64,000 nt of DNA, from the NCBI GenBank assembly GCA_963704725.1, contig OY969934.1:2304001-2368000 (forward strand). Reading direction: 5' to 3'. This document shows positions 1 to 64,000 of this stretch, piece by piece; within the stretch, counting starts at the first letter, position 1; each line of letters starts with the position of its first letter. Origin of the DNA: an uncultured Actinomycetes bacterium. Lineage in GTDB: Bacteria > Actinomycetota > UBA4738 > HRBIN12. Both the position numbers and the translations under genes were made by a program. The notes beneath the pieces are model-generated. The model ran no database searches and had not been told where the DNA came from. It saw nothing but the letters and a program-made list of their open reading frames with translations.

Positions 1-328
1 ACCGGGGGGCCGACGGGCTCGCCACGTGGAGGGCGACGTCCTTGGCCAGCTGCTTGAAGTCCTCCGTGTTGGCGACGAAGTCGGTCTCGCAGTTCACCTC
101 GACGAGCGAGCCGACCGTGTTGTTGAAGTGGATGTACGACTCGATCCGGCCCTGGTTGGCGGACCGCGAGCCGCGCTTGGCCGCCGAGGCGAGCCCCTTC
201 TGCCGCAGCAGCTCGACGGCCTTGTCCATGTCGCCGTCGGCGTCTTGGAGGGCGCGCTTGCAGTCCATCATCCCGGCCCCGGTCATCTCCCGGAGCTTCT
301 TCACCTGCCCTGCGTTGATATCGGCCAT
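1..328 (-). CDS. tsf: Elongation factor Ts (5' part, runs off window)
   Basis: Manual translation [27 protein letters not shown]...[11 protein letters not shown]. Directly downstream of rpsB. Confidence 0.97.
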
Positions 329-333
329 CGCGC

Positions 334-1233
334 TCAACCCGCTTCCTGGACGGGGGGCGTCTCAGCCGAGGGGGCGGCCGATGCCGACGGGGGCTCTGCG
401 CCCCCCGTGGTCGGCTCCGCCGTCGAAGCGGCCGACGACCCCTCCGCAGCGAGCGGCGCTGGTCCCCCGGCGGCATCGGCCGTGACCGGACCCGGCTCAG
501 GCTCGGGCTCGATCTCCGGGCCCGTGGCTCGCGTCACGACGGCCTCCCGGCCGATCTGCCGGCCCTCGGCCAGAGCCTCCGAGACGATCCTCGTGACGAG
601 CGAGACCGAACGGATCGCGTCGTCGTTGCCCGGGATCACGTAGTCGACCTCGTCGGGGTCGCAGTTGGTGTCGACGATCGCGATGACCGGCAGCCCCAGC
701 TTGCGCGCCTCGTTGACGGCGATGTGCTCCTTCTTCGTGTCGATCACGAACACTGCGTCGGGCAGACGCTCGAGGCTCTGCATCCCGCCCAGGTTGCGCT
801 CGAGCTTCTCCTTCTCGTGGCGGAGGCGGATCGCCTCCTTCTTCGGCAGATAGTCGAAGGCCCCCGTGCGCTCCATCTCGCGGAGCTCGCGCAGCCGGAA
901 CAGCCGCCGAGAGACCGTCTGGAAGTTCGTGAGCATCCCGCCGAGCCACCGGGTCGTGACGTAGGGCATGCCCGCGCTCGTCGCGTTCTCGACGATGACC
1001 TCCTGGGCCTGCTTCTTCGTCCCCACGAACAGGACGATCCCGCCCCGGCGGCCGAGGTCCCGGACGAACGCGTAGGCCTCCTCGAGCCCCGTCAGGGTCT
1101 TCTCGAGGTCGATGATGTAGATGCCGGAGCGTTCCCCGTACAGGTAGCGGCCCATCTTCGGGTTCCAGCGCCTGGTCTGGTGCCCGAAGTGGACGCCCGC
1201 CTCGAGGAGCGCCCGCCTGGTGACGACGGGCAT
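334..1233 (-). CDS. rpsB: 30S ribosomal protein S2 with acidic/Pro-Ala C-terminal tail
   Basis: [35 protein letters not shown] and GNDDAIRS motifs. AGGAGG RBS. Confidence 0.98.
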
Positions 1234-1247
1234 GCTGCGCCTCCTTC

Positions 1248-1388
1248 TGGTTTTCCCTCCGCGCGGCTCTCCCCGATCGCGGCCCGGCCGGTCGTTCCGG
1301 GGGCTCCCGCTCGCGCCTTCGCGCTCGCTTCTGGAGCCCTTGGCCCCCGGCCGGGACCCCGCCTCTCGGTCCCCGCGCGTGTGAGCTC
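1248..1388 (-). ncRNA. rpsB (S2) leader, t44-like cis-regulatory RNA
   Basis: 5'UTR reads CTCACACGCGCGG...GGGGTCCC...CCGCGCGGAGGGAAAACC. It has a closing stem CGCGCGG/CCGCGCG, an internal GGGGU and a 3' GGAGG..AACC, as in S2 leaders. Confidence 0.65.
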
Positions 1389-1416
1389 GGCGCCTTGCGA
1401 GCGCCGGCGATCGGGC

Positions 1417-1425
1417 AGTCTAGCA
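1417..1425 (-). promoter_or_regulatory. Extended -10 promoter (TGCTAGACT) of rpsB-tsf
   Basis: TGn-TAnnnT match just upstream of the S2 leader. Confidence 0.6.
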
Positions 1426-1454
1426 GCGGCGATGCGGAGCGGGCCCCGGACCGG

Positions 1455-2447
1455 TCATCGACGCCGGGACCGAGCCGGCGCGGCCGAGCGCGGTGGGGGA
1501 CGCCGGCGGACCGGCTCGTCGGGCACGGCGGGCTCGGCCACCACCCAGCGGTAGGCGAAGGCGGCCATGAACCCCACGTGGATCAGGTTCGCTAGGAGCA
1601 CCACGATCCAGGCGGTCAGCGTGGGGTTGGCCGAGATCTCGTGTCCGCCCGGGGAGAACCCCACCGCGACCGGGAGCGCGATGAAGAAGTAGAGCGAGCA
1701 CAGCAGCAGGTGACGACTCCCGGGGAGCATCGCCGCCCGTGCCGATCGCCGGATCGTCTCCGTCAGCGGACGGCCCTCCCGGATCGCCGCCGTGGGCGCG
1801 AAACCGAGGAAGAACAGGCCCCCCACGAGCGCCGAGACGAAGCCCAGGAAGCCGAGACCGGGCCCCAGGACGGGCAGGATCAGGTTGCCGGCGATGATGA
1901 GGCTGAACGAGGCGAGTTGGACGACGAAGGAGACCGGCAGCGCGGCGATCCCCCGAAGCACCCCCACGCGCGAGACCCGGCCGTCCTCGAGCGCCTCGAG
2001 GATGAGACCGGTGAGCAGCGCCGTCACGATGCCCCGGATGACCAGGACCGCGCCGGTGAAGTACAGGAACGCCGGGCCCGTCCCGTACAGGCTGGTCCCG
2101 GATCCGAGATCGAAGTAGGTGCTGATCGGCGGCAGGGCGAGGGCGTCCACGAGCCGGTTGGGCAACCCCTCGAACCCGATCGCCATCAGGGACAGCCAGG
2201 TCGCCGGGACCAGGGCCAGGGTAACCACGACCAGGACAGGCTGCGACGCGACCGCGAGCATGCCCTGGGCAATGGACCGGCCCATCGGCGGGAGCGCCGA
2301 GGGTCCGGTGCCGAACAGCGTGCTCCCGAAGAGCCCTCGCCGCCTGGGTTCGGGAGCCGGGGGCTCCGGCCGATCGAGGACGGCCTCCGGTGCCTCACGA
2401 GGCGGGGCCGGGCGCGAGGGGCGACGGCGCCGTTTGCCGGGGCTCAC
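1455..2447 (-). CDS. Hypothetical multi-pass membrane protein
   Basis: GTG start overlaps upstream stop (GTGA). About 6 hydrophobic segments, with Arg/Pro-rich termini. Confidence 0.75.
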   Translation of the reverse strand: MSPGKRRRRPSRPAPPREAPEAVLDRPEPPAPEPRRRGLFGSTLFGTGPSALPPMGRSIAQGMLAVASQPVLVVVTLALVPATWLSLMAIGFEGLPNRLVDALALPPISTYFDLGSGTSLYGTGPAFLYFTGAVLVIRGIVTALLTGLILEALEDGRVSRVGVLRGIAALPVSFVVQLASFSLIIAGNLILPVLGPGLGFLGFVSALVGGLFFLGFAPTAAIREGRPLTETIRRSARAAMLPGSRHLLLCSLYFFIALPVAVGFSPGGHEISANPTLTAWIVVLLANLIHVGFMAAFAYRWVVAEPAVPDEPVRRRPPPRSAAPARSRRR

Positions 2448-3895
2448 GTCACCTCCTCGGCCATCTCGTCGGCGTCCTCGTCCCCGGCGAACGGGCCGGG
2501 GAACCGGCGCCGCGCGAGCAGTCCCGGCCCGAGCACCACGAGGAGCACGATGGCGGCCGCCAGCGCGAACCGGCCCAGCGTGGTCCCCACCTCGAGCTCG
2601 GTGGGGGAGGCCACGTCGACGAGCCGGCCGTCCGGGTCGCTCTCGAACGCGATCAGCCCCGCGTCGGCACCGCCCTTCACGGCCACGATCACGTCCCCCG
2701 AGACCGCGATCGCGCCGACGAGCCCGGGGTCCTCGGGGCTCTGCCACACCAGGTGCCCGGAGCCGGCGTCGAGCGCCACCAGGCGGCCGTCGTCGAGCCC
2801 CACGAGCACGGCGCCCCCCGAGACGACGGGCGAGCTCCGGACCACCTGATCGTTGAGCTGGTGATCCCAGACCTCGGCGCCGTCGGCAGGGTCGAACCGG
2901 TACAGCCCCGCCCCGACGTCGACCACATAGAGCGCGCCCTCCCCGAGCGCCGGCGAGCTCACGGGGAGGAAGAGCGAGAGCGCGAGCGTCGACCACACCT
3001 GCTGGCCGTCGCCGCTGCCCAGGGCGCGCACGGACCGGTCCCCCAGCCCCACGATCACGAGGTCGCCGGACGCGGCCGGGGCGGACGCCGCGGAGGTGCC
3101 GAGCGTCGACACGGCCCTCCAAGTGCACTCGCCGGAGGTCGCGTCATACGCGCTGACGGCCACGCTCCCCGCGTCGTTGTCGCGCGCGACCGAGACGACG
3201 CGCCCCCCGGCCACCGCCACGGCGCCGTCGATCCTGCCGCCGGCGAACGGCTCGCACGGCCCCTGTCCCTCCAGGTCTCGGGACCATTCAACGGTCCCGT
3301 CCCGGATGGCGATCGCGTACACGGTCCCGGCGTCGTCGGCGACGTACGCCGAATCGGCGTCGACCGTGACCCCCGTCCGAGAGGCGGCGCCGAGCGCGGT
3401 GCGCCACAGCTCGGTCTGGTCCCCGAGATCGATCGCCACGAGCTCGGAACCCCCCGATCGCGTCGGGCTGCTCGACGGAGACGCGCCGGGCGATGTCGTC
3501 GGCGTCGGTGAGGCGGCGCCCGAGCCGGTGTCCGGCCCCTCGAGGTACAGGAGCACGTCGGGCCGCCGTCCGGCACCCGTCACCACCGCCGGGATCGAGA
3601 GGGGGCCGCCGGCGCGCGGGACGTGCCAGGCCACGTCGCCGCTGCTGAGGTCGACGGCGTAGACGTCGCGCTGGCCGACCGTCATCGCCAGGTCGCCGAG
3701 GATGACGGCGCCGGAGAGCGCCCGGCCCTCGGGCGCCGGCAGCGACCACCGGACTCGATAGGGCGGAGCGGGGCCAGCGCCCGCGGTCCCGGGCCGACCC
3801 GGGCCCCCCTGGAACTGCGACCACGCCGGCTCACCGCTCTGGGCCACGGCGAACGAGGGGGTGAGCGCGACGGCCGCGGCGGCGAGGGCGACCAT
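2444..3895 (-). CDS. PQQ-like (BamB-type) beta-propeller protein, secreted and C-terminally anchored
   Basis: Signal peptide (AVA|QS), WSQFQGGPG start, repeated YAxDxxxGxxxW blades, C-terminal TM helix. Confidence 0.85.
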   Translation of the reverse strand: MVALAAAAVALTPSFAVAQSGEPAWSQFQGGPGRPGTAGAGPAPPYRVRWSLPAPEGRALSGAVILGDLAMTVGQRDVYAVDLSSGDVAWHVPRAGGPLSIPAVVTGAGRRPDVLLYLEGPDTGSGAASPTPTTSPGASPSSSPTRSGGSELVAIDLGDQTELWRTALGAASRTGVTVDADSAYVADDAGTVYAIAIRDGTVEWSRDLEGQGPCEPFAGGRIDGAVAVAGGRVVSVARDNDAGSVAVSAYDATSGECTWRAVSTLGTSAASAPAASGDLVIVGLGDRSVRALGSGDGQQVWSTLALSLFLPVSSPALGEGALYVVDVGAGLYRFDPADGAEVWDHQLNDQVVRSSPVVSGGAVLVGLDDGRLVALDAGSGHLVWQSPEDPGLVGAIAVSGDVIVAVKGGADAGLIAFESDPDGRLVDVASPTELEVGTTLGRFALAAAIVLLVVLGPGLLARRRFPGPFAGDEDADEMAEEVT

Positions 3896-4000
3896 GAGCC
3901 TTCGGAGCGCGTCGGGAGACAGCGGAGCCTTCCTGGTCCGGGAGCGCGCACATCCTATCCGGCCCCGACCCGCCCGCCAGACGTGAGGACGACCTCGCCC

Positions 4001-4504
4001 TCAGGCCGCGAGCGGCGCCAGCCGGATGAAGTCCGAGACGCTCTGGGGGCCCAGATACCGGAGCGGGTCGACGTACTGGCCGTCGAGACGGACCCCGAAG
4101 TGCAGGTGGGGAACCGTCGACCCCGGATGCCCCCGTCCGGACCGGGCGATCGGCGCGCCGCGCGCGACGGCGTCGCCCACGCGAACGAGGGCCTCCGAGA
4201 GCCACGAGGAGGTGCTCGTGAGCCCGCCCCCATGGTCGAGCGTCACGAACAGCTCGCCTCCGACGCGGCCGGCGAAGGTCACCACGCCCGACTCCGGCGC
4301 CACCACGACCGTGCCGATCGGGGCGGCGACGTCGATCCCCCGATGCCCGGAGCCGAACGGCGTCTGGGGCGGGTCGAAGCCGCGGATGACCGGGCCGACG
4401 ACGGGCCAGGTCCACGCGCCGACCGCGGGGAGGGCCGGCGCCGAGGGCCCTGGATGGAGGGTGACCCCGATCAGGAGGGGGAGGAGCGCGCGCACCATCG
4501 ACAC
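4001..4504 (-). CDS. M23 family metallopeptidase
   Basis: HRGID and HLHFG motifs, signal peptide, usual position upstream of rpsB in actinobacteria. Confidence 0.92.
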   Translation of the reverse strand: MSMVRALLPLLIGVTLHPGPSAPALPAVGAWTWPVVGPVIRGFDPPQTPFGSGHRGIDVAAPIGTVVVAPESGVVTFAGRVGGELFVTLDHGGGLTSTSSWLSEALVRVGDAVARGAPIARSGRGHPGSTVPHLHFGVRLDGQYVDPLRYLGPQSVSDFIRLAPLAA

Positions 4505-4588
4505 GGCGAACCTCCTGTGCTGAGAGCGGCGAACGCTACCCGGATCGGGAGGGCGGGGCCGTGATCGCGATCACAGGACCGGGACGGG

Positions 4589-5518
4589 CTACTCGGTCTC
4601 GACGAGCTGGAGGCGGAGCTGGCCCACGGCCTTCGTGTGGATCTGGCAGACGCGCGACTCGGTGACCCCCAGGATCTCGCCGATCTCGGCGAGCGTGAGG
4701 CCCTCGAAATAGTACAGGGTGACCACGATCTTCTCGCGCTCGGAGAGCGAGTTGATCGCGGCGGCGAGCAGTCCCCGGGTCTCCTGCCCCTCGAGCCCGG
4801 TCGTGGGGTCGACGGTCCGGTCGGCCAGCGTGTCGAGCAGCGAGACCTGCTCGCCTCGGTCGGTCCCAACCGACAGCAGCTCGTCGAGCGCGAGCACCGA
4901 GACGAACGAGATCTGGTTGATGACGTCGTGGAGCTCGGACATCGACACGCCGAGGCGCTCGGCCAGCTCGCGCTCGCTCGGAGCCCGCTTGAGGATCGAC
5001 TCGAGGTCCGCGTAGGCCTTCTCGATCTCGCGCGCTTTGAACCGAACCGAGCGCGGGACCCAGTCCATCGCCCGCAGCTCGTCGATGATGGCGCCCTTGA
5101 TCCGCGGGATGGCGTAGGTCTCGAACTTGTTGCCGCGGGCCGGCTCGAACTTCTCCAGGGCGTCGATGAGGCCGAACATCCCGTACGAGACGAGGTCGGC
5201 CTGCTCGACGCTGGCGGGCAGACCGGTCGCGACACGGCTGGCCACGTACTTGACGAGCGGGGCGTAGTGCAGGATCAGGCGCTCCCGGGCCGAGGGCGAC
5301 GCGCTCTGCTTGAACTCTCCCCACAGGCCGGTGAGCTCGGCGGCTGCGTCGACGGGCTCTCGGTCCAGGACCGCGATGGCGGCCGGCTTCTTGGCGCGGG
5401 CGGTCCTTCCTCGGGCGCCGGGCTTCGCCGCGGCGTCGGCCGGTACCTTGACCGGGCGCTTCGCGGGGGCCGGTGGCTTCGCCGGCTCCTTCGAGGAGCT
5501 CTTGGTCGCTCGCGGCAT
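4589..5518 (-). CDS. whiG: FliA/WhiG family sigma factor
   Basis: [71 protein letters not shown]. Same locus as Streptomyces whiG. Confidence 0.9.
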
Positions 5519-6450
5519 CAGGCCCTCGGGTGACTCTGCCGATACGCCTCGAACAGCCGTGAGCGGGTCACGTGCGTGTAGCGCTGGGTCGTGGCCACGC
5601 TCGCGTGTCCGAGGAGCTCCTGCACGGCCCTGATGTCGGCTCCCCCCTCCAGGAGATGGGTCGCGAACGAGTGCCGCAGCGTGTGTGGCGTCACCCGCCG
5701 CCCGGTCAGCGTGGCGTCACCGTATCGTCCCACAAGGCGCCGGATGTCGCGTACCCCGACCTGGGCGTTCCTTCGGTTCAGGAACAGGGCGGGGGTGGGC
5801 GTCTCCCCCACCATCGCCGGGCGACCCTCCCGGATCCAGGCGCGGACGGCCGCCCGGGCCGGATCCGAGATCGGCAGCTCGCGCTCCTTGGATCCCTTGC
5901 CCAGCACGAGCACGCGTTCCCGGTCGAGGTCGACGCGGTCCAGGGTCAGGCCGGCCACCTCGCTCACCCGGAGCCCCGACCCGTACATCAGCTCCATGAT
6001 GGCCCGGTCGCGGAGCGCGATCGCCCGTTCGACCTCGTCGTCGCCGTCCGGCCGGGGGGCCTCCACCAGCGCCGCCGCCTCGGGCACGCGCAGCACGACG
6101 GGGAGCCGCGACGCCACCTTGGGCCGCCCCAGGAGGGCCGCGGGGTCCAGGCGGGCGTGCCCGCCCGCGACCGCCCAGCGATAGAACGTGTGGATCGCTC
6201 CCACCCGGCGGGCCACGGAGGCCCGCGCATACCCCAGGGTCGTGAGCTGCGCCAGGAACCGGCGCAGGTCGTTCAGGGTGGCCGCCGTGAGCGACCGGTG
6301 CCCGCGCGAGAGGAACCGGGCGAGCTGGGTCAGGTCGCGCCGGTAGGCGATCACCGTGCTCTCGGCGAGATGCCGCTCGAACGCCAGATGGCCAGCGAAG
6401 CCCTCGATCAGGGCAGCGTCGCGCAGGGGAAGGTCCTCGCGGGTCGGCAT
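5518..6450 (-). CDS. xerC: Tyrosine recombinase XerC
   Basis: [40 protein letters not shown] catalytic motifs. Near dprA. Confidence 0.9.
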
Positions 6451-6533
6451 GGAGGTTCCCGCACCTTGTACCTCCAGTGACCCCTGCGTTCAAGCCTTCC
6501 GACGGCGACCCCCGGTCGTCCTACGATGGAAGG

Positions 6534-7904
6534 GTGGCCGTCGACCTCATCATCACGCCCGGTCTGGGAGACAACAGCTATCTGCTGTCGTCCGGGGACG
6601 AGGCGGCCGCGATCGATCCCCAGCGCGATGTCGGGACCCTGCTCGAACGCGCCCGGGAGCGTGGGGCCCGCATCCGCTACGTCGTCGAGACGCACGTCCA
6701 CAACGACTACGTCTCGGGAGCGGCCGAGCTCCGGGCGGCCACCGGAGCGGAGATCCTCGGCCCCGCCCATGCCGGCTACGCCTTCCCGTTCCGCCCGCTC
6801 GCGGACGGCGACGAGATCGCCGTCGGCGACGCGGTGCTGGCGGCGGTGGAGGCTCCCGGCCACACGTTCGAGCACACCGCGTACGCCGTGCGCGAGGCCG
6901 GGGAGGCGGCGCCCTCGGCGTTGTTCTCCGGGGGAAGCCTCATCGTGGGCAGCGCCGGCCGCACGGACCTGTTCGGTCCCGAGCGCACCGAGGAGCTCAC
7001 GCGCCTCCAGTTCGGCACGATGCGACGGCTGGCGGAGCTCGCCGACGACGTCGCCCTGCTACCGACCCACGGCGCCGGGAGCTTCTGCGCGACCTCGCCA
7101 CCCGGGGAGCTGCGCACGTCCACGATCGGCGCCGAGCGGCTCGGCAACCCGGCGCTGGCCGCCGTCGACGAGGCGAGGTTCTCGGCCGAGCAGCTGAGCG
7201 GCCTGTCGCGCTTCCCGGCCTACTACGCGCACATGGCGCCCATCAACCGGGCCGGGCCGGCCGTGTTCGGAGACGTCCCGATCCCTTCGGCCAGATCGGC
7301 CGCAGACGTCGCCGCGATGCTCGAGGCGGGCGCATGGCTCGTCGACGCGCGCGACGGCGCGTCGTTCGCGGCGGCGCACGTGCCGGGCTCGCTCAACATC
7401 CCGCTGGAGGAGTCGTTCGCGAGCTACGTGGGCTGGCTCGTGCCGTTCGGTGCGCCCCTGACCCTGCTCGTGCCCGACGACGAGGCCCTGGTCGAGGCCT
7501 CGACCCAGCTGTTCCGGATCGGGTACGAGGGCATGCAGGGGCACCTCGACGGCGGGGTCGACGCCTGGCGCGACCGCGGCGGCGAGGTCGCGTCCTATCC
7601 CACCGTGAGCGTGGCCGACCTGGTGAGGGAGATCGAGCGCGGCGAGGCGGCCGGGGTCGTCGACGTGCGGCAGCCCTCCGAGTGGGACGCCGGCCATCTC
7701 GAGCACAGCCGGCACGTGTTCGTCGCCGACGTCCAGGACGGACTCGACACGTTCGACCGGGCGGCCCCGTCGACCCTCGTGTGCGCGAGCGGCTATCGCG
7801 CCGCGATGGCGGCGAGCCTGCTCGACCGCGGCGGGGTCCCGGTCAGGCTCGTCGCCCGCAGCGGCGTCCCTCGCGCGCTGCGGTTGCTCGACCGGCGCGC
7901 CTGA
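6534..7904 (+). CDS. MBL-fold hydrolase fused to two rhodanese domains (persulfide dioxygenase-sulfurtransferase-like)
   Basis: ETHVHNDY, PGHTFEH, GRTDL, PTHGAGSFC. Rhodanese VDAR...HVPGSLNIP and C-terminal CASGYRA. GTG start is 6 nt after TACGAT. Confidence 0.88.
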   Translation: MAVDLIITPGLGDNSYLLSSGDEAAAIDPQRDVGTLLERARERGARIRYVVETHVHNDYVSGAAELRAATGAEILGPAHAGYAFPFRPLADGDEIAVGDAVLAAVEAPGHTFEHTAYAVREAGEAAPSALFSGGSLIVGSAGRTDLFGPERTEELTRLQFGTMRRLAELADDVALLPTHGAGSFCATSPPGELRTSTIGAERLGNPALAAVDEARFSAEQLSGLSRFPAYYAHMAPINRAGPAVFGDVPIPSARSAADVAAMLEAGAWLVDARDGASFAAAHVPGSLNIPLEESFASYVGWLVPFGAPLTLLVPDDEALVEASTQLFRIGYEGMQGHLDGGVDAWRDRGGEVASYPTVSVADLVREIERGEAAGVVDVRQPSEWDAGHLEHSRHVFVADVQDGLDTFDRAAPSTLVCASGYRAAMAASLLDRGGVPVRLVARSGVPRALRLLDRRA

Positions 7905-7913
7905 GGGACGACC

Positions 7914-9053
7914 TCATCCGGGCGCGCTCCCCTGCAGCGTGCACTCGTACCGGCCCCCGACGCCGCGCACCAGGCCGCGCAGCTCGAGGCGCATCAACAG
8001 CCCGACCGCCTGGGGCACGCTCGCCCCGAGCGCCGAGGCGACCCGTTCGGGCAGTGTCGGGCCCACAAGGAGGTCGAGGACCCGGCGCTCCTCGTCGGAG
8101 ACGCCGGCGCCCTCGGCCACCCGGTCGGCCTCGAGCCGCAGGCCGAGGTCCTCGAGCAGGTCGCCCGCGCCTCGGATCATCGTCGCGCCGTCGCGGATCA
8201 GCTGGAGCGGCACCACCGACAGCGCGCTGGTGACCGGTCCCGGCACGGCGTACACGTCGCGCCCGAACTCCATGGCGTGCTCCGCGGTGATCATCGATCC
8301 GCTCCCGCTCGCGCCCTCGACCACCACGGTCGCCGAGCACAGCCCCGCAACGATGCGGTTGCGGGCCGGGAAGTTGCGCTGGAACGGCGGCGTGCCGGGG
8401 GCGAGCTCCGACACCACCGTGCCCGAGCTCCGGATCCGTTGGAGCAGCGTCCGGCTGGTGCGCGGGTAGTCGACGTCGACGCCGCATCCCATCACGGCGA
8501 TCGTCGGCCCACCGGCGTCGAGCGCGCCGGCGTGGCTCGCGGCGTCGATCCCGAGCGCGGCACCGCTCACGACGGTGGCCCCCGCCGACCCGAGCGCCCG
8601 CCCGATCTCCCGTGCGACCTCCCGGCCGAGCTCGGTGCAGCGCCGAGCGCCGACGACGGCCACGGCCGACGTCGGATCCGGGGGCGGCGGTCCCGTCACG
8701 TACAGGACGGCCGGGGGGTCGTGGATGTGCCGGAGCTGCGACGGGTATTCGGGCGATCCCCACGCCACGACGCGGGCCCCGTGCGCCGAGGCCGCGGCCG
8801 CGATGTCCGCTGGGTCGAGCTCGAGGGCGAACGCTCGATCGTTGGCGCTCCCCGCCCGGCCCTGTCGGATCTCGGCCAGGACGGCCGAGGCCGTGCCGTG
8901 CTCGACGCCGAGCGCGAGCAGCCGGCGAGGCGTCACGCCTCGCAGCGCCGAGAGCACGAGGGCGGCATCCCGGTCCAGACGGCCCTGCGCGAACCCGTCG
9001 GGCCACACGGGCCACGTTCGGTCCGGCGATCCCCGGTCGGGGTCAGCCCACAC
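7914..9053 (-). CDS. dprA: DNA-processing protein DprA
   Basis: VAVVGAR, VVSGAALGIDAASH, FPARNRIVAGL, SGSMITA, C-terminal winged helix. Start uncertain. Confidence 0.95.
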   Translation of the reverse strand: MWADPDRGSPDRTWPVWPDGFAQGRLDRDAALVLSALRGVTPRRLLALGVEHGTASAVLAEIRQGRAGSANDRAFALELDPADIAAAASAHGARVVAWGSPEYPSQLRHIHDPPAVLYVTGPPPPDPTSAVAVVGARRCTELGREVAREIGRALGSAGATVVSGAALGIDAASHAGALDAGGPTIAVMGCGVDVDYPRTSRTLLQRIRSSGTVVSELAPGTPPFQRNFPARNRIVAGLCSATVVVEGASGSGSMITAEHAMEFGRDVYAVPGPVTSALSVVPLQLIRDGATMIRGAGDLLEDLGLRLEADRVAEGAGVSDEERRVLDLLVGPTLPERVASALGASVPQAVGLLMRLELRGLVRGVGGRYECTLQGSAPG

Positions 9054-10578
9054 GGACCGGTCCGCCGTTCGGCTCGGTCGAGCGGTAGGCGAGGGCCTCG
9101 ACCACGTGGTCCGGCGCGATCCGCTCCTGCCCGGCGAGGTCGGCGATCGTCCGGGCGACCTTCAGCGTGCGGTCGAAGCCGCGGCCCGTGAGCCCATGGC
9201 GATCCACCGCCTCGGCCAGCAGCTCGCGAGCGGGCGGGGCGATCCGTGCCTCGCGTCGGGCGGCCGGGCCCGGGAGCTGCGCGTTGCAGTGGAATCCCGT
9301 GCCGGCGTAGCGGCGGCGCTGCCGGTCCCGGGCCGCCTCGACGCGTTCGCGAACGGCCAGCGACGGCTCGCCGGCCGTCTCGCCGAGCAGCTCCTGCTTC
9401 GTCAGTCGCGGCACCGTCAGCCGAAGGTCGACGCGGTCGAGGAGGGGACCCGAGAGCTTGGCCCGATAGGCCTCCACTCGATGATCCGGACAGGTGCACC
9501 GGCGGGCCGCGTCACCGTCGAACCCGCACGGGCAGGGATTGGCCGCCGCGACGAGGGTGAAGCGCGCGGGGAACTCGGCGGACCCGATCACGCGCGTGAC
9601 GACGACGCGCCCGTCCTCCAGCGGCTGTCGAAGGCCCTCGGTGGCGTCGCGCCGGAACTCGGTGAACTCGTCCATGAACAGGACGCCGTTGTGAGCGAGC
9701 GAGACCTCGCCCGGCCGCAGGTGCGTCGAGCCTCCGCCGAGCAGCGCGGCCATCGAGACGGTGTGATGGGGCGAACGGAACGGGCGCTCCGGAACCAGCC
9801 CCCCGCCGTCGAGGAGCCCGGCGACGGAGTGCAGCTGGGTCACCTCGAGCGCCTCGGCCCGGGACATCGTCGGCAAGATGGTGGCCAGCCGGCGCGCGAG
9901 CATCGTCTTGCCGGCGCCGGGCGCGCCGATCAGCAACACGTTGTGCCCGCCGGCCGCCGCCACCTCCAGGGCCCGCCGGGCCTGGGCCTGCCCCCGCACC
10001 TCGGCCAGGTCGACCTGGTGTCCGTCGGCGGGCGGTTGGGGGTGGCGTTCGGGGGGAGCGGGCCGCCACGTGCCTCGGAAGAAGCCGACCACGTCGCGGA
10101 GCGAGGGGGCGCCGACGACCTCCAGCCCCTCGACCAGGGCGGCCTCCGCGGCGTTGGCATCCGGCACGACGACCCCTCGGAGGGCGTGACGCGTCGCGGC
10201 GATGGCCACCGAGAGCACGCCCGGGGTGGAGACGAGCGTCCCCCGCAGCGAGAGCTCGCCCGCGAACGCCCATCCCTCGAGGGCGGAGGCGCGCGCCTGG
10301 CCCGTGGCCGCGAGCACGCCCATGGCGACCGGCAGATCGAGTCCGGGACCCTCCTTGCGCAGGTTGCCCGGCGCCAGGTTCACGACGACGCGGCGAAGGG
10401 GCCACTCCAATCCCGCGCTCTCGACCGCGGGCCGGATCCGGTCACGCGCGTCATGCACCGCCGCCCCCGGGAGCCCGGTGAGCGTGAGCGAGGGAAGGCC
10501 ACGCCCGACGTGCGCCTCGACGACGACCGGATGGCCGCGCACCCCGACGACGGTGACCCCCACCACGCGTCCGTACAC
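9043..10578 (-). CDS. comM: YifB/ComM Mg-chelatase-like AAA+ ATPase
   Basis: VNLAPGNLRKEG, GAPGAGKT, PFRSPHH, GEVSLAHNGVLFMDE, NPCPCG. Confidence 0.95.
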   Translation of the reverse strand: MYGRVVGVTVVGVRGHPVVVEAHVGRGLPSLTLTGLPGAAVHDARDRIRPAVESAGLEWPLRRVVVNLAPGNLRKEGPGLDLPVAMGVLAATGQARASALEGWAFAGELSLRGTLVSTPGVLSVAIAATRHALRGVVVPDANAAEAALVEGLEVVGAPSLRDVVGFFRGTWRPAPPERHPQPPADGHQVDLAEVRGQAQARRALEVAAAGGHNVLLIGAPGAGKTMLARRLATILPTMSRAEALEVTQLHSVAGLLDGGGLVPERPFRSPHHTVSMAALLGGGSTHLRPGEVSLAHNGVLFMDEFTEFRRDATEGLRQPLEDGRVVVTRVIGSAEFPARFTLVAAANPCPCGFDGDAARRCTCPDHRVEAYRAKLSGPLLDRVDLRLTVPRLTKQELLGETAGEPSLAVRERVEAARDRQRRRYAGTGFHCNAQLPGPAARREARIAPPARELLAEAVDRHGLTGRGFDRTLKVARTIADLAGQERIAPDHVVEALAYRSTEPNGGPVRVG

Positions 10579-10625
10579 CGTCGGTCGACGTTAGCGCCCG
10601 GCACCGACATCCCGGCGCACCGACC

Positions 10626-10994
10626 CTAGAACGCGTCTTCGAACACCTCGACGTCCGCCCGTCCGCCGCCGAGCCACACGCTGGCGACGTCGAACCGGAT
10701 GCGCGCATGCTCCTCGTCGTGGGACGCGAGGAAGGCCTCGGCGAGCTGCCGGAGCTTGCGGCGCTTGGACCAGGTCACCGCCTCGTACCCGCCGCCGAAC
10801 GCCGCGCCCGTGCGGGTCTTCACCTCGCAGAAGACGAGCAGGCCCGCCCGCTCCACGACCAGGTCGAGCTCGCCGAGCGGGCATCTCCAATTGCGCGCGA
10901 CCTCACGGAACCCGCGTCGTAGGTAGACGCGCAGGGCGGCCGACTCGCCGTCGCGGCCTCGCGCGGCGCGGCGGTCGATCGTGGAGACGGCCAT
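10626..10994 (-). CDS. yraN: YraN family nuclease-like protein
   Basis: RNWRCPLGELDLV, FCEVKTR, RFDV. Confidence 0.92.
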   Translation of the reverse strand: MAVSTIDRRAARGRDGESAALRVYLRRGFREVARNWRCPLGELDLVVERAGLLVFCEVKTRTGAAFGGGYEAVTWSKRRKLRQLAEAFLASHDEEHARIRFDVASVWLGGGRADVEVFEDAF

Positions 10995-11036
10995 GTCGCG
11001 GACGCTACCGCGACCCGCCGACACGACCCGGCCCGG

Positions 11037-11339
11037 CTACGGCGTGAGCGTCGTCTCGTCGGGCCGGAGCTCCTCGACGTTCACGTCCCGCCGCGTCAGG
11101 ACGCGCACGGTCGAGACGAATCTGGCCGGACGGAAGATCTCCCACACCCAGGCGTCCTCCAGCCGGACCTCGACCCACCCGCCTTCCCGATGCTCGAGCT
11201 CGACCCTGTTGGCGAGGTAGAAGCGCTTGTCGGTCTCGACGGCGAACGCGAACAACGGCAGGACGTCGCGGTACTCGCGGTACAGCTCGAGCTCGCGCTC
11301 GTCCTCGAACCGCTCGATGTCGTCCTCTTCGTCGCTCAC
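11037..11339 (-). CDS. DUF2469 family protein
   Basis: ELELYREYRDV, VETDKRFYLAN, DAWVWEIFRPARFV. Actinobacterial rnhB-DUF2469-yraN synteny. Confidence 0.9.
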   Translation of the reverse strand: MSDEEDDIERFEDERELELYREYRDVLPLFAFAVETDKRFYLANRVELEHREGGWVEVRLEDAWVWEIFRPARFVSTVRVLTRRDVNVEELRPDETTLTP

Positions 11340-12010
11340 CGCTCGCTCACCTCGCTCCCTTGCCGACCGCCTTCATACCACCAGGCACCGTCGTAGTAGT
11401 CCGTGGCCAGCCCCTTGAAGGAGTAGCGGTGGATCGGGCTCGGTCCGTGGCGCCGGATCGCGTCGCGATGCTCCTTCGTCCCGTAGCCACGGTTGTGGTC
11501 GAAGCCGTAGGCGGGGAACCGGCGGTGGTACCGGTCCATCATCCGGTCCCGCGTGACCTTCGCCACGATCGAGGCGGCGGCGATCGAGCCCGTCACCGCG
11601 TCACCCTTCTTGACCGACAGGATGGGGATGGTCAGCCGCTTGACCGGGAACCCGTCCGTCAGCACGTAGTCGGGCGTGACGGACAGTGTGGTGACGCAGC
11701 GCCGGAGGAGCCAGACGTTGGTCTTGTGCAGGCCGCGCCGGTCGATGCGGGTCGGCGTGCACCGGCACACCGACCAGGCCACCGCGTCGCGGACGATGCG
11801 CTCGTACGCGGTCTCGCGCTGGGCCGGCGTGAGCACCTTGGAGTCGTTCACCCCGTCCAGGTCGAAGCCCTCGGGCAGGATGACGGCCGCGGCGACGAGC
11901 GGCCCCGCCAGCGCGCCGCGGCCGGCCTCGTCCGCGCCGGCGATCCGGGAGAACCCCTGCGCCCGAAGCTCGCGCTCGTACCGGTCGAGGTCGAGCGCTA
12001 GTGGATCCAT
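11336..12010 (-). CDS. rnhB: Ribonuclease HII
   Basis: AGADEAGRGALAGP, DSK, KGD, SIAAASIVAKVTRD, GYGT. Confidence 0.96.
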   Translation of the reverse strand: MDPLALDLDRYERELRAQGFSRIAGADEAGRGALAGPLVAAAVILPEGFDLDGVNDSKVLTPAQRETAYERIVRDAVAWSVCRCTPTRIDRRGLHKTNVWLLRRCVTTLSVTPDYVLTDGFPVKRLTIPILSVKKGDAVTGSIAAASIVAKVTRDRMMDRYHRRFPAYGFDHNRGYGTKEHRDAIRRHGPSPIHRYSFKGLATDYYDGAWWYEGGRQGSEVSER

Positions 12011-12669
12011 CCTGCCCTCGACGGCGGCCACATGATCACGAACGCCCGCCCGATCACCTTGTCGATCGGCACGTAGCCCAACCCGAACCTCGAGTCCTTC
12101 GAGTTGAGCCGATTGTCCCCCAGGACGAACAGCGACCCCGGCGGCACCTGGACCGGACCGTAGTCGCGCGTGTCCGGAGGGCCCGACAGGTAGGGCTCGG
12201 GGATGCGGCGCCCGTCGATCAGCAGGCGCCCGTTCCGCAGCTCGACCACCTCCCCGGGCAGCCCGATGACCCGCTTGATGAGGTCCTCGTTCTCGGGTTG
12301 GGCGAACCCGAGCGTCTCGGAGAGCCAGTGGGCGATGCCGCCGACGACCCCCCGGTCCGGTCCGGGCCGGCCCTGCGGATCGGAGAAGACGATCACGTCG
12401 CCGCGGGTGGGGTGGTCGAAGGCCTTCAGCACGAGCACCCGGTCGCCCGGGAACAGCGTGGGCTCCATCGACTCGGAGGGGATGAAGAAGGCCTGGACGG
12501 CGAACGTCTTGAGCAGGAGGGCCAGGGTGAAGGCCAGGACGACCAGCACCGGCAGCTCGCGCAGGAACGCGAGGACGCTCTTGTGGGGACGCGGTGGGGC
12601 CGGCTCGGCGAGGGTGAAGCCTCCGGTCCGGTCGGCCCGCTCGACCGAGCCCGACGGACCCTGCGACAC
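11998..12669 (-). CDS. lepB: Signal peptidase I
   Basis: TM helix, IPSESMEPTL, IKRVIGLPG, GDNRLNSKDSR. Confidence 0.96.
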   Translation of the reverse strand: MSQGPSGSVERADRTGGFTLAEPAPPRPHKSVLAFLRELPVLVVLAFTLALLLKTFAVQAFFIPSESMEPTLFPGDRVLVLKAFDHPTRGDVIVFSDPQGRPGPDRGVVGGIAHWLSETLGFAQPENEDLIKRVIGLPGEVVELRNGRLLIDGRRIPEPYLSGPPDTRDYGPVQVPPGSLFVLGDNRLNSKDSRFGLGYVPIDKVIGRAFVIMWPPSRAGWIH

Positions 12670-12672
12670 CGC

Positions 12673-13215
12673 CTAGCCCTGGTCCTCGGTCTCGGCTCCC
12701 GCCCCGGCGGCCACGACCTCCGCCTCGGCCGCGGGTTCGGGCTCCTCGGCGGTCTCCGCGTCGACCTGGGCCTCGGCCGTCTCGTCGGGCTCGGCCTCCT
12801 CGTCCTCGGACCCGTTGCCGGCGGACGCGCGCTCCGCCTCGGCGGCGGCGATCTCGGCGAGCTCCTCCTCACCCAGGCGGCGCTCCTTGATGCGGGCCTT
12901 CTTGCCCCGCAGCTCGCGCAGGTAGTAGAGCTTGGCGCGGCGGACCTTGCCCCGGGAGACCACCTCGAGCTTGCCGATCGAGGGCGAGTGCAGCGGGAAC
13001 GTTCGTTCCACGCCCACCCCGAAGGAGATCTTCCGCACGGTGAACGTCTCCTGCAGGCCGCCTCCCTGACGCCGGATCACGACGCCCTGGAAGACCTGGA
13101 TCCGCTCCCGGCCGGCCTCGACGACGCGGACGTGCACCTTCACGGTGTCGCCCGGACGGAACTCGGGGACGTCCGTGCGCAGATAGGCCTGGTCGACGAG
13201 ATCGGTTCTGTTCAT
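12673..13215 (-). CDS. rplS: 50S ribosomal protein L19 with acidic C-terminal extension
   Basis: [42 protein letters not shown] at 13215. Confidence 0.97.
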
Positions 13216-13256
13216 GGCGGGACGGCCATGGTAGCAGGCCGGGTTGAGGGCCCCGG

Positions 13257-13931
13257 TCAGCCTTCGAGCAGGTCGGGGCGCATCCTGCGGGTCTTCTCCA
13301 GCGCGGCCTCGCGGCGCCACCGCTCGATCTCCGCATGGTTCCCCGAACGCAGCACCTCGGGCACCGCCATCCCTCGGAACTCCGGCGGGCGCGTGTAGTG
13401 CGGGTGATCGAGCAGTCCGTCCGGCCCGAACGAGTCCCGCTCGTGGGACTCCTCCCGCCCGATCACGCCGGGCACGAGCCGCGTGACGGCCTCGAGCACG
13501 ACGAGCGCCGGCAGCTCCCCGCCGGAGAGCACGTAGTCCCCGATCGAGACCTCCTCGGCCGGCAGCCCCTCGGCGACCCGCTCGTCGACCCCCTCGTACC
13601 GCCCGCAGATGAGCACCAGCCACGGCTCCCCGGCGAGCTCTCGCACCAGCGCCTGGTCGAAGGGTCGCCCGGCCGGCGAGAGCAACAGGACCCGCTTGGG
13701 TCCCTCGCCGAGGGCCTCGACCGCGGCGAAGACCGGCTCGGGCTTCATCACCATCCCCGGCCCGCCCCCGTAGGACTCGTCGTCCACCTGCCGGTGGCGA
13801 TCCGTCGTGTGGTCGCGGATGTCGTGGACCCGGACGTCGAGCAGACCGGCCTCGATGCCCTTGCCGAGCAGGCTCTCGCGCATGGGGCTCTCGAAGATGC
13901 CGGGGAAGATCGTCAGGACGTCGATGCGCAC
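13257..13931 (-). CDS. trmD: tRNA (guanine37-N1)-methyltransferase
   Basis: [29 protein letters not shown]. Confidence 0.98.
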
Positions 13932-13988
13932 CAGCCGAGGCTAACGCGCCGACGGAGCTCGCGCCGATCCGGTCGGGGCGTGGCCGAG

Positions 13989-14495
13989 CTACGGCATGGT
14001 CAGGCCGGGGATCTCGTGGACGACGATCCGCTTGGCGTCGACGTCGACGGAGACGAGCGCCTCGGTGAGGACCGGGATGAGCGTCTCCGTTCCCGAGTCG
14101 TCCACCGCCGCCCACACGTCGTTCGCGGAGGTGTGGATGACCTCGCGGACGGTGCCCAGGGCACGACCGGTGTCGGTCGCGAGCGCGCAGCCCTCGATCT
14201 GGTGATCCCACCACGAGCCCTCGGGCAGCGAGGGCGAGGACGCCTCGGGGACCACGAGCAGCATCCGCTGGAGCGCCTCGGCCGTGGTTCGATCCCCGAC
14301 GCCCTCGAAACGCACGAGGAGGCGGTCGCGATGGGGGCGGGACGAGACCACGGTGAGCGCCCGTCCGTCCTCGAGCCACAGCGTCGCCCCGTCGGCGAAT
14401 CGCTCGGGGACCTCCGAGAGAACCATGACGGCGACCTCGCCCTGCACGCCGTGGGCCCGGGTGATCCGACCGACCGCGACGGTCGGCTCGGCCAC
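13989..14495 (-). CDS. rimM: Ribosome maturation factor RimM
   Basis: [14 protein letters not shown] and a PRC barrel. Position in the rpsP operon. Confidence 0.95.
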
Positions 14496-14496
14496 C

Positions 14497-14742
14497 TCAG
14501 TCGGCGATCTCGACGTGGACGTGGTGCACGTCGGCGCGGATCGCGGCCGTCTTCATGACGGCGCGGATGGCGCGCGCGGTGCGTCCGCCGCGGCCGATCA
14601 CCTTGCCCATGTCGTCCTTGGCCACGCGAAGCGTGAACAGGACGCCGCGGTCGTCGGTGCGCTCGGCGACCTCGACGGCGTCGGGATCGTCGACGATCTC
14701 GCGGGCCAGGTACTCCAGGAGCTCGGACATGTCGGACGCCAT
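14497..14742 (-). CDS. khpA: KH-domain RNA-binding protein
   Basis: DDMGKVIGRGGRTARAIR. Between rpsP and rimM. Confidence 0.92.
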   Translation of the reverse strand: MASDMSELLEYLAREIVDDPDAVEVAERTDDRGVLFTLRVAKDDMGKVIGRGGRTARAIRAVMKTAAIRADVHHVHVEIAD

Positions 14743-14748
14743 GTCCGT

Positions 14749-15042
14749 CTAGGACGCGGTCTTTGCCGACTTGCCGCTCTTCTTCTCCTCGGAGAACTTG
14801 TCCCAGATGCCGACCTTCGTCATCAGCACCCGGACCGTGTTCGACGGCTGCGCGCCGACGCTCAGCCAGTGCAGCGCGCGCTCCTCGTCGATCTCGATCA
14901 CCGAAGGATCCTCGAGCGGGTGGTACCGGCCGATGTTCTCGATGAAGCGGCCGTCGCGCGGGCTCCGCTGGTCCGCGACGACGACCCGGTAGAACGGGCG
15001 CTTCTTGGCGCCCATCCGCCGCAACCTGATCCGAACCGCCAT
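14749..15042 (-). CDS. rpsP: 30S ribosomal protein S16
   Basis: [34 protein letters not shown]. Confidence 0.98.
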
Positions 15043-15055
15043 GTCGCTCTCTCTC

Positions 15056-16396
15056 CTACCCGATGTTCGGCAGGTTCGGCATGCCGGGGATCCGTGGCAT
15101 GCGCTTGCCGCCCATCATGCTCTTCATCATCTTGCGCGCCTGCTCGAACTCCTTGAGCAGGGCGTTCACGTCCGCGGTGGTCGTCCCGGAGCCCCGAGCG
15201 ATCCGCAGGCGCCGGGACCCGCCGATGATAGCGGGATTCCGGCGCTCCTCCCCGGTCATGGACTGGATGACCGCCTCGGTCCGGGCCATCTGCGCGTCGT
15301 CGACCTGCAGGTCCTTGAGCGCGTTCTTGCCTCCGGGGACGCCCGGGAGCATCGCCAGCAGATCCTGCAGCGGCCCCAGCTTGCGGACCTCCTGCATCTG
15401 GACGAGGAAGTCCTCGAGGGTGAACTTGGCCTCGAGCATCTTCTTGGCCGCCTCGGCAGCGCGCTCGGAGTCGAGGGTCTCCTGCGCCTTGTCGATCAGA
15501 GATAGCACGTCGCCCATGCCCATGATCCTGGAGGCCATGCGGTCCGGGTAGAACGGCTCCAGGTCCGAGGCCCTCTCCCCCGTCCCCGCGTAGAACACCG
15601 GCTTCCCGGTCACCGACGTGATCGACAGCGCCGCGCCCCCGCGCGCGTCGCCGTCGAGCTTGGTGAGGACGAACCCGGTCGTGTCGACCTCGCGCATGAA
15701 CGCACGCGCCTGCACCACGGCGTCCTGCCCCGTCATCGCGTCGCACGCCATGAGGACGTGGTGTGGCTTGATCGCGTCCTTGACGCGGCGGGCCTCGCGC
15801 ATCATCTCCTCGTCGACGTGCAGACGGCCCGCCGTGTCCACGATGACGACGTCGAACCCCTCGCGCGCGGCGTGCTTCATCGCGCTCTTCGCCACCTTCA
15901 CCGCGTCCTTGCCGTCGGAGACGACCGGGACTCCGACCTCCTCGCCGAGCGTGGTGAGCTGCTCCACGGCGGCGGGGCGCCATAGGTCGGCCGCGACGAG
16001 CAGGGGCCGCTTGCCCTTCTCCTTGTACAGCCGGGCGAGCTTGGCGCACGCGGTCGTCTTCCCCGACCCCTGGACGCCGGCCATCATGACCACGGCCGGC
16101 TTCGCGTTCGGGAGCTGGAACGGCGTCTGCGTCCCGCCCATCGTCGTCTGCAGCTCGTCGCGCACGATCTTCACGACCTGCTGCGCCGGCGTGAGGCTCT
16201 TCATCACCTCTTCGGACAGCGAGCGGGCCCGGACCCGCTCCAGGAGCTCGTCGGCCACCTCGACCGCGACGTCGGCGTCGAGCAGCGCCGTCCGCATGTC
16301 CGCGAGCGCGTTCTCCACCTGCTTGGGGTGGAGCTTCCCGCGCGAGCGGAGCTTCTTGAAGATGCCGTCGAGGCGGCCGGTCAGCGTGTCGAACAC
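15056..16396 (-). CDS. ffh: Signal recognition particle protein Ffh
   Basis: [25 protein letters not shown], Met-rich M domain. Confidence 0.98.
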
Positions 16397-16406
16397 GAGA
16401 GGCAGA

Positions 16407-16805
16407 TTACGACGGGGCCGCCGGAGGCTCCTTCTCGGTCCCCTGCAGCACGCGCTCGACGGTTCGGAGCAGGGCGGTCGGGGAGAACGGCTTCGTGAAG
16501 TACTCGTCCGCGCCGAGCGACAGGACGTAGTCGCGGCCCTCCTCGCCGGTGGCGGTGACGACGATGACGCGGATGCCCTTCGTCGCCGGATCGCCCTTCA
16601 GCTCGGTGAGCACGTCGGCGCCGCTCACGCCCGGGATGTTCAGGTCGAGGAACATCAGGTCGGGCGCGTGCGCTCGAACCATCGCCAGCGCCGCGGATCC
16701 GTCGGGGGCGTCGCGGATGTCGAACCCCTCGTGCTCGAGGATCAGCCGCATCGCCTCGCGCATCGTGGGGTGGTCCTCGACGATCAAGATGTCGGCCTTG
16801 GCCAT
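16407..16805 (-). CDS. Single-domain response regulator (CheY-like receiver)
   Basis: ILIVEDH, PDLMFLDLNIP, VIVVTA, YFTKPFSP. No output domain. Confidence 0.9.
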   Translation of the reverse strand: MAKADILIVEDHPTMREAMRLILEHEGFDIRDAPDGSAALAMVRAHAPDLMFLDLNIPGVSGADVLTELKGDPATKGIRVIVVTATGEEGRDYVLSLGADEYFTKPFSPTALLRTVERVLQGTEKEPPAAPS

Positions 16806-16807
16806 GC

Positions 16808-17791
16808 TCACCCGCCGAGGAGTCGGTCGGCGAACGCCCGCGGCTCGAACGGCTCGAGGTCGCCGACACCCTCTCCGACCCCGATGACCTTGACCGGGAC
16901 GCCGAGCTGCTCCCATACCGCCAAGACGACTCCTCCCTTCGCCGTGCCGTCGAGCTTGGTCAGCGCGACCCCGGTCACCTCGACGGCCTCCGTGAACGCC
17001 CGGGCCTGCGCGATGCCATTCTGCCCCGTCGTGGCGTCCAGGACGAGCAGCGTCTCGTCCGGGGGCCGCCCGGCGGCCTTCTCGAGCACGCGCCGGACCT
17101 TGCGGAGCTCGTCCATCAGGGGTTGCTTCGTGTGCAGGCGCCCGGCCGTGTCCACGATCAGCACGTCGGCTCCCCGGGCCTGCGCCGACCTCACGGCGTC
17201 GAACGCCACCGATCCGGGATCGGCCCCCCGGGCCTGGGAGACGAGGTGCGCCCCCGCCCGGCCGGCCCACACCTCGAGCTGCTCCGCGGCCGCGGCCCGG
17301 AACGTGTCGCTCCCGGCCAGGCTCACCGCGCGGCCGTCCTTCGTCAGGGCGGACGCAAGCTTGCCGATCGTCGTGGTCTTGCCGGAGCCGTTCACCCCGA
17401 CCACCATCACGACCCCCAGACGGTCCGTCGGCAGGTCCAATGCGGCGGAGTCGCCGAGCACGCCCACGACCTCGTCCGCCACGAGCGCGACCGGGTCGGT
17501 GCCGGCCTCGTAGCGCTCGCGGACGTCCGCCACGATCCGGGCCGCCGTCGACGGGCCCACGTCCGCCTTCAGCAGAACGTCCTCCAGCCGGGCCCACGGG
17601 TCCTCCGCCCCCGGACCGCCGAAGATCGCTCGGATCCGGCCGCCCAACCCGTCGCCTCGGGCCGCCGGCCCGGTCGCCGGCGCCGGCACGACCGCCGGAC
17701 CACCGGCCGCCGGCCTGTGGCGACGCAGGGCGACGACGGCGAGGACGGCGATCACGAGGAGCAGCGCCGCGGCCGCGATCCACAGAGCCAC
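16808..17791 (-). CDS. ftsY: SRP receptor FtsY with N-terminal TM anchor
   Basis: GVNGSGKTTTIGKLA, DTFRAAA, DTAGRLH, TKLDGTAKGG. Confidence 0.96.
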   Translation of the reverse strand: MALWIAAAALLLVIAVLAVVALRRHRPAAGGPAVVPAPATGPAARGDGLGGRIRAIFGGPGAEDPWARLEDVLLKADVGPSTAARIVADVRERYEAGTDPVALVADEVVGVLGDSAALDLPTDRLGVVMVVGVNGSGKTTTIGKLASALTKDGRAVSLAGSDTFRAAAAEQLEVWAGRAGAHLVSQARGADPGSVAFDAVRSAQARGADVLIVDTAGRLHTKQPLMDELRKVRRVLEKAAGRPPDETLLVLDATTGQNGIAQARAFTEAVEVTGVALTKLDGTAKGGVVLAVWEQLGVPVKVIGVGEGVGDLEPFEPRAFADRLLGG

Positions 17792-17801
17792 GTCGATCAG
17801 G

Positions 17802-20800
17802 CTAGCCGACGGCGTCGGGCTCGGGGACGAGCACGACGGGCTCGACCACCGGCTCGACGCGCCCATCGAGCAGCCGGGCTCGCGTATCGGGGTGGTCGAG
17901 GGCCTGGGCCAGGACCTTCGTCGTCCCGTCCTTGCCCATCGACACTCCGTACATCATGCCCGCGACCTCCATCGTCCGCTTCTGGTGCGTGACGATCAGC
18001 ACCTGGGCGTCGCGGGAGAACCCCTCGACGAGGGCGATGAAGCGGTGCAGGTTCACGTCGTCGAGCGCCGGCTCGACCTCGTCCATCAGGTAGAACGGGC
18101 TCGGCCGGGCCTTGAAGATCGCGAACAGGAACGCCATCGCGGTCAGCGCCCGCTCGCCGCCCGAGAGCAGGCTGATCCGCTTCACGCGCTTGCGGCCGGG
18201 CCGGGCCTCGATCTCGATGCCGGTGTTCAGAAGATCGCCGGGCTCCGTCGCGACGAGGCGCCCCTCCCCGCCCGGGAACAGCTCCTTGATCAGCCGCTCG
18301 AACTCCGCCGCGACGTCGCGGTACGCGGCCTCGAACGTCGTGGCGATCTCGGTCTCGATCCGCTGGATCACCTCGAGGAGGTCGCGGCGCGACCTGCGGA
18401 CGTCCTCCAGCTCTCGCTGCAAGAAGTCGTGCCGCTCCTGCAGCGCTTCGTACTCGCCGCCGGCGAGCAGGTTGACCCGTCCGAGCAGCGCCAGCCGGCG
18501 CTGCACGAGCTCCGCGGCCCGCTCGAGGCTCTGGACGGTGTCCTCGCCCCCCAGCTCCTGCAGGGCCTCCCGGGGCTCGCGCTGGTGGCCCTCGCGAAGG
18601 AGACGCTCGGCATCGCGGATCCGGCGCTCCAGCTCGCCGCGCACCCGGTCCTCGTCCTCGTACTCCTCGCGCAGCCGCGACAGCTCGGTCGAGGATTCGC
18701 GCCACAGCCGGTTGGCCTCGGCCTCCTCCTCGGTCGCCGCGCGCTCGGCGTCGGCGGCTGCGGCCCGGGCGCTCCCGGTGGTCTCGAGCGCGGTCTCCGC
18801 CCGGGCGAGGTGCTCCTCGGCCGCCGCGCGATCGGACTCCGCCCGATCCACCTGCGCCCGCAGGGCGTCCGGGTCCTGCGACGCGAGCGCCTCGCGCTCG
18901 GCGCGAACGGCGCCGAGACGGCTCTCCAGGCTCGATCGGTCGCGGCGAAGGGTCTCGACCGCGACGCGATCGTGGATCGGAGGCTCCGGCGTCCGAGGGA
19001 GCTCGGGGGCCTCGTGGGTGACGGGTTCGGCCGCCGCGAGGCTCTCGCGCCACGCCGCCGCGGCGTCGTCCAGGCCCGCCAGGCGCTGCGACAGGATCTC
19101 GTCCTCCTTGGCGATCGAGGCGAGATCGCCCTCGATCCGGGCGATCCGCTCGGCGGCGCGCGTGATCTGCGTGTCCGCGGCGTCGATCCCCTCGCCGAGC
19201 TCCTGCATCTCGGACCCGATCGCATCGAGGCGCTCGCGGCGCGGACGAAGGGCGGCGCGGGTCTGGGCCAGGTCGTGCTCGACCACGGCCAGCTCTCGCC
19301 GAACCTCGGCGGCGCGGGAGTCCGACTCCGTCGTGGTGCGGATCACGGCGGGGCCGACCAGGACTCCCTGGGGCGTGACGAAGGAGGACCTCGGCGCCCC
19401 GCGGTGCTTGTCGACGGCCTCCTCGAGCGTCTCGGCCAGGTAGATGTCGGCAAGGACGGTCGTGACCAAGCCCCGCACCGCGGGCTCCGCGTCCACGATC
19501 GACAGGAGGGTGCGCTCGCCGCGCAGGACCGATCCCATCGGCCCGCCGCCCGCGATCGTGAGGATCGCGCCGTCGCCGGTCGGCGCGTCCGCGATCGCCT
19601 CCTCCTCCCGCTCGTAGACGACGGCGTCCGCCAGCGCCCCCAGGCCCGCCCGGAGAGCCCGGGCCCACTCCGGCTCGACGCGCACCAGGGCGCCGAGGAG
19701 CCCGATGGCGCGCCCCCCGTGGTCCACCAGGAAGCGGGACCCCGGCGTCTCCTGCAGATCCTGCAACCGGGCGGCGAGCACGTCGCGGCGGTGCTCCTGC
19801 GCCCGCAACGCCTCCTCCAGCTCGTCCACCCCACCCGCCAGGGCGTGGCGCTCGCGCTCGAGCTCGCTCCGGCGCTCGGACAGCGGGCTCGTCTCGGCGT
19901 CGAGTCGCTCGACGTCCCCGGCCAAGGTCTCGCGCTCCCGGTCGGCCGCTGCCCGCCGCTCGCGGACCTGGTCCAACCCCTCCTCGAGCCGGGCCCGCTC
20001 GCGTTCGTACGCGGCGAGGGACCGGCGAAGGGTCTCCATCTCGGCCCGGTGCGCGGCGGCGGCCTCGAACGCCCGGCGCCGCTCGTCCTCCACGGCCCGC
20101 CGGACCTCGGACGCCTCCTGGAACGCGCTCTCGGACTCCGTCAGCCGAAGCTCGCCGGTCTGGAGCTCGGCGGCCACCCGGACGAGCCGCTCCTGGATCC
20201 GGGCGAGATCGTCGTCGAGACGCTGGAGGCGCGCCCCCCGGCCGGCCTCCGCGGCCAGGGCCTGGCGAGTCTCGGACTCCAGCTCGACCGCGCGGCGGAG
20301 CCGCAGCTCGGCCTCGGACTTGTCGGCCTGGGCCTCGCGGAACCGCCCCTCCGAGTCCTGGACCGCCCACATGGCCCGGGCGCGGGCGTCGGCGGCCGTT
20401 CCCACCCGCTCATCCATGGCGTCGAGCCGCTGCTTCGCGGCCTCCCGCCGGGCCAGCCCCTCGCCCCAGCCGCCCGCGCGACGATCGCGCTCGGCGAGCA
20501 GGTCGCGCAGCCGCGCGGCGGCGAGCCGTACGGTCACCGCGTCGGCCTGGGCGGAGAGCTCCTCGTGGCGCTTGGCCATCTCGGCCTGTTGCCTGAGCGG
20601 CTTGAGCTGGCGGCGGAGCTCCGCGAGCACGTCCTGGACGCGGAGCAGATCCTGGTCGAGGCCGGAGAGCTTGCGCTCGGCGCGCTCCTTGCGCTTACGG
20701 TGCTTGGCGATCCCGGCGGCCTCCTCGACGTACTGCCGCCGTTCCTCCGGGCGGGCGGACAGGACCTCCTCGAGCTGCCCCTGTCCCACCACGGTGTGGA

Positions 20801-21209
20801 GGGCCCGGCCGATGCCGCTCTCGGACAGGAGCTCCTGGACGTCGAGGAGGCGGACCACCTGACCGCCGATGCGGTACTCGCTCTCGCCAGAGCGGAAGAT
20901 CGTCCGGCTGATCTCGATCTCGGTCATCGGCACCGGGATCAGGCCGGCCGCGTTGTCGATCACGAGCTTGGCCTCGGCCATCCCGAGCGCCGGGCGCTGT
21001 GGGCTGCCAGCGAAGATCACGTCGGCCATCTGGCCGCCGCGGAGCGCCCTCGGCCCCTGCTCGCCGAGCACCCAGCTGATCGCGTCGACGAGGTTCGACT
21101 TCCCGGATCCGTTGGGCCCGACGATGACGGAGATGCCGGGGGCGAATTCCAGAGCCGTCTTGTCGGCGAACGACTTGAAGCCTCGAACCTGGAGGGATCG
21201 GAGGAACAT
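17802..21209 (-). CDS. smc: Chromosome segregation protein SMC
   Basis: GFKSFAD, GPNGSGKSN, coiled coils and hinge, LSGGE, DEVEPALD. Confidence 0.98.
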   Translation of the reverse strand: MFLRSLQVRGFKSFADKTALEFAPGISVIVGPNGSGKSNLVDAISWVLGEQGPRALRGGQMADVIFAGSPQRPALGMAEAKLVIDNAAGLIPVPMTEIEISRTIFRSGESEYRIGGQVVRLLDVQELLSESGIGRALHTVVGQGQLEEVLSARPEERRQYVEEAAGIAKHRKRKERAERKLSGLDQDLLRVQDVLAELRRQLKPLRQQAEMAKRHEELSAQADAVTVRLAAARLRDLLAERDRRAGGWGEGLARREAAKQRLDAMDERVGTAADARARAMWAVQDSEGRFREAQADKSEAELRLRRAVELESETRQALAAEAGRGARLQRLDDDLARIQERLVRVAAELQTGELRLTESESAFQEASEVRRAVEDERRRAFEAAAAHRAEMETLRRSLAAYERERARLEEGLDQVRERRAAADRERETLAGDVERLDAETSPLSERRSELERERHALAGGVDELEEALRAQEHRRDVLAARLQDLQETPGSRFLVDHGGRAIGLLGALVRVEPEWARALRAGLGALADAVVYEREEEAIADAPTGDGAILTIAGGGPMGSVLRGERTLLSIVDAEPAVRGLVTTVLADIYLAETLEEAVDKHRGAPRSSFVTPQGVLVGPAVIRTTTESDSRAAEVRRELAVVEHDLAQTRAALRPRRERLDAIGSEMQELGEGIDAADTQITRAAERIARIEGDLASIAKEDEILSQRLAGLDDAAAAWRESLAAAEPVTHEAPELPRTPEPPIHDRVAVETLRRDRSSLESRLGAVRAEREALASQDPDALRAQVDRAESDRAAAEEHLARAETALETTGSARAAAADAERAATEEEAEANRLWRESSTELSRLREEYEDEDRVRGELERRIRDAERLLREGHQREPREALQELGGEDTVQSLERAAELVQRRLALLGRVNLLAGGEYEALQERHDFLQRELEDVRRSRRDLLEVIQRIETEIATTFEAAYRDVAAEFERLIKELFPGGEGRLVATEPGDLLNTGIEIEARPGRKRVKRISLLSGGERALTAMAFLFAIFKARPSPFYLMDEVEPALDDVNLHRFIALVEGFSRDAQVLIVTHQKRTMEVAGMMYGVSMGKDGTTKVLAQALDHPDTRARLLDGRVEPVVEPVVLVPEPDAVG

Positions 21210-21268
21210 CGAGGACCGATGCTAGCAGTGGTCCGAGCACGGACCGAGCATCTGCGGGCAGAAAGCGC

Positions 21269-21538
21269 TCAGCCCGTGACGCGGAACGACGGGTCCCCGA
21301 CCGGTGCCTCGACCACGACGTCGACCGCGTCGACGTGGGCGAGATCGGGGCCCCGCCGGCACCACTCCACCAACCGGTCGACGACCCCCTCGGGCCCCTC
21401 GAAGGCCGCCTCCACGCGGCCGTCGGGCAGGTTCCGGACGAAGCCGCCGACGCTGGCGTCCCGGGCCAGGCGGGCGCAGGTGGCGCGATAGAAGACGCCC
21501 TGCACGCTACCCGAGACCGTCACCCGCACCCGTTTCAC
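21269..21538 (-). CDS. acyP: Acylphosphatase
   Basis: GSVQGVFYR, GFVRNLPDGRVE. Confidence 0.93.
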   Translation of the reverse strand: MKRVRVTVSGSVQGVFYRATCARLARDASVGGFVRNLPDGRVEAAFEGPEGVVDRLVEWCRRGPDLAHVDAVDVVVEAPVGDPSFRVTG

Positions 21539-21557
21539 GTCGCGCCATACTAGGGCC

Positions 21558-22148
21558 GTGATCCGCTACGACTCCGCGACCGCCCTCCTCGTGGTCGACG
21601 TCCAGAACGACTTCGCCGACCCCAAGGGCAGCCTCTACGTTCGGGGCGGCGAGCGGGTCGTGCCCGTCGTGAACGAGGAGATCGAGCACGCGCTCGCGTC
21701 GGGGGCGACGGTCGTCTACACGCAGGACTGGCATCCCGAGGTCACCTCGCACTTCCAGAAGGACGGCGGCATCTGGCCCGTCCATTGCGTGGCGGAGTCC
21801 TGGGGCGCGGAGCTCCACCCCGACCTCCGGGTCGTCCCGGACGCGCCGGTCATCCGCAAGGGCGCCGACGGCCGGGACGGCTACTCGGCCTTCAGCGTCC
21901 GCGACCCGCGCAGCGGCGACGTCGAAGCGACGCGGCTCGAGTCACTCCTGCGCGAGCGCGGCCTCGAGGCGATCACGATCGCCGGGCTGGCCACGGACTA
22001 CTGCGTCGTCGAGACCGTGCTCGACGCCCGTCGCCTGGGGCACCCCACGACCGTCCTCCAGAACGGGATCCGGGCGGTCGAGCTGCAGGTGGGCGACGGC
22101 GAGCGCGCCCTCGGCCGGATCCGCGATGCCGGCGCCACCCTGGCCTGA
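21558..22148 (+). CDS. pncA: Nicotinamidase/isochorismatase family hydrolase
   Basis: VDVQNDF, DWHP, WPVHCV, YSAF, GLATDYCV. Confidence 0.9.
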   Translation: MIRYDSATALLVVDVQNDFADPKGSLYVRGGERVVPVVNEEIEHALASGATVVYTQDWHPEVTSHFQKDGGIWPVHCVAESWGAELHPDLRVVPDAPVIRKGADGRDGYSAFSVRDPRSGDVEATRLESLLRERGLEAITIAGLATDYCVVETVLDARRLGHPTTVLQNGIRAVELQVGDGERALGRIRDAGATLA

Positions 22149-22184
22149 GACCCGCCGGAGCCTCGGGTTCCGCGGCTCGGCGTC

Positions 22185-23027
22185 CTAGCTCTGGCACTGC
22201 GGGCAGAAGTACGAGTTCCGCCCCGAGATCTTCACGCTCTGGATGGGGGTTCGGCAGCGACGGCAGGGCAGCCCCGTGCGCCCGTAGACCTTCAGCTCGC
22301 CCTGGAACTCTCCCGGCTTGCCGAACAGGTCGACATAGGCCTCGTCGTCCAGGGTCGTTCCCCGGAACCGGATCGCCTCCTGCAGGACCTCCTGCATCGC
22401 CCGGTAGAGCCGGCGGACCTCCTGCGAGGACAGCGAGTCCGACATCCGGTCGTATCGCAGCCCCGCCGCGAACAGCACCTCGTCCGAGTAGATGTTGCCG
22501 AGCCCGCTGATGAACTTCTGGTCCATCAGGAGCTGCTTCATCTTCGTGGCGCGCTGCGCCAGCGCCCCCCCGAACGCGTTCCACGTGAACACGTGGTCCA
22601 GGGGGTCGATCGCGATGTGCTGGAGCTCCTTCACCTTGCCGAGCTCGTCGGCCGTGGTGACGAACATCTCACCGAACGTCCTCGGGTCGACGTAGCGGAG
22701 GTCGCCGCCCTGCTGGAACGTCATGACGACGTGCGTGTGCGGCGGCAGCGGGACGCGCTTGGTCCCCCGGATGAACTGCCCGCTCATCCCGAAGTGCACG
22801 ACGAGCACCTCGCCGTTGTCCAGGTGGAGCAGCACGTACTTGCCCCGGCGCTCCGCCTTCGTGAACTTGCGGCCGAGCAGCCGGTCCGTGAACTCCTTGC
22901 GCTTGCCGTGCCGCCGGATCACGCGCATCGCGTTGCGCGACGGACGCACCTCCGAATCGGAGACCTTGCGTCCGACGACGTCCTTCTCGAGGTCGCGGCG
23001 CATCACCTCGACTTCGGGAAGCTCCAC
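22185..23027 (-). CDS. mutM: Formamidopyrimidine-DNA glycosylase (Fpg/Nei)
   Basis: ELPEVE, RRGKY, HFGMSG, GLGNIYSDE, C-terminal Zn finger. The N-terminus reads M-E-L-P-E, without the usual Pro2. Confidence 0.92.
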   Translation of the reverse strand: MELPEVEVMRRDLEKDVVGRKVSDSEVRPSRNAMRVIRRHGKRKEFTDRLLGRKFTKAERRGKYVLLHLDNGEVLVVHFGMSGQFIRGTKRVPLPPHTHVVMTFQQGGDLRYVDPRTFGEMFVTTADELGKVKELQHIAIDPLDHVFTWNAFGGALAQRATKMKQLLMDQKFISGLGNIYSDEVLFAAGLRYDRMSDSLSSQEVRRLYRAMQEVLQEAIRFRGTTLDDEAYVDLFGKPGEFQGELKVYGRTGLPCRRCRTPIQSVKISGRNSYFCPQCQS

Positions 23028-23807
23028 CTACGCCCCCTTCGCCCTCGCGGGCTCGTCTCCTGCGGAGGCGGCCGGTCGCGCATCCGCTCCCGTTCCCCCC
23101 GCCCGCTCCGTCAGCCGCACGTAGGCCTCGTGCGCCGCCTGCTGCTCGGCCTCCTTCTTGGACCGCCCGATGCCGCTTCCCCACGCCTTGCCGGACAGGT
23201 GCACCGTCGCCGTGAACTCCTTCTCGTGGTCCGGGCCGCGCTCGGCGATGCGGTACTCGGGCAAGGCGTGCAGGTCCGCCGAGGCGAGCTCCTGCAGGAT
23301 CGTCTTGTAGTCGCGCTCGATGCCTTCGTCCTTCCGGACGTACGCGATCATCCGCGGCCGGAACAGCCGGTCGACGAGCTTGCGCGCCGCGTCGAGGCCC
23401 CGGTCGAGGTAGATCGCGCCGAGGATGGCCTCGACGGCGTCGGCCAGGATGCTGCTCTTGTCGCGCCCGCCGCTCATCTCCTCGCCCTTGCCCAGCAGGA
23501 GGTACCGGCCGAGGCCGAGATCCCGCGCCACGTCGGCCAGCGCTCTCATGTTCACGATGGCGGCGCGCAGCTTGGCGAGCTCCCCCTCCGGCATGCCGGG
23601 GAACTCGCGGAACGCCATGTCCGTGACGACGATGCCGAGCACGGCGTCCCCGAGGAACTCGAGCCGCTCGTTGTTCGTCGGAAGCTCGTTCTCGAACGCG
23701 TACGAGCGGTGCGTGAGCGCGAGCTCGCGCAGCGCGGCGTCCTTGAACCTGATGCCGAGCGCGCGATCGAGCGCCTTCGGGTCCTCCGCGGCGCGCTGGG
23801 AGGTCAC
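23028..23807 (-). CDS. rnc: Ribonuclease III
   Basis: ALTHRS, NERLEFLGDAVL, dsRBD DYKTILQE...SKKEAEQ. Confidence 0.97.
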   Translation of the reverse strand: MTSQRAAEDPKALDRALGIRFKDAALRELALTHRSYAFENELPTNNERLEFLGDAVLGIVVTDMAFREFPGMPEGELAKLRAAIVNMRALADVARDLGLGRYLLLGKGEEMSGGRDKSSILADAVEAILGAIYLDRGLDAARKLVDRLFRPRMIAYVRKDEGIERDYKTILQELASADLHALPEYRIAERGPDHEKEFTATVHLSGKAWGSGIGRSKKEAEQQAAHEAYVRLTERAGGTGADARPAASAGDEPARAKGA

Positions 23808-23811
23808 GCCG

Positions 23812-23988
23812 TCACTCGACCTCGATGGCCTGGCGTCCCGCGTAGTACCCGCAGTTGGCGCACACGCGGTGCGGCAGCTTGGGCTGGTGGCACTGCGGAC
23901 ACTCGGAGTACGTGGGTGGCTGGGCCTTCCAGTTGGCCTTGCGCTTCGCCCCTCGGGTGTGGGACTGGCGGCGTTTGGGAACCGGCAT
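23812..23988 (-). CDS. rpmF: 50S ribosomal protein L32 (Zn-ribbon form), absent from the ORF track
   Basis: Manual translation MPVPKRRQSHTRGAKRKANWK...CPQC...PHRVCANCGYY. Confidence 0.96.
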   Translation of the reverse strand: MPVPKRRQSHTRGAKRKANWKAQPPTYSECPQCHQPKLPHRVCANCGYYAGRQAIEVE

Positions 23989-24006
23989 CGTCCGTGTCCT
24001 TTCGCG

Positions 24007-24528
24007 TCAGTTCGTCTCGTCGATGGGATCATGCGTCGCGTCCAGCAGCACCTCGAGCCCGGCCCACCGCGGATCGGTCTCGTCGTGCCCTGGGCACTCG
24101 CCGAGGTTGCGATCGCCGCCGCACACGGCACACAGCCCGAGGCAGTCCGGACGGCACAGCGGCGAGAACGGGATCTCGAGGACGACCGCGTCGCGAACCA
24201 TGGGCTCTGGGTCGAGCGTGAGGTCCGACGCGAGCGCGTAGTCGTCGTCCGGTCCGGGGTCGCGGACGTAGAGCTCGTCCATGGCCAGGTCGAAGGCGCG
24301 GTCGAACTCCTTCAGGCATCGCGCGCACCGCATCGCGAACCGGCCGCCGATGCTCCCGTGGACGTAGACGCCGTCGACGACGCTCTCGAGGGTGAGCTCG
24401 CCCTCCAGGGGCTGATCCTCCGGAACCCCGGCCAGCTCCGTATGGAGGCCGGGGACGGACTCGAGGACCCGGACGGTCTTGGCGGCGCCGGGGCTCTCGA
24501 GCAGATCGCGGACATCGATCTGACGCAT
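24007..24528 (-). CDS. yceD: YceD/DUF177 family protein
   Basis: CARCL, PLCRPDCLGLCAVCG, DPRWAGL. Upstream of rpmF. Confidence 0.93.
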   Translation of the reverse strand: MRQIDVRDLLESPGAAKTVRVLESVPGLHTELAGVPEDQPLEGELTLESVVDGVYVHGSIGGRFAMRCARCLKEFDRAFDLAMDELYVRDPGPDDDYALASDLTLDPEPMVRDAVVLEIPFSPLCRPDCLGLCAVCGGDRNLGECPGHDETDPRWAGLEVLLDATHDPIDETN

Positions 24529-25079
24529 CACGCCCCCTCGTCCTCCATCTCGGGCATCTGCACGTCCGGGCCGATGTCCGCGTTGGTGGACGGGATACGG
24601 CCGCGGAGCTTCTCGCGCCCACCCTGCACCTGGTCGATCGTCCGCGAGAGCGACTGGTTGGATCCGATCATGTCCTCGAGGATCCGCTGGAGCTGCCCCT
24701 CGAGCTGCGCGAGCTTGGCGTCGACGTAGTCCTCCGCCTCCAGGCGGAGCCGGCGGGCGTCCTCCCCCGCCTCCTGCAGGATCCGCTCGGACTCGTCGTT
24801 GGCCTTCTGCACCACGGCCTCGTGCGAGGCCAGCCGGAGCTGCTCCTGCCTCGCCTGCTCCACCATGGCCTCCGCGTCGCGGCGCGCCTTGGCCAGGAGC
24901 TCCTCGCGGTCCTTCACGATCCATCTGGCCTGCTTGATCTCGTCGGGCAGCGCGTCCTTCATCTGCTCGATGAGCTCCAGCACCTCGTCGCGGTTCAGCA
25001 GCGCGGACGAGGACAGCGGCATCGACTTGGCCTCGCGGACCATCTCCTCGAGCTGGTGGATCCGGGAAGACAGGTCCAT
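24528..25079 (-). CDS. Conserved coiled-coil protein (DivIVA-like / 'ATP synthase subunit B-like' family)
   Basis: EAKSMPLS...LPDEIKQA...AEDYVDAKLA. Usual gene between coaD and yceD. Confidence 0.8.
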   Translation of the reverse strand: MDLSSRIHQLEEMVREAKSMPLSSSALLNRDEVLELIEQMKDALPDEIKQARWIVKDREELLAKARRDAEAMVEQARQEQLRLASHEAVVQKANDESERILQEAGEDARRLRLEAEDYVDAKLAQLEGQLQRILEDMIGSNQSLSRTIDQVQGGREKLRGRIPSTNADIGPDVQMPEMEDEGA

Positions 25080-25571
25080 CTACTCCCCTCCCCCCTCGCC
25101 GAGCCGCTCGCGGAGCCGCTGGGCGACGACCTCCGGCACGAGCCCGCTCACGTCGCCGCCGAAGCTCGCGACCTCCTTGACCAGCGAGGAGCTGAGGAAC
25201 GACCACTGGGGAGCCGTCGTGATGAACAGCGTCTCGAGCCCGGACAGCGAGTGGTTCATCTGCGCCATCTGGATCTCGTACTCGAAGTCCGTGACCGCCC
25301 GAAGGCCCTTGACGACGACGTCGGCGCCTCGCCGCCGCGCGTAGTCGACGAGCAGCCCGGAGAAGGCGTCGACCTCGACCTTGGGGATGGGCTGGGTGAC
25401 CTCCTTGAGGAGGGCGACCCGCTCCTCGACGGAGAACAGCGGCCGCTTGCCGGGGTTGTCGAGCACGCCGACCACCAGCGCATCGAAGCGCCGAGCAGCC
25501 CGTTCGATGATGTCGAGGTGACCGTTCGTCACGGGGTCGAACGTCCCCGGACAGAGGGCGGTCAGGCCCAT
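25080..25571 (-). CDS. coaD: Phosphopantetheine adenylyltransferase
   Basis: PGTFDPVTNGHLDII, KGLRAVTDFEYE, SSSLVKE. Confidence 0.98.
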   Translation of the reverse strand: MGLTALCPGTFDPVTNGHLDIIERAARRFDALVVGVLDNPGKRPLFSVEERVALLKEVTQPIPKVEVDAFSGLLVDYARRRGADVVVKGLRAVTDFEYEIQMAQMNHSLSGLETLFITTAPQWSFLSSSLVKEVASFGGDVSGLVPEVVAQRLRERLGEGGGE

Positions 25572-26123
25572 CTAAGCCTCCCGGAAGATCAGCACGGCCG
25601 TGTCGCCGTACTCCAGGCGTTTCGCGACGAGCCAGTGTACCGGAATGCCAGGCGTGGAATTCCTTCTCGCCCTGGTCAGAGCCACTGTTCCGCCCTCCGC
25701 CACCCACCCGCCGGACACTGCGGCCAGCATCGCGTCCACCGTGGAGGGTGGCGAGTCGTAGGGCGGATCGGCCAGGACGAGGTCGAACGGGCCGCCCGCC
25801 GGGTCCCCGGACCCGAGGAACCCGAGCGCCTCGGCGACGACCACGCGGGCCCGGTCGCTCAGGTCGGTCCGCTCCAGGTTGTCGCGGAGGGTCCGAACGG
25901 CGGCTCGGCTCCGCTCCACGAAGACCGCGAGCTCGGCCCCGCGCGACAGGGCCTCGATCCCCAGGGCGCCCGTGCCGGCGAACAGGTCCAGGACCCGCGC
26001 TCCGGGGACGTCGGCGGCCAGGCTGGAGAACAGGCCCTCCCGGGCGCGGTCGGCGACGGGTCGGACGCCGGGAGGCACCGGGGCCAGCCGCGTGCCCTTG
26101 GCGGAGCCGGCGATGACGCGCAT
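25572..26123 (-). CDS. rsmD: 16S rRNA m2G966 methyltransferase
   Basis: MRVIAG, LDLFAGTGALGIEALSRGA, DPPY, YGDT. Confidence 0.95.
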   Translation of the reverse strand: MRVIAGSAKGTRLAPVPPGVRPVADRAREGLFSSLAADVPGARVLDLFAGTGALGIEALSRGAELAVFVERSRAAVRTLRDNLERTDLSDRARVVVAEALGFLGSGDPAGGPFDLVLADPPYDSPPSTVDAMLAAVSGGWVAEGGTVALTRARRNSTPGIPVHWLVAKRLEYGDTAVLIFREA

Positions 26124-26175
26124 GGGGCGACGACGCTACACGGTGGCCGCGCCGAAGGACCTCCGCGAACGGGGC

Positions 26176-26817
26176 CTAGACCAGCCCCGCCTCGTTCGCG
26201 TGTCTCACCAGCTCGGCTCGGGTGCGAAGGCCCAGCTTGCGCAGGACGCTCGCCCGATGGTTCTCGACGGTGCGCACCGAGACGTAGAGCATCGTGGCGA
26301 TCTCGGCGTTGGTGTGCCCGAGCGCGATCAGGCGGAGCACCTCGCGCTCGCGAGGCGTGAGGTCGTCGATGGCCCGGGCGTGGACCCGGCCGGGCGTCTC
26401 CCGCCACTTCGCCAGGGCCGCGCCGAGCGAGGGCTGCAGGTAGTCCGCTCCCCCCGCCACCTTTCGGACGGCGTCCACGAGCTCGGTGGAGGCGGTCTCC
26501 TTGAGCAGATACCCGCGCGCCCCGGCGGCCAGGCAGAGCTGCACGTCGGTCGGGTTGTCGACCATCGTCAGGACGAGGATCGCCGCGTGCGGATAGCGCT
26601 CCTTCAGCCGCCGGACGACGTCGGCGCCGCGGTCGTCGGGGAGCACCAGGTCGGCCACCACGACCTCGGGTTCGATCTCGAGCTCGACGGCCTCGGTCAC
26701 GGACCCCGCCTCGGCCATGACGTCGATGTCGTCCTGCCGCTCGAGCAGGGCGCGCAATCCCTCGCGGACGACGACGTGGTCGTCCATCAGCAGCACCGAG
26801 ATCCGCTCGTCGCTCAC
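26176..26817 (-). CDS. NarL/LuxR family response regulator
   Basis: DDHVVVREGL receiver. LTPREREVLRLIALGHTNAEIA HTH. Confidence 0.95.
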   Translation of the reverse strand: MSDERISVLLMDDHVVVREGLRALLERQDDIDVMAEAGSVTEAVELEIEPEVVVADLVLPDDRGADVVRRLKERYPHAAILVLTMVDNPTDVQLCLAAGARGYLLKETASTELVDAVRKVAGGADYLQPSLGAALAKWRETPGRVHARAIDDLTPREREVLRLIALGHTNAEIATMLYVSVRTVENHRASVLRKLGLRTRAELVRHANEAGLV

Positions 26818-29800
26818 CTGCGGGCACCCCCGTTCGCCTCGACCTGCGCGTCGACCTGCCCGTCGACCTGCCCGTCAACCTCGGTTGCCCCGATCGGCAC
26901 CAGTAGCCTAACCCGCGTTCCCGCCTCGACGGCGGACTCCACGACGAGCGACCCCTCGACCAGCTCGGCCCGCTCCCGCATGCCGATCAGCCCGAGACCG
27001 CGGCCCGGCTCGATCGTGGCGGGGTCGAACCCCCGGCCGTTGTCCTCGACCAGGGACGTCAGCTGCCCGTTGGCGCGCTGGAGCAGGATCGAGATCGCCG
27101 AGGCGTGAGCGTGCTTCTGGGCGTTGTGGACGGCCTCCTGGACCACGCGGTAGACCACGGCCTCGGACTCGGGAGCCAGGCGAACGTCGCCGATCTGCTC
27201 GTGGAGATCGACGGTGAGCTCGGGCGTCGACGTCTCGTCGGCGAGCCGGCGGATGGCCGGGACGAGGCCAAGCCGCTCGAGCTCGGGGGGACGCAGGCTC
27301 CACACGAGCTGCCGGCTGTCGACGATCGCGCGGCGGATCAGCTCGTTGACGCGGATGGCCCGGGGCTTGGCCTCCTCGCTGACCTGATCGGCGAGGTCGG
27401 AGGCGAACAGCGAGATCGAGGTGAGGACCTGGCCCAGGCCGTCGTGGAGCTCCAGAGCCACGCGCTCCCGCTCCTCCTCCTGCGCGCGCACGATGCGGTG
27501 GAGCATCTGCTGCCGCTCCTCCGCGAGGCGACCGAGCTCCTCGGCTCGATCGGCGAGCGCCTGGCGAAGGCGCATCTGTCCGATCGCGATGGCGAGCTCG
27601 GCGCCGACCTCCTTGGCGATGTCCTGCGCCTCCTCCCCGAACGCGTTGGCCTTCCTCGACATCAGGATCAGCGCGCCGAGCTCCGACTCCCCGCTGCGCA
27701 GGGCGATCGACATGACGCTTCGGACCCCGACCTCGCGCACGGCGATGAGGTGGGCGGCGTCCTCGTTCGGCGGGCCGAGCTCCTGCAGGTCGGCGATGAC
27801 CAGGTCCCGCCCCAACGCCTCCCGGGCGCGCTCGTTGAGGGGACTCGACTCGAGATCGGTCGCCGGCTTCAGATCCGCGTCGCCCCGGACGGCCCCGTAC
27901 ACGAACCCGTTCGTGCCGGGGTCGACGAGCGCGACCGCGCTACGGTCGTGCGGGACGAGGAGCCGAAGGTGATCCAGGGTTCGCCCGGCCATCTCGTCGA
28001 TCGACGTCGAGGACAGGACCTCGCGGTCGATGAGGTGGAGCAGCTCCAGACGGGTGGCGAGCCGGAGCTGGCGGTCCAGCGCCGTCCGGCGCTCGTCCTC
28101 GGCCCGCCGCCGGGCCGTGATGTCGACCAGGACGCCCTGATAGAAGAGCGGCTCTCCGTCCGCGCTGCGCACGAGCGCGGCCCGATCCTGGACCCACACC
28201 TCGCGTCCGTCCTCGGCGATCATCCGGTACTCGATGTCGAGGGGCTGCTGCCGCTCGATCGACACCCGGCCGGTCCTGCCCAGCCGCTCGCGATCCGCCG
28301 GGTGCACGATGCGCATCCAGAACGTCGGGTCGCCGCCCCACGCATCTCGCGGGTACCCGAGGAGCTCGACGATCTGCGGGCTGATGTACGTGACGGGGGC
28401 GGGGACGCGATCGGCATCGTGGAGGTAGACGATGGCCGGGCCGTCCTCGACGAGGTTGCGGTACTTCTCTTCCGCCGCCCGGAGCCCGATGGCCGCCCGC
28501 TCCCGCTCGATGGCCAGGCCGATGATCGCGGCGATCGCCTCGAGGAACCGGACCTCTTGATCGGTGAACGCCCGGCGCGTCGTCGTCAGCGCCGACAGCA
28601 CGCCGTACGGACGATCCTCGCCGTTGACGACGGTGGCCATGCCGCTCACGACGCCGTGGTCGACCATGTGCGGCGGCGGCTCGAAGCGTTGCTCGGTCGC
28701 CAGGTCCTCGACGATCACCGGTCCCCCCACCCGCAGCGTGTGGGAGGCGAGCCACCGGTTTCGGCGGTTGAAGGTCAGGGACCCGACCACTCCCGGGCGC
28801 CACCCCACGCCGGCTCGCATCACGATGGTCTCGTCGTCCGGCAGCAGCTCCAGGACGCCCGCGAGGGGAACCTCGAGCGTCTCGGCCACCAGCGCCGAGG
28901 CCGAGCTCAGGAGACCCTGCAGGTCCCGGCTCTGGAGCGCGGCGAGCCCGAGTCCGGCCACCGTCTCCTGTTGCCGCTGGTGCCGCGCGAGCTCTTCGAC
29001 GGCGCGACGGCGCTCCGAGATGTCGGCGAGAACGCCGAGCAGCCCGGTGACCGTCCCGTCGGCTCCCAACAGCGGCGCCGTCGAGAGGCTGACGTCCACC
29101 CTCATCCCGTCCTTGCGCATCCGGACGGTCTCGAGCCCGACGATGGGCTGCCGGTTCAAGGTCCGATCGCGGACTCGCAGGAACTCCTCCCACTTGTCCT
29201 CGGGGTGGTACGGAACCTGCCGACCGACGATCTCGGCCTCCGTCCACCCGAAGATCCGCTCGGCGGCGGGGTTCCAGTGGCGGACCCGGCCGTCGGTCTC
29301 CAGGACCAGGATCGCGAGGGGCGAGGCACTGAAGACGCCGCGCAACGACTCGGAGAGCTCTTGAAGGGCGTCGGTCTGGGACCGCTGCTCCGTGATGTCG
29401 ACCATGATCCCCTGCCAGACCGCGGGGCGGTCCTCGTCGCCCGGGATGAGCACCGCCTCGTCGTGGATCCAGACCACGGTCCCGTCCGGCCGGAGGGCGC
29501 GGTACTCGAGGCTCATGCCGCCTCGGGCGTCCGCGAGCTCGTTCATCGCCAGGACGCCGGGCCAGTCGTCCGGATGAATGACCTTCTTCCACAGATCGAT
29601 GTCGGCCATCCACGCCTCGGGCGTGTAGCCGAGCAGATCCTCGAGCTGAGGCGCGACGTAGACGCAGCGCGTGACGGCCGGGTCGACCGGATCGACCTCG
29701 TTCAGCCACACGACACCGGGGACCCGCTCGACGAGCGAGCGATAGCGGGCCTCGGACCTGCCGAGCGCCTCGGACGCCGCGGTCGCCTGCGCCACGGCCC

Positions 29801-30041
29801 GCTCCCACTGGCGGCCGGCGCGGCGGGCCAGCAGGAACACGAACCCCGAGGACGCCAGGACGAACACGACGCCCTTGACCGTCTGCGCCCACGCCTCGAC
29901 CCGCTCCGAGGTGAGCACGTCGAGCGCTCGGTCGGACAGGAGGATCCATGCGATGCCCAAGAGCGCGAAGGCGACGGCGACGCCGGCCGCCGCGCGGCTC
30001 GCGCTTCGTCCTGGATGACCGTTCGACATCGGTTCGGGCAT
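26814..30041 (-). CDS. Membrane sensor histidine kinase (2 TM, 3 PAS, 2 GAF, HisKA_3, HATPase)
   Basis: IHPDD/VHPAD PAS-PAC motifs, WNPAAERIFGW, EEERERVALELHDGLGQ, QEAVHNAQKHA, DNGRGF, GLGLIGMRER. Confidence 0.95.
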   Translation of the reverse strand: MPEPMSNGHPGRSASRAAAGVAVAFALLGIAWILLSDRALDVLTSERVEAWAQTVKGVVFVLASSGFVFLLARRAGRQWERAVAQATAASEALGRSEARYRSLVERVPGVVWLNEVDPVDPAVTRCVYVAPQLEDLLGYTPEAWMADIDLWKKVIHPDDWPGVLAMNELADARGGMSLEYRALRPDGTVVWIHDEAVLIPGDEDRPAVWQGIMVDITEQRSQTDALQELSESLRGVFSASPLAILVLETDGRVRHWNPAAERIFGWTEAEIVGRQVPYHPEDKWEEFLRVRDRTLNRQPIVGLETVRMRKDGMRVDVSLSTAPLLGADGTVTGLLGVLADISERRRAVEELARHQRQQETVAGLGLAALQSRDLQGLLSSASALVAETLEVPLAGVLELLPDDETIVMRAGVGWRPGVVGSLTFNRRNRWLASHTLRVGGPVIVEDLATEQRFEPPPHMVDHGVVSGMATVVNGEDRPYGVLSALTTTRRAFTDQEVRFLEAIAAIIGLAIERERAAIGLRAAEEKYRNLVEDGPAIVYLHDADRVPAPVTYISPQIVELLGYPRDAWGGDPTFWMRIVHPADRERLGRTGRVSIERQQPLDIEYRMIAEDGREVWVQDRAALVRSADGEPLFYQGVLVDITARRRAEDERRTALDRQLRLATRLELLHLIDREVLSSTSIDEMAGRTLDHLRLLVPHDRSAVALVDPGTNGFVYGAVRGDADLKPATDLESSPLNERAREALGRDLVIADLQELGPPNEDAAHLIAVREVGVRSVMSIALRSGESELGALILMSRKANAFGEEAQDIAKEVGAELAIAIGQMRLRQALADRAEELGRLAEERQQMLHRIVRAQEEERERVALELHDGLGQVLTSISLFASDLADQVSEEAKPRAIRVNELIRRAIVDSRQLVWSLRPPELERLGLVPAIRRLADETSTPELTVDLHEQIGDVRLAPESEAVVYRVVQEAVHNAQKHAHASAISILLQRANGQLTSLVEDNGRGFDPATIEPGRGLGLIGMRERAELVEGSLVVESAVEAGTRVRLLVPIGATEVDGQVDGQVDAQVEANGGARR
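26839..26880 (-). repeat. Short 12-bp tandem repeat encoding (VDGQ)n at the kinase C-terminus
   Basis: + strand TCGACCTGCGCG TCGACCTGCCCG TCGACCTGCCCG TCAACC. Confidence 0.7.
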
Positions 30042-30080
30042 CCCTCCCGATCTCCCGCCCGTGCGGCTGTCCCCCGACTA

Positions 30081-30107
30081 ACGTCGGCAGGCACCAGCCA
30101 ACCTTGA
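30081..30107 (-). promoter_or_regulatory. Candidate sigma28/WhiG-type promoter for the kinase-regulator operon
   Basis: TCAAGGTT-N11-GCCGACGT, compared with the sigma28 consensus TAAAGTTT-N11-GCCGATAA. Confidence 0.45.
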
Positions 30108-30193
30108 AGTGGCCCCCCGGCCACGGGGCCGTTCGGCCGGTCCCGTCTGGGCCAACCGGCCCCGGCTCGGTCGCGCCACGTGCGTGCGCCGGC

Positions 30194-32395
30194 TCAGGTG
30201 TTGAAGAGCCAGTCGATCGATCGCTCGAACCGCGTCCGGAGCTCGCGCAGGAGGGTGGGGTGGGCGTCCAGCTCCGGATCCTCCTCGATCACGCCGAACG
30301 CGCGCACCCGGGCCCGCTTCACCAGGTCGAGGTCCTCGGCCAGGCGGGCGAGCTTGAGGTCGGGAAGGCCCGACTGACGGACGTCGAACAGCGTCCCCTC
30401 GCCCCGCAGACGAAGGTCCTCGTCGGCCAGCGCGAACCCGTCGGTCGTCGACACCATCGCCTCGAGCCTCGCGCGCGCCTCCAGGTTGTCCGGCTTGCTC
30501 TCGTCGAAGAGCACGCAGGTGGAGCCGTGGGCCCCGCGCCCGATCCGCCCACGGAGCTGATGGAGCTGCGCGAGCCCGAACCGCTCGGCGTTCTCGACCA
30601 GCATCACGGTGGCGTTGGGGACGTCGACGCCGACCTCGATCACGGTCGTCGAGATGAGCAGGTGGTGCTCGCCCTCGCGGAACGCCTCCATCCGCCGCTC
30701 CTTCTCGGCGGGACGCATGCGTCCGTGGAGCAGGAGCACCGACAGCTCGGGGAAGACCTCCGTCGCCAACCGCTCGGCCTCGGCCTCCGCGGCCCGGACC
30801 TCCGTCCGGTTGGCCTCGTCGATCGCCGCGCAGACGACGAAGACCTGGCGGCCGGCCTCGACCTCCCGTCGCACGAGCGCGTAGGCGGCGTCCCGCTGCT
30901 CCGGCGTCCGGACGATCCTCGTCTCGACCGGCTGCCGGCCGGCCGGCATCTCGTCCAGGACCACCACGTCGAGATCGCCGTAGTAGGTGAGCGCCATCGT
31001 CCGCGGGATGGGCGTCGCCGTCATGATCAGGACGTCCGGCGATCCGCCCTTGCCCTTCAGCGCCATCCGCTGGTGCACGCCGAACCGGTGCTGCTCGTCG
31101 ATGACCGCCAGCGACAGGTCGGCGAACGTCACGCCCTCCTGAACGAGCGCGTGCGTCCCGACGACGAGGTCGATCTCGCCGCCGGCGATGGCCTCGAGCA
31201 CCCGCTCGCGATCTTTGCCCGTCACCGACGCCGTCAGGAGCGCGAACGAGATCCTCGGGGCGGGCTCCGCGGGCTCGTCCTCCAGCAGCGAGGCCTGGGT
31301 GTCGTCGGCTCGGGCCCGGACGGGGCGCTCGAGGAATGGCACGGCGCCGATGGGCCCGAGGAGCGACGTGAACGACCGGAGGTGCTGGCCGGCGAGGACC
31401 TCGGTCGGCGCCATCACGGCGGCCTGGTGGCCGCTCTGGATCGCGACGAGGGCGGCGTGCACCGCCACGAGGGTCTTGCCCGAGCCCACGTCGCCCTGCA
31501 GGAGCGCGTTCATCGGCCGGGGGCGCGCCATGGCCTCGCCGATCTCGCGCTCGGCGCGCCGCTGCGCGTCCGTCGGCTCGAACGGGAGCGCCGCCGCGAG
31601 CGCGCGCACGAGCTCGCCGTCGGCCCGGTGGGCCACGCCCCGCTCCGATCCCTCGACGCGGTGCTTGCGGAACGCGACCCCGAGCTCCAGCGCGAACAGC
31701 TCGTCGAACTTCAGCCGCTCCCGTGCCGCCTGCAGCTGCTCGGGGGTATCGGGGAAATGGACCCAGCGGATCGCCCTGTCGAAGGACACGAGGGATTCGG
31801 CCTCGACGATCTCGATCGGGAGCGGGTCGGGCACCGCCGGCAACCGTTCCACGGCGAAGTAGACGAGCTCCCGGACGGTTCGCGCGTAGACGCCTTCGGA
31901 GACGCGATGGATCGGGATGATCCGGCGGGTGTGGATGGCTCGATCCTCGTCCTTCAAGCTCTCCACGTCACCGTTCTTGAGTTGGAGCCGCCCGCCTCGA
32001 AGCTCGACGATGCCCCAGGCGGACACCTCTTCGCCCCCGGCGAACTGCTTCGCCTTCCACGGCTGGTTGAAGAAGACGATGTCGAGATAGCCCGTTCCGT
32101 CGAACAGGACGAGGGTGACGATCGACTTCCGGTACCGAGTGAGGCGGTGGTTGACCTTCGACACCTTCGCGAGGACCGTGACGTGCTGTCCGATACGAAG
32201 CTTCCCGATCGGGGCGGTGTGGGACCGATCGATGTAGGTGCGCGGATAGTGGTGCAGGAGCTGACGCACGGTCCGGATGCCGAGCGAGTCCGCCAGGACC
32301 TCGGCGGCGGGCGGCCCCTTGGTCCGGAACCCCGCGCGCCGCTTGGCGACTTGCGGGTCGATCGCCGACAGGGGCGAGTCGAGGGTCAACATCAT
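30194..32395 (-). CDS. recG: ATP-dependent DNA helicase RecG
   Basis: QGDVGSGKT, DEQHRFG, MTATPIPRT, QLHQLRGRIGRG. Confidence 0.98.
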   Translation of the reverse strand: MMLTLDSPLSAIDPQVAKRRAGFRTKGPPAAEVLADSLGIRTVRQLLHHYPRTYIDRSHTAPIGKLRIGQHVTVLAKVSKVNHRLTRYRKSIVTLVLFDGTGYLDIVFFNQPWKAKQFAGGEEVSAWGIVELRGGRLQLKNGDVESLKDEDRAIHTRRIIPIHRVSEGVYARTVRELVYFAVERLPAVPDPLPIEIVEAESLVSFDRAIRWVHFPDTPEQLQAARERLKFDELFALELGVAFRKHRVEGSERGVAHRADGELVRALAAALPFEPTDAQRRAEREIGEAMARPRPMNALLQGDVGSGKTLVAVHAALVAIQSGHQAAVMAPTEVLAGQHLRSFTSLLGPIGAVPFLERPVRARADDTQASLLEDEPAEPAPRISFALLTASVTGKDRERVLEAIAGGEIDLVVGTHALVQEGVTFADLSLAVIDEQHRFGVHQRMALKGKGGSPDVLIMTATPIPRTMALTYYGDLDVVVLDEMPAGRQPVETRIVRTPEQRDAAYALVRREVEAGRQVFVVCAAIDEANRTEVRAAEAEAERLATEVFPELSVLLLHGRMRPAEKERRMEAFREGEHHLLISTTVIEVGVDVPNATVMLVENAERFGLAQLHQLRGRIGRGAHGSTCVLFDESKPDNLEARARLEAMVSTTDGFALADEDLRLRGEGTLFDVRQSGLPDLKLARLAEDLDLVKRARVRAFGVIEEDPELDAHPTLLRELRTRFERSIDWLFNT

Positions 32396-32456
32396 CGACG
32401 CAGAACCGCCCCCGCGCCCGCGCCGTAGACCATGCGTGGGTTCTACCATGCGCCCG

Positions 32457-33011
32457 GTGACGCACCCCCGGTTCGCGCTCGCAGCCGTGGCCGCGGCGTT
32501 CCTCGCGGCCTCGTGCGCCGGCGCCGCCCCGGGCGGTGGCGCTTCGGGGGCGACCGGTCCGGTCCTGCCCGCCGCGAACGCGACGACCGCGCCGCTCCTG
32601 CCGACCGACGCCCTCGCGCTGCCCGAGCTCGATCTCGCCGCGTACGGCCGCCTGATCGACCAGCTCCACGGCACGCCGGTCGTCGTGAACTTCTGGGGCT
32701 CGTGGTGCGGCCCATGCCGGGACGAGGCCGCACAGCTCGCTGCGGCACACCACCGGTTCGGAGACCGGGTGCAGTTCCTCGGCGTCGACATCCTCGACGC
32801 GCGCGAGAGCGCCCGCGGGTTCATGCACGAGTTCGGCTGGACCTACCCCAGCGTGTTCGACCCCGGCGGCGCGATCCGCGACGGGCTCGGATTGCTCGGC
32901 CAGCCCGTGACGCTCTTCTACGACCGCAACGGCCAGATCGCCGATCGATGGATCGGGCCGATCCCGCAGGACGAGCTTCGCATCCGCGTCGAACGGCTGG
33001 TGGCGGGGTAG
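32457..33011 (+). CDS. TlpA-family thiol-disulfide oxidoreductase lipoprotein
   Basis: Lipobox-like [17 protein letters not shown], cis-Pro QPVT. Start is 32448 or 32457. Confidence 0.9.
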
Positions 33012-33040
33012 CGCAACCCGTCTGCTACCCTTCCACGGTC

Positions 33041-33232
33041 ATGGCCGCCGTCTGCGACATCTGCGGGAAGAAGCCGTTCTTCGGCATGCGCGTGTCGCAT
33101 TCCCACCGCCGGACGCCGCGACGGTGGAACCCCAACGTCCAGCGGGTCCGAGCCCTCGTCGACGGCACGCCCAAGCGCGTGAACGTCTGCACGAGCTGCC
33201 TCAAGGCCGGCAAGGTCCAGCGGGCCATCTGA
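33041..33232 (+). CDS. rpmB: 50S ribosomal protein L28 (Zn-binding form)
   Basis: [25 protein letters not shown]...[11 protein letters not shown]. Confidence 0.97.
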
Positions 33233-33262
33233 GGACGCGCTCGCGACGTCGCGAGCGTCCCG

Positions 33263-33694
33263 TCACGCCGACTCGGCCTCCAACGCCGATCGCTGCGCCC
33301 GCGAGATCTCGATCGCTCGCGTCACCGCGGCACGAAGGGCCCCGGCACCGGTCCCCTTGACGACGTGCTCCGTGGCGCCGGCCTGCACGGACCGCCGCAT
33401 GGACTCGGCGTCCTCGTGCACGGACATGACGACGACCTGCGTCTCGGGATGCCGCTCCCGGATCTGCGCGATCGCGTCGATCCCGTCGAGTACGGGCATG
33501 CACAGGTCGAGCACGACGACGTCGGGCGCCAGCTCGTCGGCGAGCCTGACGGCCGTTCCCCCGTCCTCGGCCTCGCCGACGATGAGCAGCTCCGAGCTGG
33601 AGAGCACCACGCGAACGGCCTCTCGGATCGTCTCGTTGTCGTCGGCGACGAGCACGCGAGCTTCCGGGACCTCGGTTCGGGCCTTCGGGTCCAT
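33263..33694 (-). CDS. Single-domain response regulator (NarL-type receiver, no HTH)
   Basis: VLVADDN, PDVVVLDLCMPVLDG, VVMS, HVVKG. Confidence 0.85.
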   Translation of the reverse strand: MDPKARTEVPEARVLVADDNETIREAVRVVLSSSELLIVGEAEDGGTAVRLADELAPDVVVLDLCMPVLDGIDAIAQIRERHPETQVVVMSVHEDAESMRRSVQAGATEHVVKGTGAGALRAAVTRAIEISRAQRSALEAESA

Positions 33695-33816
33695 CGGGCA
33701 TCCCTCCGTCTCGGCCTTCGCTCTGAGCATCGGCATCGCGACGCTCGCCGGCACAGAGGGTTCGGCACGCAAAACGCGGCTGTGGGAAAGCCCGTCGCGC
33801 GCCGGGCCGACGGCGT

Positions 33817-34635
33817 TCAGCCGATGCCCGGGACGCCGAACAGCGGATCCACGGGCCCGATGCCGTGGCCGATGGCCAGGGCGTGCCGGATGGCCTCGGT
33901 CACGAAGGCCTTGCCCAGCCTGACGGCCTCCTCGAGCGGACGGCCCCGCGCCAGGTGGGCGGCGATCGCCGAGGACAGGACGCAACCGGTGCCGTGGGTG
34001 TTCGGGGTGTCGATGCGCTCGCCGCGGATCCACTCGAGGTCGGTGCCGTCGAAGAACAGGTCGTCGGCGCCCTCGCCCCCCTCCAGGTGGCCCCCCTTCA
34101 CCAGGACGGCCGAAGGCCCGAGCGCGAGGATCGCCCTGGCGGCCTCGGCCATCTGCGCCGGCGAGTCGACGGATCGCCCGGTGAGCCCCGCGGCCTCCGG
34201 GAGGTTCGGCGTCACGAGCGTCGCCAGCGGCAGGATCCGCTCGCGCAGCGCCGCGACCGCGTCCTCCGCCAACAGGTGGTGTCCGTGCTTGGAGACGAAC
34301 ACGGGGTCGACGACGAGGGTTCGGATGCCGGTCTCGGCGACGGCGTCGGCGACGGCCTCGACGATCTCCGTCGAGGCGAGCATCCCGGTCTTGGCGGCGT
34401 CGACGCCGATGTCGGTCCCCACGGCGCGGATCTGGTCTCTCACCGTCCGAGGCGACAGGACCTCGTAGCTCCACACGCCCGTCGTGTTCTGCACGGTCAC
34501 CGCCGTGATCGCCGTCATGCCGAACACCCCGAGCGCGCTGAACGTCTTGAGGTCGGCCTGGATCCCGGCCCCGCCGCCGGAATCGGAGCCCGCGATCGAC
34601 AGCGCACGCGGGCGCGGTGCGGCGGGATCGCTCAT
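33817..34635 (-). CDS. thiD: Hydroxymethylpyrimidine/phosphomethylpyrimidine kinase
   Basis: [34 protein letters not shown]. Confidence 0.96.
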
Positions 34636-35639
34636 GCGAAGTGGTCCCACCCAGCGGGCTCGAGCGGCGTCTCGGATCCGTCCGGACCCACCGCGACCAT
34701 CCCGGGTCCCTCGACGACCGCGCCGACGACCGTGAGCGAGACGCCGAACCGCTCGTCGAGGACCTCCTCCGCCACCGCGGCGTCGGCCGGCGCCAGCGTC
34801 GCGAGCAGCTCGTAGTCCTCGCCTCCGCCGATCGCGAGCGCCAGCGGATCGAGCTCGAGCACGGCGGCGCCGTCGCGCAGGGCGGGGGCGATCGGCACGT
34901 CCGACGTCCGCACGCTCGCCCCGACGCCGCTGTCGCGGCACATCCGGGAGAGGTCCTTGGCCAGGCCGTCGGACAGGTCCATCATCGCCGTCGCGCCGCA
35001 GCGCGCGAGCGTCTGGCCCTCGCCGACCCGGGCCACGGGCCGGGCGAGCGCGTCGAGCAGCAGGCGGCCCCACGGGCGCGAGAGCGCCTCGGCCGCCTTG
35101 GGAGCCGCCGCCCGGGACAGGGCAAGCCCTCCCGCGGCAGCCCCGAGCGACCCCGTGACCGCGATCAGGTCGCCGGGGCGGGCGCCCGAGCGCGTCACGG
35201 CCCGGCCCGGCGCGACCTCGCCCGCCACCGTGATCGAGACGATCACCAGGTCGCCCCGGTTCGTGTCGCCTCCGACCAGCGAGAGCGCGTACTCGGTGCA
35301 CGCGTCGTGCATCCCGCCGTAGAGCTCCATCACCCACGGCACCTCCACGTCGGCCGTGAGCGCGATCGACGCGAGCGCCGCCCGGGGGCTCGCGCCCATC
35401 GCCGCGATGTCCGAGACGTTCACCGTCACGGCCTTCGCGCCGAGGTCGCGTGCCGAGATCGAGGCCAGCTCGAAGTGGACGCCCTCGACGAGAAGATCCG
35501 TGGTGAGCACCAGCTGGCCGCCCGTCGGCGCGAGCACGGCGGCGTCGTCGCCGAGCCCGACGACGATGGAGGGGTCGTCGACGGAGACCACCCGCGAGAT
35601 CGCGGCGATCAGCTCGTCCTCGGAGAGCTCCATACGCAT
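34632..35639 (-). CDS. thiL: Thiamine-monophosphate kinase
   Basis: [33 protein letters not shown]. Confidence 0.96.
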
Positions 35640-35767
35640 CGTCGGGTCGTCCCCGCTCCGGCTGTCCGGACCGTCGGAGGGCCCGGGGGGCCCGGTTGGG
35701 TAGGATACGTGCGCCCTGGGCAGCGTCAGGCCCGCCCTCGGATACCCCGCCACGAAGGAGCACCCCG

Positions 35768-37294
35768 GTGAACGTCCGTCCGTTGAACATCCAGGCCCGC
35801 GTGGTCCACGACAACCCCTCCGGCGAGGAGCTTCGCGCCTTCACCGAGCGGATGCCGACCGCGCGGGTGACGGAGTTCGGCAACGTCAACGTCCAGACCG
35901 TCGTGACGTCGCGGAGCGCGGACAGCACGTACGTCGTGGGCGAGCGCTCCTCGGGCAAGACCATGACCAGGGAGGAGTTCGACCGCATCGCCGCGATGCA
36001 GGACGAGTACCTGCGGGACCAGGAGGTCGTCGTCGTCGACGGGTACATCGGGAACGATCCGGACTTCCGCACGCGCGCCCGCCTCACGATCGAGAAGGCC
36101 AACGCGAACGTCGCGGGGATGCAGCAGAAGCTGTACTTCCCGGCGACGGAGGCGGCCGATCCCGAGGTCCACGTCGTCTACACGCCCAACCTCGCGGCCC
36201 CCGGGTACCCCGACGAGCGCCTGATCGCGGTCGACCTGGAGCGGGGCCTGACCCGCGTCCTGCACTCCGACTACTTCGGGGAGTCGAAGAAGGGCGGCCT
36301 CCGGATGTGGAACAAGAAGGTCTACGACCTCGGCGGGCTGTCGCTCCACGCCGGCCTGAAGGTCATCCCCACCCACGACGGCGAGAAGGTCTTCATGATC
36401 ATCGGGCTGTCGGGCACGGGAAAGACGACCACCACGTTCACCACGCAGAACGAGTCCCTCCCCGTGCAGGACGACTTCGTCGCCCTCATGCCCGGCGGCG
36501 TGTCGCACGGGTCGGAGAACGGCTGCTTCGCCAAGACGTTCAGCCTCGACCCCGACTTCGAGCCGAACATCTACAACGCCGTCGTGAAGCCCACGACGTA
36601 CCTGGAGAACGTCTATCAGGACGAGCGCGAGAAGGTGAACTTCTTCGAGGAGAGCTACACGCAGAACGGCCGGGCCGTCTTCCGGATGGACGATCTCGCG
36701 CGCTTCCGCGAAGCGACGGCGGTGGGCACGGTGGACTACCTGTTGATCCTCAACCGCAACGAGAACATCATCCCCGCCGTCGCCAGGCTCGATCAGGAGC
36801 AGGCCGCCGCGTACTTCATGCTCGGCGAGACCACCGGGACCTCCGCGGGCGGCGCCGCGGAGGCCGGCAAGTTCCTCCGGGTGCCCGGGACGAACCCCTT
36901 CTTCCCGCTGCCGCACGGGCTGCAGGGCAACCGGATCCTCGAGCTGTTGGCCACGCATCCCATCGAGACGTACCTGCTGAACACCGGCCGGGTGGGCGGC
37001 AAGGACGGCGACGACCGCTCGAAGAAGGTGAAGATCCCTCACACCTCGGCGTGCGTGAAGGGGATCGCCGAGCAGACGATCTCGTGGGCGGAGGACGAGG
37101 ACTTCGGCTACCTCGTCGCCGACCGCGTCCCCGACTTCGACGACGGCGAGCTGCTCCGCCCGCGAACCCTGTACGAGCGCCAGGGGCGGATGCTCGAGTA
37201 CCGCGACATGGTGGAGCGCCTCAAGAGCGAGCGCGTGCAGCGGCTCGAGGAGTTCCCGGAGCTCACGCCGGAGATCGTGAAGGCGGCCGGCTAG
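35768..37294 (+). CDS. pckA: Phosphoenolpyruvate carboxykinase (ATP-type)
   Basis: YFGESKKG, SLHAG, GLSGTGKTT, QDD, ENGCFAKT, TQNGR, YLLNTG. GAAGGAG RBS. Confidence 0.88.
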   Translation: MNVRPLNIQARVVHDNPSGEELRAFTERMPTARVTEFGNVNVQTVVTSRSADSTYVVGERSSGKTMTREEFDRIAAMQDEYLRDQEVVVVDGYIGNDPDFRTRARLTIEKANANVAGMQQKLYFPATEAADPEVHVVYTPNLAAPGYPDERLIAVDLERGLTRVLHSDYFGESKKGGLRMWNKKVYDLGGLSLHAGLKVIPTHDGEKVFMIIGLSGTGKTTTTFTTQNESLPVQDDFVALMPGGVSHGSENGCFAKTFSLDPDFEPNIYNAVVKPTTYLENVYQDEREKVNFFEESYTQNGRAVFRMDDLARFREATAVGTVDYLLILNRNENIIPAVARLDQEQAAAYFMLGETTGTSAGGAAEAGKFLRVPGTNPFFPLPHGLQGNRILELLATHPIETYLLNTGRVGGKDGDDRSKKVKIPHTSACVKGIAEQTISWAEDEDFGYLVADRVPDFDDGELLRPRTLYERQGRMLEYRDMVERLKSERVQRLEEFPELTPEIVKAAG

Positions 37295-37620
37295 TCCGTC
37301 CGTGGGTCCGCCGGCTCCCGGTGCCCCAGGAACCAGCCGGCCACGAACTGCATACCGGCTAGCGCGAGCGGAACGACGAGGTACCAGCGGAACGGGTCGA
37401 GCTCGTCCATCGCGGGTTGCCCGTGCGCGTCCACCGAGGCGTAGATCAGGAACAGCCCGGCGAGCGAGAACCACAGGCCGACCCGCCCCGTCAGGTACAT
37501 CGCGTACAGCAGATGATCCACGACGTCGGCGCCCTCGAACCGCCGCCTCGACCACGCCCACAACGACCGGAGGCCGGCCAGTCCCAGCAGCCCGGCCAGC
37601 GAGAGCTCGACGGCCTTCAC
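37291..37620 (-). CDS. Small hypothetical membrane protein (about 3 TM)
   Basis: Hydrophobic segments. GTGA overlap with the upstream gene. Confidence 0.7.
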   Translation of the reverse strand: MKAVELSLAGLLGLAGLRSLWAWSRRRFEGADVVDHLLYAMYLTGRVGLWFSLAGLFLIYASVDAHGQPAMDELDPFRWYLVVPLALAGMQFVAGWFLGHREPADPRTD

Positions 37621-38261
37621 CCCGCGTCACCCCGGACCCGTGCCAGCGCGGCCACGACCTCGTCGTCCGTCGTCTGGTCGAAGCGCCGGTACCACTCGCC
37701 CACCGCGAGGAAGGGCGACGGTGTCGCCAGGACCACGATGCGATCCGCCTCGTCGCGCAGGCGGGCGAGCGACTGGGACGGCGCGACCGGGACGGCCAGC
37801 ACCACCTCGGCGGCGCCGCGCGATCTCGCCCACCGGAGCGCCGCGGCCGCCGTCCCCCCGGTGGCGATCCCGTCGTCGACCACGATCGCGATCCTGCCCG
37901 CCACGTCGAGCGGAGGACGGCCCGCGCGGTAGGCGTGCTGGCGGCGCTCGATCTCCTGCTCCTGGGCCTCGATCTCCCGGTCGAGGTACGCGGGGGCGAC
38001 GTGGAGCGCGACGATCGTCCGCTCGTCGAGCACCCGGACGCCGGGCGCGACCGCGCCGATCCCCAGCTCCGGGTTCCCCGGCGCGCCGATCTTCCGCGGG
38101 ACCACGACGTCCAGAGGCGCTCCCAGCGCTCGCGCCACGACCTCCCCGACGAGGACGCCGCCCCGGGGGATCGACAGGATCACGACGTCGCTGCCGGCGA
38201 ACTCCGCGAGAGCCTCGGCAAGCCGCGCGCCGGCCTCCGCGCGGTCGGTGAACACGGTCAC
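37617..38261 (-). CDS. Type I phosphoribosyltransferase family protein
   Basis: FTDRAEAG, IPRGGV, RKIGAPGNPE, PRPP loop IVVDDGIATG. Confidence 0.92.
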   Translation of the reverse strand: MTVFTDRAEAGARLAEALAEFAGSDVVILSIPRGGVLVGEVVARALGAPLDVVVPRKIGAPGNPELGIGAVAPGVRVLDERTIVALHVAPAYLDREIEAQEQEIERRQHAYRAGRPPLDVAGRIAIVVDDGIATGGTAAAALRWARSRGAAEVVLAVPVAPSQSLARLRDEADRIVVLATPSPFLAVGEWYRRFDQTTDDEVVAALARVRGDAG

Positions 38262-38413
38262 GCCTCCTCCATCTCTCGCCGGGCCTGCTCCTCCTCGAGC
38301 TCTCGCCGACGATCGCGGATCACTCTGGCCGGAGGCGGCATCGGCCTGCGGATCCGGCGGTAGGCGGCCAGGGGATCCGGCTTGCGCTTCGAGCGCTTCT
38401 TCCGCTCGGCCAC
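38258..38413 (-). CDS. Small basic protein (51 aa), absent from the ORF track
   Basis: MAERKKRSKRKPDPLAAYRRIRRPMPPPARVIRDRRRELEEEQARREMEEA. Stop overlaps the next start (GTGA). Confidence 0.6.
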   Translation of the reverse strand: MAERKKRSKRKPDPLAAYRRIRRPMPPPARVIRDRRRELEEEQARREMEEA

Positions 38414-38536
38414 CCGTCCATCCTCTCACTCGGTCCGGCCGGCGGCGTCCCGAAGGCGCTCCGCCGCGGTTTGCCGCCGCCGCGGGAGGCTGCGTAGCAT
38501 GGCCCTCGGACGAGGCCCCCAACGAGGGAGGGACAC

Positions 38537-38770
38537 GTGGTTCAGGCGTACATCCTGATCCAGACGGAGGTCGGCAAGGCAGCGCAGGTCGCCAAGGAGG
38601 TCCGCGACATCCCGGGCGTGACGGAAGCCGAGGACGTCACCGGACCGTACGACGTCATCGTTCGCGCCGAGGCCAAGAACGTCGACGAGCTGGGCAAGCT
38701 CGTCGTGGCGCGCATCCAGGGCGTCGAGGGCATCACGCGCACGCTGACCTGCCCGGTCGTCCACCTCTAG
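38537..38770 (+). CDS. Lrp/AsnC ligand-binding-domain-only protein
   Basis: MVQAYILIQTEVGK...VTGPYDVI...ITRTLTCPVV. Conserved near thiL/ddl in actinobacteria. Confidence 0.92.
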   Translation: MVQAYILIQTEVGKAAQVAKEVRDIPGVTEAEDVTGPYDVIVRAEAKNVDELGKLVVARIQGVEGITRTLTCPVVHL

Positions 38771-38807
38771 GAGAGAGCCAACCCGGGGGCCGCGGAGCGC
38801 GCCGAGC

Positions 38808-39911
38808 TCAGACCGTTCCCTTCTTCCGCTCGGCCTCGTGCCGCTCGACGGCCAGCTCGATCAGCCGGTCGACGAGCTCCGGGTAGGACACGCCCGAGGC
38901 CTCCCACAGCTTGGGGTACATCGAGATGCTCGTGAACCCCGGGATCGTGTTCACCTCGTTCAGGAACACGCGGCCGTCGGGCGCCAGGAAGAAGTCGACG
39001 CGCGCCATCCCGGCGCAGTCGATCGCGCCGAAGGCGGCGATCGCCAGGCGCTGGACCTCCTCCAGCGTCTGCCCGTCGAGCGGTGCCGGGATGACGAGCT
39101 CCGCGCCCGCCTCGTCGAGGTACTTGGCCTCGTAGTCGTAGAACTCGTGGCCGCGTGGGACGATCTCCCCCGCCACCGAGGCCACGGGGTCGTCGTTGCC
39201 GAGCACGGCGCACTCGATCTCGCGAGCGCCCTCGACGGCCCGCTCGATCACGGCCTTGCGGCCGTAGCGGAACGTCTCCTCGAGCGCCCGTCGGAGCTCG
39301 TCCGGCCCGTGGACCTTGGTGATGCCGACCGAGGAGCCCAGCGCGGCCGGCTTGGCGAACAGCGGGTAGCCGAGGTGCTCGGCGCCCGCCGAAACCCGTT
39401 CGGCGTCCTCCTCCCAGTCGCGCTCGTGGACGACCGCGTACTCGACCACGGGGATGCCGGCGTCCACGAACAGCACCTTCTGCACGGCCTTGTCCATCCC
39501 GACGGCCGAGCCCAGCACGCCCGCCCCCACGTACGGGACGCCGGCCATCTCCAGGAACCCTTGGATCGACCCGTCCTCGCCGAAGGGACCGTGCATCACC
39601 GGGAAGACGACGTCGATCTCGGTGCGTGACCCGTGCGGGCCCACCAGGGCCTGGGCGCCCGGACCCTGGTCGAGGGCGACCTCGTCCCCCGCCCCCGCCT
39701 CGACGCCGGGGAGCGCCGACGGCTCCCCGGCCGGGGCCAGGGCGGGCGGGCCGGCGGGCATGAGGAGCCATCGCCCCCGCTTGGTGACGCCGATGGGGAT
39801 CGCCTCGTACCGCTCCGGGTCCAGGGCCGCGAGCACCGAGCGGGCGGAGATGACCGAGATCTCGTGCTCGGCCGACCGCCCGCCGAACAGGACCACGACC
39901 CGGCGCTTCAC
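38808..39911 (-). CDS. ddl: D-alanine--D-alanine ligase
   Basis: FGGRSAEHEIS, HGPFGEDG, GSSVG, FYDYEAKY, NEVNTIPGFT. Confidence 0.97.
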   Translation of the reverse strand: MKRRVVVLFGGRSAEHEISVISARSVLAALDPERYEAIPIGVTKRGRWLLMPAGPPALAPAGEPSALPGVEAGAGDEVALDQGPGAQALVGPHGSRTEIDVVFPVMHGPFGEDGSIQGFLEMAGVPYVGAGVLGSAVGMDKAVQKVLFVDAGIPVVEYAVVHERDWEEDAERVSAGAEHLGYPLFAKPAALGSSVGITKVHGPDELRRALEETFRYGRKAVIERAVEGAREIECAVLGNDDPVASVAGEIVPRGHEFYDYEAKYLDEAGAELVIPAPLDGQTLEEVQRLAIAAFGAIDCAGMARVDFFLAPDGRVFLNEVNTIPGFTSISMYPKLWEASGVSYPELVDRLIELAVERHEAERKKGTV

Positions 39912-41092
39912 GCCTTCTCCAGCGCCCGCTCGAAGTCCTCCGTGATATCGCCCGCGTCCTCGATGCCGACGCTCACGCGGATCAGGCCGTCACCGATCCC
40001 GGCGGCGCGACGGGCCTCGGCGTCGAGCTGTCGGTGCGTCGTCGACGCCGCGTGTCCCACCAGCGTGTGCGTGCCGCCGAGGCTCGAGGCCACCCAGGCC
40101 AGCTCGAGCGCGTCGCAGAATCGCTGGCCGGCCTCGACGCCACCCTCGATCTCGAAGGCGAGCATGCCGCCCGCGCCGCGAGGCAGCAGCCGGCGCGCCA
40201 GGGCGTGCTGGGGGTGGGAGGGAAGCCCCGGGTAGTGCGCGCGCTCGACCTTGGGGTGCTCCTCGAGGAACTCCGAGACCACCGAGGCGTTCTCGCAATG
40301 CTTGAGCATCCGCAGCTCGAGCGTGGCCAGGCCCCGCAGGCAGAGCCAGGCCTCGAACGGCGCCATCGTGCCGCCGGTCTCGATGGCCGTGTCGCGCAGC
40401 CGGGCCGCGTCTGCGGCCGAGCAGCACACGACCCCGCCGATCAGGTCGTTGTGGCCGCCGATGTACTTGGTCGCCGAGTGGATGACGTACGTGAACCCGA
40501 GGCGAGCCGGATCGCACAGGTACGGGGAGGCGAACGTGTTGTCGACCGCCGAGGGCACGCCCGCTTCCGCACACAGGCCGGCCAGCGTCTCGAGGTCCGC
40601 CACCGTGACGTTGGGGTTGGCGATCGTCTCGCAGTAGAAGAGCCTGGCTCCCGGCAGGGCGCTGCCCACCGCCTCGAGGTCGTGCGGGTTCACGAACGTC
40701 ACCTCGATGCCGTACCGCGGCTGGAGCTTGCGCAGCAGCGAGTAGGTCCCCCCGTAGAGCTCGGTGCTCGCGACGATCCGCTCGCCCGTCGCGGCCGCGG
40801 TCGTGAGGACCGTGTGGATGGCCGCCATGCCGCTCGCGAACGAGAACGCGGCCTCCGTCGTCTCGAGCTCCGCCATGAGGGTCTCGAACGCGAGGAGGGT
40901 GGGGTTGCCGTACCCCCGGGTGTAGGTGTAGCCGGGGCGCCGGAACGAGATCGTCTCCGCATAGTCCTCGGCCGTCTCGAACCGGAACGTGGACGTCTGG
41001 AAGATCGGGACGCTCGGCGTCTCCTGATCGATCGGCGGCGTCGGGGCGTGAACGGCACGCGTCGCGAAGCCTCGCCGCCGCTCCTCGTCCAC
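39908..41092 (-). CDS. Trans-sulfuration PLP enzyme (cystathionine gamma-synthase/lyase or methionine gamma-lyase family)
   Basis: YTRGYGNPT, SGMAA, YGGT, DNTFASP, HSATKYIGGH, SLGG, IRVSVGIED. Confidence 0.9.
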   Translation of the reverse strand: MDEERRRGFATRAVHAPTPPIDQETPSVPIFQTSTFRFETAEDYAETISFRRPGYTYTRGYGNPTLLAFETLMAELETTEAAFSFASGMAAIHTVLTTAAATGERIVASTELYGGTYSLLRKLQPRYGIEVTFVNPHDLEAVGSALPGARLFYCETIANPNVTVADLETLAGLCAEAGVPSAVDNTFASPYLCDPARLGFTYVIHSATKYIGGHNDLIGGVVCCSAADAARLRDTAIETGGTMAPFEAWLCLRGLATLELRMLKHCENASVVSEFLEEHPKVERAHYPGLPSHPQHALARRLLPRGAGGMLAFEIEGGVEAGQRFCDALELAWVASSLGGTHTLVGHAASTTHRQLDAEARRAAGIGDGLIRVSVGIEDAGDITEDFERALEKA

Positions 41093-41102
41093 GCCGCCCA
41101 GC

Positions 41103-41819
41103 CTACCCTCTCCGTTTCGCGCGTCGCGCCGCGCGTCGCGCCTCGGACCACTCCCGGGATCCGTCGAGCGTCCATCGAGCCGGGTAGCGCTCCCGGAGCT
41201 CGGAGACCAGGGCGCCCAGCGTGCCCATCAGCTCGTCGGTGAGGGGGCGCGCCTCCGCATCCTCGCGGCCGGCGACATCGATCGGCGCGCCCGCCCGCAC
41301 CCAGATGGGCCGCCCGAAGCTCAGGCTCTGCCGGCCACTCTTGCGCCACACGTACTGCCCGCCCCACGTGGCCACCGGAAGGATCGGCACGCCGCAGCGC
41401 ATCGCCAGGCGGACCGCGCCGGTCTTGCCCCGGCCCGGCGAGAAGTCCTCGGCCGTCGTGGTCGTGGTCCCTTCCGGATACACGACGACGATCTCGCCGG
41501 CGTCGAGCGCGCCCGCGGCATCGTCCAGGGGCGACTGGTCGCCGGATCCGCGGTCGACCCGGATCTGCCGTACGCCGCGAAGGACCGGCCCGAGCGCGGG
41601 GTGCTCGAAGAGCTCCTTCTTCGCCAGGAAGCGAGGGCGGCGCCCCGCCCTCACCACGAAGAAGGCGTGGGCGATGGGGTCGAGGTACGAGAGGTGATTC
41701 CCGGCGACGATCAGCGGCCCTTCGGCGGGGACCTGGTCCAGACCCTCGAACCGCCAGTTGAACCAGAGCTGGAAGGGCGGACGAAGGACCGACAACGTGG
41801 GGCGGTACCAGGGCTCCAG
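41103..41819 (-). CDS. Lysophospholipid acyltransferase (PlsC family)
   Basis: NHLSYLD, FLAKKELF, YPEGT, KTGAVRLA. Start probably CTG after GAAGGAGG. Confidence 0.88.
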   Translation of the reverse strand: MEPWYRPTLSVLRPPFQLWFNWRFEGLDQVPAEGPLIVAGNHLSYLDPIAHAFFVVRAGRRPRFLAKKELFEHPALGPVLRGVRQIRVDRGSGDQSPLDDAAGALDAGEIVVVYPEGTTTTTAEDFSPGRGKTGAVRLAMRCGVPILPVATWGGQYVWRKSGRQSLSFGRPIWVRAGAPIDVAGREDAEARPLTDELMGTLGALVSELRERYPARWTLDGSREWSEARRAARRAKRRG

Positions 41820-41903
41820 GACCGCACCTCCTTCCGAGCGCCGGATGCTACCGCGTCCCGGGCGGGGCCTCCCGATCGCCCGCCGGGGCGCTAGCCTTGG
41901 TCG

Positions 41904-42548
41904 ATGCGCGTCGTCGCCATCCCGGTGAAGGGACTGTCTCGCGCGAAGAGCCGGCTCGCCCCGGCGCTGTCGACGCTGGAGCGCGGCGCGCTCACGCTGG
42001 CCATGCTCGAGGACGTCCTCGACGTGGCGCAGGCGGTCGCGGGGTGGGAGACGTGGGTCGTCTCCCCCGACGAGGTGGCCCTGGAGATCGCAGCACGCCG
42101 CGGCGCTCGCGCGGTGGCCGAGGACAAGCCGGCGCTCGCGAACGCGATCCGGCAGGTGGAGCTCCTGGCGAAGGCGCAGGGAGCCGACGCGCTGGCCGTC
42201 CTGCCGGGGGACCTGCCGCTCGTGACGCCCGAGGCGCTCCAGGAGGCCCTGCGCACGCTCGGGGCGGTCGTGCTCGCGGGCTCGGCGGACGGCCGCGGGA
42301 CGAGCTTCCTGCTCCGCCGGCCCCCCAGGGTCATCCCAGCGCGGTTCGGGCCGGACTCGTTCCGTCGACACGTGGACATCGCGACCGAGCGCGGGGTGCC
42401 CGTGGCGATCGTGGAGCGACCGGAGCTCGCGTTCGACCTGGACCGACCCGGCGATATCCTCACGCTGCTGTCCGAGGGCCGCCGAGGGCGAACGCGCGAG
42501 GTCTGCATGCAGATGGATCTCGCCGAGCGGCTCCGGCACACCGCCTGA
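41904..42548 (+). CDS. cofC: 2-phospho-L-lactate/PEP guanylyltransferase (F420 biosynthesis)
   Basis: IPVKGLSRAKSRLA, AMLEDVL, GDLP, FGPDSFRRH, DLDRPGD. Confidence 0.92.
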   Translation: MRVVAIPVKGLSRAKSRLAPALSTLERGALTLAMLEDVLDVAQAVAGWETWVVSPDEVALEIAARRGARAVAEDKPALANAIRQVELLAKAQGADALAVLPGDLPLVTPEALQEALRTLGAVVLAGSADGRGTSFLLRRPPRVIPARFGPDSFRRHVDIATERGVPVAIVERPELAFDLDRPGDILTLLSEGRRGRTREVCMQMDLAERLRHTA

Positions 42549-42568
42549 GCCGACCGAGGAGGACCGCC

Positions 42569-42775
42569 GTGCCCCAGGGAACGATCAGGGACTTCGACCC
42601 GCAGAGCCGCGACGGATCCCTGCTCATGGAGGACCGGAGCGAGGTCCTCATCGATGCGACGTCCGTGGAGGGCGCCGGGATCCTGACCCTGCGGATCGGG
42701 CAGCGGGTCCGGTTCGACCTCGTCGAGGAGGGCGGTCACAAGGTCGCAAGGACCCTGCGTATCGTCACGATGTGA
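42569..42775 (+). CDS. Small OB-fold cold-shock-like protein
   Basis: MPQGTIRDFDPQSRDGSLLMED...LRIGQRVRF. GAGGAGG RBS. Confidence 0.75.
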   Translation: MPQGTIRDFDPQSRDGSLLMEDRSEVLIDATSVEGAGILTLRIGQRVRFDLVEEGGHKVARTLRIVTM

Positions 42776-42788
42776 GCGGGGATCGGCG

Positions 42789-43097
42789 CTAGCCGCGGCG
42801 GGGCGTGGCCCGGCGGCGCCGGGTCGCGATCATGTCCTTGAACTCCTTGCCCGCCGTGAACCACGGCAGATCGCGCGCCGGCACGACGATGGGGGTCTCC
42901 GGCTTGCGCGGGTTCCGCGCGATGCGCTTGTTGCGGCGTTTGCGCTCGAAGGTGCCGAACCCCACAAGCGAGACGCGGTCGCCCCGGGCCACCGTGTCCC
43001 GGATGACGTCCATCGACGCGTCGAACATCCTCGCCACGTCCGCCTTGCTGGAGCCGGTTCGCTTCGCGACCTCGGCCACCAGACCGTTCTTGTTCAT
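42789..43097 (-). CDS. hup: HU family DNA-binding protein
   Basis: MNKNGLVAEVA, VSLVGFGTF, RNP, FTAGKEFKD. Confidence 0.93.
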   Translation of the reverse strand: MNKNGLVAEVAKRTGSSKADVARMFDASMDVIRDTVARGDRVSLVGFGTFERKRRNKRIARNPRKPETPIVVPARDLPWFTAGKEFKDMIATRRRRATPRRG

Positions 43098-43123
43098 GCA
43101 TCGCCTCCCGCGTTCGTTCCTGC

Positions 43124-43153
43124 ACCGTAACGAGGTCCGGCGCAAACGGTCAA
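43124..43153 (-). promoter_or_regulatory. SigA-type promoter of hup
   Basis: TTGACC-N18-TACGGT, followed by GGGAGG RBS. Confidence 0.65.
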
Positions 43154-43315
43154 TGCAGAGTACCCCCGGCCGCAGGCCCCGAACCCTAGGACCGTCGCCG
43201 GTGCGCCGCACACTCTCGGCCCGCTCACAGGTCCCTCTCCCGGAGGGCACGGGTTCGGGTTCGCTCGACCATGGGTGCAGCGGCGCATCGGACGCCGGGA
43301 CGGAAGGAGCATCTG

Positions 43316-43777
43316 ATGGACGACACAGGCGCGAACGGGAGAGCGAGGCTTCCCCGTCGCACGCGGCTCGCGGGAGCCGGTCTCGTCGCGGGCGGTCTGG
43401 CGATCGGCGCGATCCTGGCGGGAACCAGCATCGCCGGGGCACAGAGCGCGACGCCGGGCGCCACGCCCTCGGCAACGGCTCCCGCCTCGAACGGCGGCCT
43501 CGACCCCGCGACCGTGGACCACGGGCCGGGCGAGACCCTCCTGAAGGACGGCGACGCCACGAAGGCCGAGGCCGCGGCGCTGGCCGAGGTTCCGGGCGGC
43601 ACGGTCGTCCGCGTGGAGACCGACTCGGACGGCGCGGCCTTCGAGGCGCACGTGCAGAAGGCCGACGGCAGCGTCGTCACGGTGAAGATGGACGAGGACT
43701 TCACGGTCACGTCCACCGAGTCCGGCTTCGGCGGCGGGCCCCAGGGGGCGGCACTTCCGGACGGAGCGAACGGGTGA
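43316..43777 (+). CDS. Exported PepSY-like protein
   Basis: Signal/TM segment, then AALAEVPGGTVVRVETDSDG..FEAHV..ADG. GAAGGAG RBS. Confidence 0.7.
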   Translation: MDDTGANGRARLPRRTRLAGAGLVAGGLAIGAILAGTSIAGAQSATPGATPSATAPASNGGLDPATVDHGPGETLLKDGDATKAEAAALAEVPGGTVVRVETDSDGAAFEAHVQKADGSVVTVKMDEDFTVTSTESGFGGGPQGAALPDGANG

Positions 43778-43791
43778 TCGATCCCCCGATG

Positions 43792-43821
43792 CGAGGGGTC
43801 CGGCTCACGCCGGACCCCTCG
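43792..43821. terminator. Hairpin between convergent genes, probable bidirectional terminator
   Basis: Perfect 13-bp stem CGAGGGGTCCGGC/GCCGGACCCCTCG with a 4-nt loop. Confidence 0.6.
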
Positions 43822-43839
43822 TGCCGTTTCGAGACCTCG

Positions 43840-43910
43840 CTGGCGGGCAGGGACTCGAACCCCAACTTCCAGGGCCAGAACCTGGCGTCCTGCCATTAGA
43901 CGACCCGCCA
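43840..43910 (-). tRNA. tRNA-Gln(CTG)
   Basis: TGGCGGGTCGTCTAATGGCAGGACG CCAGG-TTCTGGC-CCTGG AAGTTGGGGTTCGAGTCCCTG CCCGCCAG. CCA end is not encoded. Confidence 0.96.
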
Positions 43911-43967
43911 CCGGCGGTCAGCCATGGTACCCGTCGCGGTCCTCCTCCGGCCGGAGGCGGCCGCGGG

Positions 43968-44957
43968 CTACGCCATCGTCAGGGCCATGAGCGCCTTGCC
44001 CGTGTGCATCCGGTTCTCGGCTTCGTCGTAGACGACCGAGTGCGGGCCGTCGATCACCGCGTCGGTGACCTCCGTGCCGCGGTCGGCGGGCAGGCAGTGC
44101 ATGTAGAGCGAGTCGCCCTTGGCCAGGTCCATCCGACGCTCGTCGCAGATCCAGTCGCGGTACCTGGCGGCGTCGGCAAGCGCCGCGGGCTCGTCCGTGA
44201 ACAGGTCGAGCCGGCCCCACGACTTGGGGTACACGACGTCGGCGCCCTCGAACGCGGCGTCCATGTCGTTCGTGAACTCGATCGACCCGCCGCCTTGCCC
44301 GGCAAGCTCTTCGGCGTTCTTGCGGACCTCCGGCATCAGGTCGAAGCCGGGAGGGTGCGCCAGGACGACGTCGATGCCGTATCGCGGCAGCAGCGTGATG
44401 AGCCCCTGGGGGACCGAGAGCGGCTTGGCGTAGCTCGGCGCGAACGCCCAGCTCACGGCCACCCGCATGCCGCGGAGGTCGTCGCCTCGCTGCTCACGCA
44501 GGGTCATGAGGTCGGCCAGCGTCTGGGTGGGGTGGTCGACGTCGCACTGCAGGTTGATCACGGGGATCTCGGCCCACCGGGCCACCTCGCGCATGTAGGC
44601 GTTGCCCTCGTACGGCTCGAGGTCGTGGCGGATGGCCAGGCCGTGACCGTACCGGGACAGGATGATCCCCATGTCCTTGGGGCTCTCGCCATGCGCGACC
44701 TGGGTCTTCTCGGCGTCCAGGAAGTGCGCGTGCGCGCCGAGCTGCGTGGCTCCGGCCTCGAACGCGTTCCTCGTGCGCGTCGACTTGTCGAGGAACAGCA
44801 TGAACAGCGTCTTGTCCGGCAGCAGCCGGTGGGACTCGCCGGCCTTGAACTTGGCCTTGAGCTCGCGCGCGAACGCGACGGCCTCGTCGATCTCCTCGGT
44901 GCTCCAGTCCCGCGTCTCGATGTAGTCCCTGCCTCGGAGCGACGAACGGTCGGTCAC
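43968..44957 (-). CDS. YgeW-like (knotted) carbamoyltransferase
   Basis: STRT, NLQCDVDHPTQ, SWAFAPSYAKPLSVPQG, VYPKSW, YMHCLPAD all match YgeW-type signatures. Confidence 0.85.
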   Translation of the reverse strand: MTDRSSLRGRDYIETRDWSTEEIDEAVAFARELKAKFKAGESHRLLPDKTLFMLFLDKSTRTRNAFEAGATQLGAHAHFLDAEKTQVAHGESPKDMGIILSRYGHGLAIRHDLEPYEGNAYMREVARWAEIPVINLQCDVDHPTQTLADLMTLREQRGDDLRGMRVAVSWAFAPSYAKPLSVPQGLITLLPRYGIDVVLAHPPGFDLMPEVRKNAEELAGQGGGSIEFTNDMDAAFEGADVVYPKSWGRLDLFTDEPAALADAARYRDWICDERRMDLAKGDSLYMHCLPADRGTEVTDAVIDGPHSVVYDEAENRMHTGKALMALTMA

Positions 44958-45005
44958 GGTGGTCTCCCCCTCTGCTCTGGGTCGGGCTTCTCTCGGGCTT
45001 CGCGA

Positions 45006-47391
45006 TCAGCCCCCGGAAAGGGCGCTCTGGCCGAGCTCGGCACCGAAGTACTCGGGCACGGGCCGCTGGCCGGGGACCTCGGGCACCGGCGGCCACGGCG
45101 GGGCCTCGAGTCGCCGCAACCCGACGACGTCGTCCGGCTGCACGGGCGCGCGGTTCAGCTCGCGGCCGGTGGCCTCGCGGATCGCGGCGACGACGGCGGC
45201 GGTCGAGACGATCGTCGAGATCTCGCCAACCCCCTTCGCCCCGAACGGCACGTCGGGTTCGGGGTCCTCGACGACCGTGGTGACCACCGGCGGCATGTCC
45301 AGGATCGTGGGGATGAGGTAGTCGGTGAAGGACGCGTTCGCGATCCGGCCCTCCCGCAGGCGGAGCTCCTCCATCACGGCCAGCCCCAGACCCTGGGCGC
45401 TCCCGCCCTCGCTCTGCCCCTCCACCCCCTGCGGGTTGAGCGCCGCACCGACGTCGAGCGCCGACGCGAGCTGGACCGCCTTCACCAGGCCGAGCTCCTC
45501 GTCCACCTCGACGACGGCTCGCATCGCGCCGAACGCGAACATGACGTGGACGTCGCCCTGGCCGCGCTCGTCGAACCCCGTCGTCTCGCGGTGGTGGAAG
45601 GTGCGGGTGGCGACGACGGCCTCCTCGAGCAGGTCGACCAGGTCCGCGATCGGCACGCCGTCGGCCAGCACCTGCCCGTCGGCGAGCGAGAGGTTCCCCT
45701 CGGGCTGCAGCCGAGCCACGGCCCGGGCCAGGACCTCCTCGGCGACCGCGCGCGACGCGGCCTGCACGGCCCCTCCGCCCATGAACGTCTGCCGCGACGC
45801 GCTCGTCGAGCCGGCGGACTCGACCTGCGTGTCGGCCGAGTGCAGCGTGACGTCCTGCACGCCGAGCTCCTCGCGCGCGATCTGGGTGACGATCGTCGAG
45901 AACCCCTGGCCGCACTCGACGCCGGCACTGTGGACCTCGACGACGGGCCCCTGCGGCCCGGCCGAGAGCGTCACCCTGGCCTGGTGGAAGTCGTCGAATC
46001 CCTCGCTGTAGGCGATGTTCTTGTAGCCGACCGCGAAGCCGACGCCCCGTCGCAGCCCCTCGCCGTGGCCGACGTTGCCGGCGCCGCCCGGAAGGCCCAT
46101 CGGATCGCGCGCCGCCGGGGGCTCGGGATCGGGAGGCAAGGGGAGCGCCCGGCACCGCTCGATCACCTCTCGGACGGGAGCGCTGCCCCGGATCACCTGT
46201 CCGGTCGGCAGGACCGAGCCCGGGCCGACGACGTTGCGCAGACGCAGCTCGACGGGGTCGAGGCCGAGCGTCTGCGGCCAGCCGGTCCATGTTGGCCTCG
46301 TGGGCGAAGCAGACCTGCGGCGCACCGAAGCCGCGCATCGCGCCGCACGGCGGGTTGTTCGTGTAGACGGCCGTCCCCTGAAGGAGCGCGTTCGGCACCT
46401 CGTACGGCCCGGCCAGGAACGTGGTCGCGTTGCCGATCACCGCCGGCGAGGACGAGGCGAACGCGCCGCCGTCGATCACGATCCGACCGCGCACGGCGAC
46501 CAGCCGCCCGTCCCGCGTCGATCCGGTCCGCAGCCAGATCCGCGCGGGGTGCCGGTGGACGTGGGCCAGGAACGACTCCTCGCGGCCGTACGACATCTTC
46601 ACCGGCCGCCCGGTGCGCATCGCGAGGAGACAGGCGTGGATCTGCATGTGGAGGTCCTCGCGGCTCCCGAACGCGCCGCCCACCCCGGCCAGGGTGATCC
46701 GCACGCGCTCCTCGGGAAGGCCGAGCACCGGGGCGATCTGCTGCCGGTCGACGTGGAGCCACTGCGTCGAGACGATCAGGTCGATCCCGCCGTCCTCCGC
46801 CGGGATGGCCAGGCCGGCCTCCGGCCCGAGCGCGGCCTGGTCCTGCATCCCGGTTTCGTAGTAGCCCTCCACCCAGACCTCGGCGTCGGCGTCGGGGTCC
46901 CCGTGCTCGATGCGGACGTGCCGCAGCACGTTGCCCCACTCGCGGAGCTTCGGCGCGCCGGGCTCGAGCGCGCCGACCATGTCGAGCACCGGGTCCAGGA
47001 CCTCGTACTCGACGTGGATCCGGGCGGCGGCGCGTTTGGCGAGCTCGAGGGTCTCGGCAGCGACCACGGCGACCGGTTGGCCGGCGTGCAGGACCACGTC
47101 CCACGGCAGCACCGGCTGGTCCGAGAACTCGAGCCCGTACGTCTTCTTGCCCGGCACGTCCTCGTGGGTCAGGACGGCCTGGACGCCGGGGCTGGTGAGC
47201 GCCTCGGCCACGTCGATCCGCAGGATCCGGGCGTGCGGGTGTGGGCTTCGGAGCGTGGCACCCCACAGCATGCGCTCGTGCCACAGGTCGCTCCCGTACG
47301 CGAACGTTCCCTTCGCCTTGGGGACGCCGTCCACCCGGCGGACGCGTTCGCCGACCCGCCCTCGCGTGCGCTCCCCGAGCCGCGTGCTCAT
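45006..47391 (-). CDS. Xanthine dehydrogenase Mo-binding subunit (PucD-like), with one frameshift near 46276
   Basis: LRSPHPHA, GGAFGSRE, GAMRGFG. After the shift: LGLDPVELR, TSASRQT, GAKGVGE. Confidence 0.88.
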
Positions 47392-48743
47392 GCGCGCTCA
47401 CCCCCGATCCGAGCGCCGATCCGACGCCCCTCGCGAGCGATCTCGTCCTCGTCCGCCGTCACCAGGCGCCCGTCGCGCACGACGATGTGGCCCTCCACCA
47501 CGAGGTTCCGGACGCGCTCGCTGGCACCCATCAGGAGGCCCGCGACGGGATCGGCGTCCGTCCCCGCGTGGGCGATGCCGTCGACCCCGAACAGCGCGAC
47601 GTCGCCCCGCTTGCCCGGCTCGATCGATCCGACGTCGTCGCGGCCGAGCACCTCCGCACCGCCGCGTGTGGCGAGACGAAGCGCCTCGCGCGCCGTCAGC
47701 CCGCGCTCCGGCCCCCCGGCGCGCGACACGAGCATGGCCTGGCGGATCTCGGCGAACAGGTCGCACGGCTCGTTCGAGGCCGACCCGTCCACGCCCAGGC
47801 CGACCCGCGCCCCCTCGTCGACCAACGCGCGGACCGGAGCGATCCCGGCGCCGATCCGCAGGTTGGAGGAGGGGCAGGAGGCCACGCCCGTCCGCGTGTC
47901 GGCGATCCGCCGGACGTCCTTCTCGTTCAGGTGGATGGCGTGGGCGAACCACACGTCGGGGCCGAGCCAACCCCAGTCGTCCATCAGCTCCAGCGGGCGG
48001 CGTCCGAAGCGCTCGAGGCAGAACCGCTCCTCGTCGAGCGTCTCGGCGAGGTGCGTGTGCATCGGCACGCCGAGCCGGCGAGCGAGCTCGGCGCTCTCCC
48101 GCATCAGCCGCTCGGTCACGCTGAACGGGGAGCACGGCGCGAGCGCGACGCGGAGCATCGACCCGGGTGACGGGTCGTGGAACCGGGCCACGGCCTCCTC
48201 CGACCTCGCGAGCGCGTCGTCCGTGGACTCCACGACGGAGTCGGGCGGCAGCCCGCCGGCCGACTGGCCGAGGTCCATCGAGCCGCGGCACGGATGGAAG
48301 CGCACCCCGAGCTCACGCGCGGCGCCGATCTCCACCTCGAGGAGATCGCCCGCGCCCGCGGGGTGGATGTAGTGGTGGTCGGTGGTGGTCGTGCAGCCGG
48401 ACAGCGCCAGGAGCGCGAGCCCCACGCGCGCCGACGCCCGCTCCCACTCCGCGTCGACGCCCGCCCACACCGGGTACAGCTCGACGAGCCACCCGAACAG
48501 CCCCTGCTCTCTGGCCCGGGCCCGGGTGAGCACCTGATACAGGTGGTGGTGGGTGTTCACCAGACCGGGCAGGGCGATCTGACCACGGCCGTCGAGCCGC
48601 TCGTCGGGCTCGGCAGGCGGCGCCCCGGTCCCGACCCAGGCGACGGCCCCGTCCTCGATCAGGATCGAGCCGCCGGTCACCTCGGCGCCGTCGTCGCCCA
48701 TCGTGACGACGACGTCGCACGCCTCGATCAGGAGCCTGCTCAC
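47388..48743 (-). CDS. 8-oxoguanine deaminase-like amidohydrolase
   Basis: NTHHHLYQ, GCTTTTDHHY, RGSMD, APCSPFSV, HTHLAET, GVDGSASN. Confidence 0.85.
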   Translation of the reverse strand: MSRLLIEACDVVVTMGDDGAEVTGGSILIEDGAVAWVGTGAPPAEPDERLDGRGQIALPGLVNTHHHLYQVLTRARAREQGLFGWLVELYPVWAGVDAEWERASARVGLALLALSGCTTTTDHHYIHPAGAGDLLEVEIGAARELGVRFHPCRGSMDLGQSAGGLPPDSVVESTDDALARSEEAVARFHDPSPGSMLRVALAPCSPFSVTERLMRESAELARRLGVPMHTHLAETLDEERFCLERFGRRPLELMDDWGWLGPDVWFAHAIHLNEKDVRRIADTRTGVASCPSSNLRIGAGIAPVRALVDEGARVGLGVDGSASNEPCDLFAEIRQAMLVSRAGGPERGLTAREALRLATRGGAEVLGRDDVGSIEPGKRGDVALFGVDGIAHAGTDADPVAGLLMGASERVRNLVVEGHIVVRDGRLVTADEDEIAREGRRIGARIGGERA

Positions 48744-49213
48744 GCCAGTGCCTCCCGGCGCCGTTGCGCCGCAAGCGAAACGGCGTCGACGATCTTCTGG
48801 TAGCCCGTGCACCGGCACAGGTTCCCCGAGAGCGCCTCGCGCACGGCGAGGTCGTCGGGCGCCGGGTCGCGTTCGAGGAGGTCGGTCACCGCCACGATCA
48901 GCCCGGGCGTGCAGAACCCGCACTGCACCGCGCCGGCCTCCACGAACGCCTCCTGCACCGGATGCAAGAGGTCGCCGTCGGACAGCCCCTCGACGGTCCG
49001 GACCTCGCGCTCGTGCGCCTGGGCCGCGAGCACGAGGCACGAGCACACGAGCTCGCCGTCGAGCCACACCGAGCAGGAGCCGCACTCCCCCTGCTCGCAC
49101 GCGTTCTTCGACCCCGGGAGCCGGAGCTCGTCGCGCAGGAACGACAGCAGGCTCGAGCCCTCCCAGGCGTCGGCCTCCCGCCACTCCCCGTTGACGCGGA
49201 CCCGGATCAGCAC
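48740..49213 (-). CDS. XDH/CoxS-type (2Fe-2S)-binding subunit
   Basis: CEQGECGSC...C, QCGFCTPG, GNLCRCTGY. Confidence 0.93.
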   Translation of the reverse strand: MLIRVRVNGEWREADAWEGSSLLSFLRDELRLPGSKNACEQGECGSCSVWLDGELVCSCLVLAAQAHEREVRTVEGLSDGDLLHPVQEAFVEAGAVQCGFCTPGLIVAVTDLLERDPAPDDLAVREALSGNLCRCTGYQKIVDAVSLAAQRRREALA

Positions 49214-49271
49214 GGCCCGCCCCCCTCCGTGCCGGGCCGAACGCTCGCCTGCGGGCTCCCTCCCCGGGCGC

Positions 49272-50153
49272 TCACGACACCATCGCCTCCTCGGCGCGCT
49301 CCTCCATCGCCCAGCCGAGCGCGCGACGCGCCAGCACGCGGACGCCGTGCCGACGGTAGGCGGCCGTTCCCCGAACGTCGTCGATCGGGCTCGCCGCCTC
49401 CGCCACCTGTTCCGCGAACGCCTCCGCGACGCCCGGGGCGAGCGGCGCCGCGAGGTCGTCCCACGCGCCGGCGCGCTCGAGCTCGGCGACGAGCGCGGCC
49501 TCGGCGCCGGGGGCCCGAACGACGGTCGGGGCCACCGAGCCGAGGGCGACCCGCACGCTGCGACTCGCCTGATCGAGGACGAGGCACAGCGCCGCAACCG
49601 AGATCACCATCGCGTTGCGCGTGCCGATCTTCGAGAACGACTGCGGCCCGCCGGCGGTCCGCCACCGGGCCCCGAGGATCAGCTCGTCGGCCTCGAGCGC
49701 GTTCCGCTTCACCCCGAGCAGGAAGCCGTCCCACGGCAGCCACCGCTCGCCCCGCGCCGCCGAGACGAGCCCGATCTCCGCGTCGTGGGCCGCGAGCACG
49801 GGGAGCGCGTCGCCCGCCGGCGACGCCGTCCCGAGGTTGCCGCCCACGGTCCCCCGGTTCCGGATCTGGGGCGAGCCGACGGAGCGCGACGCCTCGGCCA
49901 GGGCGCGGAGCTGCGGCAGCTCCCGCTGGATCCGCGCATAGGTGACGCCGGCCCCGAGGACGACCAGCCCGTCGTCGATCCGCCACGTACGGAGCTCGGG
50001 CAGGCGAGACACGTCCAGGATGGCCTCGGGCCTGGCCAGGTCGAAGTTGATCTCCACCATGAGGTCGGTCCCGCCGGCGATCGGCACGGCCTCGGGATGG
50101 GCGGCGCGCAGCTCGAGCGCCTCCGCGAGCGTGGTCGGCAGGTAGGCCTCCAC
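49272..50153 (-). CDS. XDH/CoxM-type FAD-binding subunit
   Basis: IAGGTDL, SPQIRNRGTVGGN, SPAGD, PIDDVRGTAAYR. Confidence 0.93.
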   Translation of the reverse strand: MEAYLPTTLAEALELRAAHPEAVPIAGGTDLMVEINFDLARPEAILDVSRLPELRTWRIDDGLVVLGAGVTYARIQRELPQLRALAEASRSVGSPQIRNRGTVGGNLGTASPAGDALPVLAAHDAEIGLVSAARGERWLPWDGFLLGVKRNALEADELILGARWRTAGGPQSFSKIGTRNAMVISVAALCLVLDQASRSVRVALGSVAPTVVRAPGAEAALVAELERAGAWDDLAAPLAPGVAEAFAEQVAEAASPIDDVRGTAAYRRHGVRVLARRALGWAMEERAEEAMVS

Positions 50154-50156
50154 GGC

Positions 50157-51172
50157 TCAGAACTCCCCGCCCGCGAACGCGTCGATCATGGCCTCCACGT
50201 CGTCACCGAGCGGATACAGGACGGGGCACGTGCACCCGGCCTCGACGTACTCGCGCACCTTGGCCCGGCACTCGTCCGCCGTTCCCGAGGCCGTGATCAT
50301 CTGCACGACGTCGTCGGGAACCAGCCTCATGGCGCGGCGGATCTCCTCGGGGCCGGCCGGCCAGGTGAGGACCTTGCCGATCTCCTCCAGCAGCGACGGC
50401 TCGACGCCGCTCGCCTTCCCGATGTGCGGCTGCTGCCCCAGGTACTGCGTGACGAGCTCGCGCGCCCGGTCCAGGGCCAGGTCGCGATCCTCGTCGAGCG
50501 AGCAGACCACGAGCTGCGGACGGTCGATGTCCTCGACGCGCACGCCGCGCTTGGCGCGCCCGCCGCGAGCCGCTCCATCGCGGTCGCGTTGTACGCCGGG
50601 CTCACCAGGTAGTTGAGCAGCGCGCCGTCGGCGATCTCGCCGGCGAGCTCCATCATCTGCATGCCCGTCGCGCCGAGGTAGATCGGCACCGCTCTCGGCG
50701 AGCGGTCGCCGTGGACGATGTCGATCTGGATGTCCTCGACGTCGACGAACTCGCCGTGGAACGTCACGTTCTCCATCGCGATCAGCCGGCGGACGACTTC
50801 GACGTACTCGCGCATCGCGAGCAGCGGCCGCTCCCGCCTCACGCCGACCTTCGTGGCGAGCGGCTCCCACCACGCGCCGATCCCGAGCATGATCCGCCCG
50901 GGCGCCAGGTCGTCGAGCGTGACGAACGTCGCCGCCATGAGCCCGGCGTTCCGCGTCCAGTTGTTCACGACCCCGGATCCCACCTTGATGCGCTCGGTCG
51001 TCGCAGCGAACGCGGCCATCGGCACCGTGGCCTCGCGCACGAGGCGGCTCTCGGCCTGCCACACGGCCTCGAACCCCTGGGCCTCGGCGTGTCGCACGTA
51101 CCGGATGCCGTCGGCGAGCGGGTGCTTGTCCTGCAGGTAGATCGCCACGCGCCCCTCGGAGCTCACCGCCAC
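50157..51172 (-). CDS. LLM-class (Mer-like, probably F420-dependent) oxidoreductase, with one frameshift near 50556
   Basis: [59 protein letters not shown]-terminus [18 protein letters not shown] lies in the shifted frame. Confidence 0.85.
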
Positions 51173-51173
51173 C

Positions 51174-52517
51174 TCACGCACCCCCCGCCGGCTCGAACGG
51201 GTGGGCCGGGATCGCGTCCATGCGGTTCCACAGGTCCTGGGCCGCCGCCTGCGCCAGGGCCCGGGGTTCGCCCTCGTCCTGGGTCGCCAGTCGCCGGTCC
51301 CTGACGACGACGGAGCCATCAACCACGACGTCGCGGACGTTGGACGCGGACAGCCCGAACACCCAGTGCCCGGCGAGGTTCTCCGCGCTGAGCGGTGTGG
51401 GGGGGTCGTAGTCGAGCACGACGAGATCGGCGGGCGCTCCGGGCTCGATCCGGCCCAGGAGCGGCTCCCCGAACGCGCGCCCGGCGAACGCGGCCCCGGC
51501 GGCGAGACGGCCGAGCACCCACGACGGCGAGATCGAGGGGTCGTCCTCGTGGCCGCGCCAGTAGGCGGCGCGTGACTCGGCGAACATGTCCCCGTCGATC
51601 CCGTCCGTTCCGAGCGCCACCCGCTCGCCGAGCGCGCCGACGGGGGCCCGCCCGACGCGGTTGTTCATGTTCGACCGCGGGTTGTGAACCACCCAGGCGC
51701 CGGCGTCGCGGATCAGGCCGATCTCGCGGTCGTCGACGTGCACGCAGTGCGCGAGGAGCGATCGCTCGGTGAGTGCGCCCGCATCGGCCAGGCGCTCGAC
51801 CACGCGACGCCCGAACCGGGCCTCGGCGTCGCGCTCGTCGGCGGCATCCTCGGCCACGTGGACGTGGATCCCGACCAGGAACTCGTCCGCAAGCGAAACG
51901 CAAGCAGCGAGCGTCTCCGCGGACAGGGTGAAGGAGGCGTGCGCCCCGACCATCGTCCGCAGCGTCGATGAGGCATCGTCGGCCCGGTCCTCCTTGAGAC
52001 GGCGAAGGGTCTCCTCGAGCCCGGCGGCCGCGGCGTCGAGGCCGTCGCGGTCGGTGACCTCGTAGCACAGGATCCGGCGGGCGCCGAGGCTGCTCAGGCC
52101 CTGGTCGAGCCACTCGAGCGACGCCGCGATGGCGGTCGGCGAAGCGTGGTGGTCGACGATCGTCGTCGTCCCCGAGAGCAGGGCATCGGCGCCGCCCGTC
52201 ATGGCCGACCGAAGGATCGATGTCGGGTCGAGTGCCCGGTCGAGCCGCCACCACACGCGCTGGAGGATCTGCACGAAGCTCTCCGGCGGCTCGAGGCGGT
52301 AAGGCATCCCTCGAGCCAGCGCCGAGTAGAGGTGGTGGTGCGCACACACGTTGCCCGGGATCACCAGGCAACCCGTGCAGTCGATCACGTCGGCCGATGG
52401 CTCCGCGGTCGCGCCCTCCGCCGCGATCCGGCCGTCGACCACCAGGACGTCGATCGGCCGGAGCGCCGGCGGATCGAGCGACGTGACCACCGTCCCGCCC
52501 GACAGGAGCAGGGTCAC
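51174..52517 (-). CDS. SsnA-like amidohydrolase
   Basis: [72 protein letters not shown]. Confidence 0.85.
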
Positions 52518-55127
52518 TCGGCCTCCGCGCGCCGGGCGGCCGCCCCGGCGAGCCGCGGGGCGAGCGCGGCACCCGCCGCCGAGTCGCGCATCGGGAGCTT
52601 CGTCCGCCACGTGCCCTCGAACGCGTGGAGCGCGCCGGCGCAGGCGGCCGCCGTCGGCACGAGTCCGATCTCGCCGACGCCCTTGGCCCCGAACGGCCCC
52701 TCGGGCTGCGGCACCTCGACCAGGATCGTCTCGACGTCCGGCATCCGAGGCGCCGGCACGATGCCGAGCGACTTCAGGGTGGTCGTCGTGGGGAACCCGC
52801 CCTCGACGGCGTACTCCTCGGTCAGGCCGAACCCCAGGCCCATGTGCACGGCGCCCTCGATCTGGCCCTCGAGCAGCGTGGGGTTCATGGCCCTGCCGAC
52901 GTCGTGCGCGGCGACGACCTTCTCCACGTGGCCCTCGTCGTCCAGGATCACGACCTGCACGGCCCAGCCGAAGGCGAAGTGCGTGACGGGGTTCGGGGCG
53001 TCCGATCCCGGCTTGTCCGTCCAGTCCACGACGATCTCGCCGTAGAACTCGCGGCCCGCGAGATCCTCGAGCCGGCTGCCGATCAGCTCCGCCTTGAGCT
53101 TCTTCGCCGCCTCCTGGATGGCGCGGCCGCCGAGGACCGTCGAGCGCGACGCCGTGGTCTGCCCGGTGTCGAGCTCGCGCATCGTGTCGACGATCACGTG
53201 GACCCGATCCGCCGTGATGCCGAGCTCCTCACAGACCACCTGCAGCAGGACGGTGTTCACGCCCTGGCCCATCTCGGTCCACGAGTGGAACAGCGTGACC
53301 GTGCCGTCGGCCTCGGGCCGCAGGATCGCCCGGCCGAACTCCGTCAGCCCGTTGCCGATCCCGGTGTTCTTCACGCCGGAGCCGATCCCCGCGTACCGGG
53401 CTCCCCGGTAGGCGTCGCGGACGGCCTCCAGGCACGCCTTGATCCCGACGCCCTCGCCCAGCACCTGCCCCGTGCCGAAGCGGTCGCCGACCTCGAGCGC
53501 GTTGCGCCACCGGATCTCCCAGGGGTCGAGGCCCACGAGCTCGGCCAGGCGGTCGAGCATCCCGTCGATCGCGAACATCACCTGGTTCACGCCGAAGCCG
53601 CGGAACGCGCCGCACGGCGGGTTGTTCGTGTAGACGGCCCGGGCCTCGACGTCGACCGCGTCGAACGCGGTACGGCCCGCACGCGTGCCCGGCCGCCCGC
53701 TCGAGCACCTTGTCGCCGACGCTCGCGTACGCGCCGGTGTCGCCGACGATCCGCGCCCGGACCCCGGTCAGCCTGCCGTCGGCCTCGCACCCGACCGTGT
53801 ACGTCATCGTGAGCGGGTGGCGCTTGGGGTGGAAGCGGAGGCTCTCGGCCCGCGTCAGCGTCAGCAGGACCGGCCGCCCCGTCGCCACCGCGGCGAGCGC
53901 GGTGTGGCACTGCACGTTCAGGTCCTCCTTCGCGCCGAACGCGCCGCCGTTGGAGACCTGGGTGACGCGGACGCGCTCCTCCGGCCATCCGAGGAACGAG
54001 GCGATCTGCCGACGGTCCTCCCACACGCCCTGCCCCTGGGACGAGACGTGGACCGTCCCGTCCGCCTCCGGCACCGCGAACGCGGACTCGGGCTCGAGGA
54101 AGGCGTGCTCGATGAACTGGGTCTGGAACGTCTCGGTCAGCACATGCGCCGATCCCTCGAGGGCGGCGTCGACGTCGCCACGCTTCACGATCGAGGTCGA
54201 GAGCAGGTTGCCGCTCTCGTGCAGCGCCGGGGCCTCCGGGGCCAGCGCGTCGAACGGGTCGGTGAGCGGCTCGAGCACCTCGTACTCGACGGCGACGAGC
54301 TCGGCAGCGTCGCGGGCGGCGCGCCGGGTCTCCGCGACGACGATCGCGAGCACGTCGCCGACGTAGCGCGTGATCTCGCCCTCGGCGACGACCTGGGGCC
54401 AGTCTCGCGTGATCAGGCCCTGGGCGCGCTCCCCCGTGACGTCGTCGGCGAGGAGCACGGCCACGACCCCCTCGTGCGCCAGCGCCGGCGCGGGATCGAT
54501 CCGCACCAGGCGCGCCCGGGGGTGGTCGCTGAACCGGAGCGCCCCGTGGAGCATCCCGGGCGCCGTGAGGTCGTTGATGTACGGCTTGTCCCCGAGCGCC
54601 AGCTCCCGGCCCTGGTACCGCGCCGTCCGCGAGCCGACCCGCCCCGACATCTCGGGCTCCGGCATGGGCTCGCCGGCGCGCGAGCGGGCCACGAGGTCGA
54701 CGGCATCGACGATCTTGAGGTAGCCGGTGCACCGGCACAGGTTGCCGGCGAGGGCCTTGGCGATCTCCTCGCGGGAGGGCGCGGGGTTCTTGGCCAGCAG
54801 GCCCTCGCCCTTCATCACGATGCCCGGCGAGCAGAACCCGCACTGCGACGCGCCGGAGACGACGAACCCGTCCGCCCACCGCTCGCGCTCCTGCGGCTCG
54901 AGGCCCTCCTGCGTGACGATGTGACGCCCCGCCACCCGGTCGGCCTTCTGCGCGCACGAGACCACGGCCTTGCCGTCGACCAGCACCGTGCAGGCCCCGC
55001 ACGAGCCCTCCGGGGCGCACCCGTCCTTCACCGAGGTCACGCCGAGCTCCTCGCGGAGGAGCTCGAGCAGGCTCATGCCCGGGCGAACCTCGGCCGAGAC
55101 CGGTCGTCCGTTCAGCGTGAGGTCCAC
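52514..55127 (-). CDS. Fused (2Fe-2S)+Mo subunit, 'selenium-dependent xanthine dehydrogenase'-like, with one frameshift near 53664
   Basis: KDGCAPEGSCGAC, QCGFC, NLCRCTGY, EHAFLEPE, GGAFGAKED. After the shift: GAFRGFGVNQ, TTASR, GAKGVGE. Confidence 0.85.
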
Positions 55128-55182
55128 GAGGGCCTCGCCTCCTTCTCGCCGCATCGAACTGCTCGCATCATGAGGCCGCCCG

Positions 55183-56139
55183 TCATCGTTCGGCCGGACC
55201 GATCCTCGTGCCGGTCTCCCCCGCCAGCGCGCGGGCCACGCTCTCGGGGTTGGTGATCAGGGCGGTGCCGCCGGTGGCCTCGACGAACGCGACCGCGGCC
55301 TCGATCTTCGGCGCCATGCTGCCCTTGGCGAAGTGCGTGCCCTCGGCCAGGTACGCCCGGGCCTCCTCCGGCGTCAGGTGGTCGACCCATTCCTGCTCCG
55401 GCGTGCCGAACCGGAGCGCGACCTTCTCGATCGACGTGCTGATCACGAACAGCTCCGCCCCCAGCGAGGACGCCAGCAGCGAGGAGGCACGGTCCTTGTC
55501 GATGACCGCGGCGACGCCGCGGAGATCGCCGTTCTCGTCCGCGACCACGGGGATCCCGCCGCCGCCGACGGCGATCACGACGACCCCGGCGCGCAGGAGG
55601 TCGCGGATCACGGCTTCCTCGACGATCCGCATCGGCTCCGGCGAGGCGACCACCCGGCGCCAACCGCGGCCGGCGTCCTCGACCACGCTCCACCCCTCCT
55701 CGTCCCGGCGGCGGGCGGCCTGCGCCTCGTCCATGTACGAGCCGATGGGCTTGGTCGGATCCCGGAACGCCGGGTCGTCCGCCGCCACCTCGGTCTGCGT
55801 GATGACGGTGGCGACGCGCTTGTCGATGCCGAGCCGGGCGAAGTCGTTGTACAGGTTCTGCTGGAGGGCGTAGCCGATCGCCCCCTGCGTGTCGGCCCCG
55901 CACACGTCGAGCGGGACCTCGTGGAGCTCGTGAGCGGCGAGCTCGGACCGGCGGAGGATGAACCCGACCTGCGGGCCGTTGCCGTGCGTGATGGTCACGT
56001 TCCAGCCGTCGCGGATCATCCCGGCGATGTGCATGCACGTCTCGCCGGCGGCGATGTACTGATCGCGCACCGTCTGGTGCATCGTGTCCTTGATCAGCGA
56101 GTTCCCGCCGATCGCGACGACCGCCGTGCGCTCACCCAT
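55183..56139 (-). CDS. arcC: Carbamate kinase
   Basis: VAIGGNSL, THGNGPQVG, PTKPIG, WRRVVASP, AVIDKD, GSMAPKI. Confidence 0.96.
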   Translation of the reverse strand: MGERTAVVAIGGNSLIKDTMHQTVRDQYIAAGETCMHIAGMIRDGWNVTITHGNGPQVGFILRRSELAAHELHEVPLDVCGADTQGAIGYALQQNLYNDFARLGIDKRVATVITQTEVAADDPAFRDPTKPIGSYMDEAQAARRRDEEGWSVVEDAGRGWRRVVASPEPMRIVEEAVIRDLLRAGVVVIAVGGGGIPVVADENGDLRGVAAVIDKDRASSLLASSLGAELFVISTSIEKVALRFGTPEQEWVDHLTPEEARAYLAEGTHFAKGSMAPKIEAAVAFVEATGGTALITNPESVARALAGETGTRIGPAER

Positions 56140-56157
56140 CGCCGGTCCCGAACCCCC

Positions 56158-57111
56158 CTACTCCACCGCGCCCAGGACCAGCGACAGCAGGGCCATCCGC
56201 ATCACGACGCCGTTGAACGCCTCGGTCCAGTATCGGGCGTGGCGGGTCGCATCGACGTCGGCCGGCAGCTCGTCCATCCGAGGGAGCGAGTGCAGGATGA
56301 TGGCGTCGCTCTTGGCCTTCTCGCCCAGCAGCTGGCGGGTCACGCGGTACTCGGCGGGCGTGGTGGGGAGCTCTCCGCCGCGCTCGTCGCGCCCCTTCGT
56401 GTAGTCGGCCTGCACCACCGGCTCCATGTAGATGACGTCGACGTCGCCGATGACCTTCTCGACGGACTCGGCCTCGATGTACCGGACGTTGCGCTCGTCG
56501 AGCTCCGTCTTGAACTCCGGCAGGAGCGACATGTCGGGCGGGCCGACGACGTAGGAAACGACGTCGAACTGGCTGAACGCGTACAGGATCGAGTGCATCG
56601 TCCGCATCCGCATGTCGCCGACCAGCAGGAAGTTCAGCCCGTCGATGCGGCCGCGCTCCTTCCACGTCGTGTAGAGGTCGGTGAGGACCTGCGTGGGGTG
56701 CTCGCCCCAGCCGTCCCCGCAGTTGATGATCGGCACCGAGGCCCACCTCGCGGCCTCCTCGGGCGCGCCCTGCTGGAAGTGCCGCATCGCGATGACGTCC
56801 GCGTAGAACTCCAGCATGTGGACCGTGTCCTTGATCGACTCCTGGTAGAAGTCGCCGGCGCGGGTGTTCTTCGCGTCGGAGAACCCGAGCACGTGCCCGC
56901 CGAGCCGGTGCATGGCCGCCTCGGTGGCCATCCGCGTCCGGGTGCTCGGCTGGTAGAACGCCGTCAGCAGGCTCTTGTCCTTGAGCAGGTCGCTGTTGCG
57001 CCGCCCCTTCGCGATCGGCGCGAGCCGGTCGCAGATCTCGAAGACGTGGAAGAACTCCTCCCGCTCGAACTCCTTGAGCGAAAGGATGTCGCGTCCGGCG
57101 AAGCTCCTCAT
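56158..57111 (-). CDS. Aspartate-carbamoyltransferase-family enzyme with a non-canonical substrate site
   Basis: PSTRT, MRH, EHPTQ and HSLPR are retained. YMEPVVQ stands where ATCase has YxTRxQxER. Confidence 0.8.
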   Translation of the reverse strand: MRSFAGRDILSLKEFEREEFFHVFEICDRLAPIAKGRRNSDLLKDKSLLTAFYQPSTRTRMATEAAMHRLGGHVLGFSDAKNTRAGDFYQESIKDTVHMLEFYADVIAMRHFQQGAPEEAARWASVPIINCGDGWGEHPTQVLTDLYTTWKERGRIDGLNFLLVGDMRMRTMHSILYAFSQFDVVSYVVGPPDMSLLPEFKTELDERNVRYIEAESVEKVIGDVDVIYMEPVVQADYTKGRDERGGELPTTPAEYRVTRQLLGEKAKSDAIILHSLPRMDELPADVDATRHARYWTEAFNGVVMRMALLSLVLGAVE

Positions 57112-57130
57112 CGATGTCCTCCTCGTTCGT

Positions 57131-58473
<1,343 letters not shown>

Positions 58474-58477
<4 letters not shown>

Positions 58478-59967
58478 GCCACCTCGATGCCCGAACGGGC
58501 GTTGAACGCCCGGATCGCCTCGTCCCACGCCGGCATCAGGTCGCGCAGGCCGCGCCAGAACCCCTGGTCGCGCCGGGCCGTGAAGTCCTCGATCGACACG
58601 CCCTGCTGCTCGACCCACGTGAAGTACCCGAGGTTGAAGACCCGGTCTCGGTCCTCGTCCGTGAGCTGGGCCATGTCGCCCGTGCCCTGCCCCTCGAGAG
58701 AGCGGCCGAACGTCTCGGCGGCCTCGGCCTCCCCGAACCCGCCGGGGAAGTCGCGCGCCAGGACCTTGTCGACCTCCGTGCGGTACATCGAGGCGCCGTC
58801 CGTCGCGATCGTCACGATGACGTCGTCGGCTCCCAGATGCTGCAGCCTCGCCGTCTTGATCGCGCCGAGGACGTTGCAGATGCTCGAGAGCCCGAAGGAG
58901 TCCAGGGCGGAGATCGTCGCCTCGTCGACGCCGCGCCGGCGGAGGTAGGCCCGGCCCTCCGCGGTGTTGAACAGGACGTTCAGCCGGTCGGTGTCCCGGT
59001 CGCTGAGGTCCACCACGACGTCGGTGTTCATGACGTTGTGGATCAATGGAACGTGCTTGTCGCCGATCCCCTGGATGTTGTGCTCGCCGAACCCGTTGCG
59101 GAGCAACGTGGGACACTCGAGCGCCTCGGCCGCGACGATGGACGTTCCGTACCGGTCTTTCAGGTGGTCGCCGGCCGCGATCGTGCCTGCGGAGCCGGTG
59201 GCGGAGACGAACGCGCGCAGGCGCAGTCCCGGGTCGCGCTCGCGCAGCGTCTCGAACACGTGGGCCAGCGCCCGGCCCGTGACCAGCTCGTGCACGAGGT
59301 GGTTGGGGTACTCCGAGAACTGGTTCAGGATCACGTTCCCCGGATCCACGGCCAGGCGCTTGCACTCGTCGTAGATCTCGCGGACGTTGCTCTCCACGCC
59401 CGGCGTCCGGATGACGTCGGCGGCGTCGAGGACCCACCGCTCCAGCCACTCGAACCGCTCGCGGCTCATGCCCTCCGGTAGGACCGCCACGCCCCGGCAC
59501 CCCATGATGCGGCTGATGGCCACGCCGCCCCGGCAGTAGTTGCCGGTCGAGGGCCACACGGCCCGGTGCGCGGTCGCGTCGAACTCGCCGCCGACGACCC
59601 GGGGCACCAGGCAGGCGTAGGCCGCCAGGACCTTGTGCGCGCCGATCATGGGGAAGCGGTCGCCGAGCACGACCACGATCTTCGCGTCGACGCCGGTGAG
59701 CGACGACGGCAGGACCACGTGCGCGGGGACCTCGACGATCCCTCGCCGGTCCGCGGCGTTGTACCAGTGGACGCGGAACAGGTTCAGCGGGTGGGCGGAG
59801 TCGGGGTCGATGCCCGCGAGCTCGTCGCGGATCCGCTGGGGGATCTTGGCGGGCTCCGCCAGCTGCTCGAACGTGGGCAGCGCGATCCCCGCCTCACGGA
59901 ACCGGTCGACCGTCCGCTCCTGGATCCGCGGATCGGCGACGTCGTGCTCGAGGCCCGATCCCGTCAT
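58474..59967 (-). CDS. Large PLP-dependent (fold II, cysteine-synthase-like) enzyme of unknown specificity
   Basis: FPMIGAHKV (PLP Lys), [43 protein letters not shown]. Confidence 0.82.
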
Positions 59968-60074
59968 CTCGACCACCTCCCACCCCTCGACCGGCCGCTC
60001 CACGAATCGGGCCCGGGCGAACCCTCCGGGCGGCTCGAGGGTCGCGGCTCCCGGCCGAGGCCCAACCCCGGTGA

Positions 60075-60093
60075 ATATTAGAGTTTGTTGAAG
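60075..60093 (-). promoter_or_regulatory. AT-rich promoter patch for the catabolic operon (-10 TAATAT)
   Basis: TTCAACAAACTCTAATAT, a conspicuous AT island about 110 nt upstream of the first gene. Confidence 0.55.
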
Positions 60094-60174
60094 CGGGCGC
60101 CGCAGGGGATGCCCGTCGGCCCGTGGCGTGAGGGGCCCTTCGGCCCTGCTCGCCGACGGCGAGATTGACAGACC

Positions 60175-60444
60175 GTGGACACCGTGAGCGCACCGGCGGA
60201 TCGGCGCAGGGTCAGGGCCGAGTTCACCGTCTTCCCCTTCCGTGAGAGCGAGGCCCTGCCGGCCCACGCCCGGGCCGCCGTGGAGGCGGCTCGATCGGCC
60301 GGTGCGGAGGTGGACGTCGAGCCGCTGTCCAGCGTCGCCTCGGGTGAGGTCGAGGTCGTCCTCGAGGCCGTGCGCGCGGCGGCCATCGCCGCGTTCGGGG
60401 CGGGAGCGACGCGGTTCACCCTCAACGTCGAGGTGGAGCCGTGA
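60175..60444 (+). CDS. Small thiamine-binding-protein-like (YkoF/ferredoxin-like fold) protein
   Basis: AEFTVFPF...[13 protein letters not shown]...[13 protein letters not shown]. Stop overlaps the next start. Confidence 0.7.
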
Positions 60445-60926
60445 CCGCGGAGACCGAGTTCGCGCAGGCGCTGGCGGGGGCGCTCGGGCCCCTGTACCGC
60501 GTGTCCGTCGTCGGCTCGAACGGGGACGTCGAGGCGACGTTCCGGGCCCCGGACCAGGCCGAGGCCGGGGTCCCCTCGAGCCGGATCGGGCTCCCGGGCT
60601 CCTCCTCGTGCCTGGTGGTCGAGGTCGACGTCGGCGCGCTCCAGGCCGCCGACCGCGTCCTGCACGAGCTCGCCCGGGCCAGATGGGAGACCTCGATCGG
60701 CCTGCCCAACCTGGACGGTGCCCTCGAGGAGCTGATCTCCGACGCCGAGTCCAGGATCGGACGGCCGGTCGCCGAGATGAGCCGGATCGACAAGCAGCGG
60801 CTGGTCAAGTTCCTGGACGAGCGCGGGGCGTTCTCCCTCCGCAAGTCGGTCGAGGGGGTCGCCCTCGTGCTCGGGGTGAGCCGATTCACGGTCTACAACT
60901 ACCTCGACGCCTCGCGAGGCTCTTGA
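60441..60926 (+). CDS. YheO/DauR-type HTH transcriptional regulator
   Basis: [38 protein letters not shown]. Confidence 0.85.
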
Positions 60927-61170
60927 CGGCGCCCCCGGCGTGCGCGGAGACGGCCCGCTCCCGGGCCCCACGACCCCATCGCAGCGGGCCGTTTGCCTCA
61001 GCGCCCGTCTCCGCCCCGCCCGGCATGCTTGCCGACGGCGTTCAACATTCCGACAGGTCGGGAGCGATCACCGTGCGGAACCCCCAGCCGATCCCCCGTC
61101 GATCCGCGTCCACGGTTCGTGCGGCGGCGGGGTCGCCCTGCGGCCACCCCCGGACGCGGCGGCCGGTCGC

Positions 61171-62353
61171 GTGACGATCGCCGCCCGTGGGGACCTGCGC
61201 CGGTTCCTGGTGAGCTGGTTCGCGCTGCCGGGGGCCGCGCTCGCCGCCCTGCTGGTCGGCGCGGCGATGCTCCTCGCGCTCGGCGCGAACCCTCTGACCG
61301 GATACCGCGCGCTGGCCGAGGGAGCCTTCGGCAGCTTCGATGCGCTCGCCGACACGGCGATCAAGGCGGTGCCGCTGGTGCTCGTCGGCGTGGGCATCTG
61401 CATCGCGTTCCGCGCCAACGTCCTGAACATCGGCGGCGAGGGTCAGATGGTCATGGGCGGCCTGGCGGCCACGGCGACGGCGATCGCCGTCCCCGGCGTG
61501 CCCGCGCCCCCTCATGGTGCCGCTCGTGCTGCTCGCCGGCGCCGCCGGCGGGGCCGTGTGGGGGGCGATCCCCGGGTCGCTGAAGGCCTACCTCAACGTC
61601 AACGAGATCCTGTCCACGATCATGCTCAACATCGTTGCGGTGCAGGTCATGAACTATCTGCTCGCCGGACCCATGGTCGACAAGGAGTTCTCCGGCTTCT
61701 CCCTGATCCCGCAGACCAAACGGCTCGCGCCGAGCGCGGACCTGCCGGTGCTCCCCGGCGGAACGAAGCTCCACGCGGGGGTCGTCGTGGCGGTGCTCGC
61801 CGCGGTGCTCGTGTACGTCCTGCTGTGGCGAACGGGGCTCGGGTTCCGGCTACGCGCGGTGGGGCTGTCGCGAGAGGCGTCCGCGTACGCGGGCATCCCC
61901 GTGAAGCGGACCATCACGCTGGCGATGACGCTGGCCGGGGCCATGTCCGGCCTGGCCGGCGCCGTGGTGGTCTTCGGCGGGGCCTCGCACCGGATGGTCA
62001 CGGACGGCACCGCGACGGGGTTCACCGGATCCGCGGGCTTCAACGGGATCGTCGCCGCCCTGTTCGGGGGGCTGCATCCCGTGTGGACGATCCTGTCCGC
62101 GTTCGTCTTCGGCGGCCTGCTCGTCGGTGGCAACGCCATGCAGATCGCCGTCCAGGTCCCGACGGCGCTGGTCGTGGCGCTGAACGGCGTGCTCGTGGTC
62201 TTCGTCGTCTCGATCGAGTACCTGCGCCGCCGGGCCCGACTGCGGCTCGAGGTGCCCGCCGGCGCGCTGGCCGAGAGCCGTCCCCGGCTCGAGCCCGCCG
62301 CCGCGGGGGCCGCCGCGGCGGCGGAGGATCCCCCCGGGGAGGCCGGCGGATGA
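61171..62353 (+). CDS. Nucleoside/sugar (CUT2) ABC permease 1, with one frameshift near 61510
   Basis: LNIGGEGQ. After the shift: NVNEILSTIMLN, GFRLRAVG, GFNGIVAALFG. Confidence 0.87.
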
Positions 62354-63282
62354 GGGACTTCTTCACCCTCACCGTGCTCACGGCCACCGTCGCCGCCGGG
62401 GTCCGGCTGGCCACCCCGTTCCTGCTGGCCAGCCTTGGCGAGACCATCGGACAGCGCAGCGGGGTCCTCAACCTGGGCGTCGACGGGATCATGCTGCTCG
62501 GCGCCTTCGGCTCGTACTACACGGCCCTGCACTCGCACAGCCTGTGGCTCGCGGTGCTGGTCGGCGCGCTCGTCGGGGCGACGATGGGCCTCGTCACGGC
62601 CTTCGTCAGCGTGACGCTGAAGGCCGAGCAGGGCATCAGCGGCATCGGCGTCTTCCTGTTCGGCCTGGGGCTGTCCGACCTGCTGTTCCAGAAGCTCGTG
62701 GGCACGCCCGTGCCGATCCCGACGTTCCCCACGGTCAAGGTCCCGCTCCTCGCGAGCATCCCCACCGTCGGCGAGATGCTGTTCCAGGCCAACCTGATGG
62801 TCTACCTGGCCTTCCTGCTGGTCCCCGTCCTCGCGTTCGTCCTCAACCGAACGACGTACGGCACCAACGTGAAGGCGGTGGGCGAGAACCCGGCCGCCGC
62901 CGACAGCGTCGGCGTGAACGTCGCGCGGGTGCGGTACTCCACGGTCCTGCTGGGCAGCACGCTCGCCGGCGTGGCCGGCGCGGCCCTCGCGCTCCAGCTC
63001 GGCATCTTCCAGCAGAACCTCACCCAGGGGCAGGGGTTCATCGCGGTCGCGCTGGTCTACTTCGGCGCGTGGCGTCCCGTGGGCGTGATGGCCGGCTCGC
63101 TCCTCTACGGGATGGTCGCGGCCACGGTCCTGACGTGGAAGACGCTCGGGATCATCCCGCAGAGCGCCTCGGACCTGGCGGCGATGGCTCCGGCGGTGCT
63201 CACCGTCCTCGCCCTCGTCGTCGTCGCCCGGCGCTTCCGGCAGCCGGCCGCCCTGGCCAGGCCCTACGAACGAGGAGGCTGA
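62350..63282 (+). CDS. Nucleoside/sugar ABC permease 2
   Basis: LGETIGQRSGVLNLGVDG, AVGENPAAADSVGVNV, GQGFIAVALVYFGAWRP. Confidence 0.92.
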   Translation: MRDFFTLTVLTATVAAGVRLATPFLLASLGETIGQRSGVLNLGVDGIMLLGAFGSYYTALHSHSLWLAVLVGALVGATMGLVTAFVSVTLKAEQGISGIGVFLFGLGLSDLLFQKLVGTPVPIPTFPTVKVPLLASIPTVGEMLFQANLMVYLAFLLVPVLAFVLNRTTYGTNVKAVGENPAAADSVGVNVARVRYSTVLLGSTLAGVAGAALALQLGIFQQNLTQGQGFIAVALVYFGAWRPVGVMAGSLLYGMVAATVLTWKTLGIIPQSASDLAAMAPAVLTVLALVVVARRFRQPAALARPYERGG

Positions 63283-63343
63283 GGACGCTCGAGGGACGGA
63301 TCCCCGCATCACCGAAGGCACGGATCCCGAAGGAGGGGTTGGC

Positions 63344-64000
63344 ATGGACACGAAGCTGCTTCGATGGGCCCGCCTCGCGGCCATCGTCGCGGTCCTGGCG
63401 ATCGTCGCCGCGGCCTGCAGCGACGACGGCACCACGAACGGGCCGACGAACACCGGCACCACCGGCACGACGGCGACGACGACCGGGACCACCGGCACCA
63501 CCGGCGCCACCGGCACCACGGCCGCCGAGCCGTTCCGCGTGGCGGTCGTCGCACCGAGCGCCACGAACGACCTGGCGTTCACGCAGTCGATGGTCGACGC
63601 GCTGAACACCCTGAAGGACTCCGAGAACCTCGACATCGCGGTCTCGGACAACCTGTTCGTCGTGGACGACGCGGCGAGCGCGCTCCAGAACTACGCCGAG
63701 CAGGGCTACGACCTGGTCATCGCGCACGGGTCGCAGTTCGGCGGCATCATCGAGCAGCTCGCGCCGGAGTTCCCCGACGTCTCGTTCGCCTGGGGCACGG
63801 CGGGCGACACCTTCGGCCAGCCCAACGTGTACGCCTACCAGGCCGCGTCGGACCAGGGCGGCTACGTCCAGGGCGTGCTCGCGGCGGGGCTGACGCAGAC
63901 CAAGAAGATCGGCGTGGTCGGCCCCATCGAGGTCGGCGACGCGAAGCTGTACGTCGACGGGTTCGTCGCCGGCGTCGCGGCCGCCGATCCCTCGGTCAAG
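63344..64000 (+). CDS. BMP-family (purine nucleoside) ABC substrate-binding lipoprotein, partial
   Basis: Lipobox VAAAC, Thr/Gly linker, NDLAFTQS, GYDLVIAHGSQF, GGYVQG, KKIGVVG. AAGGAGG RBS. Confidence 0.9.
   Translation, partial: MDTKLLRWARLAAIVAVLAIVAAACSDDGTTNGPTNTGTTGTTATTTGTTGTTGATGTTAAEPFRVAVVAPSATNDLAFTQSMVDALNTLKDSENLDIAVSDNLFVVDDAASALQNYAEQGYDLVIAHGSQFGGIIEQLAPEFPDVSFAWGTAGDTFGQPNVYAYQAASDQGGYVQGVLAAGLTQTKKIGVVGPIEVGDAKLYVDGFVAGVAAADPSVK

Follow-up and report, generated by a model that had tools for sequence, protein, structure and literature searches.

The gene at 56158..57111 on the minus strand of the window (the whole 64,000-nucleotide stretch of DNA that was analysed) encodes an ATCase-like carbamoyltransferase that, judged by its sequence, is not PyrB and groups with the RxQ-less 'pseudo-ATCases' of Barba et al. 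(2013). It is probably a catabolic, phosphorolytic enzyme of the reductive urate pathway, which would stand in the place of the hydrolase YgeY and, together with a YgeW-like enzyme, free both ureido groups. The reductive urate (2,8-dioxopurine) pathway was solved in 2025, and the operon itself represents a variant of it. The genes of the region are as follows.

60441..64000 (runs off the window), plus strand: divergent HTH_22 regulator, two ABC permeases and a Bmp/PnrA-type binding protein
58474..59967, minus strand: PALP_B, a CysK-like PLP enzyme, 497 aa
57131..58477, minus strand: PALP_A, a fold-type-II PLP enzyme, ThrC/dehydratase-like, with a Cys-rich N-terminus, 448 aa
56158..57111, minus strand: ATCase-like ('pseudo-ATCase') carbamoyltransferase, 317 aa, the central gene of this study
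55183..56139, minus strand: carbamate kinase, 318 aa, starting 18 nt past the transcarbamylase stop
52514..55154, minus strand: XdhD-like / 'selenium-dependent XDH'-like Mo enzyme with fused 2Fe-2S domains, frame switch near 53679-53689
51174..52610, minus strand: SsnA-type aminohydrolase (PRK07203, 418.8 bits, cut-off 444; TIGR03314, 396.5 bits, cut-off 455.5)
50157..51322, minus strand: luciferase-like (F420-type, LLM) oxidoreductase, frame switch near 50560
49272..50153, minus strand: molybdenum hydroxylase FAD-binding subunit
48740..49200 (start approximate), minus strand: 2Fe-2S small subunit (Fer2 and Fer2_2 in ORF 48740..49597)
47388..48737, minus strand: 8-oxoguanine deaminase-like amidohydrolase (NF006055, 617.8 bits, cut-off 532)
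45006..47391, minus strand: PucD-like xanthine dehydrogenase Mo subunit, frame switch near 46270-46325
43968..44957, minus strand: short YgeW-like carbamoyltransferase, 329 aa, last of the same-strand run

The ATCase-like gene has an ATG start, and a GAGGAGG ribosome-binding site lies 5' of the ORF. An earlier note on this DNA placed a carbamate kinase beside the transcarbamylase and a separate YgeW-like enzyme at the end of the operon, and both assignments hold. The kinase scores above the cut-offs of PRK12352 (376.7 bits; cut-off 266) and TIGR00746 (360.3 bits; cut-off 358.25). The YgeW-like enzyme has YgeW (PRK07200) as its best match at 247 bits, below the cut-off of 453, and groups with E. 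coli YgeW in the tree (SH-aLRT 99). It is 27% identical to the ATCase-like enzyme. The two PLP genes overlap (the PALP_B stop and the PALP_A start share GTGA), and their NCBIfam and PDB matches, to ThrC/dehydratases and CysK, are weak and far below the cut-offs; no solved structure matches PALP_A at E≤1e-8.

There is no HyuA hydantoinase in the operon, and the uricase and allantoinase families have no match among the window ORFs scanned. A D-hydantoinase (600.9 bits) is encoded at G000:C1:2401734-2403080, approximately 34 kb past the window end and in a different context. In a genome scan with TIGR02033, this hydantoinase and one DHOase-like gene were the only strong cyclic amidohydrolases. 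A second carbamate kinase (G000:C1:1799195-1800118) was considered as a marker of another transcarbamylase module and rejected; no transcarbamylase lies near it, because the four OTCace_N genes of the genome lie at ~2.05-2.36 Mb.

In Pfam, the ATCase-like enzyme hits OTCace_N at 142.7 bits and OTCace at 83.8 bits, and its best solved-structure match is the Pyrococcus abyssi ATCase 1ML4 (247 bits, full length). As the earlier note had recognized, the carbamoyl-phosphate motifs STRT, HPTQ and HxLP (here HSLP) are kept; R105 is present as well. In ATCases, whose substrate is L-aspartate, R167 binds the α-carboxylate, R229 and Q231, the RxQ pair in E. coli, bind the β-carboxylate side chain, and K84 is important for catalysis. 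R167 is retained. The sequence YMEPVVQADY occupies the position of the ATCase YxTRxQxER, and in the alignment to 1ML4 the RxQ site reads PVV (R229 to P, Q231 to V). At the position of the 80s loop SxxKGE[ST] we find NTRAGDFYQES, with K84 gone. The loss of the aspartate-binding RxQxER and of the SxxKGE loop, both read earlier from the single sequence, was thus confirmed by the alignment and the orthologues. Residues S52, T53, R54, T55, R105, H134, Q137, R167, L267 and P268 are kept in 81/81 aligned orthologues, and the swaps E50 to Q, T228 to E, R229 to P, P266 to S and K84 to Y are equally invariant (81/81). Because they are common to all 81 aligned orthologues, these active-site features are not, at the level of sequence, a chance oddity of one protein.

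Automatic annotation would make the enzyme a genuine second aspartate carbamoyltransferase, a backup PyrB. It scores 242 bits against TIGR00670, narrowly above the cut-off of 236.95, the closest solved structures are ATCases, and every database relative with a name carries the label aspartate carbamoyltransferase. Against this reading, RxQ and KGE are lost in 81/81 orthologues, the score against PRK00856 (211 bits) is below the cut-off of 263, and the catabolic gene context is constant across related loci. The PRK08192 score (174 bits) is likewise below its cut-off of 512. In addition, the genome has a canonical pyrB (YMLRVQRERQ, HPGP) at G000:C1:~2,075,000, 285 kb from the ATCase-like gene. 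It adjoins a DHOase-like gene, and its product is 29% identical to the ATCase-like enzyme. The genome's OTCace_N genes number four (~2.05, 2.08, 2.35 and 2.36 Mb): an argF-like gene, the canonical pyrB and the two in the window. The earlier note had reported no pyrC or pyrI nearby, and indeed a Pfam scan of 32 + 35 window ORFs gave no match to a PyrI or dihydroorotase family. It had also called for a transcarbamylase phylogeny and a search for a separate true pyrB, with the enzyme being the only pyrB as grounds for refutation; this objection fails, because the canonical pyrB sits elsewhere in the genome.

In the phylogeny (104 rows), the ATCase-like enzyme is separate from the true ATCases. 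Its clade is monophyletic (SH-aLRT 99) and nested in a 41-row clade (SH-aLRT 96) that contains no true ATCases. The single row of that larger clade labelled trueATC by regular expression, P0139, reads YMESLKNAPGVA at the RxQ site, and a sequence with the HPLA motif also falls there. A backup PyrB is therefore a reading to which we give almost no weight. The gene is labelled 'aspartate carbamoyltransferase' in hundreds of environmental genomes; this is almost certainly a misannotation that conceals a catabolic enzyme.

Gene neighborhoods were counted in the best 80 of 579 related loci, and all fractions of 80 given here refer to this set. An XdhD-like gene is present in 66/80 and PALP_B in 65/80. 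PALP_A is found in 58/80 and lies directly upstream of the orthologue in 49/80. A YgeW-like gene is likewise found in 58/80, and in 35 of the 39 loci of at least 20 kb. Carbamate kinase is encoded in 54/80 loci and SsnA in 53/80, and a YgeX-like gene was seen in 2/80. The next gene downstream is XdhD-like in 35/80 and YgeW-like in 33/80. Locus L038 has the ATCase-like enzyme and a carbamate kinase with no YgeW-like gene within 10 kb, and L098 also lacks a YgeW-like partner. In four close relatives (G321, G248, G157 and G398), the operon has no carbamate kinase, and each genome has one elsewhere.

The earlier note proposed that a phosphorolytic transcarbamylase replaces YgeY. What supports this proposal is comparative genomics, namely a genome without YgeY, a split between YgeY and the ATCase-like enzyme in the phylum, and a swap within one operon slot. 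In the genome under study, the best match to YgeY reaches 134.9 bits (cut-off 321.5) and the best match to YgeX 39.1 bits (cut-off 274), so both are absent. Among 401 genomes sampled from the phylum, 30 have SsnA (called at ≥319 bits); 21 of these have YgeY, six have the ATCase-like enzyme, three have neither and none has both. A YgeW-type gene accompanies YgeY in 21/21 genomes and the ATCase-like enzyme in 6/6 (five of them at E≤1e-50 and the sixth, G130, in a tblastn search). In the same-order genome G059, the operon is collinear and a true YgeY (495 bits) lies directly upstream of the XdhD-like gene. This slot is filled in the window by PALP_B, PALP_A, the ATCase-like gene and carbamate kinase. 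The YgeW-like genes of the two operons are 79% identical. Such an exchange of hydrolase and transferase in one slot is a clean case for enzyme evolution. A YgeX-like gene is present in 4/4 published YgeY-type genomes of family f6, and PALP_A in 0/5 YgeY-type genomes tested. There are exceptions in 4/80 related loci (L080, L086, L101 and L091), where a YgeY-like gene lies beside the ATCase-like enzyme. The neighbors in L080, L086 and L101 score as true YgeY (411-564 bits), and the one in L091 is partial. L091 and L101 have no YgeW-like gene within 10 kb of the ATCase-like enzyme. Because true YgeY adjoins it in L080, L086 and L101, the ATCase-like enzyme in some lineages pairs with YgeY and does not replace it.

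In the proposed mechanism, the pathway would be the soil-type (F420/LLM) reductive urate route, with the ATCase-like enzyme acting in the lower half, in place of the hydrolase YgeY of E. coli and Clostridium. A PLP enzyme could make pyruvate only after 2,3-diureidopropionate had lost both of its ureido groups; one group would be removed by the YgeW-like enzyme and the other by the ATCase-like enzyme, each with phosphate. The two carbamoyl phosphates would then yield ATP via the adjacent carbamate kinase, and PALP_A and PALP_B would take the place of YgeX. The substrate, the reaction direction and the ATP yield of the ATCase-like enzyme are those that we infer; the second phosphorolytic step would give up to 2 ATP per urate, the doubling that the earlier note had foreseen. 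If true, soil Actinomycetota, Chloroflexota and others conserve both ureido groups as ATP on an oxygen-independent urate route, with twice the ATP yield shown for E. coli.

Since R167 is kept and the β-carboxylate binders R229 and Q231 are lost, the ATCase-like enzyme may well attack the 2-ureido (N-alpha-carbamoyl) group, although we hold this assignment tentatively. The invariant Glu228 could serve as partner to a beta-amino group or a beta-ureido group. On a narrower reading, which we put forward as possible but somewhat doubtful, the enzyme would have a hitherto undescribed activity, that of an N-alpha-carbamoyl-2,3-diaminopropionate (2-ureido):phosphate carbamoyltransferase. Paired with the YgeW-like enzyme, it would yield two ATP per urate, and the same pattern of kept and lost residues would mark the group hydrolysed by YgeY as the 2-ureido group. 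If true, this would settle a published disagreement in favor of an order in which YgeW takes off the 3-ureido group first. The literature searched contained no assay of the ATCase-like clade.

Several points tell against the proposal. K84 is lost, and the pathway intermediates, as far as the available published text describes them, have a proposed R (D) configuration, compared with the L-aspartate of ATCases. Phosphorolysis of ureido compounds is thermodynamically uphill (PMC12507026; PMC4016543, excerpts). Further points are the operon without HyuA, the YgeY found beside the enzyme in some loci, locus L038 with its lack of a nearby YgeW-like gene, the kinase-less operons of G321, G248, G157 and G398, and the three operon genes whose frames are broken in this assembly.

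With the same pathway and the same phosphorolytic role, the regiochemistry could be the opposite, so that the ATCase-like enzyme would cleave the 3-ureido group and the YgeW-like enzyme the 2-ureido group. The reaction would then be albizziin + Pi to diaminopropionate + carbamoyl phosphate. The retention of R167 with loss of R229 and Q231 in 81/81 orthologues argues otherwise, as it fits an α-amine acceptor, with the carboxylate on the same carbon as the reacting amine and not on the next. Liu et al., in the available portion of their text, also assign the 2-ureido group to YgeY. The order given by Li et al. for E. coli agrees with the opposite regiochemistry: YgeW yields albizziin, which YgeY and YgeX turn into pyruvate (PMC12507026, excerpt). 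If the ATCase-like enzyme does substitute for YgeY, albizziin would pass to it as substrate. Overall, we regard this regiochemistry as unlikely. The cleavage order is called an open question in the accessible part of PMC12990295, and the ATCase-like enzyme offers a handle on it.

It is still less likely, in our estimate, that the enzyme is a phosphorolytic transcarbamylase for some other ureido compound, only loosely tied to diureidopropionate. Candidates would be allantoate (as for the Rubrobacter ureidoglycine carbamoyltransferase, UGTCase), ureidomethyl-hydantoin and N-carbamoyl amino acids derived from hydantoins. The single assayed pseudo-ATCase does cleave allantoate (PMC4016543, excerpt), the operon lacks HyuA, and L091, L101 and L098 lack a YgeW-like partner. 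The motif pair of our enzyme, however, is HSLP / PVV and not the HPLA / AIA of the UGTCase group. The lack of a uricase or allantoinase match among the scanned window ORFs, the single strong hydantoinase beside one DHOase-like gene in the TIGR02033 scan, and the XdhD-like gene or SsnA linked to it in most loci point the same way. Phosphorolysis within the reductive urate pathway is the reading we prefer.

Three genes of the operon (XdhD-like, LLM and PucD-like) are interrupted by frame switches within approximately 9 kb; in the XdhD-like gene, TIGR03311 positions 2-486 and 511-845 fall in two frames. The operon could be decaying in the present genome, with the intact ATCase-like gene no longer part of a complete pathway. 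The operon is locally enriched in such events over the genome average of 24 per Mb, and the three genes run in a single frame in the relatives L019 and L027. On the other hand, the frame-switch heuristic found 84 events spread over the 3.45-Mb single-contig genome, and split matches of the same kind recur in many related loci from long-read MAGs, which together point to assembly indels. The genes for the transcarbamylase, the carbamate kinase and the two PLP enzymes are unbroken and share 85-93% identity with their L027 counterparts. No public sequencing run contained more than 0.07 of the stretch's sequence words. We consider decay very improbable.

By best match (1ML4) and by the tree, the authentic ATCases closest to the enzyme are those of the class II / P. 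abyssi type, as is the case for pseudo-ATCases. With class II PyrB it has in common the fold family, the length and the carbamoyl-phosphate site. It differs from 1ML4 in the replacement of R229, Q231, K83/K84 and E50, in two additional residues in the 80s loop and five in the 240s region of the alignment, and in its catabolic context. RxQ is named the 'ATCase motif' in Table 1 of PMC4016543.

Among the pseudo-ATCases, the nearest counterpart is subgroup 2 of Barba et al. (2013; PMC4016543, excerpt), known from Nocardioides sp. JS614, in which an ATCase-annotated gene exists beside a real pyrB, as here. Subgroup 2 also keeps STRT and HPTQ, has H[ST]LP as its third motif (here HSLP) and has lost RxQ. 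Its gene adjoins a ygeW homologue, xdh genes and hyuA, a context repeated in many related loci. In the window, the ATCase-like gene shares its operon with a ygeW homologue and xdh genes, and the ygeW-like gene is directly adjacent in 33/80 related loci (best 80 of 579). The fourth motif is GX[SC] in subgroup 2 and PVV here, and a shifted alignment, V-Q-[AP], would fit the VXP of subgroup 3. With the motifs compared against the published table, the subgroup assignment rests on context. The available sections of that paper leave the function of subgroup 2 open.

The UGTCase Rxyl_2847 of Rubrobacter xylanophilus (subgroup 1) is also ATCase-derived and catabolic, and it adjoins a carbamate kinase in a purine-degradation cluster. 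In vitro, it converts a ureido compound and Pi to the amine and carbamoyl phosphate (PMC4016543, excerpt). A relative with the HPLA motif of the UGTCase group falls in the 41-row clade with the ATCase-like enzyme. The UGTCase, however, acts on allantoate in the oxidative pathway, next to uricase and allantoinase, whereas SsnA and XdhD are the neighbors here, and its motifs are HPLA and AIA (for subgroup 1 as a whole, HPLA and AIA/AIS/SIA) instead of HSLP and PVV.

The reductive urate ('yanthine') pathway of E. coli and Clostridium comprises XdhD-YgfM, YgfK, SsnA, HyuA, YgeW and YqeA, together with YgeY and YgeX (pathway chemistry in excerpts of PMC12507026, bioRxiv 10.1101/2025.04.24.650524 and PMC12990295). 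The window operon differs in that the ATCase-like enzyme stands for YgeY, two PLP enzymes stand for YgeX, and HyuA lies outside the operon. An F420-type LLM is found instead of the ring reductase YgfK (or UacX), a swap already in print for Chloroflexota. Unlike E. coli or Clostridium YgeW, the YgeW-like protein has a short chain of 329 aa and scores under the YgeW cut-offs, and SsnA is likewise below its equivalog cut-offs. Common to both systems are the XdhD-like enzyme, the FAD subunit, SsnA, a YgeW-type transcarbamylase and carbamate kinase, and in the E. coli / Clostridium pathway the formation of ATP by YgeW with carbamate kinase has been demonstrated.

The ATCase-like gene (57111..56158, reverse strand; ATCase, aspartate carbamoyltransferase or PyrB) has an ATG start and a GAGGAGG ribosome-binding site, and encodes a protein of 317 aa. 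The window is 72% G+C, and the genome is a single contig of 3.45 Mb. Its Pfam matches cover the two halves of the Asp/Orn carbamoyltransferase fold (OTCace_N, 142.7 bits; OTCace, 83.8 bits). The carbamate kinase gene begins 18 bases 3′ of it, and its product scores above two curated cut-offs. The operon, read 5′ to 3′, and the genes upstream of it are as follows.

60441-64000, +: HTH_22 regulator, then ABC permeases and a Bmp/PnrA-type binding protein (divergent, upstream of the operon)
59967..58474, -: PALP_B, CysK-like PLP enzyme, first gene
58477..57131, -: PALP_A, ThrC/dehydratase-like PLP enzyme (GTGA start/stop overlap with PALP_B)
57111..56158, -: ATCase-like enzyme
56139..55183, -: carbamate kinase
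55154..52514, -: XdhD-like Mo enzyme ("selenium-dependent XDH"-like, fused 2Fe-2S domains)
52610..51174, -: SsnA
51322..50157, -: LLM, luciferase-like, F420-type
50153..49272, -: FAD subunit
~49200..48740, -: 2Fe-2S subunit (start approximate)
48737..47388, -: 8-oxoguanine deaminase-like amidohydrolase (617.8 against an equivalog cut-off of 532)
47391..45006, -: PucD-like Mo subunit
44957..43968, -: YgeW-like enzyme, final gene

The translationally coupled PALP pair (57131-59967, -) encodes divergent fold-type-II PLP enzymes, the ThrC-like member having a Cys-rich N-terminus, and in most related loci the ATCase-like gene follows this pair. No solved relative of PALP_A was found at E≤1e-8. The regulator and the Bmp/PnrA-type transporter probably serve as the regulator and uptake system of the purine island. 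ORFs in the permease region overlap in two frames. The deaminase-like gene inside the urate operon suggests 8-oxoguanine or guanine as a pathway feed. The remainder of the window holds housekeeping genes (rpsB, ffh, ftsY, smc, recG and others).

The earlier note described a transcarbamylase that keeps the carbamoyl-phosphate motifs and has lost the aspartate-binding ones, and the alignments bear this out. STRT, HPTQ and HSLP are all present (sequence, 1ML4 alignment and motif table). The alignment and motif table place YMEPVVQADY at the Y-x-T-R-x-Q-x-E-R site of ATCases, and S-x-x-K-G-E is gone, the site reading NTRAGDFYQES. Compared with the nearest solved structure, Pyrococcus abyssi ATCase 1ML4, the changes are R229 to P, Q231 to V, K83/K84 to F/Y and E50 to Q (E. 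coli ATCase numbering). In E. coli ATCase, R167 binds the α-carboxylate, and R229 and Q231 bind the β-carboxylate. None of 81 aligned orthologues departs from the carbamoyl-phosphate residues, R167, Q50, E228, P229 or S266. RxQ has been named the "ATCase motif" (PMC4016543, Table 1). Pfam scans of 32 + 35 window ORFs gave no PyrI or dihydroorotase-family match, and a separate YgeW-like transcarbamylase (329 aa) closes the same-strand gene run, both as the note had it. The true pyrB that it proposed looking for is present elsewhere in the genome (YMLRVQRERQ, HPGP).

There are four OTCace_N genes in the genome: an argF-like gene (HCLP), the canonical pyrB and the two in the window, which are 27% identical to each other. 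The canonical pyrB adjoins a DHOase-like gene, and its product is 29% identical to the ATCase-like protein. The latter narrowly passes the NCBIfam ATCase equivalog TIGR00670 (242 against 236.95) and falls below the cut-offs of the other ATCase models; this narrow pass explains the label "aspartate carbamoyltransferase" that all its named database relatives bear. In a scan of 1.84 billion representatives the protein has essentially one tight cluster, with full-length representatives 77-80% identical and the next ones at 50% or less. A motif table of 105 rows (94 full-length representatives and 11 references) gave E50, KGE and TRxQxER for the true ATCases. In a diverse set that includes the ATCase-like clade, residue 50 is Q (sometimes E or D), the 80s loop is of the "R-A-G-D" type and RxQ is missing. 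In a quick IQ-TREE tree of 104 rows, with four broken rows left out (P0129, P0138, P0146, P0166), the ATCase-like clade (SH-aLRT 99) is nested in a 41-row clade (SH-aLRT 96) without any true ATCase. The sole row in it that a regular expression labelled a true ATCase, P0139, has YMESLKNAPGVA at the RxQ site. The YgeW-like protein of the window clusters with E. coli YgeW (SH-aLRT 99). With RxQ gone, a canonical pyrB elsewhere and a clade free of true ATCases, we rejected the identification of this enzyme as PyrB.

The reductive urate pathway was solved by two studies in 2025 (PMC12507026; bioRxiv 10.1101/2025.04.24.650524). Urate is converted to 2,8-dioxopurine (XdhD), its dihydro form (YgfK or UacX), ureidomethyl-hydantoin (SsnA) and 2,3-diureidopropionate (HyuA). 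YgeW, with phosphate, then takes off one ureido group as carbamoyl phosphate, which yields ATP via YqeA; the other is hydrolysed by YgeY to diaminopropionate, which YgeX converts to pyruvate. The studies conflict on which ureido group YgeW takes, and a commentary lists the question as open (PMC12990295). In Chloroflexota clusters an F420-type luciferase-family gene takes the place of YgfK (Li et al., PMC12507026). The searched text of both studies makes no mention of a second transcarbamylase, and literature searches on pseudo-ATCases, yanthine/dioxopurine, ssnA, and ygeW with F420 found nothing further on such an enzyme.

We confirmed at least 579 relatives of the ATCase-like enzyme. The best 80 of these are 76-93% identical, all from MAGs, and mostly from Actinomycetota (Gaiellaceae, Thermoleophilia, Acidimicrobiales), with a few labelled Chloroflexia, Verrucomicrobia, Phycisphaerales, Spirochaetota and other phyla. 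Synteny at these 80 loci, 39 of them 20 kb or more, was scored by tblastn with window and E. coli K-12 proteins.

Partners of the ATCase-like gene (best 80 of at least 579 loci; loci of at least 20 kb)
XdhD-like: 66/80; 37/39
PALP_B: 65/80; 37/39
PALP_A: 58/80; 33/39
YgeW-like: 58/80; 35/39
Carbamate kinase: 54/80; 31/39
SsnA: 53/80; 33/39
LLM: 48/80; 29/39
HyuA-like: 18/80; 10/39
YgeY-like: 4/80; 2/39
YgeX-like: 2/80; 0/39

Within the same 80, PALP_A lies immediately upstream in 49, and the immediate downstream gene is XdhD-like in 35, YgeW-like in 33 and carbamate kinase in 6. In most loci lacking the YgeW-like gene, the sequence stops short of the operon end.

Neither YgeY (best 134.9, cut-off 321.5) nor YgeX (39.1, cut-off 274) was found in the genome holding the window. 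Orthologues of the ATCase-like enzyme (at least 71% identity) occur in 9 of the 401 genomes of the phylum sample. SsnA (at least 319 bits) occurs in 30, of which 21 have YgeY (split across two contigs in G347), 6 the ATCase-like enzyme, 3 neither and none both; these counts ignore kinship among non-independent relatives. Without the five unpublished genomes, four of them YgeY-type (G018, G239, G174, G120) and one carrying the orthologue (G268), the split is 17/6/3/0. All 21 YgeY genomes have a YgeW-type gene, and so do all 6 ATCase-like genomes (five at E≤1e-50, G130 by tblastn). The YgeY type occurs in families f6, f42, f25 and f3, and the ATCase-like type in f1, f3, f45, f12 and the unpublished f67.

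G059, a genome of the same order, has a collinear urate operon (locus L111, G059:C2:44001-64000): regulator, YgeY (495 bits), XdhD-like, ThrC-like PLP enzyme, SsnA, LLM, FAD, 2Fe-2S, deaminase, PucD and YgeW-like (79% identical to that of the window). Its YgeY occupies the exact slot of PALP_B-PALP_A-ATCase-like-kinase, and the PLP gene between XdhD-like and SsnA is threonine-synthase-like (294 bits, cut-off 303). A YgeX-like gene was found in the cluster of 4/4 published YgeY-type genomes of f6, and PALP_A in none of five YgeY-type genomes tested. By the phylum split, this slot swap and these distributions, a module of two PLP enzymes plus the ATCase-like enzyme alternates with YgeY plus a YgeX-like or ThrC-like lyase. 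Own-genome absence, phylum split and positional swap likewise lend comparative support to the note's proposal of a second phosphorolytic transcarbamylase instead of YgeY.

Since the carbamoyl-phosphate site is kept and the kinase is adjacent, the enzyme would phosphorolyse a ureido group; experiments have shown phosphorolysis by YgeW and by the related UGTCase, and we infer it here by likeness. With R167 kept, R229 and Q231 lost and residue 228 an invariant Glu, the site would suit an α-N-carbamoyl amino acid whose side chain is neutral or cationic, namely 2,3-diureidopropionate or 3-amino-2-ureidopropanoate. The α-amine would be freed directly ahead of the PLP enzymes, which is chemically sensible because these need a free α-amine.

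Some loci depart from this pattern. At L080, L086 and L101 the ATCase-like enzyme has a true YgeY gene (411-564 bits) next to it, and at L091 a partial one. At L091 and L101, both on Verrucomicrobia-labelled MAG contigs, the ATCase-like gene is directly 3′ of YgeY and ahead of FAD, 2Fe-2S and Mo-subunit genes, and no YgeW-like gene was found within 10 kb. At these two loci YgeY looks like a partner of the enzyme, not something it replaces, and the enzyme may take the part of YgeW. This is compatible with YgeY accepting either mono-ureido isomer, because each 2025 paper reports YgeY on a different one, and it weakens any case for deducing regiochemistry from displacement. At L038 the ATCase-like enzyme and kinase are present with no YgeW-like gene nearby, and in four close relatives the kinase lies outside the operon, elsewhere in the genome. 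Two further points against the proposal are that pathway intermediates have been proposed in print as R-configured and that the phosphorolysis equilibrium is unfavourable (PMC12507026, PMC4016543). The window's own genome has two carbamate kinases, the second (G000:C1:1799195-1800118, 390.9 bits) distant from all four OTCace_N genes. HyuA was not found in the window operon. The one strong hydantoinase of the genome lies about 34 kb beyond the window end, where an LLM, a D-hydantoinase/dihydropyrimidinase (600.9 bits) and an aldehyde dehydrogenase stand in a row (L109 6140-10605; G000:C1:2400140-2404605). This row may encode an F420-type reductive route for pyrimidines (or hydantoins) and could supply the missing HyuA step.

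The XdhD-like (53679-53689), LLM (~50560) and PucD-like (~46270-46325) genes each carry one frame switch, which could reflect decay of the operon or assembly indels. All three are in single frames at L019 and L027, and the window is one base longer than its relatives at the XdhD-like site. The density of switches exceeds the genome average, as decay would have it. However, a GC3-based heuristic, which recovered two of the three operon switches, found 84 genome-wide (24 per Mb), and many long-read MAG loci among the relatives have similarly split matches; for these reasons assembly indels are favoured over decay.

The RxQ-less set that includes the ATCase-like clade is that of the "pseudo-ATCases" of Barba et al. 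2013 (PMC4016543). Allantoate phosphorolysis was shown there for subgroup 1 (Rubrobacter UGTCase). The subgroup 2 gene of Nocardioides sp. JS614, whose function was left unknown, lies beside a ygeW homologue, xdhABC and hyuA. By the motif description in that paper, subgroup 2 resembles the ATCase-like clade in gene context and in the H[ST]LP motif, and differs from it in the fourth motif, which is unmatched.
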